From an uncultured Clostridia bacterium (GTDB lineage: Bacteria; Bacillota; Clostridia; Christensenellales; UBA1242), in assembly GCA_905235475.1 (NCBI GenBank), contig CAJOLU010000005.1, positions 72,892-136,891 on the forward strand: a stretch of DNA of 64,000 nucleotides, in the 5' to 3' direction. The notes under the pieces were generated by a model. The model searched no databases. It was not told the DNA's origin and saw nothing but the letters and a program-made list of their open reading frames with translations. The position numbers and the translations under genes were made by a program. The number at the start of each line of letters is the position of its first letter. Positions within the stretch are counted from its first letter, which is position 1. Shown piece by piece: positions 1-64,000 of this stretch.

Positions 1-2138
1 AAAGTAGCATTTTAAACAACTCATCATATAAAAGTGAAGATGATATTGCAGTAAAGATTTTTGGAGAAGAGTTTATAAACAACATTCGCTCCACTTCAAA
101 ACCAAAAGAGCCGGAGAAGAAAGAATATAACTTGTCTGAACTCTACACAAAAAGAGATGAACAAGCAGAAGTTTTTGCTTTTAATGATAGAGGCGAAAAT
201 AAGCCAAGCAGGTTTATTCACACTGATGATGAAGAGTTGTTAACAGCAAAACTTGATATTAATGACAACTTGTTTATTCAAAAGGAAGCAGAAGAGCAAA
301 AAATAAACAAACCTGAGCCAGTTGTTGCATCAGAAACCAAAGTTGAGCAAAATGATTCCATAATTGAAGAAAAAGAAAACTTTGCAAATCAAGATGAAGA
401 TGAGATTATTTTTGAAGAAACAGAAATAGAAGACAACAATTTTGAAGAAAATCCGTTTATGAATTCAACAAAAGAATTTGAAGATGATTTTGAGGAATTT
501 GAAGAAACTCCAGAAATTGAAGATGAAGAAGAGGAAGAAATTGTTTCACCACCAAAAGAAACTTTTGTTCAAAAACAAAACTATAACTTTAAACCAATAG
601 AGCAAAAGAAAGAGCAGGAGATTGAGCAAAATGAAGAAAAGCCAAAGGTTAAAAAGGTTTATGCTCCTTATGTTAAACCTCCAATAGATTTATTAACCAC
701 AAAATCAACTATTCCTCAAATTAATGAGCAAGAATATCAAACAAAAGCACAAATTTTGGAACAAACACTTGAAAGTTTTAAGATTTCTGCCAAAGTTGTT
801 GGAATCACAAGAGGTCCAGCAGTTACAAGATATGAACTGCAAATGCCAGTTGGAATTCCAGTTAAGAGAATAACACAACACGTTGATGACATAACAATGA
901 TGATGGAAAGTAGGGCAAGCGTTCGTATTGAAACGCCAATTCCAGGAAGAAATTTGGTTGGTGTTGAGGTGCCAAACGATTCAATTGCAACAATTGGACT
1001 TCGAGATATTTTGGAAAGTGCAGCATTTTCTCAACGAAAAGGCAAATTAACTTTCGCTTTAGGAAAAGATATCACTGGAACTCCAAAAGTTTGTGATTTA
1101 GACGCAATGCCACACCTTCTTGTTGCTGGTTCAACGGGTAGTGGTAAGAGTGTTTGCTTAAATGTTTTGCTTATTAGTTTACTTTATGAACTTGGCCCAG
1201 ATGAGTTAAAACTTCTTTTAATTGACCCAAAAAGAGTGGAATTTGTGTCTTATAACTATTTGCCTCATATGCTTGTTCCAAAAGCAATTAATGATGCTCA
1301 ACAAGCAATAAATGCTCTCGATTGGGCTATTGCCGAAATGATGAGGCGATACACACTCTTTGCAGAAATGGGTGGAGTTAGAAACTTTAAGGAATATAAC
1401 AATTCAGAGCCAGTGTTAAACGGCGAAGAAGAAAAACTTCCATATATTGTTATTGTTATTGATGAACTTTCTGACCTTATGATTTTGGCTGGAAGAGAGT
1501 TGGAAGAAAAAATTCAAAGACTAACACAACTTGCTCGTGCTGCTGGTATTCACTTGATTATTGCAACACAAAGACCATCTGTTGATGTTATCACTGGTGT
1601 TATTAAATCAAACCTACCATCAAGAATTGCTTTTGCTGTTACTGATTTTGCATCATCAAAAACAATTTTGGATAAAGGTGGGGCAGAAAAATTGTTGGGT
1701 AAGGGAGATATGTTATATGCACCTCAAAACTTGCCTGAACCAGTTAGAATTCAATGCCCATATGTTGACAGCAAAGAAGTTGTTGCAGTTGTTAATTATA
1801 TTAAGCAACATAACACAGCAGAATTTGATGATTCAATTAGTGCATTTATCACCAAGAATGACAAACCAACTGGAGAAAAATCAACTGGTGGAGATAATGA
1901 CCAAAACGCGTGGGACCCATTATTGCCGCAAGCACTTCTTGATTTTATTGAATCGGGCAGTTGCTCAGCATCAATGATTCAACGCCGTCACAGCATTGGA
2001 TTTGTTAGAGCAGGCAGAATTGTGGATCAAATGGAGCAGGCTGGTTTTATCTCACCTTTAGACCCAGCAAAGAGAACTAGAACAGTGCTTATAACACTTG
2101 ATAAATATAATGAAATTTTTGGAGAAACTGAAGAATAA
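1..2138 (+). CDS. ftsK: DNA translocase FtsK/SpoIIIE, 5' end outside the window
   Basis: Walker A GSTGSGKS, Walker B IVIVIDELSDL, ATQRPS motif and a C-terminal gamma winged helix (SASMIQRRHSIGFVRAGRIVDQME). The frame is open from nt 3 up to the listed TTG at 132, so the gene is truncated by the window edge. Confidence 0.9.
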   Translation, partial: SSILNNSSYKSEDDIAVKIFGEEFINNIRSTSKPKEPEKKEYNLSELYTKRDEQAEVFAFNDRGENKPSRFIHTDDEELLTAKLDINDNLFIQKEAEEQKINKPEPVVASETKVEQNDSIIEEKENFANQDEDEIIFEETEIEDNNFEENPFMNSTKEFEDDFEEFEETPEIEDEEEEEIVSPPKETFVQKQNYNFKPIEQKKEQEIEQNEEKPKVKKVYAPYVKPPIDLLTTKSTIPQINEQEYQTKAQILEQTLESFKISAKVVGITRGPAVTRYELQMPVGIPVKRITQHVDDITMMMESRASVRIETPIPGRNLVGVEVPNDSIATIGLRDILESAAFSQRKGKLTFALGKDITGTPKVCDLDAMPHLLVAGSTGSGKSVCLNVLLISLLYELGPDELKLLLIDPKRVEFVSYNYLPHMLVPKAINDAQQAINALDWAIAEMMRRYTLFAEMGGVRNFKEYNNSEPVLNGEEEKLPYIVIVIDELSDLMILAGRELEEKIQRLTQLARAAGIHLIIATQRPSVDVITGVIKSNLPSRIAFAVTDFASSKTILDKGGAEKLLGKGDMLYAPQNLPEPVRIQCPYVDSKEVVAVVNYIKQHNTAEFDDSISAFITKNDKPTGEKSTGGDNDQNAWDPLLPQALLDFIESGSCSASMIQRRHSIGFVRAGRIVDQMEQAGFISPLDPAKRTRTVLITLDKYNEIFGETEE

Positions 2139-2149
2139 AGGAGAAAACT

Positions 2150-2794
2150 ATGAACACACCCAATAAATTGTCACTTCTTAGAATTATTATTGTGCCATTT
2201 ATGATGTTTTTCTATTTAGCAACATTTATTGACCCTTGGGGTAAAATTGTGGCTGTTGCATTATTTATTATTGCCGCTCTAACAGATATGCTTGATGGCA
2301 AAATTGCAAGAAAAACCGGTCAAATAACAGATTTGGGAAAACTGTTGGATCCAATTGCTGATAGACTTTTATATAATATGGGTTTTTTGCTCATTGTTAT
2401 TGATGAAACAATTCCACACCCATATGGAGTGATTTGTTTTGCAATACTTTTGTTTAGAGATTTTATAATAGACGGAATAAGACAAGTTGCTGCAAGCAAA
2501 AATGTTGTTGTTCAAGCCTTTTGGTCAGGAAAGATAAAAGCAATATTGCACGACACACATATTCCAATGTTTATGTTCTATGCTGCAACAAGCACTTTTG
2601 AAGGTGCTTTTTGGAATGTGTTTAACCCAATTTTATTCTGGGTTGCTGTTGCTATTTTGGTTGCTGCTATGATTGTTACAATTTGGTCAATATTTGACTA
2701 TACTTTAAGAACCAAAAGTGTTATTTTTGGAGGCAGCAAAAAACAAGATAAAAAAGAAGAAAAAAACAGTAAAGTAGAAAAAGATGAAAAGTAA
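2150..2794 (+). CDS. pgsA: CDP-diacylglycerol--glycerol-3-phosphate 3-phosphatidyltransferase
   Basis: CDP-alcohol phosphatidyltransferase motif DMLDGKIARKTGQITDLGKLLDPIADR in a multi-TM protein. SD AAAGGAG lies upstream, and the pgsA-cinA-recA synteny is present. Confidence 0.9.
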   Translation: MNTPNKLSLLRIIIVPFMMFFYLATFIDPWGKIVAVALFIIAALTDMLDGKIARKTGQITDLGKLLDPIADRLLYNMGFLLIVIDETIPHPYGVICFAILLFRDFIIDGIRQVAASKNVVVQAFWSGKIKAILHDTHIPMFMFYAATSTFEGAFWNVFNPILFWVAVAILVAAMIVTIWSIFDYTLRTKSVIFGGSKKQDKKEEKNSKVEKDEK

Positions 2795-3857
2795 TATTAT
2801 TGCCTTGAAAACACAAGAAACAGAGCAAGATTTTAGCACCTTGATTGAACCACAAATTGTTTCTTTATTCGCAAGAGTTGGAGTTGAAGTAACCAAAACG
2901 ATAACTTTTGTTGATGCTAATGAAATGGAAAAAAGTTTGTTTTATTTGTTGGAACCGTGTTCCATTGTTTTTGTTGATTTCAAAAATCCTAATTTTGAAT
3001 TAATTTTAAAAGAAATTAACAAGTTTTATGCAGTAAATCAAAAAGATTTTAATGCTGGAAAATATTGGCACGACCAAGTGAATAACAGGTTTTGCATTTT
3101 ATTCAATATTGAAAATATAAACTTCGTTAATAACATTGATGAAAAGTTTTTGAAATCACTTTTTGCACCAACAAAATATTTAAGTGTTATAAAAACATAT
3201 GGAATTAGTGACACAGAAATTAGAAAAGCACTAAAACATATTCCAAACCCAAACAATTTTGAGTATTATGTTACATCAACATTTTTAGATTGTGAAATAG
3301 ATATTTTGGCTGACGCAGATTTCTATAAAAGTGAAGCACTTGATTCATATATAAGAGAAATATATCAAATTTTGGAAAAATATATTTATAGTGATGAACC
3401 AGCAACACTTTATGAGAAATTGGAACAACTTTTGGAGATTAGAAATATGAAATTAAGTTTTTGTGACTTTTTCACTGGTGGGCAATTTCAATATTTGCTA
3501 AAGAATAATTTAAAATCATATAGCAAAAATATTTCAGATTTCGTTGAAATATTTCAACATGAGGAATTAACCACAAAACTTGGTTTCTCGCAAGAATTGC
3601 TAGAAAAAACGAAGAATTTATATGAAGAATTAATTTATGAAACAGCAGTTGTGATGTTAAATAAGAAAAATTGTGATGCAGCAGTTGTTTTGTTTAAAGA
3701 TGGTGATAAATACTATATTGCCATAGGTGATGATGAGGCAATACATTTATACAAATTTACCTTTGACCAGTCCAAAAGTTTTATCACAAACATAATCATT
3801 CAAACAACAATTTTCAAATTATTGAAAAAACTTAAGAAAAATAGTGGACTTTTTTAA
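2784..3857 (+). CDS. Divergent CinA-like protein (hypothetical)
   Basis: Sits in the cinA slot between pgsA and recA. The N-terminus MKSNIIALKTQ...IVSLFARVGVEV resembles the CinA N-terminal pattern, but the rest is not recognisable by eye. Confidence 0.4.
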   Translation: MKSNIIALKTQETEQDFSTLIEPQIVSLFARVGVEVTKTITFVDANEMEKSLFYLLEPCSIVFVDFKNPNFELILKEINKFYAVNQKDFNAGKYWHDQVNNRFCILFNIENINFVNNIDEKFLKSLFAPTKYLSVIKTYGISDTEIRKALKHIPNPNNFEYYVTSTFLDCEIDILADADFYKSEALDSYIREIYQILEKYIYSDEPATLYEKLEQLLEIRNMKLSFCDFFTGGQFQYLLKNNLKSYSKNISDFVEIFQHEELTTKLGFSQELLEKTKNLYEELIYETAVVMLNKKNCDAAVVLFKDGDKYYIAIGDDEAIHLYKFTFDQSKSFITNIIIQTTIFKLLKKLKKNSGLF

Positions 3858-3873
3858 AATGGTATGCTAAAAT
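3845..3873 (+). promoter_or_regulatory. Putative sigma-A promoter of recA (TGGACT-17-TAAAAT)
   Basis: -35 TGGACT at 3845-3850, a 17-nt spacer and -10 TAAAAT at 3868-3873 preceded by TGC. Confidence 0.45.
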
Positions 3874-3874
3874 T

Positions 3875-3888
3875 AGAACAAATGAACG
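3875..3888 (+). promoter_or_regulatory. LexA (Cheo-box-like) operator candidate upstream of recA
   Basis: AGAACAAATGAACG lies directly after the -10. The first 13 nt (AGAACAAATGAAC) recur at 51782-51794 in the recN promoter, and the first half matches the lexA box at 26633. Confidence 0.5.
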
Positions 3889-3906
3889 AAAAGAGGGGAT
3901 TTAATT

Positions 3907-4908
3907 ATGAATGAAACAGATAGAGCAAAAGTGTTGGAGCAAACAATTGCTCAAATAGAAAAACAATTTGGTAAAGGTTCTATTATGAGGCTTGGAGATA
4001 CTGTTAAGGAAAATATTGATGTGTTTTCAACAGGTTGTTTGCCGCTAGACTTAGCACTAGGGATTGGTGGTGTTCCAAGAGGAAGGATTGTTGAGATTTA
4101 TGGTCCAGAAAGTTCTGGTAAAACAACAGTTGCTCTTCATATTTGTGCAGAAGCACAAAAACAAGGTTGTGTGGCAGCATTTATTGACGCAGAACATGCG
4201 TTGGATCCTATTTATGCTCAAAACCTTGGGGTAAAAATTGATGAATTGTTTATTTCTCAACCAGACAACGGAGAACAGGCTCTCGACATTGTTGAAAGTT
4301 TGGTTCGTAGTGGTGGAGTTGATTTGATTATTGTTGACTCTGTTGCTGCTTTAACACCAAAAGCAGAAATTGATGGCGAAATGGGAGATTCTCATGTTGG
4401 CCTTCTTGCAAGACTTATGAGCCAAGCAATGAGAAAGTTAACAGCCATTATCAATAAATCAAACACTTGTGTTGTGTTCATTAACCAATTGCGTGAAAAA
4501 GTTGGTGTGATGTTTGGTAACCCAGAAACAACAACGGGTGGAAAAGCATTAAAGTTCTATTCAAGTGTTAGATTAGATGTTAGAAAAAGTGACACAATTA
4601 AAGATGGAGCAGATGCTATTGGTAGCAGAACAAAAGTTAAAGTTGTTAAAAATAAACTTGCCCCACCATTTAAAACTGCTGAGTTTGACATTATTTATGG
4701 AAAAGGTATTTCAAAAGAGGGCTGTATTCTAGATATTGCAATTGAAAATGATATTGTTCAAAAGAGTGGTGCTTGGTTTGCTTATAATGGAGAAAAAATT
4801 GGACAAGGAAAAGAAAACGCAAAGCAATATTTGGTTGATAATCCTCAAATTTGCGAAGAGATTGAAGCAAAAATACGCGAAATTGTTAAAAATAAGCCTG
4901 TTTTATAA
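3907..4908 (+). CDS. recA: Recombinase RecA
   Basis: Typical RecA sequence throughout: GPESSGKTT Walker [10 protein letters not shown] and [22 protein letters not shown]. Confidence 0.98.
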
Positions 4909-4915
4909 TAAATTG

Positions 4916-4955
4916 GACCTAATAGGAAAATATAACTATTGGGTCTTTTATTTTC
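4916..4955 (+). terminator. Rho-independent terminator after recA
   Basis: 10-bp stem GACCTAATAG / CTATTGGGTC (one G.U pair) followed by TTTTATTTT. Confidence 0.55.
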
Positions 4956-5054
4956 AAATAACGCTTGACTTATGAAAATTTTTAAATTAAAATAATAATG
5001 TATAAAATGAACTTTAAGATTTTTATATATATTTTATAAAGGAGATAGCAGAAT

Positions 5055-6647
5055 ATGAACTCAACAAGTGTTATGATGCTTGGTGTTAGTTCAGTTACCT
5101 TTGTTCTATCTGTTGTTGCGGCTTTAATTTTGGGGGCAGTTGCCACTTTTTTCGTTGTTAAATTAATTAGAAAAAAGAAAGCAGAGAAAGCAAAGCAAGA
5201 GGCTAAATTAATAATTGAAAATGCTGAACAAGATGCTAAAAATATTATTAAAGAAGCAAAACTGACAGCACAAGAAAAAGCATTAGATATAAAAACAGAA
5301 GTTGAAAATGAATTAAATTTACGCAGAGTTGAACTTGAAAAACTTAACGATAGATATCTAAAACGTGAAGAATTCATTAACAACAAAGAAGAAATATTAG
5401 AAAAGAAAACAGAAAATATTGAAACACAAAAGCAAGAACTTGATGCAATGGCTGATAACCTTAAAAAGCAGTTTGAGGGGCTTGAGGTTGAAAAGGGAAA
5501 AATATTAGCTGAACTTGAAAGAGTTTCAAAACTTAGTAGAGATGAAGCAAAAACAATTCTTATGAATAAGATGGAAGATGAAGCAAGGCACGATGCATTA
5601 ATTACCTTAAAAAACATTGAGCAAGAAACAAAAGATAATGCAAACAAAAAAGCAACAGAAATTGTTGCACTTGCAATTCAAAAATACTCTGCCGACATCA
5701 CAAGTGAAAACACTGCAACAACAGTTCTTCTTCCAAACGAAGAAATGAAAGGTCGTTTGATTGGAAGGGAAGGAAGAAACATCAAAGCAATAGAACAAGC
5801 AACTGGTGTTGACCTTATTATTGATGACACACCAGAGGCAATTGTTCTCTCAAGTTTTGACCCAGTGAGAAGAGAGATTGCAAAAATTTCCATTGAAAAA
5901 CTTATGCAAGATGGAAGAATCCACCCAGCAAGAATTGAAGAAACTGTTGCAAAAGTAACAAAAGAAATTGAGCAAGAAATGAAAGATGCTGGTGAGCAGG
6001 CTGTTATAGAGGCTGGAGTTCAAAACATTCATCCTGAACTTGTTAAACTTTTGGGAAGAATGAAATATAGAACCAGTTATGGTCAAAATATGTTAAAACA
6101 CAGTTTGGAAGTATCTTTTATGGCTAGAATGATGGCAGAAGAGTTGGGCGTTGATGCAGAAATTGCAAAAAGAGGGGGTCTTCTCCACGATATTGGAAAA
6201 GCAATAGACCACGAGGTTGAGGGAACCCATGTTTCAATTGGTGTTGATCTTGCCAAAAAATATAAAGAAAATAGCAAGGTTATTAACTGTATTGAAGCAC
6301 ATCATGGAGATGTTGAATTTTCTTGCATTGAAGCAGTTCTTGTTCAAGCAGCCGATGTTATTTCTTCAAGCCGTTATGGCGCAAGACGTGAAACAATGGA
6401 AAGTTACATCAAGCGTGTTGAAAAACTTGAAGAAATCTCTAACTCATTTGATGGTGTTGAAAAGGCATATGCTATTCAAGCAGGAAGAGAAGTTAGAATT
6501 ATTGTAAAGCCAGAAGAAATAGATGATGCAAAAGCAATGTTCTTGGCAAAAGATATCGCTAAAAAGATTGAAAGCGAAATGGAATATCCTGGACAAATTA
6601 AAGTTCATGTTATTCGTGAAACAAGAAATGTTGAATATGCAAAATAA
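5055..6647 (+). CDS. rny: Ribonuclease Y
   Basis: N-terminal TM segment, coiled coil, KH domain ([15 protein letters not shown]) and HD domain (LLHDIGKA...HH). Position downstream of recA matches Bacillus. Confidence 0.95.
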
Positions 6648-6688
6648 AAAAGGTTATAAGAGCAAGCCATTTTGAAACTGGCAAAATA

Positions 6689-6720
6689 AAAGAACCTAAA
6701 TTCAAATTAGGTTCTTTTTA
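6689..6720 (+). terminator. Rho-independent terminator after rny
   Basis: Stem AAGAACCTAA / TTAGGTTCTT followed by a T-run. Confidence 0.75.
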
Positions 6721-6772
6721 TATTAGTTTCAAACAACATAAAGTAACACACACTCTCTTGTTTGTGTGAGTA

Positions 6773-6801
6773 TTGACATTTTTCGCTGGTTATGCTATAA
6801 T
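6773..6801 (+). promoter_or_regulatory. Consensus sigma-A promoter (TTGACA-17-TGcTATAAT) for the repeat-protein gene
   Basis: Perfect -35 TTGACA at 6773-6778, a 17-nt spacer, an extended -10 TG and a perfect TATAAT at 6796-6801. Confidence 0.7.
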
Positions 6802-6833
6802 ATACTCAACAAAAAGGTTAGGGGTGAAAAATT

Positions 6834-7547
6834 ATGTTAATGAAAAAAGATAAACAACTTAAATTGACTAAGGAAGATTTTGAAAAATTGATGAAATATG
6901 TGGAAACACACGGCAAAGATGAAAAATTTGATGCTATTCAGCAAATTATAGCAAAAAGAGGAAATGTTGCACAAATTTATAAATTTGCTAAAATAGAAGG
7001 AGCAGATATTGAGGTTCTTTCCCAAGCGATGGCAGAAGAAGCATGTCAACAACTTAGGTATATTAATCATAAACTTATTAAGTCAAACCACCGTTTCTCA
7101 AGATATAACTCGAACGACTTATACAGTACGGTAGGTAACATATATAGGCTTATCTACCGATTTGCTAAAGATATAGAAGGAGCAGATATTGAGGTTCTTT
7201 CTCAAGCGGTTGCAAAAACAAAAGTACCCGATTTTATCTTCGAAGTTGCTAAAATAGAAGGAGCAGATATTGAGGTTCTTTCCCAAGCGATGGCAGAAAC
7301 AAAACATGCACGTCTTATCGAAGAATTTGCTAAAGACATACAAGGGGCAGACATTGCTGTTCTTACCGAGGGGATGGCAAAAACAAAGAATCCTGAGCTT
7401 ATTCTCAGTTTTGCTAGAGAGATAAAAGGAGCCGACATAGCAGTCCTTACCAAGGCGATGGCAAAAACAAAGAATCCTGTGCTTATTCTCAGTTTTGCTA
7501 GAGAGATAAAAGGAGCCGACATGGCAGTCCTTACCAATTCGACTTAA
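6834..7547 (+). CDS. 28-aa tandem-repeat protein, 5' portion of a gene interrupted by an insertion
   Basis: SD AGGGGTGA precedes the start. There are six units of the motif FA(K/R)xIxGADIxVLxxAMAKTKNPxLIxx. The sixth unit is cut at 7537, and the ORF then ends after 3 foreign codons (NST*). Confidence 0.75.
   Translation: MLMKKDKQLKLTKEDFEKLMKYVETHGKDEKFDAIQQIIAKRGNVAQIYKFAKIEGADIEVLSQAMAEEACQQLRYINHKLIKSNHRFSRYNSNDLYSTVGNIYRLIYRFAKDIEGADIEVLSQAVAKTKVPDFIFEVAKIEGADIEVLSQAMAETKHARLIEEFAKDIQGADIAVLTEGMAKTKNPELILSFAREIKGADIAVLTKAMAKTKNPVLILSFAREIKGADMAVLTNST
6984..7537 (+). repeat. Coding tandem repeat, 81-84-bp units R1-R6
   Basis: Units start at 6984, 7161, 7245, 7326, 7410 and 7494. R5 and R6 are almost identical. 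R1 carries a divergent ~41-codon spacer. Confidence 0.9.
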
Positions 7548-7652
7548 AGATTTTGTATGGTTTAATATACTATATATTGTGTTTTAAAATTTATATTTTA
7601 CAATATGTTGTGTGCGTTTTGTGAAATATAATTTTTTTTATTCATTATTTTT

Positions 7653-7748
7653 CAAATTTTGTACTTTTTTTCACACCAAATTTTGTACTTTTTTTGTACT
7701 TTCTATCGGCAAATTAGATTTTTCTATTTTCAAATTTTGTACTTTTTT
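7653..7748 (+). repeat. Three direct copies of CAAATTTTGTACTTTTTT in the left arm of the island
   Basis: Copies lie at 7653-7670, 7677-7694 and 7731-7748, with an extra GTACTTT at 7696-7702. Confidence 0.85.
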
Positions 7749-7846
7749 GTGTTTGCATTATTTTTTGGCAAATATTTTTAAAAACAATTTAAAGACAAAA
7801 ATTTTAACTTATGATATAATTATGGTGATAGAAAAGTGAGGTAATT

Positions 7847-8317
7847 ATGAAATACTTTGTGTCTTCAGATATTCACGGATTTTTTGATGAGTGGATGCTT
7901 GCTTTGAAAAATAGTAATTTTGATATAAACAATCCAGAACATAAAATTATTGTTTGTGGTGATTTGTTTGATAGGGGCAGGCAACCAAAACAAATTATAG
8001 ATTTCATTTTATCTCATAGAGATAAAATAACAGTCATTCGTGGTAACCACGAAGATTTGATGCAAGCAATGATTGATAGAAATAAAAATAATTCAATGGA
8101 TCTGTCTAATGGAACAGCGCAAACAATTGTGGATTTATGTCCAGAGTGGTTAATTAGCAAGTTTGATTTAACAGAGATAGCAAAAGAAACAGGACTTCAA
8201 GAGGTGCTAGATTTATGTGTTGATTATTTTGAAACTAACAAAGTAAAAGATTTAACGATTTTGGGTTGGATTATTTTTAATTTGAAAATTTTTAAATATA
8301 AAAAATTAAAGTTCTGA
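7847..8317 (+). CDS. Metallophosphoesterase (PPP-type Ser/Thr phosphatase-like), probably C-terminally truncated
   Basis: Motifs DIHG, GDLFDRG and GNHE are present. Similarity stops after DYFETNK, where the expected H-containing C-terminal motifs are replaced by a short unrelated tail. Confidence 0.55.
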   Translation: MKYFVSSDIHGFFDEWMLALKNSNFDINNPEHKIIVCGDLFDRGRQPKQIIDFILSHRDKITVIRGNHEDLMQAMIDRNKNNSMDLSNGTAQTIVDLCPEWLISKFDLTEIAKETGLQEVLDLCVDYFETNKVKDLTILGWIIFNLKIFKYKKLKF

Positions 8318-8360
8318 AAAATGAAAAATAATCTTATAACTTTATTTTTTGCAAAAATGC

Positions 8361-8389
8361 TTGACTTTCTTATTCTTCTTGTATATATT
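8361..8389 (+). promoter_or_regulatory. Putative sigma-A promoter of the island operon (TTGACT-17-TATATT)
   Basis: -35 at 8361-8366 and -10 at 8384-8389. The first ATG (8397) lies about 8 nt after the -10 with no SD, so the transcript may be leaderless. Confidence 0.45.
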
Positions 8390-8396
8390 AAAATCA

Positions 8397-9647
8397 ATGA
8401 AAGATTTGATAAAAGTTCTTTTGGTTAGTCCACCCTACAAAGAAAAACAATTACATAAACAAGTTGCTGATTGGGATTTTATAAATGGAGTAAAATATAT
8501 GAATCCTGGTCTTTTAATTACTGCTTCTATACTGGATCAAAACAATATTGAAAATAAAATTATAAAAGTTGACCGCTTGGAGGATATGAGTTGTATTGAT
8601 AAAGAACTTGATTTTTATGGCGATCTTTTGGTTGGCGTTAGTTGTACGTCAGCATGGGAATATCTTGAAGCACTTAGTATATTAGATTATGTGAAAGATA
8701 AGAGAAAAGATGTAACAACATATATTGCAGGTTGGCAAATAAAAAGTATTGGCACAAAGGTTTTTGATGACAGTAAGGCTGTTGATTTTGCTATTTTATC
8801 TGACGCTGAAACAACAACAATGAATTTACTTAATAATTTCAAAAATCTAAATTATCATGATATTGGGATTGTTTCAAGACAAAATAGAGTTATAAAAAAT
8901 GGTAAAACTGATTTTAATTTTCAGGTTATTGATTTTTCAAAATATCCAAATTACAACGATTATATTCCTTTTGTTGAGGATAGCAGAAATTGTCCATATA
9001 GGTGTAATTTTTGTCTTAATTCAGTTGTAAAGGAACGTTATAGAAATGTTCCGCTCGATGTAATAAAAAAGAATATAGAAAATATTGAAAAATTGTATGG
9101 ACCAGAAACTGAAGTAAATTTTTTATCAGCAAATTTTGGAGTGAATGCTCAAAGAACTTTGGAACTTTTAGATTACTTAAATGAGAAAAGGCTAAAGTGG
9201 AATTTTGAGTTTCATGTAGACAATCCTTGGGAAAAATATATAGACAAAATAAAGCTTGCAAATTTAAAAAAATGTAGTATAGGGTTTGAATCAGCAAACA
9301 TATCAACTCTTCAAGCGATGAATAAAACAAGAAATCCAGAAAATTATTTAAAGCGTTTTGATTTGTTAATAAACAAGTTAAACGAAATGGGGATTAAACC
9401 TAGCATAAATGTTTTATACTATCCGTCAGACACGGAGCAATCCATAAAAGATACAAACGACTTTTTAAAAAAGTATGAAGGGAAGTATAGAAAAATAAGA
9501 AAGAATTTTACTATTGGATTTGAAGGGGTTTTAAAAAATTTTGATGGATATAAAACTGAAGAAAATGACTATTTTAAAAAAATTCATGCAAAACCAATTT
9601 GTCCAAAAGGTATGAGTATGAAAGAAACTTTGGATTTGTGTAAATAA
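8397..9647 (+). CDS. Radical SAM enzyme with an N-terminal B12-binding-like domain
   Basis: CxxxCxxC cluster motif CPYRCNFC and an N-terminal IKVLLVSPPY Rossmann-like start typical of class B radical SAM proteins. Start moved to the ATG at 8397, because the TTG at 8349 lies inside the promoter. Confidence 0.75.
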   Translation: MKDLIKVLLVSPPYKEKQLHKQVADWDFINGVKYMNPGLLITASILDQNNIENKIIKVDRLEDMSCIDKELDFYGDLLVGVSCTSAWEYLEALSILDYVKDKRKDVTTYIAGWQIKSIGTKVFDDSKAVDFAILSDAETTTMNLLNNFKNLNYHDIGIVSRQNRVIKNGKTDFNFQVIDFSKYPNYNDYIPFVEDSRNCPYRCNFCLNSVVKERYRNVPLDVIKKNIENIEKLYGPETEVNFLSANFGVNAQRTLELLDYLNEKRLKWNFEFHVDNPWEKYIDKIKLANLKKCSIGFESANISTLQAMNKTRNPENYLKRFDLLINKLNEMGIKPSINVLYYPSDTEQSIKDTNDFLKKYEGKYRKIRKNFTIGFEGVLKNFDGYKTEENDYFKKIHAKPICPKGMSMKETLDLCK

Positions 9648-9671
9648 AAAATTTGTATGAGGATGTAAAAA

Positions 9672-10379
9672 ATGAAATTATCAAAAAAAAACAATTTCAG
9701 CTTTAAAAAAAGATTAAAAAGATTTTTTATAAGGTACAGGGGAAAATATTATGCACAAAATGGTGAAGATATAGTGGTTTGGCAATATTTAAAAAATATA
9801 AAAAACATCCGTGATGTAACATATCTAGATATTGGGTGTGGAGATTGTAAATTTCTTAGCAATACATATTTGTTATATACAATGGGTGCAAGTGGATATG
9901 TCTGTGATGCAAATCAAAATTATGAGAAAAAATATAAAAGGTTAAGACCTAGAGATAAATTTTTGAATTATCTTATAACAAACTCATTAAATCAAAACAA
10001 AAAATTTTTTATAACGGATATGAGAGAACTTAGCACTTGTGATGAAACAAAAATCAAATATTTAACAGAAAATGGATTTAAAATTAAAAGTGAAAAAAAT
10101 GTTCCAACAAAAACACTTAATGAAGTTTGGGGTGAAGTCACAAAGGAAAAAGAAATAGATTTTTTATCATTAGATATTGAATCAGATGAAATCAATCTTT
10201 TGGAAAATCTTGATATGACAAATCATAAACCGATAGTGATTTGTGTTGAAGTTGTTGATTTTGAAACAGGAGAAAACTCATCAAAGACAGAATCGTTTAT
10301 TGAATATATGAAAAAGAAAAATTTCAAAGTTCTTTTGAACACAAAAGTAAATATAATTTTTGTTAGAGAGGGGGGATAA
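9672..10379 (+). CDS. FkbM-family SAM-dependent methyltransferase
   Basis: YAQNGEDIVVWQYL and the glycine-rich LDIGCGDCKF SAM motif, with a size typical of Methyltransf_21 proteins. Confidence 0.6.
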   Translation: MKLSKKNNFSFKKRLKRFFIRYRGKYYAQNGEDIVVWQYLKNIKNIRDVTYLDIGCGDCKFLSNTYLLYTMGASGYVCDANQNYEKKYKRLRPRDKFLNYLITNSLNQNKKFFITDMRELSTCDETKIKYLTENGFKIKSEKNVPTKTLNEVWGEVTKEKEIDFLSLDIESDEINLLENLDMTNHKPIVICVEVVDFETGENSSKTESFIEYMKKKNFKVLLNTKVNIIFVREGG

Positions 10380-10381
10380 AA

Positions 10382-11977
10382 ATGAAAAAAAATTATTTAA
10401 TTATTGGATGTGGACAAATAGGAAAATCTGTTTTAAGTAAAGTTCTAAATAGAGATGATGTTGGAAAGATAATTATTCATAATTTAACAAGTGAGGAAAA
10501 TAAAACCATACAAAAAGTATGTAAAGATGAAAATATTATTTATAGTTATGGAAATATATTTTTCCCAACAAAATATTGTCAAAAAGAAGATTTTAACAAT
10601 GAAGAACTTGAGCAACTCATAAAATATTTTTATGAAGAAAGCGATGAAAATGTAATAAAACAATCAAAACTTTATGAGCTTGTTGAAAAATATAATCCAG
10701 AGGTGATTGTTGATACTATAAATACGGCAACAATTTTTGGAAATAATTTTAAACCTGAAAATACTTTTAAACTATATTTAGAAGATAGTAAAAGGTGTTG
10801 TAAAGAGTTGATGATGGGTGAGTTTGTTACAAAATTTGAAAAATTTATTTCCACTTTAAAGTATTGTATTGAAAATATGGGTGTAAAAAAATATATAAAA
10901 GTTTCAACAACTGGTTTAGGGGGAATGGGTCTTAATATGCCGTATACTCATGGCGACAACCCTAAATCCACATTATCAAATGCTTTAATAGGAAAGATTT
11001 CTGCAAGTGGAACATTTCACCAACTTTTGTGGAATTTATCTCACATACCGAATTTTGATATTGCACTAATTATACCAGCAACTTTTGTGGGTTATGATTT
11101 CTTTGAAAATGGTTTTGTGGAAACGAATATAGGGAATGTATTAGAACAATCAAAATACAATGATTATGACCTAAATAAAACAAAAAAACTATTGTTTAGT
11201 GAAAAAACTGATGAAAAATATATAAAATTTCCAGTAGTAAGAGCGGGAGAAAATCATGTTTATTCAATTAATGAATTAAAAGTTTTGACATCAATTGGCC
11301 AAATGGAGGCGATAACAAAAGAGGAAGTGTCAAATGCTGTCCTGAAAGAGATTGATGGGAAATCAACTTCAAATATTTTGCTTGCACTTGATAAATATGC
11401 GTTAGCTCCAACATATGCTGGAAGAAAAATGATTGAAGAAATACTTGAAAAAAATAAACACACTCCACAAACATATGGAGTTGCAACAGGAAATTTGGGT
11501 GTAAGTTGTGCAAAGCATCTTTATGAACTTTGGTTTGTTAAAAGAATTTACCCAACATTAGAAGATATTTTTAATAAGCAAATTTCTGATGAAAACATCA
11601 ATGTGGCAATCAATAAAATTCTTTTGAGTGACAAAGAAATTATAAAAGAAATTATATCATTAGGAATGCCAGTATTGTATGGAGATAATCAAATAATTTT
11701 AGGTTCATATAGCTTGGTTCCAGAAACTATAAACAATGAAGAATTAACATTATCTGAAATAGAGAATTTTAGTAAAATCGGTTGGGTTGACTTAAGGGCA
11801 AATTCAATCAAAAGTTGGAAGAAAGATATATGTGAAACTATGAAATATTTGCAAGACAAAAAATATTATTTTGATAATTTTGATATTTATTATAACAAAT
11901 TGGTGTTAAATGATTATGATATAGCGGAAATTTTGGGACTTATATATAATAACAAAAATAAACATAGAATAAAATAA
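10382..11977 (+). CDS. NAD(P)-binding Rossmann-fold protein of unknown function
   Basis: N-terminal YLIIGCGQIGKSV dinucleotide-binding motif. The remaining ~480 aa are not recognisable. A strong SD (GAGGGGGGA) lies 2 nt after the preceding stop. Confidence 0.5.
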   Translation: MKKNYLIIGCGQIGKSVLSKVLNRDDVGKIIIHNLTSEENKTIQKVCKDENIIYSYGNIFFPTKYCQKEDFNNEELEQLIKYFYEESDENVIKQSKLYELVEKYNPEVIVDTINTATIFGNNFKPENTFKLYLEDSKRCCKELMMGEFVTKFEKFISTLKYCIENMGVKKYIKVSTTGLGGMGLNMPYTHGDNPKSTLSNALIGKISASGTFHQLLWNLSHIPNFDIALIIPATFVGYDFFENGFVETNIGNVLEQSKYNDYDLNKTKKLLFSEKTDEKYIKFPVVRAGENHVYSINELKVLTSIGQMEAITKEEVSNAVLKEIDGKSTSNILLALDKYALAPTYAGRKMIEEILEKNKHTPQTYGVATGNLGVSCAKHLYELWFVKRIYPTLEDIFNKQISDENINVAINKILLSDKEIIKEIISLGMPVLYGDNQIILGSYSLVPETINNEELTLSEIENFSKIGWVDLRANSIKSWKKDICETMKYLQDKKYYFDNFDIYYNKLVLNDYDIAEILGLIYNNKNKHRIK

Positions 11978-11990
11978 AAGGAACAAAAAA

Positions 11991-13094
11991 ATGAAAAAAT
12001 TACCAGTATATGTTACGGGAGATAGGCCAACAGGAAAATTGCATCTTGGTCATCTTGTCGGGAGTTTGAGAAAAAGAGTTGAAATGCAAAACTCAGGAAA
12101 GTACGATTGTTATGTCTTTATCGCAGACATGCAAGCACTAACAGACAATGCGAAAAATCCAGAAAAAATACGAAAAAATGTGCTTGAAGTTGCTTTGGAT
12201 TATTTGTCGGTTGGAGTTGATCCTAAAAAAAGTACAATATTTTTACAATCACAAGTGCCACAACTTTGTGAACTTACATTTATATATTTAAATTTGGTAA
12301 CAGTTTCAAGGTTGGAGCGTAATCCGACAGTAAAAAATGAAATAAAAGAAAAAGGTTTTAAAACAAACATACCAGCAGGATTTTTGGTTTATCCAGTAAG
12401 TCAAGCAGCAGATACAACAGCATTTTTAGCGAATTATATTCCAACAGGGGAAGATCAACTTCCTGTCACTGAGCAAGGTAGAGAAATTGTTCGAACTTTT
12501 AATAGTATTTATGGTGATGTCCTAGTTGAAGCTGAAGGTGTTTTGGCAGACTCTGATAAATGCTATAGACTTCCAGGGATTGATGGAAAAGGGAAGATGA
12601 GCAAATCGCTTGGTAATGCTATATATCTTTCTGATGATACTGAAACAGTGAGGAAAAAAGTTTTTGACATGTATACAGATCCAGAGCATATAACAGTTGA
12701 TATGCCTGGTCATGTAAAAGGCAATATTGTATTTACATATTTGGATGCTTTTGCTACGCCAGAGTCCTTTAAAAAGTTTTTGCCTAACGATAATTATACA
12801 TGTTTAGATGATATGAAAAAGCATTATGAGAAGGGCGGGCTTGGTGATGTTAAAATAAAGAAATTTCTTTTTGATATAATTGAGGATATTTTGCAACCAA
12901 TTAGAGAAAAAAGAAGATATTATGAACAAAATATTGATGAAGTAATTCAAATTTTAAAAGATGGTAGTGAACAGGCAAGAATAGTTGCATCTCAAACTGT
13001 TAAAAAAGTAAGAAAGGCAATGGGGATTGAATATTTTGAAGATGATGCCCTGATTGAATATTATAAAAATAAATTTCACGAAAATGGAGAGTAA
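11991..13094 (+). CDS. trpS: Tryptophan--tRNA ligase (class Ic)
   Basis: HIGH motif GKLHLGH, FIADMQALTDN, GEDQ and KMSKS (GKMSKSLGNAI). No T-box leader; the gene is embedded in the operon. Confidence 0.85.
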   Translation: MKKLPVYVTGDRPTGKLHLGHLVGSLRKRVEMQNSGKYDCYVFIADMQALTDNAKNPEKIRKNVLEVALDYLSVGVDPKKSTIFLQSQVPQLCELTFIYLNLVTVSRLERNPTVKNEIKEKGFKTNIPAGFLVYPVSQAADTTAFLANYIPTGEDQLPVTEQGREIVRTFNSIYGDVLVEAEGVLADSDKCYRLPGIDGKGKMSKSLGNAIYLSDDTETVRKKVFDMYTDPEHITVDMPGHVKGNIVFTYLDAFATPESFKKFLPNDNYTCLDDMKKHYEKGGLGDVKIKKFLFDIIEDILQPIREKRRYYEQNIDEVIQILKDGSEQARIVASQTVKKVRKAMGIEYFEDDALIEYYKNKFHENGE

Positions 13095-13096
13095 TC

Positions 13097-14815
13097 ATGA
13101 GAATTTATGGAAATGGTGGATTTGGGAAAAAGGCTGAAATGTTATATTTGCTGAAGAAAACTTTTCCACATCTTGCTGATTTTATTCCTAAATCGTATAT
13201 TATAGATTCAAGTGTTTTTGATCAAATAATGGCAAAAAACAACAAAGATGAAATAAAAACTTGTGAGGATATTCAAATTGATGATGAACTTTTAAATAAA
13301 GTTTATGGTGAAGTTATTAGTTATTTTAAAGATGCGCCATTAGTTTTTAGAAGTTCAGCATTTATAGAAGATACAGTTTTATTTAGTGCTTCCGGTCAAT
13401 ATAAAACTTGTGTTAACATAAAAAATAAAAATGAAGCAAAACTTGCATTACAGAAAATTTATTTTTCAATGCTTAACCGAAATGCGAAAATTTACGAGGA
13501 CTCATTTAATCTTGCTTCAGGAATAAATAAAATGTCTATTTTGGTTCAGGAGCTTATGATTGTTGATATGGCTGGAGTTTTGTTTTCTGTTAATCCAATA
13601 AATGGTGAGCATGAAACAATAATTGAATACGAAAAAGGAAATGGTGTGAATATTGTTGCTGGTTCAGCACCAGCGGTGGAAAGAATTGTTATAAAAAATG
13701 ATAATATATCAAAATCTTTGCCGGATTTTAAAAAGCTTTATGAAATATCAAAAGAGATAAAAGATTTTTTAGGATATGAAATTGATTTTGAATGGGGAAT
13801 AAAAGATGGAAAAATATATATTTTTCAGGTAAGGCCTTGCAAAATCTCTCTAAAAAAGACTGAATTTACTGATTATGAATGTGATGAAATTATTCCATGT
13901 GAAGTGTTTTCTCGAGGATATGCTATTGGCAAGATTAATTCCAGGGATAAGCTTGAGGACTACAATATTATAGGGGATATTAGAAAATTTGAAGCAGATA
14001 ATATTGAATTAATTCAAAAATCTTCTGGCTTGATTGTGAATGTGGGTGGATATTTATCTCATATCGCAAATATCTGTAGAGAGTTTGAAAAAGTTTTTGT
14101 CCGATGTGAAAAAGAATTTAAACAAGGTGAAATTGTTTTTATAGATGGTTTTAAAGGTCAAATTATGCCTTTAAAAAGCATAAAGAAAAACTTTGCGAAA
14201 GTTTTTTGGGATACTTTTTTATATCAAGCTAGGCAAATAAATAGTTTATCCATAAAATCAAACGGCATAATTTCAGCAAATTATGAACATGTTTGGGAAA
14301 TTGTATTTTTTGATTTTGATGAAGAAAAACTAATTTCGAAGCTGAAGGAGAAGGGTTTTTGCTGTAAGGAGCAAGTTAAAAAATATCAAACGTATGATTA
14401 TGAGAATAAAGATTTAATAAAAGAAAACATGGAATTTCGAATATCGCAAACAAATGAAGAAACCGTAATACAGCTTAAATCATTTAATACCTCAGAAACA
14501 ACAAATTTTAGATTTGACAGAAGTATGAAGCTCTATTTTCAGAACGAAAAATATGCAAAAAAATATATGAAAAATTTAGGTGTTATACAAACCGGAACCT
14601 TTGAAAGACATGAGAAACTTTTTCAAAGTCCGACAAATGACGTCCTGGTTAAATTCTTGAAATGGTCTGGTAAAAATGTTTATATTGGAATTGAATCAAA
14701 TAATATTTCAAATATACAGCATTTTATGAGTGAGTTTGGGTTAAGTGTTGACAACTCAGACAATATTGGTGGTGTTGAAATATTTAAAAAATTAAATATA
14801 AATTTTGTGGAGTGA
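13097..14815 (+). CDS. PEP-synthase/PPDK-like phosphotransferase (ATP-grasp plus phosphohistidine swivel) fused to a CYTH-like C-terminal domain
   Basis: PPDK_N-like GGFGKKAEMLYLL and FRSSAFIEDT..FSASGQYKT. The swivel-domain motif is GGYLSHIANICREF. The C-terminal ~200 aa show an alternating charged beta-strand pattern (EIVFFDFDE ... NVYIGIESN) reminiscent of CYTH. Confidence 0.6.
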   Translation: MRIYGNGGFGKKAEMLYLLKKTFPHLADFIPKSYIIDSSVFDQIMAKNNKDEIKTCEDIQIDDELLNKVYGEVISYFKDAPLVFRSSAFIEDTVLFSASGQYKTCVNIKNKNEAKLALQKIYFSMLNRNAKIYEDSFNLASGINKMSILVQELMIVDMAGVLFSVNPINGEHETIIEYEKGNGVNIVAGSAPAVERIVIKNDNISKSLPDFKKLYEISKEIKDFLGYEIDFEWGIKDGKIYIFQVRPCKISLKKTEFTDYECDEIIPCEVFSRGYAIGKINSRDKLEDYNIIGDIRKFEADNIELIQKSSGLIVNVGGYLSHIANICREFEKVFVRCEKEFKQGEIVFIDGFKGQIMPLKSIKKNFAKVFWDTFLYQARQINSLSIKSNGIISANYEHVWEIVFFDFDEEKLISKLKEKGFCCKEQVKKYQTYDYENKDLIKENMEFRISQTNEETVIQLKSFNTSETTNFRFDRSMKLYFQNEKYAKKYMKNLGVIQTGTFERHEKLFQSPTNDVLVKFLKWSGKNVYIGIESNNISNIQHFMSEFGLSVDNSDNIGGVEIFKKLNINFVE

Positions 14816-14821
14816 TAATTT

Positions 14822-15574
14822 ATGAAAAGAAAAGTTGTTATTTTAACAGATTGTATTGATGTTGCCTTTAACGAGATAAGGGGGGCAATATTTCAAAATG
14901 CATCAAATGATGAATTTGAAATTGAGCCAGTAGTAAAGGTTGATTCTTACAATATAGAAAATGTAAATTTTTTAGTTAAGTTGGTGGCAGAAATTTACCC
15001 AGAAGGAACTGTGATCTGCGTTATTGTGAATCCCTTAAAAATTAGAACAGAGAGAATAGTTGGAAGAACAAAAAAGAAAAATTTAATTTTTGAGGGAACA
15101 AACACTGGAGCATTTGATTGGCTCATCAAGGATTTTGGATGTAGTGAACTTTATGAGCTTTTTGATCCTGGATTTGTTCCTTTTGGTGGAAAATATGTCC
15201 ATGCGCCAGCTGTTGGAAAACTATTAAGTGGGAAAAAGTTAAGTGAACTTGGGAATATTTTTCCACTTGAAAAAGTAAGAAAGGTTGATATGGAAGAAAG
15301 CTGTATTTTGCATATTGACAACTTTGGAAACTTAAAGCTAAATCATAAATTAAAAGAGCATAATGAAGGTGACTTTTTAGAGGTGTTCATAAATAACAAA
15401 AAAATGACAATGAAATATGCTAAAAGAATGATGGCACTTGATGATGGTGAAATAATAATTTATCCAGGAAGTTCGTTTGGACTTACTGAAATTGGTATTG
15501 TTCGCGGAAATTTTGCTGAAACATTTGGCGTACAATATGGAGACAAGATAAAAATTAAGGAGTCTATTAAATGA
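14822..15574 (+). CDS. SAM hydroxide adenosyltransferase family protein (DUF62; fluorinase/chlorinase-like)
   Basis: N-terminal VVILTDCIDVAFNEIRG and C-terminal HIDNFGNLKLN match the family pattern LxTDFG...xxDxFGNxxTN. Confidence 0.6.
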   Translation: MKRKVVILTDCIDVAFNEIRGAIFQNASNDEFEIEPVVKVDSYNIENVNFLVKLVAEIYPEGTVICVIVNPLKIRTERIVGRTKKKNLIFEGTNTGAFDWLIKDFGCSELYELFDPGFVPFGGKYVHAPAVGKLLSGKKLSELGNIFPLEKVRKVDMEESCILHIDNFGNLKLNHKLKEHNEGDFLEVFINNKKMTMKYAKRMMALDDGEIIIYPGSSFGLTEIGIVRGNFAETFGVQYGDKIKIKESIK

Positions 15575-16530
15575 AGGATGTTATGATTACTGGAGCGAGA
15601 CCAACTGGTGCTTTGCATTGGGGACATTATATTAGTGTTTTTAAGAATTTATCTAAGCTACAAAATGATTTCAATACATTTTTTGTGGTTTCAGATGTTC
15701 ATTTTTTAACCACTAAAACAACACCTGATCAAATAAAAATGATAAAACCAAATACAATAAAAATGATTCTTGACTTAATTGCTATTGGGATGGATCCTAT
15801 CAATACAACTTTTTATCTTCAATCAAAAGCCCCATCTCATGGTAATATTTATTATCTGATACAAAATTTTATAGATTCACAAATGCTTTATAATCCGAGC
15901 ATTATTGAAATGGAAAAACATTCAAAAACAAAACCATCTTTAGGACTTTTGGCTTATTCAGTTCTTGAAAGTGCTGATATTTTGGGGATTGGAGCAAAAA
16001 AGGTTCCTGTTGGATTTGATAATATAGAGCATGTAAATATAACAAATAAAATTATTGACAAAATAAATACTACTTTTGGTTCGGACATTCAAAAACCAGA
16101 AGCGATAATATCTGCTGAGACAACAAAACTTATTGGAACGGATGGTTATGAAAAAATGAGTAAAAGTTTGGGTAATTCCATAAATATCGGTGATTCAAGG
16201 GAAATACTTGTTAAAAAGATAAGAGAAATGAAATGGAATGATGATGAAAATCATAATGCTCTTTTGCAATATACAAAACTTTTTGATTTAAATAAATATC
16301 AGATATTTAGAGAAAAAGGTAGAGATGCAACAAAAGAAATAAAAGATTTTTTAATTGAAAATTTTTCAAAAGAAAATTATAAGTTTGAAAATCGTGTTGC
16401 ACCGTATAAAGAAGATGAGAATTTAATAATTGAACTTTTGAAAAAGGGAAGCGAAATTGCTGAACAGAGATATTTAAAAATGTTTCAGAATTTGAAAAAT
16501 ATATTAGGAATGTGGGATTTAACTAAATAA
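15571..16530 (+). CDS. Divergent TrpRS-like class I aminoacyl-tRNA ligase paralogue
   Basis: GARPTGALHWGHY (HIGH changed to HWGH), VSDVHFLT, GFDN in place of GEDQ, and an intact KMSKS. It overlaps the preceding gene by 4 nt (ATGA). Confidence 0.7.
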   Translation: MKDVMITGARPTGALHWGHYISVFKNLSKLQNDFNTFFVVSDVHFLTTKTTPDQIKMIKPNTIKMILDLIAIGMDPINTTFYLQSKAPSHGNIYYLIQNFIDSQMLYNPSIIEMEKHSKTKPSLGLLAYSVLESADILGIGAKKVPVGFDNIEHVNITNKIIDKINTTFGSDIQKPEAIISAETTKLIGTDGYEKMSKSLGNSINIGDSREILVKKIREMKWNDDENHNALLQYTKLFDLNKYQIFREKGRDATKEIKDFLIENFSKENYKFENRVAPYKEDENLIIELLKKGSEIAEQRYLKMFQNLKNILGMWDLTK

Positions 16531-16593
16531 AAATGAGTAAAAACAAGAGGTATTAAATTATTTTTAAGTTTTGTCATTTTATGGTGAAAATGA

Positions 16594-17118
16594 ATAAAAG
16601 ATAATTATGAACTCATCAATGTTGCTGTAACTAGAGCAAAAACAAAATTGGTTATTGCTGCAGATTGTGAATGCGTTGATAAACTCTCAGATAAGAAAGA
16701 TAATTTATATAATTTGGTTCAATATACAAAAAATAATGGTAATATTGTCGTTTCAGCGAATGAATCAATTAAGATTGAGATAGGTAAGTCAAACGGAAGT
16801 GCTTATGAAGATGAATTTTTTAAAACAGTTTCTCATTTCTGTTCTTGCCATAAAACTTTTGAAGCAGAACGAAATGTTAAGATTTCAAAACTATTTAAAA
16901 ATGAAAATATAAATAGCAATATGGAATTCGATTTAGTCATATATGAAAAAGTTTTATTTAGAAAAAAACCAGTAATAGTTTTTGAAATTTATGGCTGAGA
17001 ATATTTTGGAACTTTGCCTAGAGAAATGTCTGATAGAAGGAAGATGGGGATATGTAAAAACAATGGAGTGAAACTTATTTTTTCCCAAACAATTTTGTTA
17101 AGGCGTATGAATATATAG
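16594..17118 (+). pseudogene. Remnant of an SF1 helicase C-terminus plus an endonuclease-like (DUF559/Vsr-like) domain
   Basis: Begins mid-gene with helicase motif VI ELINVAVTRAKTKLVIA and has no N-terminal helicase core. An in-frame TGA at 16996 (FEIYG*EYFG) breaks the C-terminal domain. Confidence 0.6.
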
Positions 17119-17193
17119 CAGATATAATTCTATCATCTAAAGATAAGAACAAAAGTATTCAGCAATCAATGTTTGATGATGAAATAATATAAA

Positions 17194-17223
17194 AAATCAC
17201 CCATAAAATAGGGTGATTTTTTG
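17194..17223 (+). terminator. Rho-independent terminator at the right end of the island
   Basis: Stem ATCACCC / GGGTGAT followed by TTTTTT. Confidence 0.7.
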
Positions 17224-17229
17224 TTCATT

Positions 17230-17274
17230 TGGAGCTACTGATGGGAATCGGACCCATGACCCCCACCTTACCAA
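17230..17274 (-). other. 3' half of a tRNA-Thr(GGT), from anticodon loop to CCA (att-site remnant)
   Basis: The reverse complement reads TTGGTAA GGTGG GGGTC ATGGG TCCGATT CCCAT CAGTAGC T CCA: anticodon loop, 3' stem, variable loop, T arm, acceptor strand and CCA. No D arm or 5' acceptor strand follows. Confidence 0.7.
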
Positions 17275-17452
17275 GGCGATGGCAAAAACAAAGAATAAAG
17301 ATTGTCTAAATGAGATAAAATTTATTAATGACAATTATTTAAAAAATGAATTGCCAGCAGATGTTGATGATATAATAGCAACTGCAAAAGTTCGAAAGGT
17401 AGCATCAAAAGAAGCGCAACAATCAACGAAAAATCCAACACTAAAAAGATAA
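17266..17452 (+). pseudogene. 3' portion of the interrupted repeat-protein gene
   Basis: Encodes LTKAMAKTKN, completing repeat R6, followed by a unique 50-aa tail. Nt 17266-17296 are 31/31 identical to 7445-7475. The track ORF 17213-17452 is a read-through from the tRNA fragment. Confidence 0.75.
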
Positions 17453-17513
17453 TGAATTAAATGTGATTTTGCGAAAATAATAACTAATTTTTATTTTTAT
17501 CATATATAATTTT

Positions 17514-18332
17514 ATGTTAAAAATTTGTGACGCACATAATGATTTGTTATATAAATATAAAACAAAACAAAATATTCAAAAGTATATAAATAAATTGCCA
17601 CAAAACATAGAAAAAATATTTTGTGCCTACTTTTCATATAACAACAGCAGTGCTAGTGTTTTTGATATGAAGAAAAAGTTTTCATATCTTTTGAGTGAAA
17701 AGTGTGTTAGAACAATTGAAAATGCTTGGTTCATTAATAAAGAAAATTTTATGAGCATTATAGAAAATGATGTGTTTTGCGCAACCCTTTGTCACAACAA
17801 AAATAATGCTTTATGTGGTGGGGCAGAAGATAATGGAGAAATAACTCAACTTGGCAATTTTATAATTCAAAAATTAGAAAAGAATAATGTTATAGTTGAC
17901 ACAGCGCATATGAACGAGAAATCTTTTTGGCAATTTGTTCATTTAACTCAAAAGCCAATATTTAATTCTCATAGCGGTTTTTATTCAATTTTTTCACATA
18001 ATAGAAACTTAAAAACAAGTCAAATAAACGAAATTGTGAGTAGCGGTGGTTATATTGGATTGGCAATGTATCCAAAGTTTTTTACAAATAATTCATATGG
18101 AATTGGTGACATTGCTAAAAATATAATATGGTTTTGGGAAAACTTTGGAACAAACACTCTTGGGTTTGGAACAGATTTTAATGGAATTAACAACTATCCC
18201 ACTAATTTGCATAACTATTTTGATTTATTGACGCTTGCACAAAAATTAATTGAATTTGGTGCAAATAGGGAAGACATTAATAAACTCTTTAGCGAGAATT
18301 TACTGGAATTTTATAAAAAAATAAAAGCCTAG
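17514..18332 (+). CDS. Membrane dipeptidase (peptidase M19 family)
   Basis: N-terminal CDAHNDL metal-binding motif, then DTAHM, FNSHS and FGTDFNG. Confidence 0.7.
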   Translation: MLKICDAHNDLLYKYKTKQNIQKYINKLPQNIEKIFCAYFSYNNSSASVFDMKKKFSYLLSEKCVRTIENAWFINKENFMSIIENDVFCATLCHNKNNALCGGAEDNGEITQLGNFIIQKLEKNNVIVDTAHMNEKSFWQFVHLTQKPIFNSHSGFYSIFSHNRNLKTSQINEIVSSGGYIGLAMYPKFFTNNSYGIGDIAKNIIWFWENFGTNTLGFGTDFNGINNYPTNLHNYFDLLTLAQKLIEFGANREDINKLFSENLLEFYKKIKA

Positions 18333-18348
18333 TGTTAGGCTTTTATTC
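18322..18348. terminator. Bidirectional hairpin between convergent genes
   Basis: Stem AAAGCCTA / TAGGCTTT with an A-run on the left and a T-run on the right. It overlaps both stop codons. Confidence 0.55.
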
Positions 18349-18600
18349 TTCAACCGTGACATCTTCATCATCATAAACATAACCTTCTTGTCTTAAAGCA
18401 TCTTTGGTTGAGGTTGGGTCACTTATTATTTTTGTGGACTGTTCTAGTTCACTTTCTTTTAGGGCTAGTTCGTTATTGGCGTTTCTATTGTTGGTTCTCA
18501 AAACACTTAGTGCAATAAATTGAGCAAGGAGAATAACGAGCAAAAATATTGCAACGCATAATATTAATATAAATCTTGATTTCGATAAATTTTTATACAT
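18343..18600 (-). CDS. Septum formation initiator family protein (FtsB/DivIC-like)
   Basis: Single N-terminal TM segment, a short coiled coil, and a C-terminal ALRQEGYVYDDEDV similar to the family ending. Confidence 0.5.
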   Translation of the reverse strand: MYKNLSKSRFILILCVAIFLLVILLAQFIALSVLRTNNRNANNELALKESELEQSTKIISDPTSTKDALRQEGYVYDDEDVTVEE

Positions 18601-18603
18601 ATA

Positions 18604-19047
18604 TTAAACTCCTTGTCTATTTTCAATTTCTCTCCTTGCTAAACTGTCGCAAATGTTGTTATATTTGTCTGTTGAATGACCTTTAACTTTATTAAATGTT
18701 ATGTTGTGAATTTTTGTATATTCAATTAGTTTTTGCCATAAATCAATGTTTTTAACATCTTTTTTGCCAGCAGTTCTCCAGTTTCTCATTTGCCAATCTT
18801 CAATCCAGTTTTGTTGAAAGGCATTAACAACATATGCTGAATCGCTATATAACATAACATTACAAGGTTCTTTTAGTTCGTCTAATGCTTTAATAACAGC
18901 CATCAGTTCCATTCTGTTGTTAGTTGTGTTGTCTTCAAAACCACTTAACTGTTTTTCTTTGCCATTATATATCAAAACAGCACCCCAGCCACCTGGACCA
19001 GGATTGAAACTGCAAGCGCCATCTGTGTATATTTCAACAGTTTTCAT
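18604..19047 (-). CDS. rnhA: Ribonuclease HI
   Basis: IYTDGAC..NPGPGGWG, NNRMEL, YSDSAYV and KVKGHS...N..D.LA catalytic DEDD pattern. Confidence 0.92.
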   Translation of the reverse strand: MKTVEIYTDGACSFNPGPGGWGAVLIYNGKEKQLSGFEDNTTNNRMELMAVIKALDELKEPCNVMLYSDSAYVVNAFQQNWIEDWQMRNWRTAGKKDVKNIDLWQKLIEYTKIHNITFNKVKGHSTDKYNNICDSLARREIENRQGV

Positions 19048-19123
19048 TTTTTCTCCCTAATTTAATTTTTCACTTATATTATAATAATTTTTTTACTTTT
19101 TGGCAACAACTTTTATTATTCTA

Positions 19124-19152
19124 TTGACTATTTTTTAAAATTTTTATATAAT
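19124..19152 (+). promoter_or_regulatory. Sigma-A promoter for tRNA-Trp (TTGACT-17-TATAAT)
   Basis: -35 at 19124-19129 and -10 at 19147-19152, about 10 nt upstream of the tRNA 5' end. Confidence 0.65.
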
Positions 19153-19162
19153 AGAAGAATAT

Positions 19163-19236
19163 AGGGGAGTGGCTTAACGGTAGAGTAGTGGTCTCCAAAA
19201 CCATTGGTCAGAGTTCGATTCTCTGCTCCCCTGCCA
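19163..19236 (+). tRNA. tRNA-Trp (anticodon CCA)
   Basis: Cloverleaf readable by eye: acceptor AGGGGAG/CTCCCCT, anticodon loop CTCCAAA, T arm AGAGTTCGATTCTCT, and an encoded CCA. Confidence 0.9.
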
Positions 19237-19242
19237 AGCAAT

Positions 19243-19265
19243 AAACCCATAAATAAAGGGTTTTC
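19243..19265 (+). terminator. Terminator after tRNA-Trp
   Basis: Stem AAACCC / GGGTTT followed by a T-run. Confidence 0.5.
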
Positions 19266-19303
19266 GAGGTATTTTTGATTTTTGCAAAAATGCCTCTTTT
19301 TTT
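19266..19303 (+). terminator. Second, stronger terminator after tRNA-Trp
   Basis: 11-bp stem GAGGTATTTTT / AAAAATGCCTC (one mismatch) followed by TTTTTTT. Confidence 0.6.
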
Positions 19304-19344
19304 ATATTTTAACCCCAAAAGTGTTGTCAGAGGTGTTGTCAACA

Positions 19345-19375
19345 TTAAAAAAGAACATATTTATCAATATGTTCT
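19345..19375 (-). terminator. Terminator of the ABC transporter operon
   Basis: Stem AGAACATAT / ATATGTTCT, with the T-run on the minus strand. Confidence 0.6.
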
Positions 19376-19395
19376 TTTCAATATGTTCTTTAATT

Positions 19396-21315
19396 TTATT
19401 TAATTTCTCTTTTTCTAAAAATTAAGTAAGATAACATTGTTATTAGAACAATAAGAATTAAGTTTGATATAAACGAATACCAGAAACCAACTCCATGGAA
19501 AACTGATGACGAGAAAATGGTTGATATCAAAGAGCTTTGTCCTGTTGCAACAAATGAACCACCAAAGAATTTGAATAAATCTAAATTGCTAAATGGAATA
19601 AATCCATAAATATATGATGTTGCGAAAATTGTTCCCATAATGCTTATTAAGAAGTATAGAACGATTGAAATACTAACAGCACCAACATTACTTCTAAATA
19701 TAGCGGATATGGCAAGAGAAATAACAACATAGAATAATGTTTTAAACAGCAAGCATAACAAGTAGATTAGAAGTAGGAGAGTTGGCGAAATTGCAAACGC
19801 TTGAGTTCCATTAAACACAGCAAGCACTGGGGTGAAACTAACTCCATATAATGCCCATCCAATTAAGAATAAAACAATTGTTGAGAATACGAAGAAAATG
19901 GCTGCAAAAATCAATGTTGCTAAAAGTTTGCTTGTTAAAATGCTTCTTCTAGAGTATGGTCTTATTAACAAAAGTTTAAGTGTTCCATTTGATTGTTCTC
20001 CAGCCAGCATTCCTGCTGCCAGAACAATGGTAAAAATTATTATAACAATGCTAACAATTTCTAACCCAAAATAAACAAAGTCAAAAGCATTTCCAGCGTT
20101 TGTTGATGCAATAACACCATTAAAAACAGTGGCATAATCTGTTTCAACAGTGTGGGTATTTAACATATAAACTTGTTTTGCAATAACTTCATCAACGGCA
20201 TATAAATATAATAATGAATCACCACTGCTGGATATACTCATTATGTTATATCCATAATATGCACTTGCTTCTTTATCTCCCATTTTTAAAACAGCATCAT
20301 AGTTTGTTGTGTTTGTGATTAGCCTGCTAACATTCAGCGAATAAATATAATATTTATAACATAAATCCTTTAATTGGTTTAAGTTCTTCTCATCATTTGT
20401 TGCAGCCAAAGTGCTTATTTCTGTTTTTAAAGAAGATAAATATGTTTTTGCTTCCTCAATGTTTGCTTGTCTTTCTTCATAAATTTGATCTGAAACAGAT
20501 TTTATTTTAATTGAATCCACAAAACTGCATAGTTCGCTATATAAATCTAGTTCTCTAAATAATTTTCTAATTGATGCGTGGTTTTCTATTTTTGTAATGT
20601 CATATTCAGATGGCCTATCATCACTTATCACTTTGTTATATATTTCTATATAAATTTCATTAAAACGAGTAATTTTTTCTGTTGGAACAATAATGTTTGG
20701 GTTATCAATTAGTGTATTTTTTAATTTTTGTATATCATTAATGCCTGTGATATAGGTGTGAATTGCAACTAAGTTATTTGATTCATGAACTGGGGTAGGA
20801 TTAATGAATTCACTTGTTTGTGAAGTTCTTATTGGACCAACAACATTTGCTAGTGCATCAATTGATGCAATAACACTGCTATCTTTAAAGTTTTGTTCAT
20901 TCATATATGTTTGATATGCAGATAAAAAGTCATCAGGCTCGCTAATGCTTTGGCTTCTGTGTTCGCCAATTAAATAATTAATATATTCAAGTATATCTCT
21001 TTCACCAGGTTCAGTTTTATCTGTTCTTGCTTTTGCTTTTTCTAATTCATTTTCCGCTTGAATAATAAGTTGATCAGATGCTATAGCACCAAATTTATTT
21101 GATGCAATTGGATCGTTAAATGTTTTGTTAACTTTGGCTAGAGTGTCTTGGCTAGAGTAAACACTATGTAATGCGGAATAATCATCTTTTGTTTTTGGGT
21201 CGAATTGAAAATAAGAAAATATTATTGCCAAAACAATTACTGCAGTTATAATGTAAAGAATTGGTCGCATTAATATTTTATTTAATTCACCTTTTAATAA
21301 TTTATAAAACCCCAT
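19396..21315 (-). CDS. ABC-2-type transporter permease with a large extracytoplasmic domain
   Basis: N-terminal TM segment, a ~400-aa soluble region, then a 5-6 TM C-terminal bundle. It lies immediately downstream of the ATPase gene. Confidence 0.7.
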   Translation of the reverse strand: MGFYKLLKGELNKILMRPILYIITAVIVLAIIFSYFQFDPKTKDDYSALHSVYSSQDTLAKVNKTFNDPIASNKFGAIASDQLIIQAENELEKAKARTDKTEPGERDILEYINYLIGEHRSQSISEPDDFLSAYQTYMNEQNFKDSSVIASIDALANVVGPIRTSQTSEFINPTPVHESNNLVAIHTYITGINDIQKLKNTLIDNPNIIVPTEKITRFNEIYIEIYNKVISDDRPSEYDITKIENHASIRKLFRELDLYSELCSFVDSIKIKSVSDQIYEERQANIEEAKTYLSSLKTEISTLAATNDEKNLNQLKDLCYKYYIYSLNVSRLITNTTNYDAVLKMGDKEASAYYGYNIMSISSSGDSLLYLYAVDEVIAKQVYMLNTHTVETDYATVFNGVIASTNAGNAFDFVYFGLEIVSIVIIIFTIVLAAGMLAGEQSNGTLKLLLIRPYSRRSILTSKLLATLIFAAIFFVFSTIVLFLIGWALYGVSFTPVLAVFNGTQAFAISPTLLLLIYLLCLLFKTLFYVVISLAISAIFRSNVGAVSISIVLYFLISIMGTIFATSYIYGFIPFSNLDLFKFFGGSFVATGQSSLISTIFSSSVFHGVGFWYSFISNLILIVLITMLSYLIFRKREIK

Positions 21316-21319
21316 ATTT

Positions 21320-22258
21320 TTACTTCCTATTATTTTTTAAAATATCCAAATATAAATCTTCTAGCGATTTTGATTCAACCCTTCCACCAAACACCGCAAT
21401 ATTCTTGCTTTGAAGTTCTTTAACAATCTTTTGATATAATTCTTTATTGTATGGAATCAAGATGCAATTTCCCGCAATTTCTGGGAAAAGGTTGAATTTT
21501 TCGTTAACCACTTTGCACGCATAGTTAGGGTAGTTAACGCTAATTGCAATTTGCTTATCAATTGATGAGTTTTCGTTTTGGTCGTTTTTGGATCTAAGTT
21601 CCAAAATTTTACCACTGTCAACAATTGCAAAGGAGTCACACAAAAGTTCCATTTCAGTTAGAATGTGGCTACTAACCATAATTGCCATTTTTTCTCTTGC
21701 TGCCAATATTTTTAGAGTTCTACGAAGTTCAATAACACCATTTGCGTCCAAACCGTTTGTTGGTTCGTCTAAAACGAGCAATTTTGGCTTATTCAATAGT
21801 GCTTGTGCAAGAGCAATTCTTTGTCTCATACCATATGAGTAAGTTCTAAATTTATCGTGAATTCTATTAGTCATTCCAACAGTTTCCACAATTTTATCAA
21901 TTTCTAAATGGTCGACATTGCCATTGAGGCTGGCAAAATATACTAAGTTTTGATATCCAGTCATATATGAATATGCTTGGCAGTTCTCAATCATCGCCCC
22001 AAGATTTACAATAGCTTTTTTAAATTGATGTTGAACTGAATTGCCACAAATAAAAACTTCACCAGAAGTTGGTGGAGTCATTCCACAAATAATTCTAATA
22101 AGTGTTGTTTTTCCAGCACCATTTGGTCCTAGAAATCCAAAAATTTCACCAGCATAAATATCAAAATTGATGTCATTTAAGACAGTTCGATTTTTATATT
22201 TTTTTGTTATACCCTTAACTTCTAACACTTTATTGTTAGAATTTTCAACTGAATTCAT
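21320..22258 (-). CDS. ABC transporter ATP-binding protein
   Basis: Walker A GPNGAGKTT, signature YSYGMRQR, Walker B LLVLDEPTNGLD and an H-loop. Confidence 0.92.
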   Translation of the reverse strand: MNSVENSNNKVLEVKGITKKYKNRTVLNDINFDIYAGEIFGFLGPNGAGKTTLIRIICGMTPPTSGEVFICGNSVQHQFKKAIVNLGAMIENCQAYSYMTGYQNLVYFASLNGNVDHLEIDKIVETVGMTNRIHDKFRTYSYGMRQRIALAQALLNKPKLLVLDEPTNGLDANGVIELRRTLKILAAREKMAIMVSSHILTEMELLCDSFAIVDSGKILELRSKNDQNENSSIDKQIAISVNYPNYACKVVNEKFNLFPEIAGNCILIPYNKELYQKIVKELQSKNIAVFGGRVESKSLEDLYLDILKNNRK

Positions 22259-22411
22259 AGTTACTCCTATTTTAAACTATAAATTATTATAGTATATTTT
22301 TCAGATAAAGTAAATAATTTTTTCAAAAATGTGAAAATATTACGCAAAAAAATCAAAAAAATTTTAATTTTTATTAAAAAAATAGCAAATTTAACTCAAA
22401 AATGGTCAAAT

Positions 22412-22436
22412 AAAAAAAGAGAAGACAATCTCTTTT
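22412..22436 (-). terminator. Terminator after the PadR-like gene
   Basis: Stem AAAGAGA / TCTCTTT flanked by A- and T-runs. Confidence 0.55.
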
Positions 22437-22442
22437 ATTTTT

Positions 22443-23711
22443 TTATATTTGATATTTTTCTTGTTTTGATATAATTAAGTTTAGAATCACACGCAGAATA
22501 ATACCAAAAATTAACATTGTTGGAATAAACCAACGATTCAAATAATGAACTTTTGTCAGTGATGCCAAATTTTCCATTCCAGCAAGTAAATTAACTGCAA
22601 CAATAAACACAAATAGTAAAACAAAAGCAAAAATTCTTATTGCAAACTTTTTTCCCCATTTGATTTTCTTATTAATTTTTTTATTTGGATGTTTGAGTAA
22701 TGAGAAGATGTCAATCAACACCAAAATAATGGAAATAAGTAGAGCAGAACCCATAATTATATAATCAACAAGGGTCATCCAACCTTTTAAATCATATAAC
22801 AAAAACATAGTTAAATATATTGAAAGGTTAATAAAGAAAATACATAAACCACTCACAAAGTTAATTTGATTAATATATAAATATTTGTGTTCATTTCTTT
22901 TTATATCCAAGTTAGTTACATTTTTTTTCTTATTAATGTTATCAATAAGTTGTATTTCAACATCTTCAGCCGACTGATTGTTTTTTTGTTTGGAAAAATT
23001 TTCATTATATTTTTTTGCAATGCTTTCCAATAAATCCATATTTGTTGGCGTTGGAGTGGTGTTTTCTTGAGGAGGGCTTTTTTTATTGTTTTTATTGTCA
23101 TTTTTAAACATTTCATTTAGTTCTTTAATATAGGCAGATGAACTATAACCAGATTGTGATTCCATTTTTTCTTTTGGCACAGAAGTAGGTTGGTCTTTTT
23201 TTGCAATTGTTTGAGGCTGTTTAGCAATTTTCTCATCAATATTAACTTCGTCTTCATTTTCATCTGTGAGGAAATCTCCCAAAATTGATTTATAATTTAC
23301 AGGTGAATCTAGAGTTTCAGGTTCATCATCATCAAATACTTCATCATTAAAATCGGTGTTAATGCCATTTGGTCTAATGTTTGGAAATATATTATCATTA
23401 TGTGATGGTTTCTGGTTGGGCTCATTAATATATTCGTCAGCGGCATCTTGAAAACTAATTTTATTATTAAGTGCTTCAACTCCAAGTGGAGTTGCTTTAT
23501 AGTAATGTCTTTTTCCACCCAAAACGCTTCCTTCCCAATAGGAGGTAACATAGCCTTTGGCTTCTAATCTGCGAAGGGCACTATATAGGCTTGGTTGTTT
23601 TAACACAACTCGGTTATTAGTTTTTCTTTTTATTTCTTCAATGATTTCTAAACCATATTTACTTTCATTTTTTATGGAATTTAAAATGATGGTGTTTAAG
23701 TCAGTTGCCAT
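22443..23711 (-). CDS. PadR-family winged-helix regulator fused to a C-terminal multi-TM domain
   Basis: N-terminal YGLEIIEEI...LKQPSLYSALRRLEAKGYVTSYWE...GGKRHYYKATPLG is the PadR signature. An N/D/P-rich linker follows, then ~4 hydrophobic segments. Confidence 0.75.
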   Translation of the reverse strand: MATDLNTIILNSIKNESKYGLEIIEEIKRKTNNRVVLKQPSLYSALRRLEAKGYVTSYWEGSVLGGKRHYYKATPLGVEALNNKISFQDAADEYINEPNQKPSHNDNIFPNIRPNGINTDFNDEVFDDDEPETLDSPVNYKSILGDFLTDENEDEVNIDEKIAKQPQTIAKKDQPTSVPKEKMESQSGYSSSAYIKELNEMFKNDNKNNKKSPPQENTTPTPTNMDLLESIAKKYNENFSKQKNNQSAEDVEIQLIDNINKKKNVTNLDIKRNEHKYLYINQINFVSGLCIFFINLSIYLTMFLLYDLKGWMTLVDYIIMGSALLISIILVLIDIFSLLKHPNKKINKKIKWGKKFAIRIFAFVLLFVFIVAVNLLAGMENLASLTKVHYLNRWFIPTMLIFGIILRVILNLIISKQEKYQI

Positions 23712-23906
23712 AAAATCCCTCCAATTTTGCCAACGTCATAGAGAGTATAATAAAAATTTTTTATTAAGTCAACAAAAATAGGGTATTATGCAAAACATAA
23801 TACATGCATAGCACACAAAAACCGCGTAAATACGCAATTTTTTGTCAAAAAATCATTTGAAAATTTATTCGTAAAATGCTATAATACAAATGAAAAGGGG
23901 GCAAAA

Positions 23907-24584
23907 ATGATTACAATAGACCAGCTCATACGAACAAAAAGACGAACAATTTCCATTCAAATTTCCTCAAACGGAGAGCTCATTGTTCGTGCTCCAACAA
24001 GGTGTTCATATGCTCAAATTGAAAAAGTGGTTCAAGATAGAATAGGTTGGATTAGAGTTCATCAAGAGAGAATTTTGAAAAATAACGCCATTAATTCAAA
24101 TATAATTTCATATAGGGAAGTGATGTTTTTAGGTGTTACAAAACCAATCATTTTTGATTCAAAAACAAAGAAGATAGAGTATCATGAAACCCATTTTACA
24201 ATTAATGAAAAATATGCTGAAAACATTCCAAAAATAAAAAAGTTGGTGATTGGTTTTATGGTGGAACAAGCACAGGAAATTCTTATAAATAGAGTAAACT
24301 ATTTTGCCAATTTAATGCAATTATTGCCACAAAGTTTGTCTATATGTAATAGTAAAAGAGTGTGGGGCAGTTGTAGCAAAGAGGCAGATATAAAACTTAA
24401 TTGGAGGCTTATTATGTTGCCACCAGATTTAATTGACTATGTTGTTGTTCACGAACTATCACATATAATTGAATTTAACCATTCTAAATTGTTTTGGAAA
24501 CTGGTGGGAAGTGTGTTGCCAAATTATAAAGAAAGAAGAGCGTTATTGAAAAAGGGTGACTTTTTACTTAATTTATATAGATAA
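23907..24584 (+). CDS. YgjP-like metal-dependent hydrolase (DUF45/M48-like)
   Basis: HEXXH motif in VVVHELSHIIEFNHSKLFW, with family-typical size. Confidence 0.75.
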   Translation: MITIDQLIRTKRRTISIQISSNGELIVRAPTRCSYAQIEKVVQDRIGWIRVHQERILKNNAINSNIISYREVMFLGVTKPIIFDSKTKKIEYHETHFTINEKYAENIPKIKKLVIGFMVEQAQEILINRVNYFANLMQLLPQSLSICNSKRVWGSCSKEADIKLNWRLIMLPPDLIDYVVVHELSHIIEFNHSKLFWKLVGSVLPNYKERRALLKKGDFLLNLYR

Positions 24585-24734
24585 ATTTTGTGTTGGGTTA
24601 GAAAAATAGGGAAGAGAATAAGGGATAAATTAACGTGAAAATCATTAATTAACATTAGAAAAATATATTTTCCAACCTTATTAGAAATTTTAGAATATCA
24701 ATTCCAATCCAATATTTATAAAAAAATTGAAGAG

Positions 24735-24759
24735 AATAGGGTAAAAAAACCCTATTTTT
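24735..24759 (+). terminator. Rho-independent terminator
   Basis: Stem AATAGGG / CCCTATT followed by TTTTT. Confidence 0.6.
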
Positions 24760-25162
24760 ATATTGATTTAATTATGCGTAAAAGACAAGTTTTACGAATA
24801 GTTATTGTTTATAACACAAATAAAACACCAAATTTGATAACTTTATTTCATTTATTATATATTTACAAATTTTACATATAATCATTATATTTTGCATAAC
24901 ACTTAAAATTTTATATGAACACTTATTCATAAAAATTTAACTTTTTGTTCTGAATTAACTTTATAAATGAATCAAGTCTTTGATAATAAAATTATTATAA
25001 TGCAAAATATTTTTTATTGTAAATTGATTGTTTATTTTTTCCTTTGTGATAATTTTTTAATTTAGGGATTATTTTTACTTAATTTATAAAGTAACCCAAA
25101 ATTACTCTAAATTATCAAAAACCACCCTCCTCTAATCTTAATTGAGACGCAAAACTTAAAAT

Positions 25163-25190
25163 AGCATGAACATTCCCTCATGCTTTTTTT
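25163..25190 (+). terminator. Orphan rho-independent terminator inside the ORF-free gap
   Basis: Stem AGCATGA / TCATGCT followed by TTTTTTT, with no ORF upstream. Confidence 0.5.
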
Positions 25191-25578
25191 GTGCTTTTGT
25201 GACATAAAATAAAAAAATCTAAATTGTCATAAAATTTTGGTATGTTATTTTATTTCTAAATAACATTAACTTTTATGTTATTTTATTAATACCCATTAAC
25301 TTTATAGAAACAAAAACATCCCCAATATATAGAAAAATTTTTAATACAGAAGTATTTTGTTACTAGTTATGTTATATGGAATAATGTTATAAATGTTTAC
25401 TTTATATTTCAGCATTTATTTGATTTTTTGAGTTCAAAATGAAACTTATATTGTGTGAAAAAGCTGGATTGAATGTGAAAAAAATGGAGTAAAATGAACT
25501 ATGCGTAAAATTTTTGTTAATTTTATTAGACAAAATTGTTATAAAATGTTACAATCATTATGAAAGTGAGGTGTTAAT

Positions 25579-26622
25579 ATGTCTGAAAAATATTATGTTG
25601 ATAGAAAAGATAAGGTAACAGTTAAATTGCGTGAATTACAAATGGAACTCCCCTATTTTTGTTCTGAATTTTTTCTGGGAATTGAGAACCAAACAACTCC
25701 ATTAACAAGGCTTAATTATGCCTATGACTTGCGTATTTTTTTCGATTTCTTAACCACAGAAATAGATAAATTTGCAGACAAAAAGATTAAACAATTTAGT
25801 TTAATGGACCTAAATAGCGTTGAACCAATGGATATTGAACTATTTATGAATTACCTTAATTACTACAAGTTTAAAGGCAAAGTTTACCGCAATAATGAAC
25901 AAGCAAAAGCAAGAAAATTGTGCACAATTAGGTCATTTTTTAAATATTTCTTTAAAAAAGAAAAACTTTCTTCAAATGTTACAGTTAAAGTTGATTTGCC
26001 AAAAATTCATCAAAAAAACATTATAAGGCTTGAAAACAATGAGATGACTGACCTTTTAGACCAAGTTGAAACTGGTTATGCCCTAACTCCAACTCAACAA
26101 TCTTTCCACAGACACACAAGTCTTCGTGATTACGCAATGATTACTTTATTTTTGGGCACTGGTATTCGTATTAGTGAACTAATTGGACTTGATATTGATG
26201 ACATCGATTTTTCAACAAACGCCTTTAAAGTAACTCGAAAAGGTGGAAACCAATCAATCTTATATTTTTCAGATGAGGTTGCTGATGTTTTAAAAGAATA
26301 TGTTGAATATCGAAAGAACTTAAAAGGTGTTCCAGAAACTGAAAAAGCCCTATTCCTTTCACTTCAAAAGAAGAGAATTTGCCCAAGAGCTGTTCAAAAT
26401 TTGGTTAAAAAATATAGCCAGGTTGCCACTCCACTTAAACATATCACACCACACAAACTTCGCAGCACATATGGCACAAATTTATATAAAGAAACCAATG
26501 ATATTTATGTTGTTGCTGATGTTTTGGGACATAAAGACATTAACACAACAAGAAAACACTATGCCGCAATGAGTGAAGACATTAAAAAAGCTGCAGCAGA
26601 CAAAGTTAAACTTAGAAAATAA
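25579..26622 (+). CDS. Tyrosine recombinase, XerS/XerC-like
   Basis: SD GTGAGGTG. Catalytic pattern TGIRISEL (R), TPHKLRSTYGTNLY (H-x-x-R), LGHKDINTTRKHY (H...Y). The long N-terminal core-binding domain and VTRKGGNQ resemble streptococcal XerS. Confidence 0.8.
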   Translation: MSEKYYVDRKDKVTVKLRELQMELPYFCSEFFLGIENQTTPLTRLNYAYDLRIFFDFLTTEIDKFADKKIKQFSLMDLNSVEPMDIELFMNYLNYYKFKGKVYRNNEQAKARKLCTIRSFFKYFFKKEKLSSNVTVKVDLPKIHQKNIIRLENNEMTDLLDQVETGYALTPTQQSFHRHTSLRDYAMITLFLGTGIRISELIGLDIDDIDFSTNAFKVTRKGGNQSILYFSDEVADVLKEYVEYRKNLKGVPETEKALFLSLQKKRICPRAVQNLVKKYSQVATPLKHITPHKLRSTYGTNLYKETNDIYVVADVLGHKDINTTRKHYAAMSEDIKKAAADKVKLRK

Positions 26623-26632
26623 TAAAAATATT

Positions 26633-26672
26633 CGAACAAATGTTTGACTTTTGGTTTTTTTTGTGTTATACT
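26633..26672 (+). promoter_or_regulatory. lexA promoter (TTGACT-17-TGtTATACT) overlapped by a LexA/Cheo box
   Basis: Box CGAACAAATGTTTG at 26633-26646 overlaps the -35 at 26644-26649. The extended -10 is at 26664-26672. Confidence 0.7.
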
Positions 26673-26705
26673 CTACTTGAATTAAAAATTTGTGAGGTAA
26701 CATAA

Positions 26706-27338
26706 ATGAAAAAATCAATGGAAATCAAATTAGAAAAATTGTATGATTTTTTGGTTAGCTATAAAAATCAAAATGGTTTCTGCCCTTCCGTTAGAGAAAT
26801 GTGTGAAGAACTAAAAATTAACTCAACTTCAACAATTACATACTATCTAAATCGCCTTGAAATGCAAGGAAAAATAAGGCGTGGTGCATCAAAAAACAGA
26901 GCTATTGAAATAATTGAAGATAAAAAGCAAAGCCAAAATGAACAAATGCTTGAAATCATTAGTTCATATAAGCCTATTCCAATTCTTGGACAAATCACTG
27001 CTGGAGCACCAATTTTGGCTGTGGAAAACTGTGAAGAAGTTTTTTATATGCCAACTGGCTTATTCCGTGGAGATGACCTTTTTATGCTCACTGTTCATGG
27101 GGAAAGTATGATTGATGCTGGAATTATGGATGGCGACAAAGTTGTTATTCGCAGACAAGACACTGCTAACAATGGTGAAATTGTTGCTGCCCTAATTGAT
27201 GACTCTGCAACAATTAAAAGATTTTATAAGGAAAATGGCAGATTTAGACTACAACCAGAAAATTCCAGTATGGAACCAATGTTCTTTGATGAAGTTTCAA
27301 TTATTGGAAAAGTTGTTGGATTAATTAGAAATCTATAA
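26706..27338 (+). CDS. lexA: SOS repressor LexA
   Basis: N-terminal wHTH, an AG cleavage site (ITAGAP), and the S24 peptidase motif VHGESM plus IKRF lysine. Confidence 0.93.
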   Translation: MKKSMEIKLEKLYDFLVSYKNQNGFCPSVREMCEELKINSTSTITYYLNRLEMQGKIRRGASKNRAIEIIEDKKQSQNEQMLEIISSYKPIPILGQITAGAPILAVENCEEVFYMPTGLFRGDDLFMLTVHGESMIDAGIMDGDKVVIRRQDTANNGEIVAALIDDSATIKRFYKENGRFRLQPENSSMEPMFFDEVSIIGKVVGLIRNL

Positions 27339-27340
27339 TA

Positions 27341-27375
27341 AAAAATAACCTAGAAAAAATCTAGGTTATTTTTTA
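27341..27375. terminator. Bidirectional terminator between lexA and miaA
   Basis: 10-bp stem AATAACCTAG / CTAGGTTATT flanked by A- and T-runs. Confidence 0.75.
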
Positions 27376-28113
27376 TTGTTCAATTTTATAATCACGATAA
27401 ATTTCAACAATCTCATCAATTGCTGAATCTAAATTTTCATCAACATCAATCCATTTGCCATTCATATGTTTAAACCAAGTTATTTGCCTTTTAGCATAGT
27501 TTCTTGTGCCTTGTTTAATCTTTTCAATAGCTTCATTTAATGTGATATTATTATCTAAATATTCAAGAAGCTCTTTATAGCCAATGGCTTGAACGCATTG
27601 GTCGTTCTTATCTAGCCCATGTTCTTTTAGGTGTTTAACTTCATCTATCAAGCCATTTTCAAGCATAACATCAACACGTTTATTGATTTTATCATAAAGT
27701 TTTTGTCTATCTTGATTTAAAATATATAGATTATAATCATAAACACTTTCTTTATTTTCTTTCTCTTTCTTAAACGAGTAAGCATACAAAAGTGATTCCA
27801 TATATAGTCCCGTTCCCCCAACAATAACTGGAAGATTGCCCCGGCTGGTTATCTCATCAATATATTTTCTTGACAAATTAACAAAATCAAAAGCATTAAA
27901 CTTTTCTTTAAAATTTACCTCATCTATTAAGTGATGAACACATATATTTTTTTCACTTTGAGATGGTTTTGAAGTTCCAATGTTTAACTCACGATACACT
28001 TGCACTGAATCAGCTGAAATAATTTCCATTTTGATTTTATGTGCTAGTTTTAATGCAAAAGCACTCTTCCCAACTGCTGTTGGACCACCAATCAATAATA
28101 ACTTCTGTTTCAT
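27373..28113 (-). CDS. miaA: tRNA dimethylallyltransferase (short form)
   Basis: P-loop GGPTAVGKS, SADSVQVYRELNIGTSKP, GGTGLY and RNYAKRQITWF. At 246 aa it is roughly 70 aa shorter than typical MiaA. Confidence 0.85.
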   Translation of the reverse strand: MKQKLLLIGGPTAVGKSAFALKLAHKIKMEIISADSVQVYRELNIGTSKPSQSEKNICVHHLIDEVNFKEKFNAFDFVNLSRKYIDEITSRGNLPVIVGGTGLYMESLLYAYSFKKEKENKESVYDYNLYILNQDRQKLYDKINKRVDVMLENGLIDEVKHLKEHGLDKNDQCVQAIGYKELLEYLDNNITLNEAIEKIKQGTRNYAKRQITWFKHMNGKWIDVDENLDSAIDEIVEIYRDYKIEQ

Positions 28114-29969
28114 TAAACAACCCTCTTAAACCATTTGTCAATTTCATATTTTTTAACTTCAACCGCAAAAGGTCTTCCATGTGGGCATTGAAGAACAGGC
28201 TCATTTCTTGCAATTTCTTCTAGTAGATCAACAATTTCTTCTTTGGTTAAATCATCTCCACCCTTAACAGCATGCTTGCACGCTTTTTGGGCTAGATAAT
28301 CCATTATTAAATCATTTGTTTTAAGTGACAAAATTGTGTTCATATCTTTTAGAATATCATTGAAATAAATTCCAATTTCAAGGTTTGGCAAAACTGCTGG
28401 AATACTTGAAACTTTGAATGCGTTTTTACCAAATTCCTCTATCTCAAAACCAAGACTACGAATTGTGTAGATATTGTCCATAATGAATTGATATTCTGTG
28501 TTGTTTGTTTCCAAAATGTATGGAAGAAGCAAAGGTTGTTCCGCATTTGCCTTTCTTGAACTATCAATAACAAGTTTGTCATACAAAATTCTTTCGTGGG
28601 CTGCGTGTTGGTCAATAAAATAAACTTTGTCTTCAATTTCAACAATTAAAAATGTGTTAAAGATTTTTCCAACAACATTCACAGAAAGCATATGCAAATT
28701 TTTAGATAATCCATCAAACAAACTTTTTTGTTGCAAAACTGGTTCTGGCTTTTCAAGGGTGTTATCAAACTTAATAACATCACTTTGTGCTTGACTGTTT
28801 CTCTCAATTATAATTTCATTTAATTTGCTGTCTTCATCATTTTGTGCAACAATAGTTTCAATTACTGGTGCGATATTTTCAGTCTTTTTTGTGATATCCG
28901 CAAAATTTATGTTTGACGAGGTCAAATAATTTTCTGCTTGAATTCTTTCGTTAAGTTCTTCTTGCGCCACTTCTCTACTATTTCTGTAATTTAACAAAGT
29001 TTCATCAACAATATGGTTTAAAAGTCCAAAAACACGCTGTGAATCATAGAACCTAACTTCCATTTTGGTTGGATGAGCATTAACATCAATTTGGTCGGCT
29101 GGCATATTTATGTAGAGAACAAAGAATGGATATGCTCTGGTCATCATATAATCTTCATAAACTCTTCCAATCGCGGTGCTAATGAGTTTGCTGTTAACAT
29201 ATCTTCCATTAACAATAATCGTTTGATATGTTGAGTTTGGCTTTGAATATGTTGGTTTACAAATAAAGCCAGACACTTCAATTTCCACATCCCTATAATT
29301 AATGGGAATAATATTTTTTAGCATACTAGAACCATAAACACTATATAAAGCATCTTCTTTGCCTTTGCCAGAACTTTGATAAATCACTTTATCATCAACA
29401 GTGTATGTAAACGCAATTTCTGGATTTGCAAGAATTAATCTTGCAACAATATCACTAATTGCACTTTCTTCTTGTTTTGGTTTTTTGAGGTGCTTTCTTC
29501 TAACTGGAATGTTGAAAAACAAGTTCTTAACTTGAATTTGTGTTCCAACTGGGGAACCAATTTCTTTAACACTTTCAACAATTCCACCACTTAAATTAAT
29601 GATTGTGGCTGTTTGCTGACTTTCTGTTCTTGTAATCATTGAAACTTCAGAAACAGATGCAATAGAAGCTAAAGCCTCTCCCCTAAAACCAAGAGTTAAA
29701 ATGCTTTCAAGGTCTTCTGCATCTTTAATTTTGCTTGTTGCGTGTGGCAAGAAAGCTTTTCGAACTTCCCCAGATTCAATTCCGCATCCATCATCTGTTA
29801 TTTGAATAAATGAAGTTCCACCATCAATAATGAAAATATCAATGTTTTTTGCTCCAGCATCAATACTATTTTCAATTAATTCTTTAACAACAGAAGCAGG
29901 TCTTTCAACAACCTCTCCAGCTGCAATCTTATTAAATACTTCTGGCTCTAAAACATTTATTTTTGCCAT
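28113..29969 (-). CDS. mutL: DNA mismatch repair protein MutL
   Basis: GHKL ATPase motifs (VVKELIENSIDAGA, DDGCGI, LGFRGEAL) and a C-terminal dimerisation domain with QHAAHERI. Confidence 0.95.
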   Translation of the reverse strand: MAKINVLEPEVFNKIAAGEVVERPASVVKELIENSIDAGAKNIDIFIIDGGTSFIQITDDGCGIESGEVRKAFLPHATSKIKDAEDLESILTLGFRGEALASIASVSEVSMITRTESQQTATIINLSGGIVESVKEIGSPVGTQIQVKNLFFNIPVRRKHLKKPKQEESAISDIVARLILANPEIAFTYTVDDKVIYQSSGKGKEDALYSVYGSSMLKNIIPINYRDVEIEVSGFICKPTYSKPNSTYQTIIVNGRYVNSKLISTAIGRVYEDYMMTRAYPFFVLYINMPADQIDVNAHPTKMEVRFYDSQRVFGLLNHIVDETLLNYRNSREVAQEELNERIQAENYLTSSNINFADITKKTENIAPVIETIVAQNDEDSKLNEIIIERNSQAQSDVIKFDNTLEKPEPVLQQKSLFDGLSKNLHMLSVNVVGKIFNTFLIVEIEDKVYFIDQHAAHERILYDKLVIDSSRKANAEQPLLLPYILETNNTEYQFIMDNIYTIRSLGFEIEEFGKNAFKVSSIPAVLPNLEIGIYFNDILKDMNTILSLKTNDLIMDYLAQKACKHAVKGGDDLTKEEIVDLLEEIARNEPVLQCPHGRPFAVEVKKYEIDKWFKRVV

Positions 29970-29975
29970 ACTGTT

Positions 29976-32558
29976 TTACTCCTTAATTAACTTTTTAAGA
30001 TCATATAGTTTTGAAATCGCCTCTAATGGTGAAAGGGTGTCCACATCAATTCTATTTAGAGCATCAATTAGTTTTGATTCTGTTTTTAACACCACATCTT
30101 GCCCTTTTGTGCTTTTTTGTAGTGGGCTTGCATTAAGGTCGGTTTGTTCGTGATAATGCAAAACATCTTTTGCTCTATCCACAACCTCTTTGTTAATTCC
30201 AGCAAGAGTTGCAACTTCAATTCCAAAACTACGATTAGCACATCCCGGCAAAATGTTATGTAAGAAAATAACATTGTTGTCATATTCTTTCACTGCGATA
30301 TGATAGTTTTTTGCACCTTCAAGAGTTCCTTCAAGTTCTGTTATTTCATGATAATGTGTTGCAAAAAGCGTGCAAGCCTTAATTTTGTTTGTGATAAATT
30401 CAATCACCGCCCACGCAATGCTTAATCCATCATATGTTGATGTTCCACGCCCAATTTCATCCAAAATCAACAAACTTTTGTCTGTTGCATTTTGTGTTAC
30501 GTTAGCCACTTCAATCATTTCAACCATAAATGTGCTTTGCCCCATTCCAAGGTTATCAGCAGCCCCAATTCTTGTGAAAATTCTGTCGCAAATCGCAATC
30601 TCTGCTTTGCTGGCTGGAACAAAACAACCCATATGAGCCATAATTGTGATGAGTGCCACCTGCCTCATATATGTGCTCTTACCCGACATATTAGGTCCCG
30701 TTATAATCATTGTGTGGCAATCGTTTGAAAAAGTTGTGTCGTTTGGAACAAATCTTTGATTTTTGTTAAGTTTTTCAATAACTGGGTGTCTACCAGAAAT
30801 GATGTTTGTGTATTTCACGCTGTTATTAATCACAGGTTTAACATATTTGTTTGCAATTGAAATATTCGCAAAAGAAATCAAAACATCTAAAACTGCCACA
30901 TTCTGTGCTGCAACTTGAAGTTCTTTGAGTTGCTCTTTCATTTTGTCTTTTAATTCAACAAAAATTTGTTGTTCCAAACTTCTTGCCATCTCTTCTGCCC
31001 CAACAACATCTCCAGCAAGTTTTGTTAAATCTTGCGTTGTGTAACGTTCACAGTTTGCAAGTGTTTGACGCCTTTCAAACCTAAATGGCACTTTGTTTTT
31101 TTGCGAAATTGGAACCTCGATAAAATAACCCAAAATGTTGTTATATTTTATTTTTAGTTGTTTTATGTCTGTTTCTTCTTTTTCCTTTGCCTCAAGGTCT
31201 CTAATCCAGTTAACGCCATCTCTCATTAATATTATTTGTTTATCTAATTCATCATTAAAACCAAATTTAATAAAGTTTCCATCTTTTGCTGAAATTGGTG
31301 GTTCAGCAACAAAAGCAGAAAGCAATAAGTTCGTTAAATTTGTGAAATCATAAATATTATCATTAATTTCTCTTAAAAGTTTTGAATTAAATTGTGAAGT
31401 GTAACTTTTAATTTTTGGCAATTTTTCAAGCGATTTGGCAACTTCCAAACACCCCCTAGGCCCTATTGAGCCATAAGAAAGCCTACCCAAAAGCCTTTCA
31501 ACATCACTAAAACATTTGAGTAATTCATAAATATCATCACGAGCAATGTTGTTGTTTATTAACTCTTCAACCGCATCAAGCCTTTCATTAATAAGTTTTT
31601 CATCTCGCAAAGGCTTGTTCATCCAATCCAAAAGTTTTCGCTTACCCATTGATGTTGCCGTGTTATTCATAACCCAAAACAGAGTTCCTTGTTGTTTCCT
31701 CTCAAAAATTGTTTCTGTGAGTTCAAGATTGAGTTTTGCAGTTGCATCTAAATATAAATAATTTTCATTGCTTTGAACAATTAATTTATTAATGTGTTCA
31801 AGTTTTCTTTTTTGTGTTTGAGCAACATACTCCAAAAGCCCACCACAAGCACAAATTCCATCTTCTTTTCCACTGCAATTCAAGATGCTTAAACTTCCAA
31901 TTTGAAGTTGATTTAAAAGCGTTTCTGTGGCATTTTTTAGGTCAAAAGCGAACTCAACATATTGATAAAATCTTGGCACAATTTTTGACATAACACAAGG
32001 CAGATGCTCACTATCATTAAAAGCCTCTTTGGAACAAATAACTTCACTTGGCTTTAATGAAATTAAAAGGTCATTTAGTTTGGCTTGCGCATCATCACCA
32101 GAAAATGCGTTCATATAGAACTCTCCAGTTGATAAATCAAGCCAAGAAACACCAATTTTATTGCTATTTTTCTCAAAAACAGATACAATAAAGTTGTTGT
32201 TTGGCGACAAAATATCTTCTTCCATCACAGTTCCTGGAGTTATGATTCTCACAACATCACGATCAACCATTTTACCTTTTTGTGGTTCTGTTAACTGCTC
32301 GCAAATTGCAACTTTATATCCCTCATCTAATAGCCTTTTTATGTAGGTGTCGGCACTATGAAAAGGAACACCACACATCGGTGCTTTGCTATCTAACCCA
32401 CATTCCTTTCCTGTTAGCACAATGCCCAAAAGTTTAGACACAAGTTCCGCATCTTCAAAAAACATTTCATAAAAATCGCCCAAGCGATAAAATAAAATGC
32501 AGTCTTTATATTTCTCTTTTGTTGCAACATAATGCTCCATCATTGGAGATAATTTCAT
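29976..32558 (-). CDS. mutS: DNA mismatch repair protein MutS
   Basis: N-terminal mismatch-binding GDFYE motif, Walker A GPNMSGKST, and DEIGRGTSTYDG. Confidence 0.97.
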   Translation of the reverse strand: MKLSPMMEHYVATKEKYKDCILFYRLGDFYEMFFEDAELVSKLLGIVLTGKECGLDSKAPMCGVPFHSADTYIKRLLDEGYKVAICEQLTEPQKGKMVDRDVVRIITPGTVMEEDILSPNNNFIVSVFEKNSNKIGVSWLDLSTGEFYMNAFSGDDAQAKLNDLLISLKPSEVICSKEAFNDSEHLPCVMSKIVPRFYQYVEFAFDLKNATETLLNQLQIGSLSILNCSGKEDGICACGGLLEYVAQTQKRKLEHINKLIVQSNENYLYLDATAKLNLELTETIFERKQQGTLFWVMNNTATSMGKRKLLDWMNKPLRDEKLINERLDAVEELINNNIARDDIYELLKCFSDVERLLGRLSYGSIGPRGCLEVAKSLEKLPKIKSYTSQFNSKLLREINDNIYDFTNLTNLLLSAFVAEPPISAKDGNFIKFGFNDELDKQIILMRDGVNWIRDLEAKEKEETDIKQLKIKYNNILGYFIEVPISQKNKVPFRFERRQTLANCERYTTQDLTKLAGDVVGAEEMARSLEQQIFVELKDKMKEQLKELQVAAQNVAVLDVLISFANISIANKYVKPVINNSVKYTNIISGRHPVIEKLNKNQRFVPNDTTFSNDCHTMIITGPNMSGKSTYMRQVALITIMAHMGCFVPASKAEIAICDRIFTRIGAADNLGMGQSTFMVEMIEVANVTQNATDKSLLILDEIGRGTSTYDGLSIAWAVIEFITNKIKACTLFATHYHEITELEGTLEGAKNYHIAVKEYDNNVIFLHNILPGCANRSFGIEVATLAGINKEVVDRAKDVLHYHEQTDLNASPLQKSTKGQDVVLKTESKLIDALNRIDVDTLSPLEAISKLYDLKKLIKE

Positions 32559-33889
32559 TATTGAACCTCCCCATATAAATTTCCGCCTGAATAATCAGTT
32601 ATTTTAACCTTCACAAACTGCCCTAATTGTAACTCTTTCTCTTTTTTAATTTTCACAACTTTGCCACATTGAGTTTTGCCAAGATACAGTGTTTGAGTTT
32701 CTCCATCAATCAAAACTCTTTCTTGAATTGTTCCAATAAGTGAATTAAAATGATTGTTTGTTATTTCTTTTTGAATTTCTAATAGTTTGTGAATTCGTTC
32801 TCTTTTCACTTCAATTGGCAAATGACCTTCCATTTTTTCAGCCACTGTTCCTTTTCGCTTGCTATACATAAAAATATATGCATTGCTAAACTGAACTTCT
32901 TTTAGAAGTGACACAGTGTCTTCAAAATCTTCTTCTGTTTCTTGAGCAAAACCAACAATAATATCTGTTGATAAACTTAGCCCCTTAATTTTTTGCTTCA
33001 TCTTTTGAATAATGCCCAAATATTTTTCACGGGTGTAGTTTCTGTTCATTAATTTTAGAATTTTGTCGCTACCACTTTGCACTGGCAAATGAATTGCTTT
33101 GCTGATTTTTTCATTTCTGGCAATCACATCAATAAGTTCATCAGATAAGTCTTTTGGGTGGCTGCTCATAAATCTTAGTTCAAAATCACCATCAAAGTTG
33201 GCAATTGTTTCCAAAAGTTCTGGGAAAGTTGTTTTATTATCTTTTAGGTCATTTCCATATGAGTTAACATTCTGCCCCAAAAGCGTTATAATCTTATATT
33301 TTCCAACATTAATAAGTTCTTTAACTTCTGCATAAATTTCTTCAGCAGGTCGGCTTATTTCTCTTCCCCTAACATATGGAACAATGCAATATGTGCAAAA
33401 ATTGTTGCAACCATAAGTTATGTTAACATAAGCAGAATATGGGTCATCTCTAATCATTTGAATGCTCTTTGTGCTACTTTGATATGTTTTTTCATCTAAA
33501 ATATTCCTTTGATATTTTCTTTGTTTTAAGAACATATCCAAATATTCTCCAAAAAACTCAACATTGTTAGCGCCAAAAACAATATTAATAAAAGGAAATT
33601 TCTTCTTTAAGTTTTCAGCCACTCCATTTTGTTGAGTCATACAACCACAAACAGCAACAATAAGGTTTGGATTTTTCTTCTTGATTGGTTTTGCGTTTCC
33701 AATATTTCCAATAGCTCTTTGTTCAGCTCCTTCTCTAATGCAACAAGTGTTATAAACCAACACATCAGCATCTTCTGGTTTATCAGCCTTTTTATAGCCT
33801 CTTTCCTCCAATAATCCAGCAAGTTTTTCAGACTCGTGCACATTCATTTGGCAACCATATGTAAAAATGTAATATTTTCCGTTTTGCAT
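32558..33889 (-). CDS. miaB: tRNA-i6A37 methylthiotransferase MiaB
   Basis: UPF0004 domain (TYGCQMN), radical SAM CNNFCTYC, and a TRAM domain. Start set at the ATG preceded by AAGGAGAA (MQNGKYY). Confidence 0.9.
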   Translation of the reverse strand: MQNGKYYIFTYGCQMNVHESEKLAGLLEERGYKKADKPEDADVLVYNTCCIREGAEQRAIGNIGNAKPIKKKNPNLIVAVCGCMTQQNGVAENLKKKFPFINIVFGANNVEFFGEYLDMFLKQRKYQRNILDEKTYQSSTKSIQMIRDDPYSAYVNITYGCNNFCTYCIVPYVRGREISRPAEEIYAEVKELINVGKYKIITLLGQNVNSYGNDLKDNKTTFPELLETIANFDGDFELRFMSSHPKDLSDELIDVIARNEKISKAIHLPVQSGSDKILKLMNRNYTREKYLGIIQKMKQKIKGLSLSTDIIVGFAQETEEDFEDTVSLLKEVQFSNAYIFMYSKRKGTVAEKMEGHLPIEVKRERIHKLLEIQKEITNNHFNSLIGTIQERVLIDGETQTLYLGKTQCGKVVKIKKEKELQLGQFVKVKITDYSGGNLYGEVQ

Positions 33890-33981
33890 AATTTCTCCTT
33901 GATGTTTATTATACAACAAAATTCTTTAAAACTCAACAAAAAAATAACGAAAGCACAGAAAAACAAGCATACACTATTAAT

Positions 33982-36210
33982 ATGAAAATAATATATAAAG
34001 TAATTATCATATTTTGCCTACTTTTTGCTTGTTTTGTGGGTGTTTTTTCGATATATTCATATATCTGCATATCTCAAATAGACAAAAATTTGATGCAAGG
34101 AAAAAATCTCTTAAACAATTTTGACCAAAGACTTTGCTTTTATGATGATAATAATGTGCCACTTGCAAGCACTTTTTCAAATGGTAAAACGATTGCAAGC
34201 CTTGATGAAATGCCAGATTATGTGAAATATGCTTTTATTTCAATAGAAGATAAAAACTTTTATAATCACAAAGGAATTAACACAAAAAGAATTATAAAAT
34301 CAGTTTTAGATAATATTTTTAGTGGTTATGCAAAGTCTGGCGCGTCAACAATCAGCCAACAACTTGTGAAAAACCTCCATCTATCCAGCGAAAAAACATT
34401 AAAACGAAAAATACAAGAAATGTATTTAACCAAAAAACTAGAAAAGAATTATTCAAAAGATGAAATATTGGAAACATATTTAAATATTATCTACTTTGGA
34501 AATAATGCGATTGGCATTGAAAATGCTTCAAACAAATATTTTGATTGCCACGCCAAGGATTTAAAAATTTATGAGGCGGCAACCCTTGCCGGAATTATCA
34601 AATCTCCAAGCCTATATTCCCCCATTAATAATTCTAGTGCGTGCATTGATAGAAGAAATGTGGTGCTAAAAGAAATGTTTGATGATGGTTACATCACAGA
34701 AGAAGAATATTTGTTTTCAAAAAATCAAGAACTTAATTTAAAACTACAACAAAATATTTTGGATAATAACCTATATTATAAGGAATGTATCAATGAGGCT
34801 GAACAAATTTTAAACCTAGATGAAAAAACGATTTCTGAATCAAATTATAAAATCTACACCTATCTCAACAACAAAATGCAAAATAGCACAATTCAAAATC
34901 TTAAGCAAACAACAAAAGAACTTTTTTCTTATCAATCTTTTTGCTCTGTTATTTTAGACAATAAAACAAATGGAGTTTTGGCATATGTTTCCAACCTTCA
35001 GTCAACTTTAACAAGGCAACCCGGAAGTTTAATTAAACCAATTTTATGCTATGCTCCAGCATTTGAAGAAGGCATCTTATCTCCACTAACCCCAATTGAT
35101 GACAGCCCTCTTTCTTATGAAAACTGGAAGCCACAAAACGCTAACAATCAATATAGTGGCTATATTAGCACAAGACAAGCATTGAGTGAATCCAAAAACA
35201 TTCCAGCCATAAAAACTTTATCATATGTTGGTATTGAAAACGCCAAAAGTTATGCAACTCAACTTGGCATAACTTTTGATGAAACAGACAACCACTTGGC
35301 TCTTGCTTTGGGATCTATGAAAAATGGTGTTTCAATTCTCACTCTTTCATCTGCTTATTCGGTTTTTTCTAATGATGGTCAATATGACACATATCACTTT
35401 ATTCGCAAAATTGAAGATTATGCAGGACGCATAATTTATGAATGTCCACACAAAAAAACACCAGTTTTTAGCCCTGAAACAACTTATTTGATTAATGACA
35501 TTTTACTCGATTGTTCAAACACAGGAACAGCAAAAAGACTTTCTTCTCTTGGAATGAAACTAGCATCAAAAACAGGAACTGTTGGCAGTGAAAATGGAAA
35601 CACAGATGCTTGGTGCATTAGTTACAACAAAAATTTATCTGTTCTTTCTTGGGTTGGGAATGCAACTGGAAAGCCAGAAAATAATTTAAATAATTCGCAA
35701 AATGGTGGAACAATCACAGCAAATATGAATCTTGGCATCTGGGAGCAAAACAAAAATTTTGACAAATGGTTCACACAACCTGGTGGCGTTTTGGATTTAA
35801 AAGTTGACTTAATTGATTATAACGAAAAACATATTCTAAATCTTGCAATAAACAACACACCTGATGAGTTTGTTATAAATGACATTTTTAACTTTAAATA
35901 TGCCCCTTCAACATATAGCACAAACTTCTTAGATGTGAAAGCCCCAACCCTTACACTCGTGGCAAATGATGGAAGAATTTACTTTAAGTTTGATGAGCAA
36001 GAATATTTAAGTTACAATTTATATTGTAATTTTCGCCTTGTAAAAACAAATGTTCATTCTGGATACTCCATTTCTACTCCTGAAAATAGTTGTTTTTACT
36101 ACCTAGTGGCGAAAAATCCTCACACAAACAAAAAGAAACAAAGCAATTATCAAGTGTTTATAAAAGAAAATAGTCCAGAATATCTCTGGACTATTTCTAT
36201 ATATCAATAA
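33982..36210 (+). CDS. Class A penicillin-binding protein (glycosyltransferase GT51 plus transpeptidase)
   Basis: GT51 motifs EDKNFYNHKGI and GASTISQQLVKN. Transpeptidase motifs SLIK, SKN and KTGT. The 3' end overlaps convergent thiI by 14 nt. Confidence 0.9.
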   Translation: MKIIYKVIIIFCLLFACFVGVFSIYSYICISQIDKNLMQGKNLLNNFDQRLCFYDDNNVPLASTFSNGKTIASLDEMPDYVKYAFISIEDKNFYNHKGINTKRIIKSVLDNIFSGYAKSGASTISQQLVKNLHLSSEKTLKRKIQEMYLTKKLEKNYSKDEILETYLNIIYFGNNAIGIENASNKYFDCHAKDLKIYEAATLAGIIKSPSLYSPINNSSACIDRRNVVLKEMFDDGYITEEEYLFSKNQELNLKLQQNILDNNLYYKECINEAEQILNLDEKTISESNYKIYTYLNNKMQNSTIQNLKQTTKELFSYQSFCSVILDNKTNGVLAYVSNLQSTLTRQPGSLIKPILCYAPAFEEGILSPLTPIDDSPLSYENWKPQNANNQYSGYISTRQALSESKNIPAIKTLSYVGIENAKSYATQLGITFDETDNHLALALGSMKNGVSILTLSSAYSVFSNDGQYDTYHFIRKIEDYAGRIIYECPHKKTPVFSPETTYLINDILLDCSNTGTAKRLSSLGMKLASKTGTVGSENGNTDAWCISYNKNLSVLSWVGNATGKPENNLNNSQNGGTITANMNLGIWEQNKNFDKWFTQPGGVLDLKVDLIDYNEKHILNLAINNTPDEFVINDIFNFKYAPSTYSTNFLDVKAPTLTLVANDGRIYFKFDEQEYLSYNLYCNFRLVKTNVHSGYSISTPENSCFYYLVAKNPHTNKKKQSNYQVFIKENSPEYLWTISIYQ

Positions 36211-37348
36211 TTTCATCACTATTTAAACATTCTTCAACCAATGCGTCAATATCAAGTTTTTTCTCTTCTTCCAAAACTTTTTCAAGTTCTGGCCTTGTGA
36301 CAGGCTTTTTAGGCAAAAAGATTGTACAACAATCCTCATATGGCTCAATTGAAATATCATATGTTCCAATTTTATTCGCAACAGCAATGGTTTCAAGTTT
36401 ATCAAAACCAATAAGTGGCCTAAACACTGGCATTGAAACTGCTGCATTTGTAACAGTTATGCTTTCCATTGTTTGGCTGGCAACTTGACCTAAACTTTCT
36501 CCAGTTATAATTGCATTGGCATTAATCTTTTGTGAAAGTTTTTCCGCAACACGCATCATAATACGGCGCATTAAAATAACTGTATAGTCCCTATTGCACT
36601 TTCTATTAATTTCTTCTTGCACTTTTGTGAAAGACAAAATGTGAAGTTTAAAATTAGATAAATATTTACCCATTTGTTGGGCAAGGCGAATAACTTTTTC
36701 TTTTGCTTGTAAACTGGTGTATGGGTAGCTGTGAAAATGAAGTGCGTGAACACTCATTCCTCTTTTTGCCAAATAATATCCAGCAACTGGGCTATCAATT
36801 CCACCACTTAATAAAAGCAAACCTTTTCCAGCTGTTCCAACAGGCATACCACCACAACACATAATGTTGCTAAATGAAACATATGTAAAGCCATCTTCTC
36901 GAATGTCAATTTTCACAACAACTTCAGGATTGTGAACATCAACTTTAATGGTGGTGTTATTTTCTAAAACCTTTTCGCCACAAATCTTCATCATATCCAT
37001 AGATTTTGTTGGAAAGCGTTTATCTGCTCTTCTAACTTCAACTTTAAATGATTTTTGTGTTAATTTGATGTTTGAACAAAAATCCAAAATAGCATCATAG
37101 TCCGTTAAAAACTTTGATGCAACACTTAAGGAATGAAGTCCAAAAACTTTGGTAAGCCTATCAATTAATTCATCTTCATCTCTTTCTTCATATTCACTAA
37201 CTTCATATCTCCCTGCAACTTTTTTAACAGTGCAAGAAAAACCTTTAAGGGCGTGTTGAATGTTATTTAAAAGCATATGCTCAAAATAACCCCTATTTGC
37301 TCCTTTAAGGTGAATTTCACCATATCTTAAAAGAATTACTTTTTCCAT
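36197..37348 (-). CDS. thiI: tRNA 4-thiouridine synthase ThiI
   Basis: THUMP-type N-terminus and PP-loop SGGIDSPVA. Paired with a cysteine desulfurase gene. Confidence 0.9.
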   Translation of the reverse strand: MEKVILLRYGEIHLKGANRGYFEHMLLNNIQHALKGFSCTVKKVAGRYEVSEYEERDEDELIDRLTKVFGLHSLSVASKFLTDYDAILDFCSNIKLTQKSFKVEVRRADKRFPTKSMDMMKICGEKVLENNTTIKVDVHNPEVVVKIDIREDGFTYVSFSNIMCCGGMPVGTAGKGLLLLSGGIDSPVAGYYLAKRGMSVHALHFHSYPYTSLQAKEKVIRLAQQMGKYLSNFKLHILSFTKVQEEINRKCNRDYTVILMRRIMMRVAEKLSQKINANAIITGESLGQVASQTMESITVTNAAVSMPVFRPLIGFDKLETIAVANKIGTYDISIEPYEDCCTIFLPKKPVTRPELEKVLEEEKKLDIDALVEECLNSDEIIDI

Positions 37349-38472
37349 ATATCTAATTTCCTAATTTCATTCACATATTTTATTAAAGCTTTTGCAAAAA
37401 TGTCTATTTCTTCCATTGTGTTATCTTCACAAAAACTAATTCTAATGTTTCCAGCCTCTTGTTGTTTTGTTTTGTTCATTGCAAGCATAATTCTGTTTCC
37501 AGTGTGCTTTGAATTGCATGATGAACCTGTGCTAACATATATTCCATCTTGCTCTAACATATGAACCAGAACTTCTCCTTTAACACCTTCAAAACTTAAA
37601 CTCAAAATATAAGGAGAACAAGTTTTTGCACTTGAATTTATTATTGGGTGTAACTCCTCAATTTTGCTTAAAAGGGTTTGTTTAAGAAAAGAAACTTGTT
37701 CATAACTATGCGTAAAACTCTTATGCATAATTTCAGCAGCCATAGCAAACCCCAATATTGCTGGAGTATTTTCTGTTCCAGACCTCAAGCCATACTCTTG
37801 TCCTCCACCAAATATAAGTGGCTTTGGATTTAAGTTTGATTTATAAATTAATGCACCAGCCCCTCTAGGTCCGTGGATTTTGTGACTGCTAATTGTGTAG
37901 GCATCAACCCCCAAATCATTCAGGTCAACATCAATTTTACAAAAGGCTTGCACTCCATCACTATGAAAAATGGCTGTTGGGCATTTTTGTTTAATAAGTT
38001 TTCCAATCGCTTTTAGGTCGTTCACTGCTCCAGTTTCATTACTTACATGAATAACAGACACAAAGCCCGTGTTTTCTGTTAGTTTATTTTCAAGGTCGGC
38101 AAGATTTATTGTTCCATCTTCATTCAGTTCAATGAAATCAACTTCTTGGCCATCATCCTTTAAATGTTTTGCTGTTTGATAAATGCAAGCATGCTCCCCC
38201 ATAGACACCAAAATTTTCTTTCTTTTTGGGCATAATGAACGAAGAGCCATATTATTTGCTTCTGTTGCACTAGCAGTGAACACAAGTTTAGAATTTCTTG
38301 CATTTAAAAGGTTTAAAAGCTTTTCTTTTGCATTTTGAATATCTTTATAAACCTTTAGTGAAGGCTCATATAATCCAGATGGATTAAAAAAGTTTTCTTC
38401 AGCATAAACTTTCATAAACTTATTTACTTCACCATTAATCTTGGTGGTTGCAGCATTATCTAAATAAATCAT
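37336..38472 (-). CDS. Cysteine desulfurase (NifS/IscS family)
   Basis: PLP lysine motif SSHKIHGPRGAGAL and an active-site loop GSSCNS. Overlaps thiI and pheT ends in an operon arrangement. Confidence 0.88.
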   Translation of the reverse strand: MIYLDNAATTKINGEVNKFMKVYAEENFFNPSGLYEPSLKVYKDIQNAKEKLLNLLNARNSKLVFTASATEANNMALRSLCPKRKKILVSMGEHACIYQTAKHLKDDGQEVDFIELNEDGTINLADLENKLTENTGFVSVIHVSNETGAVNDLKAIGKLIKQKCPTAIFHSDGVQAFCKIDVDLNDLGVDAYTISSHKIHGPRGAGALIYKSNLNPKPLIFGGGQEYGLRSGTENTPAILGFAMAAEIMHKSFTHSYEQVSFLKQTLLSKIEELHPIINSSAKTCSPYILSLSFEGVKGEVLVHMLEQDGIYVSTGSSCNSKHTGNRIMLAMNKTKQQEAGNIRISFCEDNTMEEIDIFAKALIKYVNEIRKLDIWKK

Positions 38473-40868
38473 TGTTCTCTCAACCTTGCATTAAATTTTT
38501 GTTTAACATCATTCAAAACTTTTTCAACTTGGCTGTTAACCTCTTCTTGAAGAAGTGTTCCATCATTCTTTCTAAACACAAGTCTAATGGCAACACTCTT
38601 CTCTCCAACTTTAACTTGCTCTCCTTGATATACATCAAAGAACTCAACACTTTCACATAGTGCACCAGCCGATTTTTTCACTTCTGCCATAAGTTTTCCA
38701 ACTGAAACATTTTCGTCAACAACAAGTGCTAAATCTCTTGTTGAACTTGGATATTTTGCAATTTCTTTTATTTTTTTAACTTTTTTTAATGGAAGACTTA
38801 AAAGATGTATTTCAAAATAATAAACATCACCAGTTATTTCAAAAGCGTTTAAAACTTTTGGATGAACCTTTCCAACCGCACCAATAATTTTGTTAGCCCA
38901 AATAATGTTTGCAGAAATGTTTGGATGCATACATTTTGTTATCACATTTTTGTTTTGTTCATCTTTCTCATATGAAAAAGTTAAATCCAATCTTGCGGCT
39001 ATTGATTCAACAATTTCTTTCACATAGAAGAAATCTTTAGATTTTGAAGATACAACATAAGATAACACTTCTTGTTCATCTGGAAGAATGTTCTCTTCTG
39101 TTTTGAAGAAAGTTTTTCCAATTTCAAAAAGGGCAAAATCACTATTTTTTCTACTTTGATTATATTTAACCGCACCCAACATACTGGAAAGCATTTGAGT
39201 TCTTAAAACAGACATATAAACGTTTAGTGGGTTTCTAATCTTTACTTCTTTTTGAGCAAGAACTGTTTCTTCTAAACCAAGTTTTTTAATATCATCAAAT
39301 GGAATTGGCGCATACGTTTTGATTTCGTGAACATCATTTGATTGCATAACTTCTTTTAAAAACAAATCTAGTTCCATATCTCTTTCATATCCACCAGCAA
39401 TACATTCCGTTTTTGTGTTAGTGTTGCTAGGCATATCTTGAAAGCCATAGAATCTAACAATTTCTTCAGCAATGTCGGCAAAAGATGAAATATCAGAACG
39501 AATAGAAGGAATTTCACAAACAAGATTATCCCCATCTTTTATTGTTTTGATGTCTAGTTTGTTTAAAATGCTTATTGCATAATCAACTGGAATATCTTCT
39601 CCAAGCCAACTTAAAACTCTATTATAATCAACCGTTAAAACTTTAGGTTCATTATTATATGAGTTAGAAACATAAGTTTTCTCAATTATTGTTCCAACTC
39701 CTAATTCATCAATGAGAGCAAGTGCTCTTTGAGCACCTATATCACAACTAATTGGTTCAACCCCTCTTTCATATCGTCCACTAGCATCTGACCTGAGTCC
39801 AAAGCCTCTTCCAGTCTTTCTAATATTTTCTTTTCTAAATGTTGCACTTTCCAAAACCATATCTGTTGTCTTGTTTGAAATTGAATAATGAAGGCCACCC
39901 ATAACACCCGCAAGCCCCATTGCATTTTGACTATTTGCAATAACCATATTATCGCTATTTAGTTCATATTCTTCTTCATTTAAGAGAACAATTTTTTCTC
40001 CACTCGTTGCTTGTCTTATAACAATTTTGTTACCTTCAATTTGAGAGTAATCATATGCGTGAAGAGGTTGTCCCATTTCCCATAGAACATAGTTTGTTAT
40101 GTCAACAATGTTGTTAATAGGTCTTAATCCCACTGAAACAAGTCTTTGTTGCATCCACTTTGGAGAAGGCCCCAATTTTATATTTTTTATCACATTTGCT
40201 CTAAAATATTTACAATTTTCAGTTTGGTTTTCAATTTTTAGTTCAACTTCTTCTTTTTGAGTTTTAAAACTCATATTAGGCATTTTAAATTCTCTTTTAA
40301 TTGCTATTGCAAGTTCTTTTGCAAGCCCTATAACACTTTGGCAGTCTGGTCGGTTTGCCAAAACATTAACATCAAACACAACATCATCCATTCCCAAAAC
40401 TTCTGCTATTGGTTGACCTATGTGGCAATCTTCTGGTTTAATAATCATAATACCGTCTGTTTCAGCACCATCATAAACGGAATTATCAATTCCAAGTTCT
40501 TCTCCAGCACACATCATTCCACAAGAATCAACACCACGCATATTTGTTGGCTTAATCTTAACTCCATTTGCAAGGTCTGCCCCCTCTAACGCCATTGGAA
40601 CAAAGTCACCCTCTTTCATATTTGTTGCATGAGTGATTATTTGATGCATCTTTTCACCATCGCTTATGTGGCAAATCAAAAGCTTATCTGCATTTGGGTG
40701 CTTTTCAATCTTTTCAATCTTTCCAACAACAACATGATTTAGCTTTTCAGACAAATCCTTATATGTTTCCATTTCAAAACCACTGAATGTGAAAGCATCA
40801 GCAATCTCCTTTGCTGAAAGTCCGTCAAGATTAACAAAGTCACTTAACCATTTTCTTGTTACAATCAT
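38469..40868 (-). CDS. pheT: Phenylalanine--tRNA ligase beta subunit
   Basis: tRNA-binding OB domain (HPNADKL), B3/4, B5 and FDX-ACB domains, 799 aa, downstream of pheS. Confidence 0.95.
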   Translation of the reverse strand: MIVTRKWLSDFVNLDGLSAKEIADAFTFSGFEMETYKDLSEKLNHVVVGKIEKIEKHPNADKLLICHISDGEKMHQIITHATNMKEGDFVPMALEGADLANGVKIKPTNMRGVDSCGMMCAGEELGIDNSVYDGAETDGIMIIKPEDCHIGQPIAEVLGMDDVVFDVNVLANRPDCQSVIGLAKELAIAIKREFKMPNMSFKTQKEEVELKIENQTENCKYFRANVIKNIKLGPSPKWMQQRLVSVGLRPINNIVDITNYVLWEMGQPLHAYDYSQIEGNKIVIRQATSGEKIVLLNEEEYELNSDNMVIANSQNAMGLAGVMGGLHYSISNKTTDMVLESATFRKENIRKTGRGFGLRSDASGRYERGVEPISCDIGAQRALALIDELGVGTIIEKTYVSNSYNNEPKVLTVDYNRVLSWLGEDIPVDYAISILNKLDIKTIKDGDNLVCEIPSIRSDISSFADIAEEIVRFYGFQDMPSNTNTKTECIAGGYERDMELDLFLKEVMQSNDVHEIKTYAPIPFDDIKKLGLEETVLAQKEVKIRNPLNVYMSVLRTQMLSSMLGAVKYNQSRKNSDFALFEIGKTFFKTEENILPDEQEVLSYVVSSKSKDFFYVKEIVESIAARLDLTFSYEKDEQNKNVITKCMHPNISANIIWANKIIGAVGKVHPKVLNAFEITGDVYYFEIHLLSLPLKKVKKIKEIAKYPSSTRDLALVVDENVSVGKLMAEVKKSAGALCESVEFFDVYQGEQVKVGEKSVAIRLVFRKNDGTLLQEEVNSQVEKVLNDVKQKFNARLREQ

Positions 40869-40878
40869 TTTTCTTCTC

Positions 40879-41901
40879 CTATTTAAATTGTTTTAATAAA
40901 TTAACATCATTTTCATAAAGCTCACGCATATCACTTATGCCAAACCTTATCATAGCAAGCCTTTCAATTCCAACACCAACCGCATAGCCAGCATATTTTT
41001 TAGGGTCTATGTTATGCTCTGCCAAAATCTTTGGGTTAACCATTCCGCACCCCAAAACTTCAATCCAACCACACCCCTTACAAAGTGAACAACCTTTCCC
41101 ACCACATTTTGGGCAAGACGCATCTGCTTCTACTGATGGTTCTGTGAAAGGAAAGTATGAAGGTCTTAGTCTAACTGTGGTTTTTTCACCTAGCAAATAT
41201 TTAATAAACTCTTCAACTGTTCCCTTAAGGTCTGCCATAGAAACATTTTCATCAACAACCAAAATTTCCAATTGGTGAAAAAATGGTGAATGAGTTGCAT
41301 CTATTTCATCAACACGATATGCCTGGCCAGTTGAAACCATCTTGATTGGTGGCTTATATTTTTCCATTGTGTGAATTTGAGTTGCTGATGTATGGGTTCT
41401 AAGAACAATATCATCAGTTATATAAAATGTGTCTTGCATATCTCTGGCTGGATGGTCTTTTGGAACATTTAATGCTTCAAAACAATAATAATCTGTTTCA
41501 ACATCTGTTCCAACACGAACAGTAAATCCACGTTTAACAAAGAAATCCATAAGTTCTTTTTGTGTGAGAGATATTGGATGCATTGTTCCCATATTTTTAG
41601 GCTTAACTGGAATGGTTACATCAATTTTTTCATTCATTAATTTTTTGTTTAACTCTTCTTCATCGAATTTTTGAATTTTTTCTCTAATTTCCGCGTCAAT
41701 TTTTTGCCTACATTCATTCAAAATTGCACCCATTTTTGGTTTTTCTTCAACTGGAACATTTTTTAATTCTCTCATAAGATTGCTAATTTCACCAGTTTTT
41801 CCTAAATACTTTGTGTTTAAAGCAAACAAATCTTGCTTACTTTTTGCATCTTCAATCTCTTTTAGAGCATTTTGTAAAATTTGTTTTGTTTGTGTTTCCA
41901 T
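40879..41901 (-). CDS. pheS: Phenylalanine--tRNA ligase alpha subunit
   Basis: Class II motifs (HPARDMQDTFY, FRxxxxDATHxxxFHQxE pattern, GxGxGxERL). Confidence 0.96.
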   Translation of the reverse strand: METQTKQILQNALKEIEDAKSKQDLFALNTKYLGKTGEISNLMRELKNVPVEEKPKMGAILNECRQKIDAEIREKIQKFDEEELNKKLMNEKIDVTIPVKPKNMGTMHPISLTQKELMDFFVKRGFTVRVGTDVETDYYCFEALNVPKDHPARDMQDTFYITDDIVLRTHTSATQIHTMEKYKPPIKMVSTGQAYRVDEIDATHSPFFHQLEILVVDENVSMADLKGTVEEFIKYLLGEKTTVRLRPSYFPFTEPSVEADASCPKCGGKGCSLCKGCGWIEVLGCGMVNPKILAEHNIDPKKYAGYAVGVGIERLAMIRFGISDMRELYENDVNLLKQFK

Positions 41902-41904
41902 TTT

Positions 41905-42161
41905 AACTCCTTTTAAAACAAAAACTTCGTCCCCAAAAAATTAGGACGAAGTTTTCTCCGTGTTACCACCTAAATTCTTTCTTTAAAGAAAGCACTCATT
42001 TTGGCTATGTCGTTGCCAACGCTCTTTTTACTACTATTTCGAAAGAGTGCTAGAAAGTGAATTCACAAAAACTATCAATGGGCATTCTCACCAATATCCC
42101 TCTCTGTTAATGCTTAAGTTCTTGCTACTAGTCTTTCATCATCGCGTTTATTTAGAATGAT
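41905..42161 (-). promoter_or_regulatory. T-box riboswitch leader (Phe, specifier UUC) with terminator/antiterminator
   Basis: Minus strand shows GCGATGATGAAAG...AGTAG stem I start, the AGAGAG motif, a GAAUUCAC specifier region, the T-box GGTGGTAACACGG, and the terminator AAACTTCGTCC...GGACGAAGTTT plus a T-run. Confidence 0.85.
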
Positions 42162-42167
42162 AACTAA

Positions 42168-42196
42168 ATTTTAGCATATTTTATTTTTAATGTCAA
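42168..42196 (-). promoter_or_regulatory. Sigma-A promoter of the pheST leader (TTGACA-17-TAAAAT)
   Basis: Reverse complement of 42191-42196 is TTGACA and of 42168-42173 is TAAAAT, with a 17-nt spacer. Confidence 0.65.
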
Positions 42197-42207
42197 CAAA
42201 AATTCAT

Positions 42208-42879
42208 TTAATCAGGAATTAAGTTCATCATTTCATCAAGACTATCAGAATTAAGATAAGTGCTTGGGATTTCCCCAACCAAAATTGCCTCACAAATCAA
42301 AATATGGCTGTTAACAACAATAGATTTTGTGGCTGTTGGCAAAATGAGTTCCACATCAGTTTGAATATTTAGATATATTCTATGGTTTGTCTGGTTAATC
42401 CCGGCACTTGTGAACTCACTTGAAAACCTTGATTGAATTGTGGCTATTGCCATAATATGAAAAGTGATATCTGGTCCAACACCAACCAAAAGGCTAATTC
42501 CAGAAAGAGTTCCCAGAGGAATTGAAACGCCTTGATTCTTAATTAAATCAAGGTTTTGACCAGCAACCTTGCCCACCTCTTTTGCAAGTTTGTTAACCAT
42601 GAGGCTTTTAACTTGAATAAAAATAATGTTGCCATCTTGGTCGGTTGTTATTTCGATTAAATCATCATAAACGTTAGACTCACTAATAACTGTTTGAACG
42701 GCTGCATTTACCGCCCTTGATGTTGATGAACGAACTTGTGCCTCACTAGACTTAACCATAATTGGTTTTATGCAATTAGTGAAAAACAATAAAAGTCCAA
42801 CAACAACGAGCAAAAAACAGCAAAAAAGTATAAATAATTTATACTTTAATCTTATTTTTCTATGACGTCTTATTTTCAT
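42208..42879 (-). CDS. yunB: Sporulation protein YunB-like
   Basis: Basic N-terminus with a single TM segment, ~220 aa, and a pattern resembling YunB. Adjacent to the spoVA genes. Confidence 0.5.
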   Translation of the reverse strand: MKIRRHRKIRLKYKLFILFCCFLLVVVGLLLFFTNCIKPIMVKSSEAQVRSSTSRAVNAAVQTVISESNVYDDLIEITTDQDGNIIFIQVKSLMVNKLAKEVGKVAGQNLDLIKNQGVSIPLGTLSGISLLVGVGPDITFHIMAIATIQSRFSSEFTSAGINQTNHRIYLNIQTDVELILPTATKSIVVNSHILICEAILVGEIPSTYLNSDSLDEMMNLIPD

Positions 42880-42910
42880 ATATTTAATATATGCCTAAAA
42901 AAATAAAATG

Positions 42911-43279
42911 TTACTTTTTTGTTTTACTATTAAAGATTAAAGACACCAAAAACGCCATTGTAACAGCAATAGCAATTCCTCCAGCCGCTGCCGCAAGTCC
43001 ACCAGTAAAAATTCCCAAAAGCCCTTGACTTTGCCCTGCCTCTATTGCCCCTTTTGCCAAACTGTAACCAAACCCCATAATTGGAACTGTCACTCCACTC
43101 CCAGCAAAGGCTTTCATTGGCTCAAAAGCACCAACGCATTCCAAGAAAACACCAAGCAGAAGGAATGTAACCAAAATTCTTGCACTTGTCATTTGAGTGG
43201 TTATAACAAGAACTTGCCCAAGCATACAAATTGCCCCACCAATTAAAAACACCTTTAAATACATAAGAAAATCAAACAT
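42911..43279 (-). CDS. spoVAE: Stage V sporulation protein AE (SpoVAEb-type)
   Basis: Small 4-TM protein similar to SpoVAC/E (GFGYSLAKGA, GGLAAAAGG). Start at the ATG preceded by GGAGGG, overlapping the spoVAD stop. Confidence 0.8.
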   Translation of the reverse strand: MFDFLMYLKVFLIGGAICMLGQVLVITTQMTSARILVTFLLLGVFLECVGAFEPMKAFAGSGVTVPIMGFGYSLAKGAIEAGQSQGLLGIFTGGLAAAAGGIAIAVTMAFLVSLIFNSKTKK

Positions 43280-44282
43280 TTTTGCCCTCCAATTCAATAA
43301 GATGAGCAATGCATGGAATACTATCTCCTTGCTGGCTTGAAATTGTGCTCATCAAAGCACCTGTCGCAACAACCAAAACTCTTTTAAGTTCCCCAGATTT
43401 AAGCCTTTTAATCACATAAGAGTTTAAAATTGATGCCACACAGCCACAACCACTGCCCCCTTGAAAAACTTTTTGATTATTGGAAAAAATCATTTGCCCA
43501 CAATCGTTATAATTGCTTTCTAGTTTGTATCCTCGATATTCCATTAAATCACGCAAAACCTCACTGCCAAGTTTCCCTAAATCACCAGTTAAAATAAGGT
43601 CATAATCACTTGGTTTAGAGTTTGTGTCTTGAAAAAAAGTTGTTAAGGTTTCAAGGGCTGCTGGAGCCATTGCTCCACCCATATTGTTAACATCACAAAC
43701 ATCCCAATCAACAACTTTTCCAATGGTGGCTCTTGTTATTTTAACATCACTTTGTGTGGAAGACAAAATGGTGGCTCCAGCACCTGTGACCGTCCATTGT
43801 GATGTTGGGGGCCTTTGTGTTCCCAATTCAAGAGGATATCTAAACTGTTTCTCTGCAGTTGAAAAATGGCTTCCAGTTACGCACACAACATTGTTTATGC
43901 CATTCCCATCAATCAAACAAGAACCAACAATCAAACTTTCAACCATGGTTGAACATGCTCCAAAAACCCCCAAAAAAGGGGCTTGGAGTTCACGAGCCAT
44001 AAAGTTTGAAGATATTATTTGGTTCATAAGGTCACCACCAATCAAAACATCAATGTCTGTTGTTTGAAGTCCTGCTTCTTTCAAAGCCTCCAACACAGCA
44101 GATAAAAACAATTTTCTTTCTGCTTTTTCATAACTTTCTTGTCCAAACAAATCATCACTCAATATTTGATGAAAATACTTTGCAAAATTTCCCTTCCCTT
44201 CCTTTGGCCCAACAATAGAATAATTTCCAATAACACAAGGTTTATGTTCAAATAGAAAAGTTTGTTTCCCAATTTTTCTCAT
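43272..44282 (-). CDS. spoVAD: Stage V sporulation protein AD
   Basis: Thiolase/KAS-III-like fold protein of 336 aa lying between spoVAC and spoVAE, with the GACSTM active-site-like loop. Confidence 0.85.
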   Translation of the reverse strand: MRKIGKQTFLFEHKPCVIGNYSIVGPKEGKGNFAKYFHQILSDDLFGQESYEKAERKLFLSAVLEALKEAGLQTTDIDVLIGGDLMNQIISSNFMARELQAPFLGVFGACSTMVESLIVGSCLIDGNGINNVVCVTGSHFSTAEKQFRYPLELGTQRPPTSQWTVTGAGATILSSTQSDVKITRATIGKVVDWDVCDVNNMGGAMAPAALETLTTFFQDTNSKPSDYDLILTGDLGKLGSEVLRDLMEYRGYKLESNYNDCGQMIFSNNQKVFQGGSGCGCVASILNSYVIKRLKSGELKRVLVVATGALMSTISSQQGDSIPCIAHLIELEGKNV

Positions 44283-44291
44283 ATCAATCCC

Positions 44292-44738
44292 CTAAAAAAT
44301 TAAATATAACGCCCCAGCAATAATGCTTGCAACAACACCAGTCACAATAACTGGACCCGCTATTGTAAACATCTTGGCGCACAACCCAAAAATCATTCCT
44401 TCACGCTTATATTCAAGTGCTGGGCTTGTTATAGAGTTGGAAAATCCCGTGATTGGAATAATTGAACCAGCACCAGCGTATGCTCCAATTTTGTCATAAA
44501 TTCCAATCCCAGTTAAAATTGATGCTAATGCAATTAATATAATACTTTCCCAAATTGCAGCATTATCCAAACTCATGTTTGGAATAAGCATCAACAAATC
44601 TTTCACAACCTCGCCAAACAAACATATTAGTCCCCCAATCCAAAAAGCATGAAAAAGCGATGGCCATGCCTTTGTTTTTGGAATCCTTGATTTTAAGTAT
44701 TCATTATATCTTTTATCTCGTTCAAAACTTTCCATCAT
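44292..44738 (-). CDS. spoVAC: Stage V sporulation protein AC
   Basis: 148-aa 4-TM protein (AFWIGGLICLFGE, ITGFSNS) and first gene of the spoVAC-D-E trio. Confidence 0.85.
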   Translation of the reverse strand: MMESFERDKRYNEYLKSRIPKTKAWPSLFHAFWIGGLICLFGEVVKDLLMLIPNMSLDNAAIWESIILIALASILTGIGIYDKIGAYAGAGSIIPITGFSNSITSPALEYKREGMIFGLCAKMFTIAGPVIVTGVVASIIAGALYLIF

Positions 44739-44847
44739 TGCCCCCCTTCAAACAAAGATTGCCTAAATACTCAAAAAAATACCAAACTTATAAATAATTT
44801 TCAAAAAACTGCAAAAAATAATTTCAGTTTCAAAAAAGGAGATTATT

Positions 44848-46287
44848 ATGAAAAAGAAAAAAACAATTTTAACACTTGCCCTATTAAGCACAGTTGCTTT
44901 GGGCGGAAGCACACTCGTTTCAACACAAAATGTTGAAGCACAAAACCAATTAATGAGTTCACTTAATAGGCTGGAAAGCTACACAAACATGAACTACGAC
45001 TTCAACAGTTTAGAAAACACGCTTCTAAACAATGACTACTTTTTGTTCTACAACAATGGAAATTATCAAGTTTTCAACAGGCAATCTAGTGATTATGGAA
45101 ACTACTTCAGTTCACAGCAAAACACACAAAACCAGCAACAAATGAACAACAACTCTTCGCAAAATGGAAATAATGGTGGGTATTATGTTTTGCGTAATAC
45201 CACAAATTCAAACAATCAAAATTCTCAAAATATGGGAACAGCAAATTCCATAAACTCTGCCCCAACACAAAATTCAAATATGCAACAAACAACCAACTCA
45301 AATAGCAGAAATGGTGGTATGTCAAGCACATCAAACACACAAGGTGTGAGTGGTTCAAGCACAAATATGGCTCAAACATCTGCTGTCAATAATTCAACAA
45401 ACACAACTAACGGAACAAATAACACAAGTTCAAACAGTGGAAGTTACAACACAACTAACGGAACGAATAACACAAGTTCAAACAGTGGAAGTTACAACAC
45501 AACTAATAGGACAAACACAACAAACAATGGTTACAACACAATCAATAGCATAAATGGTTCAAGCAATAACACAACAAGTGGCACAAACTCAAATCAAAAC
45601 ACTATGCAAATGCCAACTCAAAACAGCGTAAATAGAAGCACAAGCTCAACCTTTGACTATAACTCCTATTCCCCATCAATTCAAAGTTTAAATCAAAATC
45701 TAACACAAAATATTGAAACATTAAAACAAAATATTGGTAACAAAACAAACCAAAACACAAGAAATGTTAGATTTTATGCAAGCACACTAAACAATTTGGC
45801 AGATAAACTTGATATGAATGAAAAAGAACTTATGAATGATTTAAATAAAAGTTATCTTGCTGGAACCAATGAAAAATACACTGATTTACAAAAAGCAATT
45901 AATATTAACTTAAAAGCAACACTTAAATCTAGAATTGTTATTTTGGAATGTGCAAATGAGGCTGTTATGAACCTTAACTCATTATACTCTACTCAAAATC
46001 AAGCAACCACACAACAAACAACCAATCAATCAACAATGAACCGTGGAACAACAAATCAGATTACAAATAATGGAGTTCAAAACAATCAAACAAACACCTC
46101 TCAATCAACAATGCAACAAGCCACAAACCAAACTCCAACAACACAACAAACAAATGGTCAATCACCACATATACAAACTGGAAAAGCACAAACAAGCACA
46201 AACGCATATTTTGGTGAAACAGTTGCAAAACCTCAAATAACAAAAGAATCAGCTCAAAAACTAGATGATTTAAAAGATGCTCAATAG
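44848..46287 (+). CDS. Secreted Asn/Gln/Thr/Ser-rich low-complexity protein
   Basis: SD AAAGGAG and a signal peptide MKKKKTILTLALLSTVALGG. About 300 aa are dominated by N, Q, T and S, and there is a coiled central segment. Confidence 0.7.
   Translation: MKKKKTILTLALLSTVALGGSTLVSTQNVEAQNQLMSSLNRLESYTNMNYDFNSLENTLLNNDYFLFYNNGNYQVFNRQSSDYGNYFSSQQNTQNQQQMNNNSSQNGNNGGYYVLRNTTNSNNQNSQNMGTANSINSAPTQNSNMQQTTNSNSRNGGMSSTSNTQGVSGSSTNMAQTSAVNNSTNTTNGTNNTSSNSGSYNTTNGTNNTSSNSGSYNTTNRTNTTNNGYNTINSINGSSNNTTSGTNSNQNTMQMPTQNSVNRSTSSTFDYNSYSPSIQSLNQNLTQNIETLKQNIGNKTNQNTRNVRFYASTLNNLADKLDMNEKELMNDLNKSYLAGTNEKYTDLQKAININLKATLKSRIVILECANEAVMNLNSLYSTQNQATTQQTTNQSTMNRGTTNQITNNGVQNNQTNTSQSTMQQATNQTPTTQQTNGQSPHIQTGKAQTSTNAYFGETVAKPQITKESAQKLDDLKDAQ
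45403..45498 (+). repeat. Near-perfect 48-bp tandem duplication inside the N/Q-rich gene
   Basis: ACAACTAACGGAAC(A/G)AATAACACAAGTTCAAACAGTGGAAGTTACAAC occurs twice (TTNGTNNTSSNSGSYN), with a third degenerate copy following. Confidence 0.9.
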
Positions 46288-46294
46288 TTTTTAA

Positions 46295-46330
46295 ATAAAA
46301 AAAAGATGGCTAAATTTGCCATCTTTTTGT
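46295..46330. terminator. Bidirectional terminator between convergent genes
   Basis: Stem AAGATGGC / GCCATCTT flanked by an A-run and a T-run. Confidence 0.65.
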
Positions 46331-47482
46331 TATGTTTTGAATAATTTTTAAATAACTCATTGCATCAACATCATTATTAACCAAGACATTGATTTCTTCA
46401 ATCAAAACACCATTATCAAGCACTTTGATTGTTCCAATCTTGTCACCCACTTTAAGTGGAGCTTTAATGCTTTCTGGAAGGCATAATTCAGCACTTATTG
46501 AACTTGTTTCTCCCTTCTTTACCACAACAGAATAATCTTTTTCAGCAAACACTTGAAGATCGTTTTCTTGTGCTTTTTCTAGCCTTATGTTTTCGCCTAG
46601 GTTCAAAGATTTATCAACAAGTTTCTTGCTCTCAAATGTGTTAAATCCATATTCTAACAATCTTCTACTTTCTGCAAACCTTGTTTTTCCACTGTCCGCA
46701 CCCAAAACAACACTAATTAAACGCATATTGCCGTTTTGTGCTGTTGCACACAAGCAATATCCAGCCTCGGCTGTTGAGCCAGTTTTTCCGCCATCGCATA
46801 AGTCATAAGTTTTTAATAATTTATTTGTGTTCGACATTGTTGTGATTCTTCCCTTTGGATGAGCAAAATCTTCCATCCATATTGAAGAAAGATTTAAATA
46901 TAAAGGATGTTTTAACACCTCTCTCATAACCATTGCCACATCTTGTGCAGAACTATATTGCATTGGCGCTGGAAGTCCAGTTGCATTTGCATAGTTTGTG
47001 TTTGTAAGCCCCAACTCTTTTGCTCTCTTGTTCATAAGGTTACAAAAGTCTGCCTCACTCCCTGAAATACTTTCCGCCAAAAGAACACTTGCGTCATTTG
47101 CCGAACATATGATTGCTGCCTTTAGTAAGTCTATCACTTTATATTCGCCACCTGCTTCCAAAAACACTTGTGAGCCTCCCATGCCAGCTGCGGTTTCACT
47201 TGCAGTGATCACTTGCTCCTCATCTAAAAGTTTGTTATCAATACTCTCCAAAGTTAAAAGAATTGTCATAAGTTTTGTTACGCTCGCAATTGGCATTCCT
47301 TCAGTTGAGTTATTTTCAGAAAGTATTTGACCAGAGTCATAATCCATTAACAAACTTGCCCTAACTTTTCCTTCTTGCGTTACAGCAAGGCATTTTGAAG
47401 TTGGCATAAACCCACCAAACAAAAACAATAAAGTCATAACACCAGCAAAAATTAAAACTGATAATTTTGAAATTCTTAACAT
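46310..47482 (-). CDS. D-alanyl-D-alanine carboxypeptidase (PBP5/DacB/DacF-like)
   Basis: Signal/TM N-terminus, SxxK (ASVTKLMT), SxN (CSAND) and KTG (GKTGST) motifs, and a C-terminal PBP5_C-like domain. Confidence 0.88.
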   Translation of the reverse strand: MLRISKLSVLIFAGVMTLLFLFGGFMPTSKCLAVTQEGKVRASLLMDYDSGQILSENNSTEGMPIASVTKLMTILLTLESIDNKLLDEEQVITASETAAGMGGSQVFLEAGGEYKVIDLLKAAIICSANDASVLLAESISGSEADFCNLMNKRAKELGLTNTNYANATGLPAPMQYSSAQDVAMVMREVLKHPLYLNLSSIWMEDFAHPKGRITTMSNTNKLLKTYDLCDGGKTGSTAEAGYCLCATAQNGNMRLISVVLGADSGKTRFAESRRLLEYGFNTFESKKLVDKSLNLGENIRLEKAQENDLQVFAEKDYSVVVKKGETSSISAELCLPESIKAPLKVGDKIGTIKVLDNGVLIEEINVLVNNDVDAMSYLKIIQNITKRWQI

Positions 47483-47534
47483 AAAATTTTCTCCTTTTTT
47501 GTTTTATGTTAAGCAATTTTTCTTTTTTTATTCT

Positions 47535-48179
47535 TTAAGCAACACCAATAAACAAAGCAGAGGTTATATGAGGCATAATAACACATTCCAAAATATATAA
47601 AGCACTAGCAAAAACACCCACCAAAAATAAAAGAGATTTATTTTCCTTTATAAAATGACCACTCAAAACTGAATATCCCGTGTTCTTTTGATTAAAGCAC
47701 CAAAACAAACAAACCGCCCCCAACATTAACAACAAAAATAACGCAAGCAAGTGAACTGGAAAGTATAACAAAATAACATTCACAACTCCACCAAACTTAT
47801 ATAATGAAATTAAAATAGCACAATTAATTCCAATTAAAAAGGAACGATATAAAAACACAAAAAAGGAAATCCAACACAAATAGCCCTTGGCGTTAACACA
47901 TATGATAAGTAAACACAGTCCCAAAAAGCCAAATAGCCTTGAAAAGAAAACAGATAAACCACTTGTTTTCTTGTTTATATAGAGTGCCAACACATTGTCT
48001 GGCAAATCAGATAAAGAAAAGTTATCTGCCCTATTAAACCCAACAACAAAGCCAACAATTAAGCCCGTCATAATAATTGCTATTAAAATTAGATATTCCC
48101 ATTTATATTGTGAAAAATGATCACCAATAGAATATTTGATAATTCCTTTTCGAGATAATGCACCATTCTTTTTAGTCAT
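47535..48179 (-). CDS. spoIIM: SpoIIM-like integral membrane protein
   Basis: 214 aa with ~5 TM segments. Size and topology match stage II sporulation protein M, and it sits beside the spo0A-like gene. Confidence 0.45.
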   Translation of the reverse strand: MTKKNGALSRKGIIKYSIGDHFSQYKWEYLILIAIIMTGLIVGFVVGFNRADNFSLSDLPDNVLALYINKKTSGLSVFFSRLFGFLGLCLLIICVNAKGYLCWISFFVFLYRSFLIGINCAILISLYKFGGVVNVILLYFPVHLLALFLLLMLGAVCLFWCFNQKNTGYSVLSGHFIKENKSLLFLVGVFASALYILECVIMPHITSALFIGVA

Positions 48180-48229
48180 ACTTATAAATATGATTATAAA
48201 ATAATGTTTATGTTATAAATAAATTTATT

Positions 48230-48925
48230 TTATATATATAAATTTAGATATTCACATATTAATTCTATAAAACAATTTGTGGTTGGAGGGGTTTTAAAAA
48301 ACTCCTCATGTATGCCAGTTCTTCGACTAAGTTCTTTTGTGTCTGCCTTTTTTAATGAACCAATAATCATAAGGCGAACAAGCCTTTCAACATTCTTGGG
48401 TGTTGTGTTATGCTTTTCCGCAACTTTTTCATAAATTTTAGACATTGGACATGTTTTATATTGATTTAGAAAAACGCTATACTTAATGCAATCTCGCAAT
48501 AAAATATATCCCCTAAACTTTGGTCTCATACCAAGAGTAATTAAATGTTGGTCAAGGTTAAAAATCTTATAGGAGTCAATACTTCTATTTAAAATGGAAT
48601 TAATTAAAACTTCCAATTCTTGATAGAATGCTCTTTTATAAACCAAATCTCCAGATTTATCAGCATCAAAAACAATAAAACTAACACCATTAAATATTGT
48701 TGATTGCAAATACTTATCTTCAATTATCTCATGAATATACTTATTGGACGATTTAATAATAACCAATTTTGCTTTTGAAATAATTATAGTGGAAATCAAA
48801 TTCCCCATATCAGTTGTGTTTTGAACAAAAAAATTATTTTTTCTTAATAGATTACTTATATCATAATCCATAAAACAATTATCTTCGTGATAATATATTG
48901 CGTTCAATATACATAACTCCTTCAT
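48230..48925 (-). CDS. spo0A: Spo0A-like sporulation regulator with an atypical receiver domain
   Basis: The C-terminal Spo0A_C signature is clear (GMRPKFRGYILLRDCI...KIYEKVAEKHNTTPKNVERLVRLMI...PTTNCFIELI). It lies immediately downstream of spoIVB, as spo0A does in Bacillus and Clostridium. The N-terminal ~115 aa are receiver-sized but degenerate. Confidence 0.7.
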   Translation of the reverse strand: MKELCILNAIYYHEDNCFMDYDISNLLRKNNFFVQNTTDMGNLISTIIISKAKLVIIKSSNKYIHEIIEDKYLQSTIFNGVSFIVFDADKSGDLVYKRAFYQELEVLINSILNRSIDSYKIFNLDQHLITLGMRPKFRGYILLRDCIKYSVFLNQYKTCPMSKIYEKVAEKHNTTPKNVERLVRLMIIGSLKKADTKELSRRTGIHEEFFKTPPTTNCFIELICEYLNLYI

Positions 48926-48946
48926 CTTTAACTTGATTTTACCACG

Positions 48947-49000
48947 ATTATTTTACAAAAGTCAACAATATTTTACAAAATTTTTCAATATTTTACAAAA
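48947..49000 (-). repeat. Three phased direct repeats upstream of the spo0A-like gene
   Basis: The 11-mer ATTTTACAAAA (+ strand) ends at 48960, 48980 and 49000, an exact 20-bp period. Copies 2 and 3 share CAATATTTTACAAAA, while copy 1 reads GATTATTTTACAAAA. In gene orientation the repeat is TTTTGTAAAATATTG. Confidence 0.85.
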
Positions 49001-49010
49001 TTTTAAAAAT

Positions 49011-50015
49011 TTATAACATCCAGTCAATATAAATGCCGAAACCTTTGGTTGAATCATTCGTAAAAACGTGAGTTACCGCACCAACAAGTTTTCCATTTTG
49101 AACAATAGGGCTACCACTCATACCTTGAACAATTCCACCAGTTTGAGCAATTAATTCTTTATCAGTCACCTTAAAGACTAAGCTTTTATCATTTGAAACA
49201 TTTTGATAGTTGGTCTTTATAATTTGAATGTCATATGCTTTCACTTCCCCACCCACAACAGAAGAATAGATTTGAGCATTTCCAGGCTTTATTGTTTTTC
49301 TTCCACCAATATCAACATATTTCGTTTTATCTTTGCAAAATGCACCATCAATTGTGCCAAAAACGCCATAATCAGTGTTTTTCACAACTTTTCCAATTGG
49401 TTTATTTTTTAAAATAACACCTTTTAGTTCTCCAGGCCTTCCTTTATATCCCTTCACAACAGACACAATGTCGCAAGAATAGATTTTCCCAGATTTCACA
49501 GATAAATTTTTTGTTTGCCCACCAACAGTTATTGGGTGGCCAAGGGAACCAAAGTAGCCAGTGCTAGGATTTATGTATGTTAAAGTTCCAACCCCACTTA
49601 TATCATCTTTCACCCAAACGCCCAAAATATATTTTTGAGATAACAAGTCAAACGCTGGTGTTAGATTAATCGAAAACTCCTCATTATTCCTATAATATGT
49701 AATATTAACAAGTCTTCCCCTATTTTTTCCGTTTAACAAATTTGAAATTTGCTGTGAAGAATAGATTTCTTCATCACAAATAGATTTTATAATATCACCA
49801 ACCTGAAAAACTTTGTTCACTTCCTCATTAACAGAAAGAACTGGAACACCGCAAGGCGTGTATTCAAAGCCAACAGTTTCTCCGCCCAAAATAACCTGCG
49901 ATACCCTATCTGTTTGCATTGCAAAAGAAAAGTTTGAAACAGCAACATCTGTTGAACACAAAAAAGCCACAAAACATAATAGAAAAAGCATAACATTTCT
50001 TATCACTTTAAACAT
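49011..50015 (-). CDS. spoIVB: SpoIVB peptidase (S55)
   Basis: N-terminal TM segment, PDZ-like region, and catalytic-serine motif GIVQGMSGSPIVQNGKLVGAVTH. Confidence 0.92.
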   Translation of the reverse strand: MFKVIRNVMLFLLCFVAFLCSTDVAVSNFSFAMQTDRVSQVILGGETVGFEYTPCGVPVLSVNEEVNKVFQVGDIIKSICDEEIYSSQQISNLLNGKNRGRLVNITYYRNNEEFSINLTPAFDLLSQKYILGVWVKDDISGVGTLTYINPSTGYFGSLGHPITVGGQTKNLSVKSGKIYSCDIVSVVKGYKGRPGELKGVILKNKPIGKVVKNTDYGVFGTIDGAFCKDKTKYVDIGGRKTIKPGNAQIYSSVVGGEVKAYDIQIIKTNYQNVSNDKSLVFKVTDKELIAQTGGIVQGMSGSPIVQNGKLVGAVTHVFTNDSTKGFGIYIDWML

Positions 50016-50083
50016 AAAAAACTATACTCCCATTTAAGTATAGTTTTGTGGCTTTATGCCAAAATTATGTATGAAATTTATAT

Positions 50084-51745
50084 TTAAGCTTTTAGTTGTT
50101 GCGCTTTTTGTTTAAGTTCTTTAGCATATGAGAAGGCAAATCCTTCACTAATTCCACCCGCAAGCCTTGCAATTTCAGCCAATTTTTGCTCATCATTCAA
50201 TTCAACAACCCTTGTTGAAGTTCTTTCTCCGCTTTCCTTAAACACCTTAAAGTGTTGGTCTGCCATTGCACCAATGCTGGCAAGGTGTGAAACAACAATA
50301 ACTTGTGAATGTTTTGCAATTTCACTTAGTTTTGTTCCAACAAAGAAGCCAACCTCTCCACCAATTCCGTTGTCTATCTCATCAAATATCATTGTGCTTG
50401 CTCCATTTTTATTTCCCATAACAGCCTTAAACGCAAGCATAAACCTAGACATTTCACCACCAGAAATAACACGAGAAAGTGGTTTTAGAGGCTCGCCCTT
50501 ATTAGCGGAAAACATAAATCTAACAATATCATTTCCATTTTTGGTGATATTTTCTGATTTGGTTATTTCCACCAAAAGTTTTGCATTTTGCATTCCAAGA
50601 TATGAAAGTTCATTTTTCATTTTATCTTGCAAAATTTGAGCATTTTTGCACCTTTGCTGTGTGATATCATCACAAAGGTTGTGTATAGTTTCCAAAAGTT
50701 TTTGTTTCTCTTCAGATAGTTTTTGACACTCATAATCACTGTTTTGCAAAAATTCAAGTTTCTTGCTAGCCTCACTTAAATACTCCATTGCACTTGCAAC
50801 TGTTCCACCATATTTTCTTTTAACATTTTTAATAACCGAAAGTCTTGCTTCAACTTCTTCAAACTCAATTTCACTAAAATTATAAGAATCCATAACAGAA
50901 CACAAACTTTCTTTAATGTCTTCAAGTTCAATTTGCACATTGTTAATTCTTTGTTGTTGCTCCGCAATTTGTGCATCGTCGCCACAAGCATTATTTAAAC
51001 TTTTACTAGCAAAACTTAGTGAAGAGAACACAGAAAATTCATCACTTCCATCAAAAGAAGATAAACAAGAATTAACGGCATCACAAACCTTTTGCACATT
51101 GAAAAACTTCTTTTGTTTTTCTAAAAGTTCTTCTTCCTCACCGTCTTTTAAATCAGCTTCTTCAAGTTCATTTATTTCAAACTCCAAAATATCAATTTCG
51201 CGTTGTCTTTTCCCCTCATCACCCCCAAGAGATTCAAGTTTTTTGTCAATCTCCGCAAGTTGTGCCAAAACGCCTGAAAGTTCTTCCAATTTTTCTGGCT
51301 TGTGTATTGCATCAACAAAATCTATATGGCTGTTTTCATTCAAAAGACATTGATGTTCGTGTTGACCATAAATATCAACCATTGTGCTAGTAAGCCTTTT
51401 GAGCATTGCGTTTGTGATGATTGAACCATTAACCCTTATTTCATTCTTACCATCAATTTTGAGTTTTCTTGTGATTAACAACTCATCAGTGCACTCAACA
51501 CCAATTTCTTCACAAACTTGTTTGGTTTTATCATTAACCAAAAACATTCCCTCAACTTGAGCAAAATTAGTTCCACTTCGAATGAAAGATTTATCAACCT
51601 TTTCTCCAATTAAAAAACTAATAGCATTAATTAAGATAGACTTTCCTGAACCAGTTTCTCCAGTGAATACAATCAAGTTATCTTTTAAATCCAAAGTTAA
51701 ATCTTCGATTAAAGCAAAATTTTGAACTCTAATTTTTGTTAACAT
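50084..51745 (-). CDS. recN: DNA repair protein RecN
   Basis: Walker A GETGSGKS, long coiled coil, signature SGGEMSR and Walker B MIFDEID. Start set at the ATG preceded by GAGGTGA (MLTKIRVQNF). Confidence 0.95.
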   Translation of the reverse strand: MLTKIRVQNFALIEDLTLDLKDNLIVFTGETGSGKSILINAISFLIGEKVDKSFIRSGTNFAQVEGMFLVNDKTKQVCEEIGVECTDELLITRKLKIDGKNEIRVNGSIITNAMLKRLTSTMVDIYGQHEHQCLLNENSHIDFVDAIHKPEKLEELSGVLAQLAEIDKKLESLGGDEGKRQREIDILEFEINELEEADLKDGEEEELLEKQKKFFNVQKVCDAVNSCLSSFDGSDEFSVFSSLSFASKSLNNACGDDAQIAEQQQRINNVQIELEDIKESLCSVMDSYNFSEIEFEEVEARLSVIKNVKRKYGGTVASAMEYLSEASKKLEFLQNSDYECQKLSEEKQKLLETIHNLCDDITQQRCKNAQILQDKMKNELSYLGMQNAKLLVEITKSENITKNGNDIVRFMFSANKGEPLKPLSRVISGGEMSRFMLAFKAVMGNKNGASTMIFDEIDNGIGGEVGFFVGTKLSEIAKHSQVIVVSHLASIGAMADQHFKVFKESGERTSTRVVELNDEQKLAEIARLAGGISEGFAFSYAKELKQKAQQLKA

Positions 51746-51756
51746 AAATCTCACCT

Positions 51757-51770
51757 CAAACATTTGTTCT
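51757..51770 (-). promoter_or_regulatory. LexA box B of recN
   Basis: Minus strand AGAACAAATGTTTG lies 6 nt downstream of the -10. It matches the lexA box at 13 of 14 positions. Confidence 0.65.
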
Positions 51771-51776
51771 AATTTT

Positions 51777-51805
51777 ATTATAGAACAAATGAACAAAAAA
51801 AGCAA
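51777..51805 (-). promoter_or_regulatory. recN promoter (TTGCTT-17-TATAAT) with LexA box A in the spacer
   Basis: Minus strand TTGCTT (51800-51805) and TATAAT (51777-51782). Box TGTTCATTTGTTCT (51782-51795) fills the spacer. Confidence 0.6.
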
Positions 51806-51844
51806 CTAATTTTTCATAGTTGCTTTAAATATTTTTAAAGATTT

Positions 51845-52300
51845 TTAACTTTCTAATATTTCAGATAACCTTGCACTAATCTTTGAAACAACACTTTGGT
51901 CATCAATAATCACCATAACAGTGTCTTCCCCATACACACAGCCCATAACATGTTCAATTCCCAGCCTATCAACAAAGTTAGAAACAGCACCCGCTGTGCC
52001 CTTGATTGTTTTAATCACAACAAGGTTGTTAATATATTTAACCCACATCACAGCTTCTCTAAAAATATTTGCAGACCTATTGTTTCCAACGCTGTCACCA
52101 TTACCCACAAAAGCATAACGATATTTTTTTGTCTCCCCAACAATTTTAATAAGCCCTAACTCTTTTATATCTCTTGAAACTGTTGCCTGTGTTACATCAA
52201 ATCCTGCTGAACATAATGATGACACCAGTTCTTCTTGTGTTTCTATTTCATTGTTTGTGATGATTTCAATTATCTTTGATTGTCTTAATGACCTTGCCAT
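51845..52300 (-). CDS. argR: Arginine repressor ArgR/AhrC
   Basis: N-terminal wHTH (QEELVSSLCSAGFDVTQATVSRDIKEL) and C-terminal oligomerisation domain (GTIAGDDT-like GCVYGEDT). Start at the ATG after GAGGGAAG. Confidence 0.9.
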   Translation of the reverse strand: MARSLRQSKIIEIITNNEIETQEELVSSLCSAGFDVTQATVSRDIKELGLIKIVGETKKYRYAFVGNGDSVGNNRSANIFREAVMWVKYINNLVVIKTIKGTAGAVSNFVDRLGIEHVMGCVYGEDTVMVIIDDQSVVSKISARLSEILES

Positions 52301-52408
52301 TTCTTCCCTCTCCAATTTTATGTATAAATGTATTATACATTAAAATTTATAATTATGCAATAGATTTATGCATAATTATTCAAAAATTTTTAAAATGGCG
52401 AAAACCCC

Positions 52409-53035
52409 CTATTTTACGGGCTTTTTTGGGGTTTTGTTTTTCAATTTTTTGGGATTTCTACTAAAAAGAGAAAGAAATTTACCCACAAAAAGGATTATTT
52501 TTGTGGAACTTGTGAGGGCAAAATTTTTGCCCAATGCCTTGCCCAAAACAGTAAGTGCAGCAATTATTGAACTCACAAAAGTGGAAAGAAATGCTCCACT
52601 TATGCTTGGCAGTTCTGATATGAGTATGATGGAAATTGCCACCCCGCTTGCACCACTCACAATGCTACAAATATCCCCCACAACATCTGTGCAAATTGAG
52701 GAAACTCTGTCGGCATTTTTCACAAGTTTGATTGACGCCTCCACTGCCCTACTATTTTTCTCATTCCTCATTCGCAAAAAAGGTTTTATGTTGCTGGCAG
52801 CAACCGCTACCCCAATCACATCAAAAACAACACTAACCAAAATAAGAAGCAAAACCAAAATGAGTTCCACTGCCAAATTGGCTTTGATTAACAAAAGGTG
52901 TGATATGATTGAAAACATAAAACAAAGAAGAAGGGAAACAGTGAATAGTTCCAAATACCAAAGTTTCCCTACAAACAATGTTTTCTTCTTTGTTAAAGCA
53001 CTAACTTTAATGTCTTTAGCATCAATTTCGTCCAT
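52409..53035 (-). CDS. Integral membrane protein of unknown function
   Basis: 208 aa with 4-5 TM segments. It is co-oriented with flanking xseB and argR. A mirror ORF on the + strand is judged an artefact. Confidence 0.5.
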   Translation of the reverse strand: MDEIDAKDIKVSALTKKKTLFVGKLWYLELFTVSLLLCFMFSIISHLLLIKANLAVELILVLLLILVSVVFDVIGVAVAASNIKPFLRMRNEKNSRAVEASIKLVKNADRVSSICTDVVGDICSIVSGASGVAISIILISELPSISGAFLSTFVSSIIAALTVLGKALGKNFALTSSTKIILFVGKFLSLFSRNPKKLKNKTPKKPVK

Positions 53036-53074
53036 ATAGTATTATATTATTTAAAACTATGTGATATCACTTTT

Positions 53075-53278
53075 TTAAAGTGGTTTTTCAGTCAATTTTT
53101 CAATTTCTTGTCTTAAAACAGTTATCTTGCCCTTGCTTTCATTTAGCATCTCATAACTAGTTTTTGATAGTTCACATGCCTCCAAAAACATTTTGTTCAT
53201 TTCTTCTAGTGTTGGTTTTCCTGATTCCATTTGTTTTAAAATTTCTTCAAGGCGTTTAACATTTTCTTCAAAAGTCAT
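53075..53278 (-). CDS. xseB: Exodeoxyribonuclease VII small subunit
   Basis: 67-aa helical protein (FEENVKRLEEILKQME) located directly after xseA. Confidence 0.9.
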   Translation of the reverse strand: MTFEENVKRLEEILKQMESGKPTLEEMNKMFLEACELSKTSYEMLNESKGKITVLRQEIEKLTEKPL

Positions 53279-54466
53279 CTATATATTCTCCTTATTGGTT
53301 ATTTTTGCGGTAAAGCAACCATCAGTGACAATTAGTTTAACATCATCTCCAATGTTTGCATCTTTCAGTTTGGCAACACGCTTTTCGCCGTTTTGTATTG
53401 TTGCATATCCCCTTTTGAGGATTGAAAGCGGATTATTTAGTTCAATCTTGCTTGTCAGCAAATCCAAATTTTTAATTTTATCTTGTAAAGCAATATCAAT
53501 TGTGTGTTTAAGCCCAACCAAAACTTTGTCAAATGGCTTCTGCTTCTTCTCTATATTCTTTTCCATATGTAGCCCAATTTCATCAAAGAGGTCAAAAACA
53601 TACTCTTTTTCATCTTCTAAAAAGAAAATAAATGTTTGCTCTATTTTTTGCGTTACACTAATAAAACGCTCAACAAACGCTCCAACATCGCTAGACACAA
53701 TTTCAGCTGCAGCTGATGGAGTTGGTGCACGCAAATCCGCCACAAAGTCTGCAATAGTGAAATCAGTTTCATGTCCAACAGCAGAAATAATAGGCTTATT
53801 TGCCGCATAAATTGCTCTTGCAACCACTTCTGTGTTAAAAGGCGACAAATCTTCAAGCGAGCCACCACCTCTAGCAACAATAATAACATCAACATCAGTT
53901 TCATCAAGCGCCGCAATTCCAGCACAAATGGTTTGCTCTGCTCCAACTCCTTGAACTTTGGCTGGATATAACAAAATGTTTAGCATTGGGTTTCTTCTAT
54001 GGCTAACATCAATAATATCTTGAATAACCGCACCCGTTTCAGAAGTTACAACTCCAATTTTCTTTATAACTTTTGGAAGTGCCTTTTTCTTACTTGCATC
54101 AAACAAACCTTCTTTTTCAAGTTTTTCTTTCATCTCAATAAATTGTTGATAAAGCAATCCAAGCCCATATGCCTTAATCTCACGAGCAACAAAACTAAGT
54201 TTTCCACCTTTTGAATAATAGTTTGGAGAACCCACAACAACAACCATATCTCCATCTTTTGGTGTGTATGGCATTTCTTCAATATTAAAAGAAACACAAG
54301 GCAAAAGTGACTCACTATCTTTTAAGTTAAAATAAGCCGTTCCCCTAGTCACACTAAACCCCGACACTTCTCCATAAATAGAAATATTGTGCAAGAGTTC
54401 CTCACTTGCAAAAATTTGCTTTATGTAGGTTGAATATTGAGTGACGCTAATCATATTTTCGCTCAT
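53279..54466 (-). CDS. xseA: Exodeoxyribonuclease VII large subunit
   Basis: OB-fold N-terminus, IGVVTSETGAVIQDI, and RGGGSLEDL. Confidence 0.95.
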   Translation of the reverse strand: MSENMISVTQYSTYIKQIFASEELLHNISIYGEVSGFSVTRGTAYFNLKDSESLLPCVSFNIEEMPYTPKDGDMVVVVGSPNYYSKGGKLSFVAREIKAYGLGLLYQQFIEMKEKLEKEGLFDASKKKALPKVIKKIGVVTSETGAVIQDIIDVSHRRNPMLNILLYPAKVQGVGAEQTICAGIAALDETDVDVIIVARGGGSLEDLSPFNTEVVARAIYAANKPIISAVGHETDFTIADFVADLRAPTPSAAAEIVSSDVGAFVERFISVTQKIEQTFIFFLEDEKEYVFDLFDEIGLHMEKNIEKKQKPFDKVLVGLKHTIDIALQDKIKNLDLLTSKIELNNPLSILKRGYATIQNGEKRVAKLKDANIGDDVKLIVTDGCFTAKITNKENI

Positions 54467-54861
54467 AAACTTTTCATAACTCCCGACAAAACACCATTAA
54501 CAAACTTAGGGCTTTTTTCAATTCCATATTTCTTGCTAATTTCAACCGCTTCATTAATAATAACTTGTTTTGGAGTTTTTGTGTGTAGCATTTCAAAAAC
54601 AGCAATTAGCAAAACAACTTTGTCTGTTTGATATAGTTGCGACAAAGTGTAACCTTTGAGGTTATCATTTAAAACAGCCAAAAGTTCATCTTTATTTTCT
54701 TGAACGCCCAAGCATATTTCTTCCAAAAACGCCAAGTCATCAGCGTCAAGGTTCCATTCCTTTTGCATTTCGTCTAGTGACATCTTGTAATCGAAACTTT
54801 CGTCAAAATTTAACCCAAACAAAACTTGATACGCTTTTTCTCTTGCAATTTTTCTACTCAT
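54463..54861 (-). CDS. nusB: Transcription antitermination factor NusB
   Basis: AREKAYQVLF and the FVNGVL C-terminal motif, 132 aa. Confidence 0.92.
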   Translation of the reverse strand: MSRKIAREKAYQVLFGLNFDESFDYKMSLDEMQKEWNLDADDLAFLEEICLGVQENKDELLAVLNDNLKGYTLSQLYQTDKVVLLIAVFEMLHTKTPKQVIINEAVEISKKYGIEKSPKFVNGVLSGVMKSL

Positions 54862-54914
54862 ATAACTCTCCCCTCACAAAAAAATAATCCCTCCAAAAAA
54901 TAGAGGGAATATTA

Positions 54915-55283
54915 TTATTTCTTCTCCGCAACAAAATCAACGCCCATCACTCTAACATTAATAGAACGAATTGGCATATTCATCATTGAGATAATTCCAC
55001 TTTTAACATTTTCTTGAACCCTAAAAGCCACATCTGAAACATTATAGTTCGAATAAATGTTGAGATAAACATCAACAACAAGTCCATCTTTAGTGTTTGT
55101 TACTTCAACACCCTCATAATAGTTCTTTGAAAACATTTTCTTCATAAAACTACCTTTAAAATTTGAGCAAAGAGAACTAACCCCGCTAATCTCTTTTGCT
55201 GCCAAATTTATGATTGATAGAAGTATTTTTTTGTTATATGTTACCAAACCATCACTTGCTGCTGACTGAGTTTTATAATTCAT
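54915..55283 (-). CDS. Asp23/Gls24-family alkaline shock protein (YqhY-like)
   Basis: Family pattern (AAKEISGVSSL, GLVVDVYLNI, NVRVMGV) and a position upstream of nusB as in B. subtilis yqhY. ATG at 55283 preferred over the GTG at 55304. Confidence 0.8.
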   Translation of the reverse strand: MNYKTQSAASDGLVTYNKKILLSIINLAAKEISGVSSLCSNFKGSFMKKMFSKNYYEGVEVTNTKDGLVVDVYLNIYSNYNVSDVAFRVQENVKSGIISMMNMPIRSINVRVMGVDFVAEKK

Positions 55284-55343
55284 AAATGCTATTCCCCTTT
55301 CCACTTATAATAAGAGTATAGCATATATTTTTTTTAAAGGCAA

Positions 55344-55826
55344 CTATTCAACGGGAATAATTTTGATATTATCAATAGATTTTGAGGTTTGTTCTTGAAC
55401 AACTTCAACAATTTGTGCAACTTGTTCGTCATTGAGTTCACTAGACTTAACCATAACATTAACATAGTTGTCTGTGAATGAAACAACGGCATCATTAAAT
55501 CCTTTCGCCAAAATGTAACCCTCTAGCACCAATTCTTGTTCTTGCCTAGCAGCCAAACTAGACAAACTTTTTTCTGCCTCTTTCTTTGCCTCTTCTGTTG
55601 AGTTTTCACTTTCTAACACTGCCTTATAATATAGCACTTGTTGTTCCCTTGATGAGTTCCTGTCAACTCTATAACTTTCAAAAAAACTTTGTGCCGATAT
55701 GTTTTGCTCCGTTGTTGATGTTGTTGAAATGGTTTGTTTGTTGAGTGTTAAGTTCAAAAATCCTGTTAAAACAAGAAGTGCAACCATTGACACCAACACA
55801 ACAATTTTCTTTTTCTTTGTGAACAT
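55344..55826 (-). CDS. spoIIIAH: Stage III sporulation protein AH
   Basis: N-terminal TM segment and C-terminal YscJ/FliF-like ring-building domain. It is the last gene of an eight-gene spoIIIA array. Confidence 0.8.
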   Translation of the reverse strand: MFTKKKKIVVLVSMVALLVLTGFLNLTLNKQTISTTSTTEQNISAQSFFESYRVDRNSSREQQVLYYKAVLESENSTEEAKKEAEKSLSSLAARQEQELVLEGYILAKGFNDAVVSFTDNYVNVMVKSSELNDEQVAQIVEVVQEQTSKSIDNIKIIPVE

Positions 55827-55842
55827 AATTTAATATCTCCTT

Positions 55843-56415
55843 TTAATTTCCTGCAAAAATTTCCACCTGACTTGAATCGACCTTTAAAAGCGCTTGAATG
55901 GCTTTTAGTAAATCAAGTTTAACTCTTATGTTATTTGCTCCTTGAGCAATCACAATCACCCCTTTTACCTCTGGCAATATTTCCATCAAAACTATTGGAT
56001 TGGTTGAACCATTTTCTTTTATTAAAACTGGTTCAGTGCTAACTGTTGTGGTTTCTGTTGAGTTGAGTGTGCCATTTGATGCTTGATTATTTGTTTTGCT
56101 AGTCTTTTCGTCAGTTTGTTTGGCAAGCACAAGTTCTTTAACTCCATCAAAGGTTAAAAGCACCTTAACATTTCCTGCCCCACTAATTTTTGATAGTGCT
56201 CCTTCAATTCTTGTTTCAAGTTCTTTGGCGTATTCAAAAGTTGATGAAGTGCCACTTGTTGAAACTTCGCTAGCAGAACTTGTTTGTGGCTTTGAAAAAT
56301 CGTGAAAAACAATAAACAAAATAATAACAGCCAAAATCCCAACAACAATAATCTCAATGTGTTTAATTTTTTTCAATTTTTGAAAGAACTTGTCTAAAAA
56401 TTTTAGTTTACTCAC
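55843..56415 (-). CDS. spoIIIAG: Stage III sporulation protein AG
   Basis: TM segment, low-complexity linker and C-terminal VKGVIVIAQGANN motif, in the correct operon position. Confidence 0.8.
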   Translation of the reverse strand: MSKLKFLDKFFQKLKKIKHIEIIVVGILAVIILFIVFHDFSKPQTSSASEVSTSGTSSTFEYAKELETRIEGALSKISGAGNVKVLLTFDGVKELVLAKQTDEKTSKTNNQASNGTLNSTETTTVSTEPVLIKENGSTNPIVLMEILPEVKGVIVIAQGANNIRVKLDLLKAIQALLKVDSSQVEIFAGN

Positions 56416-56893
56416 AAATAATCACCCGTCCTTCTTCCACACCAGTTTGTTCCATAAGCAAGATTTTTATAGCCTCATAATAATTTATATGCTCATTTTC
56501 TTGTGATAGAACTAAATTTTGTAAATCGACAAAAACATTATTTATTTTTAGTGCGTTGTCTTCAAAATCAGCCCAGATTTCAATTTTCACTCCATCAAAA
56601 CCATTTTGCTTTAAATTTTGTTCTAGTCCTTTTTCCAAAATAGTTTTTTGTTGCGACATAAACACTTCTGTGTATTCTTCATTGTAACTTATGTTGTTAT
56701 CAAAAAATGAAGAAAAATCAACATCATTTTTTAATAATTTTGGCAATGGGCTAACAATAACAAATATTAAAATCAAACTCATAATGCTTTTTTGATATTT
56801 TGCAATCTTGCCATCACTCACAATAAGGTCCATTAAAACAGAAAGCAAAACAACTCCACAAATTGATAAAAAGTATTGTGAAATAGCACTCAT
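56408..56893 (-). CDS. spoIIIAF: Stage III sporulation protein AF
   Basis: Two N-terminal TM segments and a soluble C-terminal domain, in the correct operon position. Confidence 0.78.
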   Translation of the reverse strand: MSAISQYFLSICGVVLLSVLMDLIVSDGKIAKYQKSIMSLILIFVIVSPLPKLLKNDVDFSSFFDNNISYNEEYTEVFMSQQKTILEKGLEQNLKQNGFDGVKIEIWADFEDNALKINNVFVDLQNLVLSQENEHINYYEAIKILLMEQTGVEEGRVIICE

Positions 56894-56905
56894 TATCTTG
56901 CCCTC

Positions 56906-58093
56906 CTAAAGCACATTTGCAGTGCAAAGAATTAATCCAATTGTAATAATATACATAAACGAAATTGCAAGAACAATCATCACAAGAAGCCCCAGCATTT
57001 TTGCTGTTTGGTGCAAAAAGTTTGGAATTGTGGTGTTTGATATTGGCTCCAAAATAGCGGCTGTGAGTTTTAGTAAAAGCAAAAATGTCACAAGATGTAA
57101 AACTGGCGAAAAAATGCTAGCAAACAATAAAAATATTCCACTAACACCCACAGCATTCTTAATCAAAACACTTCCAGCCACAGCAACATTAAATCCATCT
57201 GAAAGATAACCACCCAAAATTGGCACATAACTTTTTAATGCAAATTTTGCCGCCCTAACACTCACGCCATCAAAACTTCCCGCAACAATTCCTTGAATAC
57301 CCAAAATGCCTAAAAATGCCCCAAAAGATAAAGTTGAAATCCACTTTAACAAACTTTTGCAAAAATCAATCATTTTGTTTAGTCTCACATTAGAGGCAAA
57401 GTTATTGATGATGCTTAAAACAAACATAAAAACAAAAATTGGAATAATCACAAACATAAAGATTACAACAACAACTTGTGTTAGAATCGCAACAGCGGGC
57501 TGATATATTCCAACCGACACAGTTCCCCCAACGGCAGCCAAAAAAGTTAATAGAATTGGAAATAATATTTGCATCTCAGTTTGCATTGTGCTAACAGATG
57601 ACCTAACTTCATTAAACAATCCAACAACAGTAGCCGAAATCACAACAACAACAGCCCCAAAACAAACAAAGTTAACAATTTCACCAACGCCTTTTTGTGC
57701 GGTTTCTGCCCTAAGACTTGAAATAACACTGCACAAAATTGTGATAATCACCACAATACAAAGCAATGGAACAAAGCCCAAAACATCTTCAAAAAAAGTG
57801 TTAATAAAAGCATCAAAAAAAGATGAAAAACCATCTCCAAAATCGCCACTTAAAAGTCTTGAAACTTTATCAAAAAAACTTGTTGAACCAAAAACATTTT
57901 TTTGCGAAGCATTCATATCATCTAAAATATCTTGCAGCCCATCAAAATCCAAACTTGAAAGTTGCTCATTGGTGGCAGTTTCTAGTTCCTGTTCCAAGCT
58001 TTCTTCTTCACTATCGGCAAAGCAAATTCCAACACCAGAAAAACAGCAACAAGCCATAACACACAAAACAACCAAAACAAAAACTTTCTTCAT
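56906..58093 (-). CDS. spoIIIAE: Stage III sporulation protein AE
   Basis: Signal peptide plus a ~7-TM protein of 395 aa, matching SpoIIIAE in size and position. Confidence 0.85.
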   Translation of the reverse strand: MKKVFVLVVLCVMACCCFSGVGICFADSEEESLEQELETATNEQLSSLDFDGLQDILDDMNASQKNVFGSTSFFDKVSRLLSGDFGDGFSSFFDAFINTFFEDVLGFVPLLCIVVIITILCSVISSLRAETAQKGVGEIVNFVCFGAVVVVISATVVGLFNEVRSSVSTMQTEMQILFPILLTFLAAVGGTVSVGIYQPAVAILTQVVVVIFMFVIIPIFVFMFVLSIINNFASNVRLNKMIDFCKSLLKWISTLSFGAFLGILGIQGIVAGSFDGVSVRAAKFALKSYVPILGGYLSDGFNVAVAGSVLIKNAVGVSGIFLLFASIFSPVLHLVTFLLLLKLTAAILEPISNTTIPNFLHQTAKMLGLLVMIVLAISFMYIITIGLILCTANVL

Positions 58094-58485
58094 GGCATCA
58101 ACCCCACCAACAACTCAACAAGAGAAGTGATTATTGGAATCGCCATCACAAAAATAACAATTTTCCCGGCTAACATAATTTTTGATGCCATTGCACTACT
58201 GCCACTATCAGCACACAAATTTGCACTAAATTCTGTGATGTATCCAACTCCAACAATTTTGATTAATAGTGTGAATAATTTGGAATCTAAATGCGTTAGT
58301 TCCATAATGTAACTAAACAACCCAAGCACCTGTTCTAATAAGTCTATTATGTAAAGAAAAACACAAACAGAACCCGCAACTCCAACCACCAGAGCCAAAT
58401 CAGGTTTGCTTGGCTTTAGAATTAAACAAGCAATTGTTGTTAAAAACCCTATACCAATAATTTTAAGAAGAATTTCCAAAAACAC
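58090..58485 (-). CDS. spoIIIAD: Stage III sporulation protein AD
   Basis: 131-aa 4-TM protein in the correct operon position. Confidence 0.82.
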   Translation of the reverse strand: MFLEILLKIIGIGFLTTIACLILKPSKPDLALVVGVAGSVCVFLYIIDLLEQVLGLFSYIMELTHLDSKLFTLLIKIVGVGYITEFSANLCADSGSSAMASKIMLAGKIVIFVMAIPIITSLVELLVGLMP

Positions 58486-58496
58486 TCACCCCAATC

Positions 58497-58694
58497 TCAA
58501 AACAAATAAAACATATTCCCAACAGAAGTGAAAAGCTCTGAAATCATATCCACAATCATAACCAAAACCACAATAAGCCCAGCAAGACTAACCAAAGTTG
58601 CAATTTCTTCTTTGCCTGCCTGTTTTAAAACCTGACACGCCACAGCAATCAAAACACCAATGCTGGCAATTTTTAATATTATTTCAACATCCAT
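58497..58694 (-). CDS. spoIIIAC: Stage III sporulation protein AC
   Basis: 65-aa two-TM protein (KIASIGVLIAV...) in the correct operon position. Confidence 0.82.
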   Translation of the reverse strand: MDVEIILKIASIGVLIAVACQVLKQAGKEEIATLVSLAGLIVVLVMIVDMISELFTSVGNMFYLF

Positions 58695-58701
58695 ATTTCA
58701 C

Positions 58702-59169
58702 CTAAACAAGAATAATAAACAAAAGAACACCAAGCATAATGCACAAATTAAATTTAAGTTTACTTTTCTTTAAACCAAAACTTTTTAAGTTAGCAATTTT
58801 TTCATTTAGCATTGCAATAAAGTTTTCAATCTCTTTTCTTTCTCCATCTGCGTTCAATCTTCCTAAACGCGAGAAAAAATTATCCACTTCCTCTTTTTCA
58901 TCGTTAGTTAAAAAAGTTATTCCATCCAAACAATTTTTAATGTTATTATTTAAGTAAGCATTTAACACAAGTCCAAAATCTCCTTGAATGTTTTGCTTTA
59001 AAATAATGCTTGGCAACTTGTTTTGAAAATAGTTAATCTCAGTCACTAAACTTTGGCAAAATTGCAAAAAACTAGAATAAAATATTAATTTTTTTAGTGT
59101 TTTTCTATAAATAAACAGCCCAAAAACGCACACAATCAGCAAAACACACAACGGAATAACTATATTCAT
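58702..59169 (-). CDS. spoIIIAB: Stage III sporulation protein AB
   Basis: 155 aa with an N-terminal TM segment and a GspF-like helical domain, in the correct operon position. Confidence 0.78.
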   Translation of the reverse strand: MNIVIPLCVLLIVCVFGLFIYRKTLKKLIFYSSFLQFCQSLVTEINYFQNKLPSIILKQNIQGDFGLVLNAYLNNNIKNCLDGITFLTNDEKEEVDNFFSRLGRLNADGERKEIENFIAMLNEKIANLKSFGLKKSKLKFNLCIMLGVLLFIILV

Positions 59170-59170
59170 T

Positions 59171-60088
59171 TCATATCCTTAACAGCAAATTTGTTTGTTT
59201 GTCATCAAAAACACCTTCAAGTGTTCCCACTCCATTTTTATTGGAAAGCACCACAAACCTATCAAAAACCTTATCTTCCAACAACCTTTTAAAGTGAGGT
59301 TTTCTAAAAAGTTCTTTTAAATTTTGAGCGTGTGCTGTGGCAATAATTTTAACTCCAGAACCAATAGCATAATCTAAGGCACTAACGTCCAAAGGGCTTG
59401 CAAGTTCGTCCATGGCTATTGCTGTTGGAGTGAAAACTCTTATTCCATTTAATATTCCAAACTCTTTTGTGGAATAAGACAGAACATCAGTGTTTTCGCC
59501 AACATTAAAAATTGTTTCATCATCAAATTTTTGTGCAATCTCTCCCCTTTCATCTAAAATGAGCAAATTGCTAACAATGTGCTTGCTTGAAAGTTGATAG
59601 CAAACATCACGCAAAAAAGTTGTTTTACCAGCACCGGGTGGCGCAACAATTAATGTGTTTTTAACGCCATTCTCATCAAATAAAAATGGAAGTGCCTTTG
59701 AACTGCAATTTGGAACTTGATGCAATAACCTTATGTTTATGGAAGAAAAATTTTTTATAGTTTTGATGTGCCCATCTTCAAAAACAGTTTCGCCACACAC
59801 ACCAATTCTTTGACCATCTTTCAAAGTTATAAAAAGTTGCTTTAGTTGTTCGTTATACGCATAAACAGAGCATTCACAAGCCTTAAAAATTATGTCTTGC
59901 ATCTCATCATATGAGCACATTAAGGCGTATTCTTTCTTATCAGTTATTCCATTTTCTCCCAAATAAAAGTTAGTTCCAAACCTAACAATCACAGGCTGTT
60001 TAACTCTTATTCTAATTTCTTGCAAACCTTTTTTATTTAAGCCATTAAGTGCTTTATGGATTCGTGTTGGCAAAAATTGTTCAAACAT
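59171..60088 (-). CDS. spoIIIAA: Stage III sporulation protein AA (ATPase)
   Basis: Walker A APPGAGKTTFLRD and Walker B LILDERGE. Start at the ATG preceded by GGGAGA gives 305 aa. Confidence 0.88.
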   Translation of the reverse strand: MFEQFLPTRIHKALNGLNKKGLQEIRIRVKQPVIVRFGTNFYLGENGITDKKEYALMCSYDEMQDIIFKACECSVYAYNEQLKQLFITLKDGQRIGVCGETVFEDGHIKTIKNFSSINIRLLHQVPNCSSKALPFLFDENGVKNTLIVAPPGAGKTTFLRDVCYQLSSKHIVSNLLILDERGEIAQKFDDETIFNVGENTDVLSYSTKEFGILNGIRVFTPTAIAMDELASPLDVSALDYAIGSGVKIIATAHAQNLKELFRKPHFKRLLEDKVFDRFVVLSNKNGVGTLEGVFDDKQTNLLLRI

Positions 60089-60159
60089 CTTTTTTCTCCC
60101 ACAACTAATATATGGACGCTTCTTATGTGTTAGAACAAAAAAAAGAAACCATTGTGGTT

Positions 60160-61008
60160 TCATTTTAGTTTTGCAAAATAATTTGCCATTGTTTGTGCAT
60201 CTGGTGCTTGTGTCCCTTTTGATTCACTTATTATTGTTGGATTAATTTTAAGTTCTTTAACACTTTCTAAAAATGGCTCATAGTTAGGTCCATAAACATT
60301 GTCTTCAAAAGTTAAGTGAACAATCTCCCCTTTTTCACCATACTTAATCTTTGAAAAATGAATGTGGCAATCATTAACCTTTTCAAAGCCCAATTTATCT
60401 ATTGCTTTATCAAAAATTCTAAGAAAGTCATCTTTTGTTTTAAGTGACCCTTGAGTTATACTGTTAATATGCCCAAAATCAAAACAAGGATAAATTGCCT
60501 TATCCCAAGAACAAATCTCAAGAATTTCATCAACGGTTCCAATATTTGAATATTTTCCCATTGTTTCTGGATTGATGTGTTGCCCAGAAAGATCTTCATC
60601 ATAATAAAATTGCAAGAAATCTTTAATGCCCTTTTCCATATTACTAAAAGCCTCTTTCCTATCCAACTTCATTTGTGAGCCAACATGAACAACACAGTTT
60701 GTTCCACCAAGCATTTTAAGCCCCCTTAGGCTATTTAATACATATTTTGTGTTATTTTCAATTGACATTGGACTTGTGTTACAAAAATTTATGTAGTATG
60801 GAGCGTGAACACTAATTTTAATATCATATTTTTTTGCTTCATCATAAATCTTTTTAGACTTTTCAGCACTTAAAAATCTGCCCAAAGTAAACCCATATTC
60901 ATATGCAGAAAGCCCCATTGAGTTAAGCCATTTTGGGGCTTCTTCACTCTCTTTATAACCAAGTTCATAGAATAAATCACAATTTCCAGACGGTCCAAAT
61001 CTTACCAT
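60160..61008 (-). CDS. Endonuclease IV (Nfo)-like TIM-barrel protein
   Basis: Metal-ligand pattern parallels Nfo: HAPYYINF, VVHVGS, NPETMG, CFDFGH, HIHFS and ISES. Confidence 0.6.
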   Translation of the reverse strand: MVRFGPSGNCDLFYELGYKESEEAPKWLNSMGLSAYEYGFTLGRFLSAEKSKKIYDEAKKYDIKISVHAPYYINFCNTSPMSIENNTKYVLNSLRGLKMLGGTNCVVHVGSQMKLDRKEAFSNMEKGIKDFLQFYYDEDLSGQHINPETMGKYSNIGTVDEILEICSWDKAIYPCFDFGHINSITQGSLKTKDDFLRIFDKAIDKLGFEKVNDCHIHFSKIKYGEKGEIVHLTFEDNVYGPNYEPFLESVKELKINPTIISESKGTQAPDAQTMANYFAKLK

Positions 61009-61019
61009 TTCTTTCTCCT

Positions 61020-61868
61020 TTATATAAGCCAGGTTGGAATGCTTGCTAGTCCATTTTCATCAACATAGCACACTCCAACCAAAATGCCTTCATCATATAG
61101 CCTATACTTTCCAGTTTTTTGGCTGACTTTAATTTTTAATCCATTCTTTATTTTTTGAATTTGCTCACTTGTTAGTTTTATTTCTTCTAAATAACTTATT
61201 GCAAAGTCATTGGCAATAATATCATCTTCACAAATGTCCTCAATCTTTTTGCTATTCTCAATTAAAAACTCGCCGCATTTTGTGCGTTTTAGAGCTGTCA
61301 TTGTGGCACATGAATTTAAACTATTCGCAAAATCCCTGCAAATGCTCCTAATATATGTTCCACCACTGCACTCAATCTCAAAAGAATAACTAGTGTCTGT
61401 TAGTTGCTCCAAAAGTTTAAAGGAATAAATTTCAATTTGATGTGGTTTTATTTCCGCAGTTTTTCCACTTCTTGCCAACATATAAGCCCTTGTTCCATTA
61501 ACATTTTTTGCTGAAAACATTGGGGCTGTTTGCAATTGTTTGCCAATCATTTTATGTAAATTTTGCTCAATTTCTTGTTTTGTTGGAATAATTTTTGTTC
61601 TTTTAACAACAACATCACTTTCTAAATCAAGTGTTTCTGTTTCATAACCAAAATCAAAAGTTGCAACATATGTTTTTCTTTTTTCAAGCATAACATCAAA
61701 AAGCCTATTTGCTCTCCCAACTCCAACAACCAAAACCCCAGTTGCGTTTGGATCTAGCGTTCCCATATGACCAATTTTGTCTTTTATGGTTAGTTTTTTC
61801 TTTAATTGCCAAACCGCCTTAGCACTGCTCACCCCAAATTCTTTGTTCACACAAAAAAATCCATTCAT
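61020..61868 (-). CDS. truB: tRNA pseudouridine-55 synthase TruB
   Basis: Catalytic motif GHMGTLDPNATGVLVVGVGRANR, with no obvious PUA extension. Confidence 0.92.
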   Translation of the reverse strand: MNGFFCVNKEFGVSSAKAVWQLKKKLTIKDKIGHMGTLDPNATGVLVVGVGRANRLFDVMLEKRKTYVATFDFGYETETLDLESDVVVKRTKIIPTKQEIEQNLHKMIGKQLQTAPMFSAKNVNGTRAYMLARSGKTAEIKPHQIEIYSFKLLEQLTDTSYSFEIECSGGTYIRSICRDFANSLNSCATMTALKRTKCGEFLIENSKKIEDICEDDIIANDFAISYLEEIKLTSEQIQKIKNGLKIKVSQKTGKYRLYDEGILVGVCYVDENGLASIPTWLI

Positions 61869-62827
61869 TTGTTTAATTCCTTTTTACTTTCTAAAACAAG
61901 TGCATTAAGGGCTTTTTCAAGTTCGCCTTTCAATGTAAGGCCAGATGCTTGCTTATGCCCTCCACCATTAAATCTGTGAGCAATATTTGAAACATTAACA
62001 TTATCACAAGCAGTTCTAAGGCTCACTCTCCACTCATTAACTCCATCTTCACTGATATTAATTGCAATCTTAACGCCCCTAACATTTTGAAGATAACTAG
62101 ACATAAATTTCCCATCACTTCTTTTTGAGGCAAATTCCTCAAAATCTTTTTTGCGAAGAATGGAAACAGCAATTTGTCCGTTCTCATAAAATCTAACAGA
62201 ATCAAAAGCTCTTTTTGTGATGTTAAAATTTTCTTCTCCAGCAACACCAAAACAAAGATAAAAGTTTTTGTTAACATCTGGGCAATACTTCATCAGTTCT
62301 GCAGCACATTTGTGGGTTTTGCAATCAACAGAAGAAAATGTAAAGGCCCCACAATCCATATAGATTCCACTATATAAAAGTTTTGCCAAATCATAGTCAA
62401 GTTTCATCTTGCTTCTAAAAAGCCAATACAAAACTTCACAGCAACTACTCATTCCACCACAAACATAATTATAATCCGCATATTTCTTGTTATCTTGGTG
62501 GTGGTCTATGTTAAATTTTGTTTTGCAATTTAAGAAAACTTTCATATTTTCTTCACATAACATTGTTACTTCAGCACAATCCACACATATTCCAACATCA
62601 AATATCTTTGTTGAAGAAACCTCAAAATCTCTTTTTCCAACAACCTTCATAATTCCAGCACTTGGTTCTTTTTCAACAAAAACAACCGAATCTTTCCCCA
62701 ACTGCTTAATTATTTGTTGAAGAGCAAGACCAGAACAAATGCAGTCGTGGTCACTATTTTTATGCGTAAAAATTGCAATGCTTTTTGCACTATTCACAGA
62801 ACTTAAAAGTCTTTGCAAAAATGTCAT
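61865..62827 (-). CDS. nrnA: DHH/DHHA1 phosphoesterase (NrnA-like nanoRNase)
   Basis: Motifs HKNSDHDCICS, NIDHHQDN and GGGHKQASG. The rbfA-nrnA-truB synteny is present. Confidence 0.85.
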   Translation of the reverse strand: MTFLQRLLSSVNSAKSIAIFTHKNSDHDCICSGLALQQIIKQLGKDSVVFVEKEPSAGIMKVVGKRDFEVSSTKIFDVGICVDCAEVTMLCEENMKVFLNCKTKFNIDHHQDNKKYADYNYVCGGMSSCCEVLYWLFRSKMKLDYDLAKLLYSGIYMDCGAFTFSSVDCKTHKCAAELMKYCPDVNKNFYLCFGVAGEENFNITKRAFDSVRFYENGQIAVSILRKKDFEEFASKRSDGKFMSSYLQNVRGVKIAINISEDGVNEWRVSLRTACDNVNVSNIAHRFNGGGHKQASGLTLKGELEKALNALVLESKKELNK

Positions 62828-63186
62828 TCATCTTCCTCCGTTTTTATATTTAAACTATCCAAAAGTCTATCCATCTTGGCAGCCTCTTCCCAAGTTGTGT
62901 CTTTAAAGAAATGAATTTCAGGAGTCAAACGCATATTTAGTTTTTCAGACAAACTCTTTCTTATAAAAGACGAACTATTAACCAAAATATCAAAGGTTGT
63001 TTGCTCCGCTTTTTTATTCTCAGCCAAAATGCTCACAAACACCTTGGCGTGGCTTAAATCTGCACTAACTTCTGTTTTTGTTATTGTGATTAACCCTTTT
63101 ATTCTTGGGTCTTTTAGTTCATTTGCAATGATTTTTGTGAGTGTTTTTTGCACTTCACTATTTAATCTACCTGTTCTTGTGCTCAT
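62824..63186 (-). CDS. rbfA: Ribosome-binding factor A
   Basis: KH-like RbfA pattern (RLNSEVQKTLTKII..ELKDPRI, VTITKTEVSADLSHAKVFVS) downstream of infB. Confidence 0.93.
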   Translation of the reverse strand: MSTRTGRLNSEVQKTLTKIIANELKDPRIKGLITITKTEVSADLSHAKVFVSILAENKKAEQTTFDILVNSSSFIRKSLSEKLNMRLTPEIHFFKDTTWEEAAKMDRLLDSLNIKTEEDE

Positions 63187-63241
63187 TTTGTTTTCCCCCT
63201 TTAATAAACAAGAAAATCTTAATAGTGATTTTCTATTAAGA

Positions 63242-64000
63242 TTAATCTCTTTCTATCTGTTCAATAACGTAACTTTCAATTGTGTCGCCAACCAAAATAT
63301 CGTTGTGACCTTCTAGTTTAATTCCACATTCCATATTTGCCAACACTTCTTTGATGTCGTTTTTATCTTTTTGAAGTGTTGTGATTGTGGTGTCAACAAG
63401 CATATCTTTGCCTCTAAACAACCTAATTTTAGAGTTCTTGGTTATCTTTCCATCTTTAACAACACAACCAGCAACAGTTCCAATACGGCTAATTTTGAAA
63501 ATTCTAATAACCTCTGCATGACCAATAACTCTTTCTTCAAACACTGGTTTTCTCATAGCCTTAATTTTATCTGAAATATAGTCCACAATTTGATAAATAA
63601 TTTTAGACATAAAGATTGGGTTCTTGTTGTGTTCAATTAAAAGTTGTGCTTTACTATCTGGTTTGGTGTTAAAACCAATTAATTCTGCATTTGCAGATTT
63701 TGCAAGCAAAACATCATTTTCATTAATTGCACCAACACCACCATGAATACACTCAACTCTAACCTCTTCATTTTGAATTTTGTTAAGAAGTTCAACAAGT
63801 GCCTCAAATGACCCTTGAACATCAGCTTTAACAATAACATTCAAAACTTTTTTCTCACTTCCAGCATCGTGAGATAAGAACTCTTCCATAGAAAAGTTAG
63901 ATTTAGTGTTAATTTTCTCCGTTTGAGCCTTTCTCTTACGTTCTGCCAAAACTTGTTTGCTCATCTTTTCATCAACAACATAAATGTTGTCACCAACATT
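63242..64000 (-). CDS. infB: Translation initiation factor IF-2, C-terminal part (5' end outside the window)
   Basis: IF-2 domains C1/C2 (VIVKADVQGSFEAL, GGVGAINENDV, GTVAGCVVKDGKI). The frame stays open to nt 64000. Confidence 0.95.
   Translation of the reverse strand, partial: NVGDNIYVVDEKMSKQVLAERKRKAQTEKINTKSNFSMEEFLSHDAGSEKKVLNVIVKADVQGSFEALVELLNKIQNEEVRVECIHGGVGAINENDVLLAKSANAELIGFNTKPDSKAQLLIEHNKNPIFMSKIIYQIVDYISDKIKAMRKPVFEERVIGHAEVIRIFKISRIGTVAGCVVKDGKITKNSKIRLFRGKDMLVDTTITTLQKDKNDIKEVLANMECGIKLEGHNDILVGDTIESYVIEQIERD

Follow-up and report, generated by a model that had tools for sequence, protein, structure and literature searches.

A genomic island of a tRNA-Thr(GGU)-targeting family, probably inserted at a secondary site within a repeat-protein gene of an uncultured Clostridia bacterium

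A 64 kb stretch of DNA from an uncultured Clostridia bacterium (hereafter the window, 64,000 nucleotides in full) contains a repeat-protein gene that is split by a segment spanning positions 7538-17265. In our view, this segment is a genomic island from a family that normally targets the anticodon loop of tRNA-Thr(GGU) and that has here entered a secondary site; we put the probability of this reading at roughly 0.8. The process is a known one, and the locus is a clean case of it. The origin is supported by a junction that was predicted first and then found in another metagenome. The split gene and the two ends of the island comprise the following features.

6834-7537, plus strand: 5' part of the repeat-protein gene, 234 native codons, with the TAA at 7545-7547; protein P0001 is identical (237 aa)
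7529-7537, no strand: left core copy CCTTACCAA, the arm-side junction, equal to attR in the tRNA orientation; the homology of contig L016 to the window stops exactly here
7538-7846, no strand: island arm, AT-rich and non-coding, 96% identical in L016 and 96.5% in L025
17191-17222, no strand: terminator-like hairpin and T-run directly beyond the tRNA fragment, resembling the L012 terminator after tRNA-Thr
17230-17274, minus strand: island-borne copy of the tRNA-Thr(GGU) 3' half, from anticodon loop to CCA, 45/45 identical to the L012 and L014 tRNA genes
17266-17274, no strand: right core copy CCTTACCAA, comprising the anticodon loop and two stem bases on the minus strand
17275-17452, plus strand: 3' part of the repeat-protein gene, with the end of repeat 6 and a unique tail, stop at 17450-17452

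The split gene is located between rny and an M19 dipeptidase gene. Six FAK/R-x-I-x-GAD-I-x-x-L repeats are seen in the translation of its product, and TRF reports an 84-nt unit in 4.7 copies over 7149-7537. After 7537, the ORF adds one hybrid codon and two foreign codons before it reaches TAA, giving ORF 6834-7547 the C-terminus ...VLT-N-S-T-stop; the original prediction had counted three foreign codons, and there are indeed three extra codons, although the first is a hybrid. On the far side, the coding repeat resumes exactly in the 22 bases 3' of the right CCTTACCAA copy, and the reported identity of 17266-17296 to 7445-7475 holds at 31 of 31 positions. The proposal that joining 7537 to 17275 restores a single ORF was also correct: 6834-7537 plus 17275-17452 gives 882 nt, in frame, with 293 amino acid codons and the end ...KR-stop.

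An internally repetitive gene makes phase-preserving joins easy, and it is conceivable that the two pieces are remnants of two paralogues and that the island replaced the intervening DNA, with no simple insertion. The tail has no independent homology support, as on its own it shows no significant similarity to homologues (P0002 was checked separately). Such an origin is nonetheless very unlikely. Joining the pieces rebuilds a full repeat unit, the right portion of which does not differ from the unit before it; there is exactly one core at either end, which is what a single reciprocal crossover would leave; and the homologues are single genes of 239-340 aa. The distant ones (P0002, 278 aa, and others) are uninterrupted and consist of a head, repeats and a short tail.

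The composition of the insert is foreign. At 28.2%, its GC content is lower than that of the rest of the window (32.4%), and none of the 148 windows of equal size elsewhere is as low (minimum 29.0%). In tetranucleotide composition, its L1 distance of 0.26 is the largest seen; typical windows elsewhere lie at 0.09-0.13, and the adjacent segment on the right reaches up to 0.23. Taken together, the junctions, the restored ORF and the foreign composition bear out the original prediction of a ~9.7 kb insertion splitting a repeat-protein gene.

Within the 64 kb window, CCTTACCAA is found only at 7445, 7529 and 17266; shuffled sequence gave a mean of 0.59 matches, with at least three in 2 of 100 shuffles. 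Read as its reverse complement, this 9-mer corresponds to the anticodon loop of tRNA-Thr(GGU), TTGGTAA, together with the two stem bases GG, a match that the original prediction had not recognized. With Rfam, the half-tRNA at the right junction scores just 13 bits, and matching to real tRNA genes was needed to identify it. A T-arm/acceptor pattern run over 185,579 species genomes matched in four Clostridia metagenome-assembled genomes (MAGs), and ARAGORN identifies all four matches as full tRNA-Thr(GGT). The similarity extends from the tRNA half into the terminator, at 84% over 88 nt. In the 64 kb window itself, ARAGORN detects tRNA-Trp only; the host's own tRNA-Thr locus lies outside it.

The predicted arm-core-tRNA junction, TTTAAGTCGAATTGGTAAGGTGG, has one match in 241 million metagenome records, on contig L016, which is Ga0247611_10025434 of metagenome Ga0247611. 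Positions 2-523 of this contig align to window positions 8049-7529 with 96.2% identity (522 nt), and from the first anticodon-loop base onwards it corresponds to the L012 tRNA 3' half with its 200-nt downstream flank (89% over 241 nt). The switch from arm to tRNA falls at exactly the same base as the left junction here. Since L016 joins the same arm to a real tRNA-Thr 3' half, we place the insert in an island family that targets tRNA-Thr. The contig ends inside the metallophosphoesterase gene. Orphan tRNA-Thr halves ending at the same core are present in L012 and L035; in L012 and L014, the tRNAs are intact and the metallophosphoesterase gene is not nearby. Neither the tRNA fragment nor the predicted junction matched viral contigs. 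Further support comes from relatives of the arm and of the metallophosphoesterase, which are found at tRNA hot spots together with ArdA/PcfJ and defence-type genes. In L035, ICE-like genes (ArdA, PcfJ) adjoin the metallophosphoesterase relatives, which as regards a possible helper element is context only.

These junctions also bear on the nature of the 9-mer, which was initially described as either a crossover core or a target duplication. Nine bp is a common target duplication length, and the 9.7 kb segment is flanked by nine-bp direct repeats, as would be expected of a transposon with its target-site duplication. However, there is no transposase, the ends lack terminal inverted repeats, the right 9-mer runs on into 36 more tRNA bases and, in L016, the left end joins the tRNA half through the same 9-mer, which makes a transposon extremely unlikely. 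As the 9-mer accompanies the arm in L016, it belongs to the element and not to the target. The core interpretation thus stands, and the duplication is set aside because the 9-mer is continuous with tRNA sequence.

The island lacks a recombinase gene and the shared stretch is just 9-11 bp, both of which would suit recombinase-independent illegitimate recombination of circular or linear foreign DNA via microhomology, with the anticodon-loop overlap being incidental. We regard this as unlikely. In L016, where the arm meets a genuine tRNA-Thr 3' half, the junction falls at the same base, and the two junctions here are conservative, no base having been lost or gained. L012 and L035 carry orphan halves at the same core, which points instead to a site-specific crossover point in repeated use.

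An assembly chimera caused by repeats also has to be weighed, as the source is a MAG, the right junction has a 31-nt exact repeat, Logan contigs break at this junction and inside the repeats, and the European Nucleotide Archive (ENA) assembly breaks within the island at 9419-9505. Yet both junctions are present in this independent assembly (ERZ1667847), in two overlapping contigs, L003 (window 1-9505) and L001 (window 9419-28332), and ENA k87 contigs span each of them. At the left junction, no repeat exceeds 9 bp. A chimera, moreover, would not pair a tRNA half at one end with an arm at the other, both bearing matching cores, and would not recreate the boundary seen in L016. We consider this explanation exceedingly improbable.

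Under the secondary-site reading, the island would have arrived as a circular form whose junction runs from ...GGGTCATGACCCCCACCTTACCAA directly into TTCGACTTAAAG..., that is, an attP made of the tRNA 3' half, core and arm. It would then have integrated by a single crossover, conservative and reciprocal, with a look-alike of the tRNA target in repeat six of the gene; this site and the tRNA gene share CCTTACCAAGG (11 bp). The outcome is the arrangement seen here: a core copy at each end, an island-borne tRNA 3' half just within the right end, and a gene cut in two, whose 5' part now stops after three extra codons and whose 3' tail lies behind a terminator-like hairpin. The reconstructed empty site reads ...GACATGGCAGTCCTTACCAAGGCGATGGCAAAAACAAAGAATAAAGATTGTC... 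and the reconstructed circular junction ...GGACCCATGACCCCCACCTTACCAATTCGACTTAAAGATTTTG....

A search of relatives for the joined ORF revealed no empty site, and no circular junction was found. The intact 293-aa version is absent among 5.8 billion proteins, where the sole high-identity match is the truncated 237-aa allele, and exact look-ups of the flanking genes returned filled arrangements only, in one or two samples. Close relatives are lacking for comparison, since the RNase Y cluster at 90% contains just one protein; the species is represented by a few contigs.

The interior of the island carries the following genes.

7847-8317, plus strand: truncated metallophosphoesterase; homology to 240-aa relatives stops at residue ~140, near 8272
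8349-9647, plus strand: B12-binding-type radical SAM methyltransferase-like protein, start codon uncertain
9672-10379, plus strand: FkbM-family methyltransferase
10382-11977, plus strand: 531-aa PF27054 (Beta_methylindole_red_C) protein, a reductase
11991-13094, plus strand: tryptophanyl-tRNA synthetase (TrpRS) paralogue, above the NCBIfam trpS cut-off; best solved relative Deinococcus TrpRS II
13097-14815, plus strand: PPDK_N / PEP-utilizer ATP-dependent enzyme; best NCBIfam model PigC, far under cut-off
14822-15574, plus strand: SAM hydroxide adenosyltransferase-family protein with SAM_HAT_N and SAM_HAT_C domains
15571-16530, plus strand: second TrpRS-like gene, 319 aa, 168 bits against the trpS cut-off of 176.75
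16594-17190, plus strand: helicase C-terminus and PD-(D/E)XK-like domain, a probable remnant with a stop codon and frame changes

No integrase, excisionase or transposase was detected among the island ORFs of at least 70 aa by Pfam and NCBIfam scans. Every ORF of this size was assigned or checked, and the unassigned stretches measure 309 nt and about 700 nt, which is too short to leave room for a recombinase gene. The island in its present form cannot move by itself. The recombinase was presumably a tyrosine integrase, which may have acted in trans, in the manner of cis-mobilizable elements (CIMEs), or have been lost later, when the TrpRS-rich operon replaced the interior. The window's only tyrosine recombinase (25579-26622) was considered as the acting integrase and found unconvincing; it is Xer-like, adjoins lexA and lies 8 kb away.

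The arm holds three exact copies of the 18-mer CAAATTTTGTACTTTTTT, at 7653, 7677 and 7731, which are candidate arm-type or operator sites, together with a promoter-like site at 7792-7820. Against viral contigs, the 18-mer gave single chance matches only, and the arm had no blastn match in phage and plasmid collections.

Both backbone genes, the metallophosphoesterase and the helicase-like remnant, are fragments; the latter has weak matches only (AAA_12 positions 174-194 of 195, E 0.012; PDDEXK_3, E 0.022). Between them lies an uncharacterised operon rich in TrpRS copies. The translation of the second TrpRS-like gene (15571-16530) contains HIGH-like and KMSKS motifs, and the nearest relative elsewhere of the 531-aa protein is 49% identical. 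No match to the 572-aa cargo enzyme came from a protein-based scan of genome contigs. The operon also occurs in other Clostridia, where it is chromosomal and lies beside a RelA/SpoT gene. With its two or three TrpRS paralogues, it is widespread, and our literature search found no description of it.

We tentatively raise one possible, although rather doubtful, role for this cargo: the island may serve as a non-autonomous mobile vehicle for a pathway that makes a tryptophan-derived or tryptophanyl-adenylate-like TrpRS inhibitor, along with its own resistant TrpRS-II-type enzyme. The operon, chromosomal in other Clostridia, would here have been captured between att sites and moved, and rumen and gut Clostridia would exchange the pathway via tRNA-Thr attachment sites and their look-alikes.

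The locus illustrates, in nature and to the exact base, how a tRNA-targeting island can occupy a secondary site within coding sequence. The logic of tRNA fragments can account for insertions without an adjoining tRNA gene, and island finders that need an intact tRNA or an integrase would overlook the present island. The tRNA-Thr(GGU) anticodon loop appears to be a busy recombination site in this poorly known group of uncultured Clostridia.

Among known systems, the indolmycin genes are the closest comparison that we drew for the cargo. They include Ind0, a TrpRS, Ind2, a reductase, and Ind3, an ATP-dependent coupling enzyme (PMC8246080). The cargo likewise has a PF27054 protein, an ATP-dependent PPDK_N enzyme, methyltransferases and extra TrpRS genes. 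Of the full set, Ind1-Ind7 plus a resistant TrpRS, only Ind2-like (PF27054), Ind3-like (PPDK_N) and TrpRS genes are present; no counterparts of Ind4, Ind5 and Ind6 were seen in the cargo, nor was a PLP-dependent oxidase or an imine reductase found, and it has SAM_HAT and B12 radical-SAM enzymes instead.

As for the island itself, it shows none of the hallmarks of a transposon or IS (a transposase, terminal inverted repeats, a target unrelated to the element). In the Islander survey, an anticodon-centred attP with an island-borne 3' tDNA fragment is the commonest class (PMC4383910). Our island resembles this class (class A, tyrosine integrases) in carrying tDNA from the crossover site in the anticodon loop to the tRNA 3' end (17230-17274) and the core direct repeat CCTTACCAA at both ends, at 7529 and 17266, and its relative L016 has the canonical junction of arm and displaced tRNA half. 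It differs in that the present copy sits outside any tRNA gene and has no tyrosine integrase gene (Pfam/NCBIfam, ORFs of at least 70 aa). Because the island is not in a tRNA gene, no intact tRNA is regenerated beside a displaced fragment, and the flanks are the halves of a protein gene.

Phage lambda integrates at secondary sites. For SGI1, the use of a secondary attB at sodB-purR is documented (PMC2297512). As in these cases, the site occupied here has just the core in common with the primary attB, but it lies in a coding repeat and the gene is inactivated. CIMEs keep attL and attR and lack integration genes (PMC6323972); they would excise and move by accretion with a helper ICE using the same att site. 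In contrast to this, no helper is seen adjacent to the island and the window holds no accretion or tandem array; mobilization is presumed. Like CIMEs, the island retains both attachment sites with intact cores, has no integration, excision or transfer genes, and carries decayed backbone genes.

The gene into which the insert has gone encodes, as it stands (6834-7547), 237 aa that include six copies of a repeat of about 28 aa (FAK/R-x-I-x-GAD-I-x-V-L-x-x-A-M-A; according to TRF, an 84-nt unit in 4.7 copies at 7149-7537), and past 7537 its reading frame continues as N-S-T-stop. The original prediction of an insertion that splits a repeat-protein gene and is flanked by a 9-mer was confirmed. Three copies of CCTTACCAA lie in the window, at 7445 (fifth repeat), 7529 (end of the sixth) and 17266; 17266-17296 is identical to 7445-7475 (31/31), and an in-frame ORF of 293 aa results when 7537 is joined to 17275. 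The split gene has homologues that are each one single gene with a head-repeats-tail layout like its own, but the tail alone shows no significant similarity to them. The joined ORF, proposed as the unoccupied site, did not turn up in related sequence: 5.8 billion proteins searched with the 293-aa protein yielded no intact allele, and the host species is sparsely represented in public data. Both junctions are present in an independent ENA assembly, on two overlapping contigs. This k87 assembly breaks within the radical-SAM gene of the insert (window 9419-9505, an 87-nt contig overlap), perhaps because strains vary or coverage is low in that part of the island. Composition sets the insert apart, with a GC content of 28.2% versus 32.4% for the rest, lower than every other window of the same size, and the most deviant tetranucleotide usage.

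The right end of the insert reads, on the minus strand from 17274 to 17230, as an anticodon loop (TTGGTAA, with anticodon GGT), anticodon-stem 3' strand (GGTGG), variable loop (GGGTC), T arm (ATGGG, TCCGATT, CCCAT), acceptor 3' strand (CAGTAGC), discriminator base (T) and CCA. Because the Rfam score of this half-tRNA (13 bits) was too weak to decide, we ran a T-arm/acceptor pattern scan covering one genome per species. It matched in four uncultured Clostridia MAGs, and in all four ARAGORN called a complete tRNA-Thr(GGT) at the matching position. The window is identical to two of these genes, on contigs L012 and L014, from the first anticodon-loop base to CCA (45/45), and the likeness extends past the tRNA into its hairpin terminator. 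This match to real tRNA-Thr(GGT) genes and the ARAGORN calls show that the insert carries a tRNA-Thr(GGU) 3' half at its right end, and that the 9-bp direct repeat consists of the anticodon loop and two bases of the stem. The interpretation as inserted DNA with a crossover core is supported and sharpened: the core comes from a tRNA anticodon loop and is not a target duplication.

Features of the island (window positions; all genes on the plus strand)
7538-7846, arm at the left end
Metallophosphoesterase gene, truncated at about residue 140 (full length 240)
8349-16530, cargo of seven genes, in order: B12-type radical SAM enzyme; FkbM methyltransferase; 531-aa PF27054 protein; TrpRS; PPDK_N/PEP-utilizer enzyme; SAM_HAT-family enzyme; second TrpRS-like gene
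Disrupted remnant resembling, by weak matches only, a helicase end and a PD-(D/E)XK domain
Terminator-like hairpin, after the remnant and before the tRNA half
17230-17274, minus strand, tRNA-Thr 3' half at the right end

Among the island ORFs none was found for an integrase, an excisionase, a transposase or a transfer function, and the space that they leave is too small for one. The window has a single tyrosine recombinase (25579-26622), which is Xer-like and adjoins lexA (26706-27338); upstream of both lies about 1 kb of non-coding DNA (24585-25578) with 21-25% GC, and the entire stretch 17265-27000 is atypical in composition. Farther along, a T-box leader (41939-42151, minus strand; 113.5 bits) precedes pheS (40879-41901) and pheT (38469-40868). 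The public call for the metallophosphoesterase gene (193 aa; 12793-13374 of the overlapping ENA contig L003) reads through a TGA at window 8315-8317, probably because the gene caller chose the wrong genetic code, since core genes are intact under table 11.

If attP holds the tRNA half, the other end of the island (...CAAAATCTTTAAGTCGAA, minus strand) should elsewhere join the 3' half of a host tRNA-Thr through the core. The predicted 23-mer, TTTAAGTCGAATTGGTAAGGTGG, is absent from the window, and a search of 241 million metagenome records gave a single hit, on contig L016 (Ga0247611_10025434). Positions 2-523 of this contig, whose end falls inside the island, match window 8049-7529 at 96.2% identity, a match that takes in some of the metallophosphoesterase gene, the whole AT-rich arm including the three 18-mers, and the core. 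At the first anticodon-loop base L016 leaves the window and tracks L012 through the tRNA 3' half, the terminator and ~200 nt of downstream flank (89% over 241 nt beyond the junction). The tRNA half in L016 belongs to another allele, in which the T stem and the acceptor stem show paired changes. The tRNA is intact in L012 and L014, and no metallophosphoesterase gene was found near it there. One arm is therefore joined to two different partners at the same base, as is characteristic of site-specific elements. Farther along L016, the sequence found behind tRNA-Thr in L012 is present twice (L016 647-754 and 1916-2060), on either side of a PD-(D/E)XK gene (760-1851), which suggests a small cassette inserted in this post-tRNA flank.

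The metallophosphoesterase has hundreds of 240-aa relatives, located at island borders. In L021 and L037 it follows tRNA-Arg(CCT) and is succeeded by ArdA, nSTAND and HNH genes; in L035 it has ArdA/PcfJ genes on one side and tRNA-Thr(GGT) on the other, and an orphan tRNA-Thr 5' half is present; and in L025 it stands behind a window-type arm, with a 3-kb gene inserted. We infer that the window island belongs to this family but has decayed, the operon having replaced its interior and, probably, the integrase with it. The L025 arm is 96.5% identical and joined to a different flank (L025 1-33 versus window 7515-7548); the homology begins 11 nt inside the window's island end, and the family's arms therefore appear to be mosaic or to use more than one core. 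A short way 5' of intact tRNA-Thr genes, L012 (2566-2607) and L035 (about 11110-11160 and about 11215) carry orphan tRNA-Thr 5' halves that end at the TTGGTAAG(G) core, and L035 also has an isolated CCTTACCAAG; these look like scars of repeated recombination at the tRNA-Thr anticodon loop. L021 carries tRNA-Arg 5'-half fragments (about 9480-9700 and 9897-9975) upstream of its intact tRNA-Arg(CCT), and 3' of it a frameshifted metallophosphoesterase gene, then a defence-like island (ArdA, nSTAND NTPase, HNH and FokI-like genes).

The cassette PF27054 - TrpRS - PPDK_N - SAM_HAT - TrpRS - B12 rSAM is kept in many Clostridia at <=49% identity (for example L017 8892-17644 and L020 10001-17558), some versions carrying a third TrpRS. 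There it is chromosomal, directly 3' of a RelA/SpoT-type (RelA/SpoT-TGS) gene, with no tRNA or integrase found nearby. The window version differs in having the radical-SAM gene in first place and an added FkbM methyltransferase. Its first TrpRS scores above the trpS cut-off, the best solved relative being Deinococcus TrpRS II (E 2e-107). A literature search found no paper describing this operon, which is uncharacterised and merits separate study.

The reconstructed gene site and the tRNA gene have 11 bp in common, CCTTACCAAGG, comprising the 7-nt loop and two stem pairs on each side; the ACC Thr codon of an L-T-K motif is the complement of the GGT anticodon. The host's tRNA-Thr locus itself falls beyond the ends of the window. 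By our own estimate an 11-mer is expected by chance about once per genome of a few megabases, so use of the gene as a secondary site is plausible. The best explanation is a single reciprocal crossover between a circular island and this pseudo-site; scans of viral contigs for the tRNA fragment and the predicted junction found no circular form. The 11-bp copy in the fifth repeat (7445-7455) is still intact and in direct orientation with both island cores, so that deletion or rearrangement between the copies could also result if an integrase acted on the cores. For the host, the repeat protein is truncated and its 3' tail is silent behind the terminator-like hairpin.

Analogy with the Islander class A islands (PMC4383910), tRNA islands whose attP is centred on the anticodon, suggests a tyrosine-type integrase specific for tRNA-Thr as the catalyst. 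It may have been supplied in trans, as for cis-mobilizable elements (CIMEs; PMC6323972), or lost later. The island is of a kind already known, a tRNA-targeting island that lacks an integrase and occupies a secondary site, and use of such sites is known from, e.g. SGI1 (PMC2297512).

What the first reader, a model, noticed from the sequence alone, without database searches (positions are those of the whole stretch)
8361..16530. Island core: a compact seven-gene operon combining two TrpRS paralogues with radical SAM, methyltransferase, PEP-synthase-like and SAM-cleaving enzymes
Seven co-directional genes have gaps of 24, 2, 13, 2 and 6 nt and one 4-nt overlap, behind a single promoter-like site. 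The genes are a B12-type radical SAM enzyme, an FkbM methyltransferase, a 531-aa Rossmann protein, TrpRS, an ATP-grasp/phosphohistidine enzyme with a CYTH-like tail, a DUF62 (fluorinase/chlorinase/SAM hydrolase family) protein and a divergent TrpRS-like protein. I know of no described pathway with this combination. Three precedents suggest a Trp- and adenosine-centred small-molecule pathway. Extra aaRS copies act as self-resistance genes in antibiotic clusters (indolmycin TrpRS, mupirocin IleRS, borrelidin ThrRS, albomycin SerRS). DUF62 enzymes turn SAM into 5'-substituted adenosines. The cobalamin radical SAM enzyme TsrM methylates Trp. One possibility is a tryptophanyl-adenylate mimic made together with an immune TrpRS. 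That function is inference only.
Basis: inference. Interest (0 to 1): 0.88.

Follow-up and report, generated by a model that had tools for sequence, protein, structure and literature searches.

The report
Rare tryptophan-derived small-molecule gene cluster
Seven tightly packed genes on a horizontally acquired island recur with the same core in at least 13 other genome contexts; they most likely build an unknown tryptophan-derived compound by steps resembling part of the indolmycin antibiotic pathway, and they carry their own spare tryptophan-charging enzyme.

Summary
Seven co-directional ORFs (8397-16530) have exactly the stated spacings, and all seven domain assignments hold, including the CYTH-like tail (AlphaFold model plus Foldseek).

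The genes are not a chance grouping. A core of a TrpRS-II-type synthetase, a short TrpRS-like paralogue, a PEP-synthase-like/phosphohistidine/CYTH enzyme and a triad-less DUF62 protein recurs in at least 13 other contexts. It comes with a 2-oxoacid reductase and a methyltransferase, in shuffled orders, from 26% to 63% GC.

- The reductase slot is filled by three unrelated families: Ind2-like PF27054, Ldh_2 and Ldh_1.
- The methyltransferase slot is filled by a B12 radical SAM enzyme or a class I enzyme.
- One variant adds aminotransferases and one adds ABC exporters.

This points to Trp -> indolepyruvate -> (methyl) 2-hydroxy acid chemistry, like the indolmycenic-acid arm of indolmycin biosynthesis, followed by unknown ATP- and adenosine/phosphate-linked steps.

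In the window the cluster lies in a 9.8-kb, lower-GC segment. A perfect 31-nt direct repeat brackets the segment, which splits a gene. A tRNA-Trp gene heads the operon in two relatives.

TrpRS self-resistance is plausible but untested. The product is unknown, and I found no description in the literature searched. It is probably a new variant of aaRS-inhibitor-type clusters.

The parts
7445..7475 (+). Left copy of a perfect 31-nt direct repeat (CCTTACCAAGGCGATGGCAAAAACAAAGAAT), inside the 84-nt-repeat protein gene 6834-7547
   Evidence: Joining 6834-7475 to 17297-17452 gives one uninterrupted 266-codon ORF.
7847..8317 (+). 156-aa short metallophosphoesterase (ApaH/PrpE-like N-terminal half). 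It has a good ribosome-binding site and its own promoter-like site, and is possibly the first gene of the transcription unit.
   Evidence: A 150-aa Metallophos ORF also follows the cluster in L097, but it is only 35% identical over 69 residues.
8361..8389 (+). Promoter-like site (TTGACT-17-TATATT) ending 7 nt before ATG 8397. No Shine-Dalgarno sequence lies in between.
   Evidence: Weak evidence: such sites are not enriched in the region.
8397..9647 (+). Radical SAM enzyme of the cobalamin-binding methyltransferase kind (416 aa, CxxxCxxC). Core gene in most relatives; replaced by a class I methyltransferase in L102.
9672..10379 (+). FkbM-family methyltransferase (235 aa). Accessory: seen only here and in L103.
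10382..11977 (+). Ind2-family (PF27054) NAD(P)-type oxidoreductase, 531 aa. Predicted 2-oxoacid (indolepyruvate-type) reductase.
   Evidence: Replaced by Ldh_2 in L101 and by Ldh_1 in L103.
11991..13094 (+). Full-length TrpRS of the TrpRS-II type (367 aa). HIGH, KMSKS and the indole-binding Asp are kept. It has Gln at the position of Bs His43, a cluster-specific ~11-residue insertion, and no Trp residues.
13097..14815 (+). ATP-grasp (PPDK_N) + swivelling phosphohistidine domain (invariant Ser321-His322) + C-terminal CYTH/triphosphate-tunnel fold. 572 aa; a rare architecture.
14822..15574 (+). Divergent DUF62 (SAM_HAT) protein, 250 aa. It is the most conserved protein of the cluster (57-70% identity between contexts). 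The Asp and His of the hydrolase triad are replaced.
15571..16530 (+). Short TrpRS-like paralogue (319 aa). HxGH, KMSKS and the indole-binding Asp are kept, GxDQ has become GxDN, and the C-terminal tRNA-side motifs are lost. Core gene in all relatives.
16648..16998 (+). 116-aa ORF with a TTG start, no ribosome-binding site, and no homologue in any related locus. Doubtful gene.
17191..17222 (.). Palindromic terminator-like hairpin with A and T runs on both sides; the likely end of the transcription unit
17266..17296 (+). Right copy of the 31-nt direct repeat, in frame with the 79-aa ORF 17213-17452 (the 3' remainder of the split gene)
19163..19236 (+). tRNA-Trp(CCA), the only tRNA gene in 64 kb. 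It lies 2.6 kb downstream and outside the repeat-bounded segment; association is possible but not shown.
   Evidence: In L006 and L090 a tRNA-Trp(CCA) lies at most about 20 nt upstream of the first cluster gene.

Best explanation
The region is a horizontally acquired biosynthetic operon for a tryptophan-derived small molecule. Its early steps parallel the indolmycenic-acid arm of indolmycin and chuangxinmycin biosynthesis.

Inferred sequence of steps:
1. A housekeeping aminotransferase converts Trp to indole-3-pyruvate. Aminotransferase genes are clustered in one relative.
2. The cobalamin-type radical SAM enzyme C-methylates the intermediate. A class I methyltransferase takes this slot in one relative.
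3. The Ind2-family reductase reduces the 2-oxo group to a 2-hydroxy acid.
4. The PEP-synthase-like enzyme takes a phosphoryl group from ATP onto His322. It then delivers that group to a substrate held in its basic CYTH tunnel: either the hydroxy acid or a phosphate/nucleotide-bearing partner.
5. The short TrpRS-like paralogue, which keeps the adenylation motifs, and the DUF62 protein carry out or guide the final coupling. This possibly joins the Trp-derived piece to an adenosine-derived piece.
6. FkbM adds a late methyl group in this lineage.
7. The full-length TrpRS-II-type enzyme keeps the producer translating in the presence of a product that targets TrpRS. In some lineages it may also supply Trp-tRNA, since a co-transcribed tRNA-Trp heads the operon there.

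Shown: gene content, folds, conservation of the set, mobility. Inferred: every chemical step, the target, and immunity.
For: 1. Conserved core despite rearrangement and different flanks. It is seen in L006, L086-88, L090/91, L092/93, L094, L095, L096, L097, L098, L100, L101, L102 and L103. GC content ranges from 26% to 63%.
2. The reductase slot is filled by three unrelated 2-oxoacid reductase families: PF27054, Ldh_2 (2e-77) and Ldh_1. PF27054 is named after beta-methylindole-pyruvate reductase. Ind2 is the NADH-dependent ketone reductase that makes indolmycenic acid (PMC8246080).
3. The methyltransferase slot is filled by a B12 radical SAM enzyme or a class I methyltransferase. Both kinds are proposed or known to methylate indolepyruvate (PMC5925218 for CxnA; PMC8246080 for Ind1).
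4. Two Aminotran_1_2 genes lie in L102, and two ABC exporter fusions lie in L101.
5. In L102 and L104 the PPDK-CYTH gene overlaps the start of the Ind2-like gene.
6. The Ind2-like clade of gut Firmicutes is linked to TrpRS-like genes in two further cluster types (L004; L089).
7. TrpRS1 is of the TrpRS-II type and has Gln at the position of Bs His43, which contacts indolmycin. It has no T-box leader.
8. Island signs: a 31-nt perfect direct repeat splits a gene, and GC is 28.3% against 32.4% in the rest of the window. In L086-88 the cluster rides an element with serine recombinases that splits a PBP5 gene.
9. The PPDK-CYTH architecture is rare: about 29 full-length 50%-identity clusters among 1.84 billion representatives.
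Against: - The repeat-bounded segment of the window holds no aminotransferase, transporter or regulator.
- The product is unknown, and no step after the reductase can be assigned.
- The DUF62 protein lacks the hydrolase triad, so its chemistry is open.
- Recurrent accessory genes in relatives have a nucleotide-signalling flavour rather than a classical secondary-metabolite one. These are a RelA/SpoT-HD-TGS protein directly upstream in four contexts, plus Nudix, ApaH-like phosphoesterase and NTP_transf_5 genes.
- TrpRS1 could be the only TrpRS of a reduced genome. No other trpS lies in the 64 kb, and the rest of the genome was not available.
- Gln at the His43 position is a trait of the whole TrpRS-II type (also D. 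radiodurans), so it is not a specific adaptation here.
- The distant PF27054 relatives in the Bacteroidota/Ignavibacteria group sit in unrelated housekeeping contexts. The family name alone does not fix the substrate.
- That Ind2 itself belongs to PF27054 rests on the Pfam name and on my memory of EC 1.1.1.397. I could not align Ind2.
Confidence: 0.5

Rival explanations
1. A tRNA-centred module rather than an antibiotic cluster. The genes make or salvage a tryptophan analogue, or convert gut indolelactate/indolepyruvate to a Trp-like amino acid. A dedicated TrpRS/tRNA-Trp pair then handles it, either for tRNA-dependent transformation or to keep translation accurate. This would be comparable to D. 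radiodurans TrpRS II working with nitric oxide synthase.
For: - tRNA-Trp(CCA) lies directly upstream of the first cluster gene in L006 and L090, and 2.6 kb from the cluster in the window.
- TrpRS1 is closest to D. radiodurans TrpRS II, which is reported to work with NOS on modified Trp (PMC9437257).
- tRNA_edit and B3_4 (editing-domain) genes lie next to related clusters (L094; L089).
- Ind2-like genes sit next to Mem_trans/SNF transporters in L004 and in Clostridium sp. CAG:557.
- Producers of non-canonical amino acids are known to cluster tRNA-quality-control genes (PMC13149037).
Against: - The tRNAs are ordinary G73/CCA tRNA-Trp, with no sign of recoding or orthogonality.
- Most contexts have no tRNA within 10 kb.
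- A reductase producing a hydroxy acid, ABC exporters, and a mobile, patchy distribution fit an exported secondary metabolite better.
- A salvage route would not need a radical SAM enzyme, a kinase-CYTH fusion and a second TrpRS-like protein.
Confidence: 0.2
2. A nucleotide-signalling or stress/defence system. TrpRS-like enzymes, the kinase-CYTH fusion, the DUF62 protein and (in relatives) a RelA/SpoT homologue would make or destroy an adenosine-based alarmone in response to Trp or tRNA-Trp status.
For: - The CYTH fold is typical of enzymes acting on triphosphates and nucleotides.
- An RSH with a TGS domain lies 12-51 nt upstream of the cluster in L086, L094, L096 and L097.
- Nudix and ApaH-like phosphoesterase genes recur nearby.
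- The cluster rides a mobile element next to a Schlafen/pAgo-like ATPase in L086.
Against: - No core protein gives a meaningful match in PADLOC: five of the seven have no match, and the radical SAM enzyme only matches a generic candidate model, PDC-M51A, at 37 bits.
- The cluster is absent from viral contigs.
- 2-oxoacid reductases, methyltransferases, aminotransferases and ABC exporters are not expected in a signalling module.
- The ExExK catalytic motif of CYTH enzymes is degenerate: only Glu401 is kept.
- RSH, Nudix and the phosphoesterase are not universal.
Confidence: 0.12
3. A chance neighbourhood of ordinary housekeeping genes.
For: In Calditrichota, Marinimicrobia and related phyla the distant PF27054 homologue lies near trpS only because of a housekeeping order, trpS-scpA-scpB-rluB-[PF27054]-cmk.
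Against: The same five or six families recur together in at least 13 other contexts, in different orders, with different flanks and at different GC contents. The spacings are operon-like. The segment is bounded by a direct repeat and interrupts a gene.
Confidence: 0.02

Closest known systems
Indolmycin biosynthetic gene cluster (ind0-ind8, Streptomyces griseus; also Pseudoalteromonas luteoviolacea)
   Same: - A cluster-borne TrpRS (Ind0).
- An Ind2-family ketone reductase.
- A C-methylation step and an ATP-dependent late step.
- An aminotransferase supplied in trans or clustered.
- A Trp -> indolepyruvate -> methylated 2-hydroxy acid logic (PMC8246080).
   Different: - The window has no arginine-processing genes (Ind4 PLP oxidase, Ind5 imine reductase), so an oxazolinone made from dehydroarginine is not expected.
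- The methyltransferase is a B12 radical SAM enzyme, not Ind1.
- The cluster adds a second TrpRS-like gene and a DUF62 gene.
- The host is an anaerobic low-GC gut-type bacterium.
- Whether Ind3 and Ind6 are homologues of the PPDK-CYTH and DUF62 proteins could not be checked, because the PNAS 2015 paper is not held.
Chuangxinmycin cluster (cxn, Actinoplanes tsinanensis)
   Same: A TrpRS resistance gene sits in the cluster. A cobalamin-dependent radical SAM methyltransferase (CxnA) is proposed to act on the beta carbon of the Trp-derived intermediate. A ketoacid reductase step is also present (PMC5925218).
   Different: The reductase there is of the PanE type. The sulfur-carrier, JAMM and P450 genes are absent here. 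The cxn cluster has no PPDK-CYTH, DUF62 or second TrpRS-like gene.
aaRS-like transferases in aminoacyl-adenylate-mimic antibiotics (AcmF in ascamycin, SbzA in SB-203208)
   Same: An aaRS paralogue inside a biosynthetic cluster attaches an amino acid to an adenylate-like scaffold, using aa-tRNA. The products inhibit the cognate aaRS, and the producers carry resistant copies (PMC12945691, PMC13518217).
   Different: Those are AlaRS- and IleRS-like enzymes. No sulfamate or sulfonamide genes occur here. Use of Trp-tRNA by the 319-aa paralogue is only suggested by the tRNA-Trp linkage.
PEP synthase / PPDK / rifampin phosphotransferase / PigC family
   Same: An ATP-grasp nucleotide domain plus a swivelling His domain, with the catalytic Ser-His conserved.
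   Different: The third (substrate) domain is a CYTH/triphosphate-tunnel fold, not the PEP/pyruvate TIM barrel or the rifampin-binding domain. I know of no described member with this fusion (own knowledge).
Deinococcus radiodurans TrpRS II / indolmycin-resistant auxiliary TrpRS
   Same: The best structural-database match (362 bits, about 55-60% identity). It is of the auxiliary type, distinct from the usual bacterial TrpRS (PMC9437257).
   Different: The cluster copies carry an extra ~11-residue insertion (the 'PEHFxKYLP' region). No nitric oxide synthase gene is nearby. Resistance was not tested.
DUF62 enzymes (fluorinase FlA, chlorinase SalL, SAM hydroxide adenosyltransferase, (R)-SAM hydrolase)
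   Same: Both Pfam halves of the fold are present, and the N-terminal 'LTD' ribose-binding region is recognisable (own reading).
   Different: Matches are very weak (44 bits to 2ZBU, 31 bits to PH0463). The Asp and His of the hydrolase triad are replaced by Asn and Gly. This is a distinct, highly conserved subfamily confined to this cluster type.

Membership tests
Indolmycin-type (ind) biosynthetic cluster | Cluster-encoded TrpRS (Ind0) | tested here: met
   The 367-aa TrpRS scores 224.5 bits on TIGR00233, above the cut-off. It is of the TrpRS-II type. Resistance itself was not tested.
Indolmycin-type (ind) biosynthetic cluster | Ind2-type beta-methylindolepyruvate reductase | tested here: inconclusive
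   A precomputed Pfam hit to PF27054 'Beta_methylindole_red_C' is on record. The fold is NAD(P)-Rossmann plus a novel C-terminal domain. Ind2 itself could not be aligned. Ldh_2/Ldh_1 replacement supports a 2-oxoacid reductase role.
Indolmycin-type (ind) biosynthetic cluster | Class I SAM C-methyltransferase Ind1 | tested here: not met
   The window has a B12-type radical SAM enzyme and an FkbM methyltransferase instead. A class I methyltransferase occupies the slot only in L102.
Indolmycin-type (ind) biosynthetic cluster | Arginine arm: PLP-dependent Ind4 and imine reductase Ind5 | tested here: not met
   No PLP enzyme or imine reductase lies in 7476-17265.
Indolmycin-type (ind) biosynthetic cluster | ATP-dependent coupling enzyme Ind3 with partner Ind6 | not testable with these tools
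   The Ind3 and Ind6 sequences and their family assignments were not available. The PPDK-CYTH and DUF62 genes are adjacent in nearly all contexts and are candidates.
Self-resistance aaRS in an antibiotic cluster | A second, sensitive housekeeping copy elsewhere in the genome | not testable with these tools
   No other trpS lies in the 64 kb. In L086-88 the cluster lies on an integrated element splitting a PBP5 gene, which makes a host copy likely there.
Self-resistance aaRS in an antibiotic cluster | The cluster copy is insensitive to the product | not testable with these tools
   This needs biochemistry. The only indirect sign is Gln at the Bs His43 position.
Canonical TrpRS (for the 319-aa paralogue) | Reaches the curated trpS score and keeps the tRNA-side motifs | tested here: not met
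   TIGR00233 gives 168.2 bits against a cut-off of 176.75. HxGH, KMSKS and the indole-binding Asp are kept, but GxDQ has become GxDN, and the 'TDPxH..PG' and 'GGLGD' motifs are lost.
PEP synthase / PPDK family | ATP-grasp domain and swivelling catalytic His | tested here: met
   PF01326 at 9e-28 and PF00391 at 6e-6. Ser321-His322 are invariant or nearly so across 30 sequences. Foldseek matches 1KBL at 1.6e-14.
PEP synthase / PPDK family | C-terminal PEP/pyruvate-binding TIM barrel | tested here: not met
   There is no PF02896 hit. The C-terminal domain is a CYTH fold.
CYTH / triphosphate tunnel metalloenzymes | Eight-stranded tunnel fold | tested here: met
   Foldseek TMt is 0.74-0.79 with rmsd 2.6-3.7 over about 180 residues, against 7NS9, 3N10 and 2FJT, on a model with pLDDT above 90 in that domain.
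CYTH / triphosphate tunnel metalloenzymes | N-terminal ExExK metal-binding motif | tested here: not met
   The first strand reads E401-x-V403-x-F405. Only the first Glu is invariant. The basic tunnel residues R448, K461, R472 and R504 are invariant. There is no PF01928 hit.
DUF62 SAM hydroxide adenosyltransferase / (R)-SAM hydrolase | [quoted passage not shown] | tested here: not met
   In HMMER alignments to PH0463 and 2ZBU, Asp aligns to Asn70 and His aligns to Gly. These residues are invariant in five orthologues. The alignments are weak (31-44 bits).
Cobalamin-dependent radical SAM methyltransferases | CxxxCxxC radical SAM core plus an N-terminal B12-binding domain | tested here: inconclusive
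   The core is present (PF04055 at 1.6e-13; the 'CPYRCNFC' motif). The best NCBIfam matches are B12 radical SAM methyltransferases, but far below their cut-offs. PF02310 is on record, some of it weak, for orthologues. No PDB sequence match was found.
Known anti-phage defence systems (PADLOC) | Match of the core proteins to a defence-system model | tested here: not met
   Only the radical SAM enzyme gives a generic 37-bit match, to PDC-M51A. The other six proteins have no match. The cluster is absent from viral contigs.

The most novel reading that the evidence does not exclude
The cluster family makes a new class of tryptophanyl-adenylate (or Trp-tRNA 3'-end) mimic in strictly anaerobic gut and rumen bacteria.
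- A methylated indole-lactate or Trp unit is activated by the short TrpRS paralogue, possibly from a co-transcribed tRNA-Trp.
- That unit is joined to an adenosine-derived piece, which is supplied or held by the triad-less DUF62 protein.
- The adenosine-derived piece is phosphorylated by a previously undescribed PEP-synthase-CYTH phosphotransferase.
- The TrpRS-II-type copy provides immunity.

If so, the product would be a microbiome-derived TrpRS inhibitor. It would also reveal two new enzyme activities: a CYTH-domain phospho-acceptor site, and a DUF62 protein using a non-water, non-halide nucleophile or acting as a gatekeeper.
Probability: 0.2. Interest if true: 0.88.

Novelty: new variant of a known kind. 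Interest (0 to 1): 0.72.

Why it matters
TrpRS inhibitors such as indolmycin and chuangxinmycin are validated antibacterial leads, and so far they are known only from aerobic actinomycetes and one marine proteobacterium. If the explanation is right:

- A conserved, mobile cluster family in uncultured gut and rumen anaerobes would point to a new natural TrpRS-directed compound, and to interference competition in the gut through translation inhibition. The family shares the Ind0/Ind2 logic but has different late enzymes.
- Independently of the product, the cluster offers three testable enzymology questions:
  - What does a phosphohistidine swivel domain deliver to a CYTH tunnel?
  - What does a DUF62 protein without the hydrolase triad do?
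  - What does a TrpRS paralogue that keeps its adenylation motifs but loses its tRNA-side motifs ligate?
- The three-way non-orthologous replacement of the reductase is a clean comparative handle for assigning function to Pfam PF27054.

Tried and rejected
- **Word-indexed homologue search for the PPDK-like protein.** Run alone and as a five-sequence alignment, it returned only generic PEP synthases and missed known orthologues. The exhaustive HMMER search was needed.
- **Pfam on the isolated C-terminal domains of five orthologues.** Nothing was found, CYTH included. Only structure prediction showed the fold.
- **PDB sequence searches.** There was no hit for the radical SAM enzyme. For the Ind2-like profile only N-terminal Rossmann matches appeared.
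- **PADLOC**, **viral contigs** and **plasmids** gave no support for a defence system, a phage or a plasmid location.
- **Riboswitch and leader search.** On the window and eight related loci it found no T-box(Trp), SAM or other leader at the cluster. The only T-box precedes pheST.
- **TrpRS proximity as evidence of function.** I first read the proximity of TrpRS to distant PF27054 genes in 15 environmental loci as functional linkage. I rejected this after Pfam showed the housekeeping order trpS-scpA-scpB-rluB-X-cmk. Other contexts of the distant family are uninformative.
- **tRNA 3'-half remnant at 17229-17265 (minus strand).** It looks like one by eye, but the Rfam tRNA model gives only 13.4 bits, E 5.7. 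It is kept only as a note.
- **Sources for Ind3/Ind6 homology.** The primary indolmycin paper and the resistance paper could not be read. Other papers did not state the homologies.

Full report
**1. The observation**

The seven co-directional ORFs exist at the stated coordinates. Their spacings are 24, 2, 13, 2 and 6 nt plus one 4-nt overlap. The first gene most likely starts at ATG 8397, because alignments to orthologues start at that residue.

Pfam and NCBIfam confirm every assignment:
- Radical SAM with CxxxCxxC. The best, though sub-threshold, matches are to cobalamin-binding radical SAM methyltransferases.
- FkbM methyltransferase.
- A TrpRS above the curated trpS cut-off (224.5 bits against 176.75).
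- PPDK_N plus the PEP-utilizers mobile domain.
- Both halves of the DUF62/SAM_HAT fold.
- A second TrpRS-like protein just below the cut-off (168.2 bits).

The 531-aa 'Rossmann protein' carries the recently defined Pfam family PF27054, 'Beta_methylindole_red_C' (precomputed hits).

The promoter-like site at 8361-8389 is real as a pattern, but such patterns are not enriched in this AT-rich DNA. All genes except the first have a visible Shine-Dalgarno sequence. A palindromic terminator-like hairpin follows at 17191-17222.

**2. The island**

A perfect 31-nt direct repeat lies at 7445-7475 and 17266-17296. The left copy is inside a gene built of 84-nt tandem repeats (6834-7547). The right copy is in frame with a 79-codon ORF. 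Joining 6834-7475 to 17297-17452 restores one uninterrupted 266-codon ORF. The 9.8-kb segment in between therefore interrupts a gene.

Its GC content is 28.3%, against 32.4% for the rest of the window. That ties for the lowest value of any 9.8-kb stretch.

Besides the seven genes, the segment holds a 156-aa ApaH/PrpE-like phosphoesterase ORF and a doubtful 116-aa ORF. It holds no integrase.

**3. Conservation elsewhere**

Genomic contexts of homologues show that a core set travels together. The core is an Ind2-like reductase, a TrpRS-II-type synthetase, the PPDK-like protein, the DUF62 protein, the short TrpRS-like protein and a B12-type radical SAM enzyme. It appears in the following contexts:

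| Locus | Notes |
|---|---|
| L006 (goat-colon MAG) | Core set |
| L086-88 | On an element with two serine recombinases and a Schlafen-like ATPase; the element splits a PBP5/Peptidase_S11 gene |
| L090/91 | Core set |
| L092/93 | Shuffled gene order |
| L094, L095, L096 | Each with different flanks |
| L097, L098, L100, L101 | From metagenomes |

Identities to the window proteins are 57-70% for DUF62, about 60% for TrpRS1, 38-49% for the Ind2-like protein, 43-48% for the radical SAM enzyme, 38-43% for TrpRS2 and 28-33% for the PPDK-like protein.

An exhaustive HMMER search of 1.84 billion representatives found about 29 full-length members of the PPDK-like architecture among the best 150 hits, so the architecture is rare. 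Contexts of three divergent members extend the family:
- L103 (26% GC): NTP_transf_5, an O-methyltransferase, Ldh_1, PPDK-like, DUF62, TrpRS2-type and FkbM.
- L102 (63% GC): TrpRS1-like, TrpRS2-like, a class I methyltransferase, PPDK-like overlapping an Ind2-like gene, and an aminotransferase. On the other strand lie a second aminotransferase and a DUF62 gene.
- L104: PPDK-like overlapping an Ind2-like gene.

**4. What the variable slots say**

- *Reductase position.* It is filled by PF27054, by Ldh_2 (L101, 2e-77) or by Ldh_1 (L103). These are three unrelated families of NAD(P)H-dependent 2-oxoacid reductases (what these families generally do is my own knowledge).
- *Methyltransferase position.* It is filled by a B12 radical SAM enzyme or by a class I enzyme.
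- *Additions.* One variant adds class I/II aminotransferases. One adds two ABC exporter fusions.

Together this fits amino acid -> 2-oxo acid -> (C-methyl) -> 2-hydroxy acid. That is the route to indolmycenic acid in indolmycin biosynthesis: transaminase, Ind1, then Ind2 (PMC8246080). It is also the route proposed for chuangxinmycin, with the cobalamin radical SAM enzyme CxnA (PMC5925218).

The link to tryptophan rests on the two conserved TrpRS-type genes. It also rests on the fact that the gut-Firmicute clade of PF27054 sits beside TrpRS-like genes in two further cluster types:
- L004, with SNF and Mem_trans transporters and a PLP decarboxylase.
- L089, with an NRPS-like protein, MetK, two radical SAM enzymes, a methyltransferase and a B3_4 domain protein.

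**5. The individual proteins**

*Ind2-like protein.* A confident AlphaFold model (pLDDT 87.5) shows an extended-SDR-like Rossmann domain. Foldseek matches are ketoreductases and nucleotide-sugar dehydratases or epimerases, with TM scores of only about 0.25 because the C-terminal half has no solved relative.

The family is very large, with at least 594 hits in one-genome-per-species contigs. However, the distant (about 26% identical) members in the Bacteroidota/Ignavibacteria group lie in unrelated housekeeping contexts. One example is trpS-scpA-scpB-rluB-X-cmk. The family name does not by itself fix the substrate.

*TrpRS1.* The best PDB match is D. radiodurans TrpRS II (362 bits). HIGH, KMSKS, GxDQ and the indole-binding Asp are kept. 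The residue aligned with B. stearothermophilus His43 is Gln (the Bs numbering is from my own knowledge of that sequence). His43 binds the methylamino nitrogen of indolmycin (bioRxiv 10.64898/2026.03.23.713518).

The copies in the core clusters share an ~11-residue insertion. All seven TrpRS1-type proteins examined contain no Trp at all. This is probably a trait inherited by the whole type.

*TrpRS2.* It keeps HxGH, KMSKS and the Asp, but has GxDN in place of GxDQ. It has lost the conserved motifs after KMSKS and in the C-terminal domain. It probably still forms an adenylate. Whether it binds tRNA is open.

*PPDK-like protein.* The ATP-grasp domain and the swivel domain align with PEP synthase, including the catalytic Ser-His. 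The model (pLDDT 88.7) shows that the last ~180 residues form a CYTH/triphosphate-tunnel fold.

The ExExK motif is degenerate, while four basic tunnel residues are invariant in 30 sequences. This suggests an anion- or phosphate-binding acceptor site rather than a hydrolase.

*DUF62 protein.* It matches solved members only weakly. By HMMER alignment it has Asn and Gly where the hydrolases have the Asp and His of their defining triad (PMC10491745). Yet it is the best-conserved protein of the cluster, and it almost always follows the PPDK-like gene directly.

**6. tRNA-Trp**

The only tRNA gene in the window is tRNA-Trp(CCA) at 19163-19236, 2.6 kb downstream of the cluster and outside the repeat-bounded segment.

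In L006 and L090 a tRNA-Trp(CCA) lies at most about 20 nt upstream of the first cluster gene, on the same strand. No terminator is apparent in the ~20-nt gap as shown in the alignment, although no terminator scan was run on these loci. The flanks are unrelated. All three tRNAs are ordinary G73/CCA tRNAs. The other contexts have none within 10 kb.

Adjacency to this particular tRNA is unlikely to be chance. It suggests either co-expression to support the extra synthetase or a Trp-tRNA-dependent step. The latter is known for aaRS-like enzymes in ascamycin and SB-203208 biosynthesis (PMC12945691).

**7. Interpretation**

The best-supported reading is a mobile biosynthetic operon for a Trp-derived 2-hydroxy-acid-based compound. 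Its late steps involve ATP-driven phosphoryl transfer, a TrpRS-like ligase and a DUF62 protein. The TrpRS-II-type gene would serve as immunity, possibly also as a supplier of Trp-tRNA.

The early steps are inferred from comparative genomics. The late steps, the target and immunity are not shown.

Two points weaken the reading:
- The window's island has no aminotransferase or exporter.
- In several relatives there are nucleotide-metabolism accessory genes. A RelA/SpoT-HD-TGS protein lies directly upstream in four contexts, and Nudix, ApaH-like and NTP_transf_5 genes recur. These keep a nucleotide-signalling reading alive.

PADLOC, viral-contig and plasmid searches gave no support for a defence, phage or plasmid origin.

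**8. Comparison with the known, and novelty**

The cluster shares with the ind cluster the TrpRS gene, the Ind2-family reductase, a C-methylation step and an ATP-dependent late step. It fails the tests for the arginine arm and for the Ind1-type methyltransferase, so it should not be filed as an indolmycin cluster.

It works like the class of aaRS-inhibitor clusters that carry self-resistance. Membership in that class needs a second trpS and resistance data, neither of which could be obtained here.

Ten full-text literature searches found no description of this gene combination. I rate it a new variant of a known kind, with a 20% chance that the product is a new class of tryptophanyl-adenylate-type mimic.

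Noticed in passing
window 7445-7475 and 17266-17296: A perfect 31-nt direct repeat lies 9821 nt apart and brackets the cluster. Removing the segment between the copies restores a single 266-codon ORF for the 84-nt-tandem-repeat protein.
   Followed up: yes
window 19163-19236; L006 9896-9969; L090 9987-10060: tRNA-Trp(CCA) is the only tRNA in the 64-kb window and lies 2.6 kb from the cluster. In two related loci a tRNA-Trp lies directly upstream of the first cluster gene. In L090 the public gene call for the Ind2-like protein even starts inside the tRNA, giving a spurious N-terminal extension in P0004.
   Followed up: partly
window 17229-17265 (minus strand): The sequence next to the right repeat reads like the 3' half of a tRNA (T-arm ATGGG-TCCGATT-CCCAT, acceptor strand, CCA). 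The Rfam tRNA model gives only 13.4 bits (E 5.7), so this is tentative.
   Followed up: partly
window 7649-7748: Three copies of TTTTCAAATTTTGTACTTTTTT (two exact) sit in the intergenic region upstream of the phosphoesterase ORF. They look like an operator or iteron array.
   Followed up: no
window 13097-16530 versus proteins P0304, P0307, P0310: In a sibling public record (the 183-kb NCBI contig) the TGA stops of the PPDK-like and DUF62 genes are read as Trp. The products are 573 and 295 aa, and TrpRS2 is shortened to 281 aa. That record appears to have been annotated with genetic code 4. In the window TGA is a normal stop (8 of 45 genes) and never occurs in frame, so code 11 is correct.
   Followed up: yes
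window 11991-13094 and orthologues in L004, L006, L086, L089, L090: All seven TrpRS-II-type proteins examined (330-387 aa) contain no tryptophan residue, whereas the other cluster proteins do. This is probably a lineage trait. It would make synthesis of the enzyme independent of Trp-tRNA supply.
   Followed up: partly
L086-L088 1-18600: The cluster is cargo of a ~16-kb element inserted into a PBP5/D-Ala-D-Ala carboxypeptidase gene. The element carries serine recombinase genes, a Schlafen/AlbA_2 ATPase (PADLOC pAgo-associated model, 1e-46) and an HTH protein.
   Followed up: partly
L086 7424-8863, L094 7429-8868, L096 7427-8869, L097 4003-5442: A 479-aa RelA/SpoT homologue (HD_4 + RelA_SpoT + TGS) lies directly upstream of the cluster in four contexts. 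In L086 and L094-96 the TrpRS-II-type gene is duplicated on either side of the Ind2-like gene.
   Followed up: partly
L083-L085 (Clostridium sp. CAG:557 type), L004: An Ind2-like gene paired only with a Mem_trans (auxin-efflux-carrier family) transporter is very common in public gut data (protein P0065 is indexed in 1102 blocks). This may be a simpler indolepyruvate/indolelactate module.
   Followed up: no
L008, L015, L022, L027, L030, L031, L035, L040, L050, L056, L073 and others: In Calditrichota, Marinimicrobia and related phyla a distant PF27054 homologue (about 26% identity) sits in a conserved order, trpS-scpA-scpB-rluB-[PF27054]-cmk. Its function there is unknown.
   Followed up: partly
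window 41939-42151 (minus strand): A T-box leader (113.5 bits) precedes pheS/pheT (40879-41901, 38469-40868). No T-box is associated with either TrpRS gene.
   Followed up: yes
L092 10999-12180 and L101 11062-12153; L092 14788-16452, L101 15788-17467, L103 236-1777: Two further accessory families recur in the shuffled cluster variants. One is a 363-393-aa protein with no Pfam match (28% identity, 1e-42 between the two). The other is a ~550-aa NTP_transf_5 nucleotidyltransferase-like protein.
   Followed up: partly

Follow-up and report, generated by a model that had tools for sequence, protein, structure and literature searches.

A canonical and a probably biosynthetic tryptophanyl-tRNA synthetase encoded together in an indolmycin-related gene cluster of Clostridia and Bacilli

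Two tryptophanyl-tRNA synthetase (TrpRS) genes lie in one tight operon on an inserted island in the analyzed 64-kb stretch of DNA (hereafter, the window). On balance, we favor the reading that both are conserved parts of a horizontally acquired cluster, in which the canonical copy, TrpRS-A, would supply or protect translation and the divergent copy, TrpRS-B, would activate tryptophan or an analogue for a non-tRNA acceptor. TrpRS-A is preceded by genes for a B12-radical-SAM methylase, an FkbM methyltransferase and an Ind2-type reductase and is followed by those for a PEP-synthase-like phosphohistidine enzyme, a divergent SAM_HAT protein and, lastly, TrpRS-B. The features of the island and its borders are as follows:

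6834–7547, + strand: 5′ part of the host repeat-protein gene, with 81–84-nt tandem coding repeats, split by the island
7529–7537, no strand: left junction, 9-nt CCTTACCAA, with a second copy at 17266–17274
7847–8317, + strand: truncated metallophosphoesterase of 156 aa, covering only positions 1–80 of the 191 in the profile; first island ORF
8349–9647, + strand: radical SAM methyltransferase-like enzyme of the B12-binding type, with a CxxxCxxC motif
9672–10379, + strand: FkbM-family methyltransferase
10382–11977, + strand: Rossmann-fold reductase of 531 aa, Pfam PF27054 ‘Beta_methylindole_red_C’ (Ind2-type keto-acid reductase)
11991–13094, + strand: TrpRS-A, 367 aa, complete clostridial or TrpRS-II-type tryptophan-tRNA ligase
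13097–14815, + strand: PEP-synthase/PigC/Rph-like enzyme with ATP-grasp (PPDK_N) domain, swivel domain and a 200-aa C-terminal domain without a family
14822–15574, + strand: divergent SAM_HAT (DUF62) protein, Asp-Arg-His triad not conserved
15571–16530, + strand: TrpRS-B, 319 aa, catalytic core intact, overlapping the SAM_HAT stop by 4 nt
16648–16998, + strand: 116-aa ORF without a family match, last on the island
17191–17222, no strand: bidirectional terminator-like hairpin closing the operon
17266–17296, no strand: right junction, exact 31-nt copy of 7445–7475, of which the first 9 nt are CCTTACCAA

The insertion comprises 9,737 bp (about 7538–17274), interrupts the host gene and is flanked by direct repeats. 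The exact 31-nt repeat, with 7445–7475 representing an upstream repeat unit matching 17266–17296, together with the 9-nt junction repeats supports the placement, proposed in an earlier note on this DNA, of both TrpRS copies within an operon on an inserted island. The frame of the host repeat protein stops 10 nt past the left junction, and the right-junction repeat shares its frame with the remaining 3′ part of the host gene (open frame 17213–17452). A promoter-like site is present at 7792–7820, before the metallophosphoesterase ORF. Because both trpS copies are located on the 9.7-kb insertion, we infer that the recipient necessarily possessed a trpS already.

Both ORFs run exactly as previously delineated, 2,476 bp apart, and both proteins match PF00579 (E = 8e-53 for TrpRS-A, 4e-38 for TrpRS-B), in agreement with the initial description of two TrpRS paralogues at a distance of 2.5 kb. 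Measured against NCBIfam trpS TIGR00233, with a curated equivalog cut-off of 176.75 bits, TrpRS-A scored above this value (224.5 bits) and TrpRS-B slightly under it (168.2 bits). The motif spellings were also as first read, with HLGH (18–21), GEDQ (153–156) and KMSKS in TrpRS-A and HWGH (16–19), GFDN (148–151) and KMSKS (195–199) in TrpRS-B. Neither copy has a T-box, as had been observed; the sole T-box found in the window was the pheS leader (41939–42151, − strand), and a search of 7400–17600 gave no T-box-like element, even at E ≤ 10. The 13-nt gap before TrpRS-A and the 4-nt overlap of TrpRS-B with the preceding gene leave no space for one.

The interpretation of these motifs required revision. 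Altered HIGH and GEDQ sequences had been regarded as signs of repurposing, but each variant is either typical of the clade or seen in a genuine TrpRS: the crystallized C. trachomatis TrpRS 6NCR has GKDN, so GxDN is not aberrant, G(K/R/V/F)DN is found throughout the B clade in our alignment, and HWGH is restricted to the sub-group of the window’s TrpRS-B, with HLGH in the remaining B proteins. Contrary to the earlier note, GEDQ does not contain the Trp-recognizing Asp. This residue is Asp132 (G. stearothermophilus numbering; role in Trp recognition, bioRxiv 10.64898/2026.03.23.713518) in the specificity helix ‘AADIL’, and it is kept in both copies (D141 in TrpRS-A, D136 in TrpRS-B). The C-terminus of TrpRS-B is likewise not short, as 319 aa is a normal bacterial TrpRS length (328 aa in G. 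stearothermophilus); TrpRS-A is the long copy, extended by an insertion and by a tail at the C-terminus. For recognizing repurposing, deviations in HIGH and GEDQ are of little use, and the informative residues are those that read tRNA identity.

More than 15 independent loci contain the triad formed by the phosphohistidine enzyme, SAM_HAT and TrpRS-B (the window, L003, L005, L009/L010, L011–L015, L034, L104–L106, L108–L110, L121 and L122), including those in the named genomes of Melghiribacillus thermohalophilus (L009/L010) and Lachnospiraceae bacterium 10-1 (L034). Wherever a SAM_HAT of at least 57% identity had downstream sequence, TrpRS-B was the next gene (15/15). Each of the seven cluster variants examined at first has the second TrpRS, which is present wherever the sequence is long enough. 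The order of the genes is maintained in Lachnospiraceae, Bacillaceae and uncultured Bacilli and Clostridia. Further members of the cluster are a keto-acid reductase of Ind2 or Ldh type, a C-methyltransferase (B12-radical SAM or Methyltransf_2 type) and, usually, the FkbM methyltransferase. The family has a wide distribution among uncultured Clostridia and Bacilli of the gut and rumen, and the wider TrpRS-B clade was also located in other biosynthetic clusters.

Judged by its residues, TrpRS-A is an ordinary working, fully canonical TrpRS, predicted to charge tRNA-Trp. It keeps all catalytic and tRNA-reading residues (T229-D230, E161), aligns end to end with 2A4M and resembles D. radiodurans TrpRS II (E = 2e-107; 54% identity in the multiple alignment). 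In the tree, it nests among stand-alone Clostridia TrpRS (bootstrap 81–98) and outside a monophyletic clade of cluster-borne A copies; clustering with stand-alone Bacillota TrpRS was one half of the outcome that the earlier note had set against its own proposal. TrpRS-A departs from its stand-alone Clostridia relatives at only two otherwise invariant, non-active-site positions, and comparison with these relatives revealed no resistance-specific substitution in the window’s protein. Its Gln48 occupies the position of His43, which contacts indolmycin in sensitive TrpRS (bioRxiv 10.64898/2026.03.23.713518), and Gln is also found there in all stand-alone relatives. D. radiodurans TrpRS II likewise has this Gln. 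In contrast to that enzyme and to the auxiliary indolmycin-resistant TrpRS1 of Streptomyces, the A type is widespread in Clostridia as a stand-alone gene, behind a T-box leader in C. perfringens, and it therefore looks like an ordinary rather than an auxiliary enzyme there. A T-box leader also precedes the A-type gene of Macrococcus. Given the lack of resistance-specific substitutions and the position outside the cluster-borne A clade, an immunity role for TrpRS-A is an assumption.

TrpRS-B retains the catalytic apparatus and lacks the tRNA-Trp-reading residues. In a 42-sequence alignment, H16, G18, H19, Y129, D136, G148, D150 and K195–S199 are invariant; both copies possess HIGH and KMSKS, the Asp of GxDx that binds ribose, and the Trp-specific residues Tyr125 and Asp132. 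The essential active-site residues, whose absence from the 319-aa copy had been raised as a sign of an inactive relic, are thus all kept. In the E. coli TrpRS–tRNA structure, Thr225, Asp226, Ser227 and Lys274 read C35/A36 and Glu155 reads G73, and charging by B. subtilis TrpRS is sharply reduced in E153K and E153G variants (PMC12135181). In TrpRS-B, W222-N223 replaces the anticodon-reading Thr-Asp, with a deletion directly after, and N156 replaces the G73-reading Glu. Trp in place of Thr followed by the deletion characterizes all B-clade proteins; most of them, the window’s among them, have also lost the Glu, which one sub-group (L005/L011/L013) keeps. Between co-inherited clusters, identity in the catalytic and C-terminal parts was 86% and 79% for TrpRS-A and 76% and 49% for TrpRS-B; the C-terminal domain of TrpRS-B evolves fast, under much weaker constraint than that of TrpRS-A. 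An AlphaFold model of TrpRS-B (pLDDT 92.7), for which Foldseek returned TrpRS 6NCR as the top match (TM 0.92 over 336 columns), predicts that the whole two-domain TrpRS fold is kept, including the C-terminal helical anticodon-binding domain, so that some RNA binding would be possible. With its catalytic core kept and its tRNA-Trp-reading residues lost, TrpRS-B is probably a biosynthetic enzyme.

Two options had been offered for this copy, a repurposed ligase and an inhibitor-insensitive TrpRS. The former is favored by the lost Thr-Asp and G73 Glu, the fast C-terminal domain, the Glu at position 129 and the invariant coupling to SAM_HAT and the phosphohistidine enzyme. It is unlikely that TrpRS-B instead represents a drug-insensitive, Ind0-like self-resistance enzyme that still charges tRNA-Trp, with TrpRS-A as a second or housekeeping copy. 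A full-length fold with every catalytic motif would fit such a role, as would the substitutions in the binding pocket that could lower inhibitor affinity: E133 at indole-pocket position 129 (Met or Gln elsewhere), S41 in place of Ala/Val40 and Asn at the indolmycin-contact position Gln147. However, no B protein has the Thr-Asp that reads the anticodon, and the Glu for G73 is gone from most, including the window’s. An Ind0-like TrpRS common to the indolmycin and chuangxinmycin clusters (PMC5925218) provides a parallel, and the occurrence of the wider clade in other biosynthetic clusters is what a mobile resistance gene might show, but the relaxed C-terminal domain argues against continued charging and the co-encoded canonical TrpRS would be redundant.

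We consider it similarly unlikely that TrpRS-B dispenses with adenylation and, as a transferase, passes tryptophanyl from the Trp-tRNA made by TrpRS-A to a small-molecule, nucleoside-like acceptor. This would follow a two-synthetase precedent, namely ascamycin with a resistant AlaRS (AcmD) and an AlaRS-like transferase (AcmF), with SbzA from the SB-203208 pathway as a further example (PMC12945691). A canonical TrpRS is invariably co-encoded and the SAM_HAT-like protein, invariably adjoining, could provide an adenosine-type acceptor, yet the invariant, ATP-handling HxGH and KMSKS argue that ATP chemistry is retained, and the window’s TrpRS-B has lost the residue reading G73 beside the CCA end. 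An immunity decoy that sequesters the cluster product, together with ATP, and catalyzes nothing in biosynthesis or translation is improbable: conserved ligand-binding and lost tRNA-reading residues suit a binding-only protein, but strict translational coupling to SAM_HAT, conserved order within a biosynthetic core, the cost of stoichiometric sequestration and the invariant catalytic Lys residues of KMSKS speak against it. The very improbable reading of a duplicated trpS pair, with TrpRS-B as a decaying relic among unrelated neighbors, could draw on rapid divergence and the score under the TIGR00233 cut-off but is contradicted by the conservation data, which comprise intact ORFs in more than 15 loci of several lineages, TrpRS-B orthologues in which no frameshifts or stop codons were seen, invariant catalytic residues, a confident full-length fold and the gene order shared across Lachnospiraceae, Bacillaceae and uncultured Bacilli and Clostridia.

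SAM_HAT shows 52–70% identity across clusters and belongs to the two-domain fold family (PF01887 and PF20257; PDB 2ZBU, 1WU8 and SalL 2Q6I) of the DUF62 SAM hydroxide adenosyltransferases, fluorinases and chlorinases. In SAM hydroxide adenosyltransferases, an Asp-Arg-His triad activates hydroxide or water. Unlike in the DUF62 hydrolases, this triad (D68, R75 and H127 in PH0463) is replaced in the cluster protein, with Asp68 changed to Asn and His127 to Gly in 7/7 aligned cluster proteins and ‘TNTG’ invariantly replacing ‘PDNG’. Members of the cluster subfamily share at least 43% identity, as opposed to at most 31% with ordinary DUF62 proteins. The phosphohistidine enzyme combines PPDK_N and PEP-utilizers domains with the swivel His, and its phospho-His is invariant (LSH, His322). 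We take Ind3 of the indolmycin pathway to consist of the same domain types, a likeness of domain architecture.

Further links to indolmycin and chuangxinmycin come from the upstream genes. The 531-aa reductase matches PF27054 and is assigned as Ind2 type by the name of this Pfam family; pathway roles of Ind1, Ind2, Ind3, Ind7 and Ind0 have been described (PMC8246080). Chuangxinmycin biosynthesis involves the B12-radical-SAM C-methylase CxnA and a TrpRS resistance gene (PMC5925218), and the B12-radical SAM enzyme of the island is, by analogy with CxnA, a candidate C-methylase. No PLP enzyme or imine reductase corresponding to Ind4, Ind5 and Ind6 (dehydro-D-arginine branch) was detected on the island, so the chemistry differs and we do not class the cluster as ind. 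The earlier note had correctly recognized the island and missed this indolmycin-related biosynthetic context, which explains why TrpRS genes are present here. By analogy, the cluster product is most likely a tryptophan-derived antimetabolite aimed at TrpRS, a target that we infer solely from the presence of the TrpRS genes.

In the proposed pathway, modeled on indolmycin and chuangxinmycin, tryptophan would be converted to indolepyruvate, β-methyl-indolepyruvate and an indolmycenic-acid-like hydroxy acid, which the Ind3-like phosphohistidine enzyme would activate. TrpRS-A would provide a protected or extra supply of Trp-tRNA, with self-resistance through a target that differs intrinsically (Gln at the His43 position) or is duplicated. 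TrpRS-B would keep its Trp- and ATP-binding chemistry without reading the anticodon or discriminator of tRNA-Trp; most likely, it forms the adenylate of Trp or a Trp analogue and, jointly with the translationally coupled SAM_HAT-like partner, transfers it to an acceptor other than tRNA. In a less likely variant, TrpRS-B would draw the acyl group from the Trp-tRNA that TrpRS-A produces. The partner, having lost the water-activating triad, may deliver or bind an adenosyl moiety. A more specific and rather doubtful version is that the triad makes a new aminoacyl-tRNA synthetase (aaRS) inhibitor: SAM_HAT would swap water for another nucleophile and supply an adenosine-type acceptor as a stand-in for A76 of tRNA, which TrpRS-B would acylate with Trp or an indolmycenic-acid-like analogue. 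The product in these gut and soil Firmicutes would be stable and would mimic tryptophanyl-adenylate or an aminoacyl-adenosine. If true, TrpRS-B would be the first biosynthetic enzyme derived from a TrpRS, and the DUF62 fold would gain a new reaction.

Few features indicate an antibiotic of known target as well as an aaRS gene located in a gene cluster. The cluster described here points to an uncharacterized TrpRS-directed metabolite and a new SAM_HAT/DUF62 activity, and two TrpRS with separate fates offer a testable case of class Ic aaRS recruitment into secondary metabolism. The literature searched contained no TrpRS-derived paralogue like TrpRS-B and no class Ic aaRS recruited to secondary metabolism.

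Among known systems, indolmycin (Streptomyces griseus ind0–ind7) and cxn follow a Trp-derived logic resembling that proposed for the island, with a C-methyltransferase, a reductase of keto acids (here the protein with the Ind2-type Pfam domain), a further methyltransferase and an in-cluster TrpRS, and with cxnA also a B12-radical-SAM methylase; the PEP-utilizing-type enzyme of the island is a putative counterpart of their ATP-dependent coupling enzyme. In contrast to both, the island is devoid of Ind4/5/6, sulfur-carrier or P450 genes, adds a divergent SAM_HAT and a second, apparently tRNA-blind TrpRS paralogue (two TrpRS rather than one), and resides in Firmicutes hosts. AcmD and AcmF offer the closest analogy, as here too each cluster has two aaRS-family genes of the same specificity, one canonical and one divergent; ascamycin and SB-203208 pair a working resistant synthetase with an aaRS-like enzyme that builds an aminoacyl-nucleoside aaRS inhibitor. 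Those Streptomyces proteins are relatives of class II AlaRS and class Ia IleRS that use an aminoacyl-tRNA donor, whereas the present pair is class Ic TrpRS and the ATP motifs are conserved in TrpRS-B. GluQRS/YadB, MshC, EpmA, cyclodipeptide synthases and amino acid:carrier-protein ligases resemble TrpRS-B in keeping an aaRS core for activation or transfer with loss of canonical tRNA identity reading, but, unlike these truncated or repurposed paralogues, TrpRS-B is predicted to keep the whole two-domain synthetase fold.

The window carries two open reading frames for tryptophanyl-tRNA synthetase (TrpRS) paralogs, 2,476 bp apart, with the coordinates and motif strings that an earlier note had reported.

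11991-13094, forward strand: TrpRS-A, 367 aa, PF00579 match, motifs HLGH, GEDQ and KMSKS
15571-16530, forward strand: TrpRS-B, 319 aa, PF00579 match, motifs HWGH, GFDN and KMSKS
7847-8317: truncated metallophosphoesterase, N-terminal half only, first open reading frame of the island that holds both genes

With the NCBIfam trpS equivalog model TIGR00233 (cut-off 176.75 bits), TrpRS-A scored 224.5 bits and TrpRS-B fell narrowly short at 168.2 bits. Parts of the motif interpretation needed correction. The Asp recognizing Trp, which had been placed in the GEDQ/GFDN motif, is Asp132 of the Geobacillus stearothermophilus enzyme (reference sequence verified against PDB 1I6K), located in the specificity helix ‘AADIL’ and kept in both paralogs. 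In that enzyme, Asp132 and Met129 read the indole nitrogen of Trp (bioRxiv 10.64898/2026.03.23.713518). GFDN was also mistaken for an altered catalytic motif; GxDN is normal across one entire branch of TrpRS, with GKDN in crystallized Chlamydia trachomatis TrpRS (6NCR) and G(K/R/V/F)DN in the B clade, the TrpRS-like proteins without the anticodon-reading Thr-Asp. HWGH is confined to the subgroup of the window protein, the remaining B proteins having HLGH. Nor is TrpRS-B a shortened protein: its 319 aa compare with 328 aa in the bacterial TrpRS of G. stearothermophilus, and TrpRS-A is the long one, owing to an insertion and a C-terminal tail.

The proposal that both copies reside on an inserted island was borne out by a repeat bracket and by junctions that rebuild the interrupted host gene. 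An exact 31-nt direct repeat flanks the operon on both sides (7445-7475 and 17266-17296), the left copy lying inside a host gene of 81-84-nt coding repeats (6834-7547) and the right copy in the matching reading frame, which stays open to 17452. The junction sequence CCTTACCAA at 7529-7537 is repeated at 17266-17274. A perfect repeat unit is restored when the left flank is fused to what follows the right copy; therefore, 9,737 bp with the entire cluster, both trpS genes included, are inserted into the repeat-protein gene. Base composition was dropped as evidence, as the GC dip of the cluster falls mostly at codon positions 1 and 2 and the GC3 of its genes (0.16-0.23) is barely apart from background (0.237 ± 0.024). 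Since a genome cannot do without TrpRS, the recipient presumably had its own trpS when the insertion happened.

The two parts of the split gene (6834-7547 and 17213-17452) encode tandem units such as FAKxIxGADIxVLxxAMAKTKN, without a Pfam match. A tRNA-like 3′ fragment (T-arm, acceptor-like) on the reverse strand just inside the right island end (17233-17289) reached 13.4 bits with an E value of 2.8 and may be chance. After the island come an M19 dipeptidase gene (17514-18332) and, a further 9 kb away and beyond genes for an ABC transporter and a regulator of the PadR type, a phage-type integrase (25579-26622); peptidase S51 genes occur in the compared loci L003 and L114. The 64-kb window holds a single tRNA gene, for tRNA-Trp (CCA), at 19163-19236 on the forward strand, 2.6 kb 3′ of TrpRS-B; a promoter-like site (19124-19152) and a terminator (19266-19296) of its own flank it. 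We considered it as an orthogonal partner of TrpRS-B and rejected it: it has canonical A1-U72, G73 and CCA, is outside the island and has no counterpart with the other clusters.

As had been noted, neither trpS copy has a T-box, the sole one in the window being the pheS leader at 41939-42151 on the reverse strand. Around the two genes, no T-box was detected at the gathering score or, in a permissive scan of 7400-17600, at E ≤ 10, and the gaps 5′ of TrpRS-A (13 nt) and TrpRS-B (−4 nt) leave no space for a leader. Genes of the A type, that is, TrpRS with all tRNA-reading residues, stand behind a T-box in C. perfringens and M. hajekii. A missing T-box is not diagnostic, however, because the nearest relatives of TrpRS-A (80-81% identity; uncultured Clostridia and Christensenella metagenome-assembled genomes (MAGs)) are stand-alone genes that also lack one.

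The operon comprises seven same-strand genes (8349-16530) spaced by −4 to 24 nt, encoding, in order, a B12-type radical-SAM methylase-like protein, an FkbM methyltransferase, a 531-aa Rossmann protein, TrpRS-A, a 572-aa protein, a SAM_HAT (DUF62) protein and TrpRS-B. The 572-aa phosphohistidine enzyme joins PPDK_N (ATP-grasp) and PEP-utilizer (swivel) domains, with PigC, PEP synthase and rifampin phosphotransferase as best NCBIfam neighbors. The 531-aa protein is assigned by precomputed Pfam annotation to PF27054, ‘Beta_methylindole_red_C’, and it is by this family name that it is tied to the Ind2 reaction of indolmycin biosynthesis. Searched exhaustively, this protein retrieved a small family of 324 representatives, labeled only ‘short-chain dehydrogenase’ or ‘hypothetical’, and a literature search for the reductase name gave no match. 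In indolmycin biosynthesis, indolepyruvate is C-methylated by Ind1 and reduced by Ind2 to indolmycenic acid, followed by ATP-dependent coupling of the acid by Ind3 and N-methylation by Ind7, with ind0 as the cluster TrpRS gene (PMC8246080). The chuangxinmycin cluster likewise contains an Ind0-like TrpRS and methylates the same carbon with the B12-radical-SAM enzyme CxnA (PMC5925218). The window operon resembles these systems in its Ind2-named reductase, CxnA-like radical-SAM methylase and TrpRS, with the phosphohistidine enzyme as a candidate counterpart of Ind3, but lacks the Ind4/5/6 arginine branch of indolmycin and has the SAM_HAT protein and TrpRS-B instead. It bears hallmarks of a pathway that would lead from Trp to an indolmycenic-acid-like hydroxy acid and activate that acid; TrpRS would be the target of the product.

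TrpRS-B has few relatives, at 88%, 76% and then about 40% identity. Those with readable context carry the same triad of phosphohistidine enzyme, SAM_HAT protein and TrpRS-B, as found in metagenomic L003, L005 and L011-L015, in Melghiribacillus thermohalophilus (L009/L010; GCA_004342905.1), in Lachnospiraceae bacterium 10-1 (L034) and in nine further metagenome loci. The commonest order is reductase, TrpRS-A, phosphohistidine enzyme, SAM_HAT, TrpRS-B and radical SAM, from which the window deviates only by placing its radical-SAM and FkbM genes at the front. TrpRS-B follows SAM_HAT in all 15 subfamily members of at least 57% identity with downstream sequence, its start mostly overlapping the SAM_HAT stop. 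Accessory genes differ in type and share a role, the reductase being Ind2-type or Ldh-type and the C-methylase radical-SAM or Methyltransf_2 type. All seven cluster variants first examined have a second TrpRS, although that of L011 was initially hidden as an ‘unknown’ open reading frame and that of L003 as a contig-end fragment. In the literature searched, with incomplete coverage, we found no published description of this cluster family.

Several loci differ in detail. An uncultured Bacilli MAG (L037, 4660-7380) has only an Ind2-type reductase and an A-type TrpRS of the cluster-borne A clade, without the triad. One metagenome contig (L108) has 100% identical A-type copies on either side of the reductase gene (2067-3107 and 4798-5838); we set this pair aside as evidence of amplification, which stems either from a tandem duplication of very recent origin or from misassembly. 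The M. thermohalophilus cluster (L009) is flanked by IS elements and encodes a PqqD-like protein immediately 5′ of the phosphohistidine enzyme (7267-7527). PqqD is a peptide-recognition element of RiPP pathways, and the gene points to a peptide-bound intermediate as one possibility. Full-length metallophosphoesterases, NUDIX hydrolases and thymidylate-kinase-like and NTP_transf_5 genes near related clusters (L003, L005, L011 and L118), together with the island metallophosphoesterase, hint at nucleotide or nucleoside chemistry.

Cluster SAM_HAT proteins stand clearly apart as a subfamily of their own: they share 43-70% identity with the window protein, versus 31% or less for ordinary DUF62 members. 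Water activation in DUF62 enzymes depends on an Asp-Arg-His triad, Asp68-Arg75-His127 in PH0463 (numbering confirmed with the 1WU8 alignment). The seven cluster proteins that were aligned all have Asn for the Asp, Gly for the His and ‘TNTG’ for ‘PDNG’. Because the triad Asp and His are replaced, these proteins are unlikely to act as plain SAM hydrolases. The swivel His (‘LSH...RE’) of the phosphohistidine enzyme is kept in 10 of 10 proteins compared. Distant members of this SAM_HAT subfamily (43-51% identity) have other neighbors: TrpRS and LeuRS on the opposite strand in L113 (202-11043), Ldh, phosphohistidine enzyme and methyltransferase, without TrpRS, in L118 (6218-10756), and a 378-aa protein with a weak HisZ/HisRS-like match in L114 (916-2888), which at E values of about 1e-3 to 1e-4 we treat as a hint and not as a finding.

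TrpRS-A looks like an ordinary TrpRS. Its best solved relative is Deinococcus radiodurans TrpRS II (E value 2e-107, versus 1e-41 for the G. stearothermophilus type), and relatives at 60-81% identity number in the thousands (Clostridia, Bacilli and other gut MAGs; Clostridium, Macrococcus and Ligilactobacillus). In a neighbor-joining phylogeny, it fell inside the group of its closest stand-alone relatives (bootstrap 81-98), outside the monophyletic cluster-borne A clade (bootstrap 100; L034, L037, L104, L105, L108, L110 and L121). We found no synteny between the window and the loci of its closest relatives. Just two positions otherwise invariant among the seven closest stand-alone relatives differ, both outside the active site. 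TrpRS-A and all enzymes of its type have Gln at the drug-contacting His43 position of indolmycin-sensitive enzymes, a substitution that may lower the inherent sensitivity of this type to indolmycin.

TrpRS-B does depart from canonical TrpRS, through lost tRNA-reading residues and not through the HIGH and GEDQ variants first put forward. In the co-crystal of Escherichia coli TrpRS with tRNA(Trp), the conserved bacterial residues Thr225, Asp226, Ser227 and Lys274 read C35 and A36, Glu155 reads the discriminator G73, and in the Bacillus subtilis enzyme E153K and E153G sharply lower charging (PMC12135181). Every A-type protein keeps the Thr-Asp pair and the G73-reading Glu. In the B clade, Trp replaces the Thr without exception, the Asp is not conserved, and a deletion follows immediately. 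The Glu position is Asn156 in the window protein, Asn in Melghiribacillus and Lys, Met, Val or Leu in the L003/L034/L104 group; the L005/L011/L013 group keeps Glu. Divergence rates agree with this loss. Where clusters inherited both genes together, identity over the catalytic part is 86% for TrpRS-A and 76% for TrpRS-B, and over the C-terminal domain it is 79% and 49%, respectively; overall, TrpRS-A shows 76-91% where TrpRS-B shows 59-79%. The wider clade of TrpRS-B (bootstrap 100) includes TrpRS-like genes within NRPS/PKS clusters (L004 and L006), whose anticodon loop is likewise lost. These tRNA-blind-clade proteins (L004, 10001-10987; L006, 4073-5059) lie beside carrier proteins, condensation domains and an aspartate decarboxylase; possible functions are those of a class I amino-acid:carrier-protein ligase or of a Trp donor. 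A TrpRS-derived biosynthetic paralog was not found in the literature searched, the coverage of which is incomplete.

The Trp pocket bears on whether TrpRS-B is itself a drug-resistant TrpRS. Ser at the Val40/Ala position is a B-clade signature gained independently by the cluster-borne A clade, and Glu occupies the Met129/Gln position in 100% of B proteins and 0% of others; with the anticodon readers gone throughout the clade, we consider resistance an improbable role. Equally doubtful is a function akin to that of AcmF in ascamycin biosynthesis, where AcmD is a resistant AlaRS, the AlaRS-like transferase AcmF builds the aminoacyl-nucleoside and SbzA has a related role (PMC12945691): the canonical TrpRS and the SAM_HAT-like protein encoded alongside would fit a user of Trp-tRNA, the invariant HxGH and KMSKS motifs and the missing G73-reading Glu of the window protein would not. 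A decoy is less likely still, the catalytic core being intact (G8, R10-G13, H16, G18, H19, Y129, D136, G148, D150 and K195-S199 invariant in a 42-sequence alignment). We can practically dismiss an inactive relic, given this core and an AlphaFold model (pLDDT 92.7) that superposes over its full length on genuine TrpRS 6NCR with a TM score of 0.92.

We favor a division of labor in which TrpRS-A would be the working TrpRS of the island, providing protected supply or immunity, and TrpRS-B would activate Trp or a Trp analog out of translation, with something other than tRNA as the probable acceptor and the SAM_HAT-like protein and phosphohistidine enzyme as probable partners. The ascamycin cluster, with AcmD and AcmF, offers a likeness in pairing two aminoacyl-tRNA synthetase genes of the same specificity. 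Such genes within clusters for synthetase inhibitors are a known kind, of which the window cluster would be a variant with a real chance of new enzymology.
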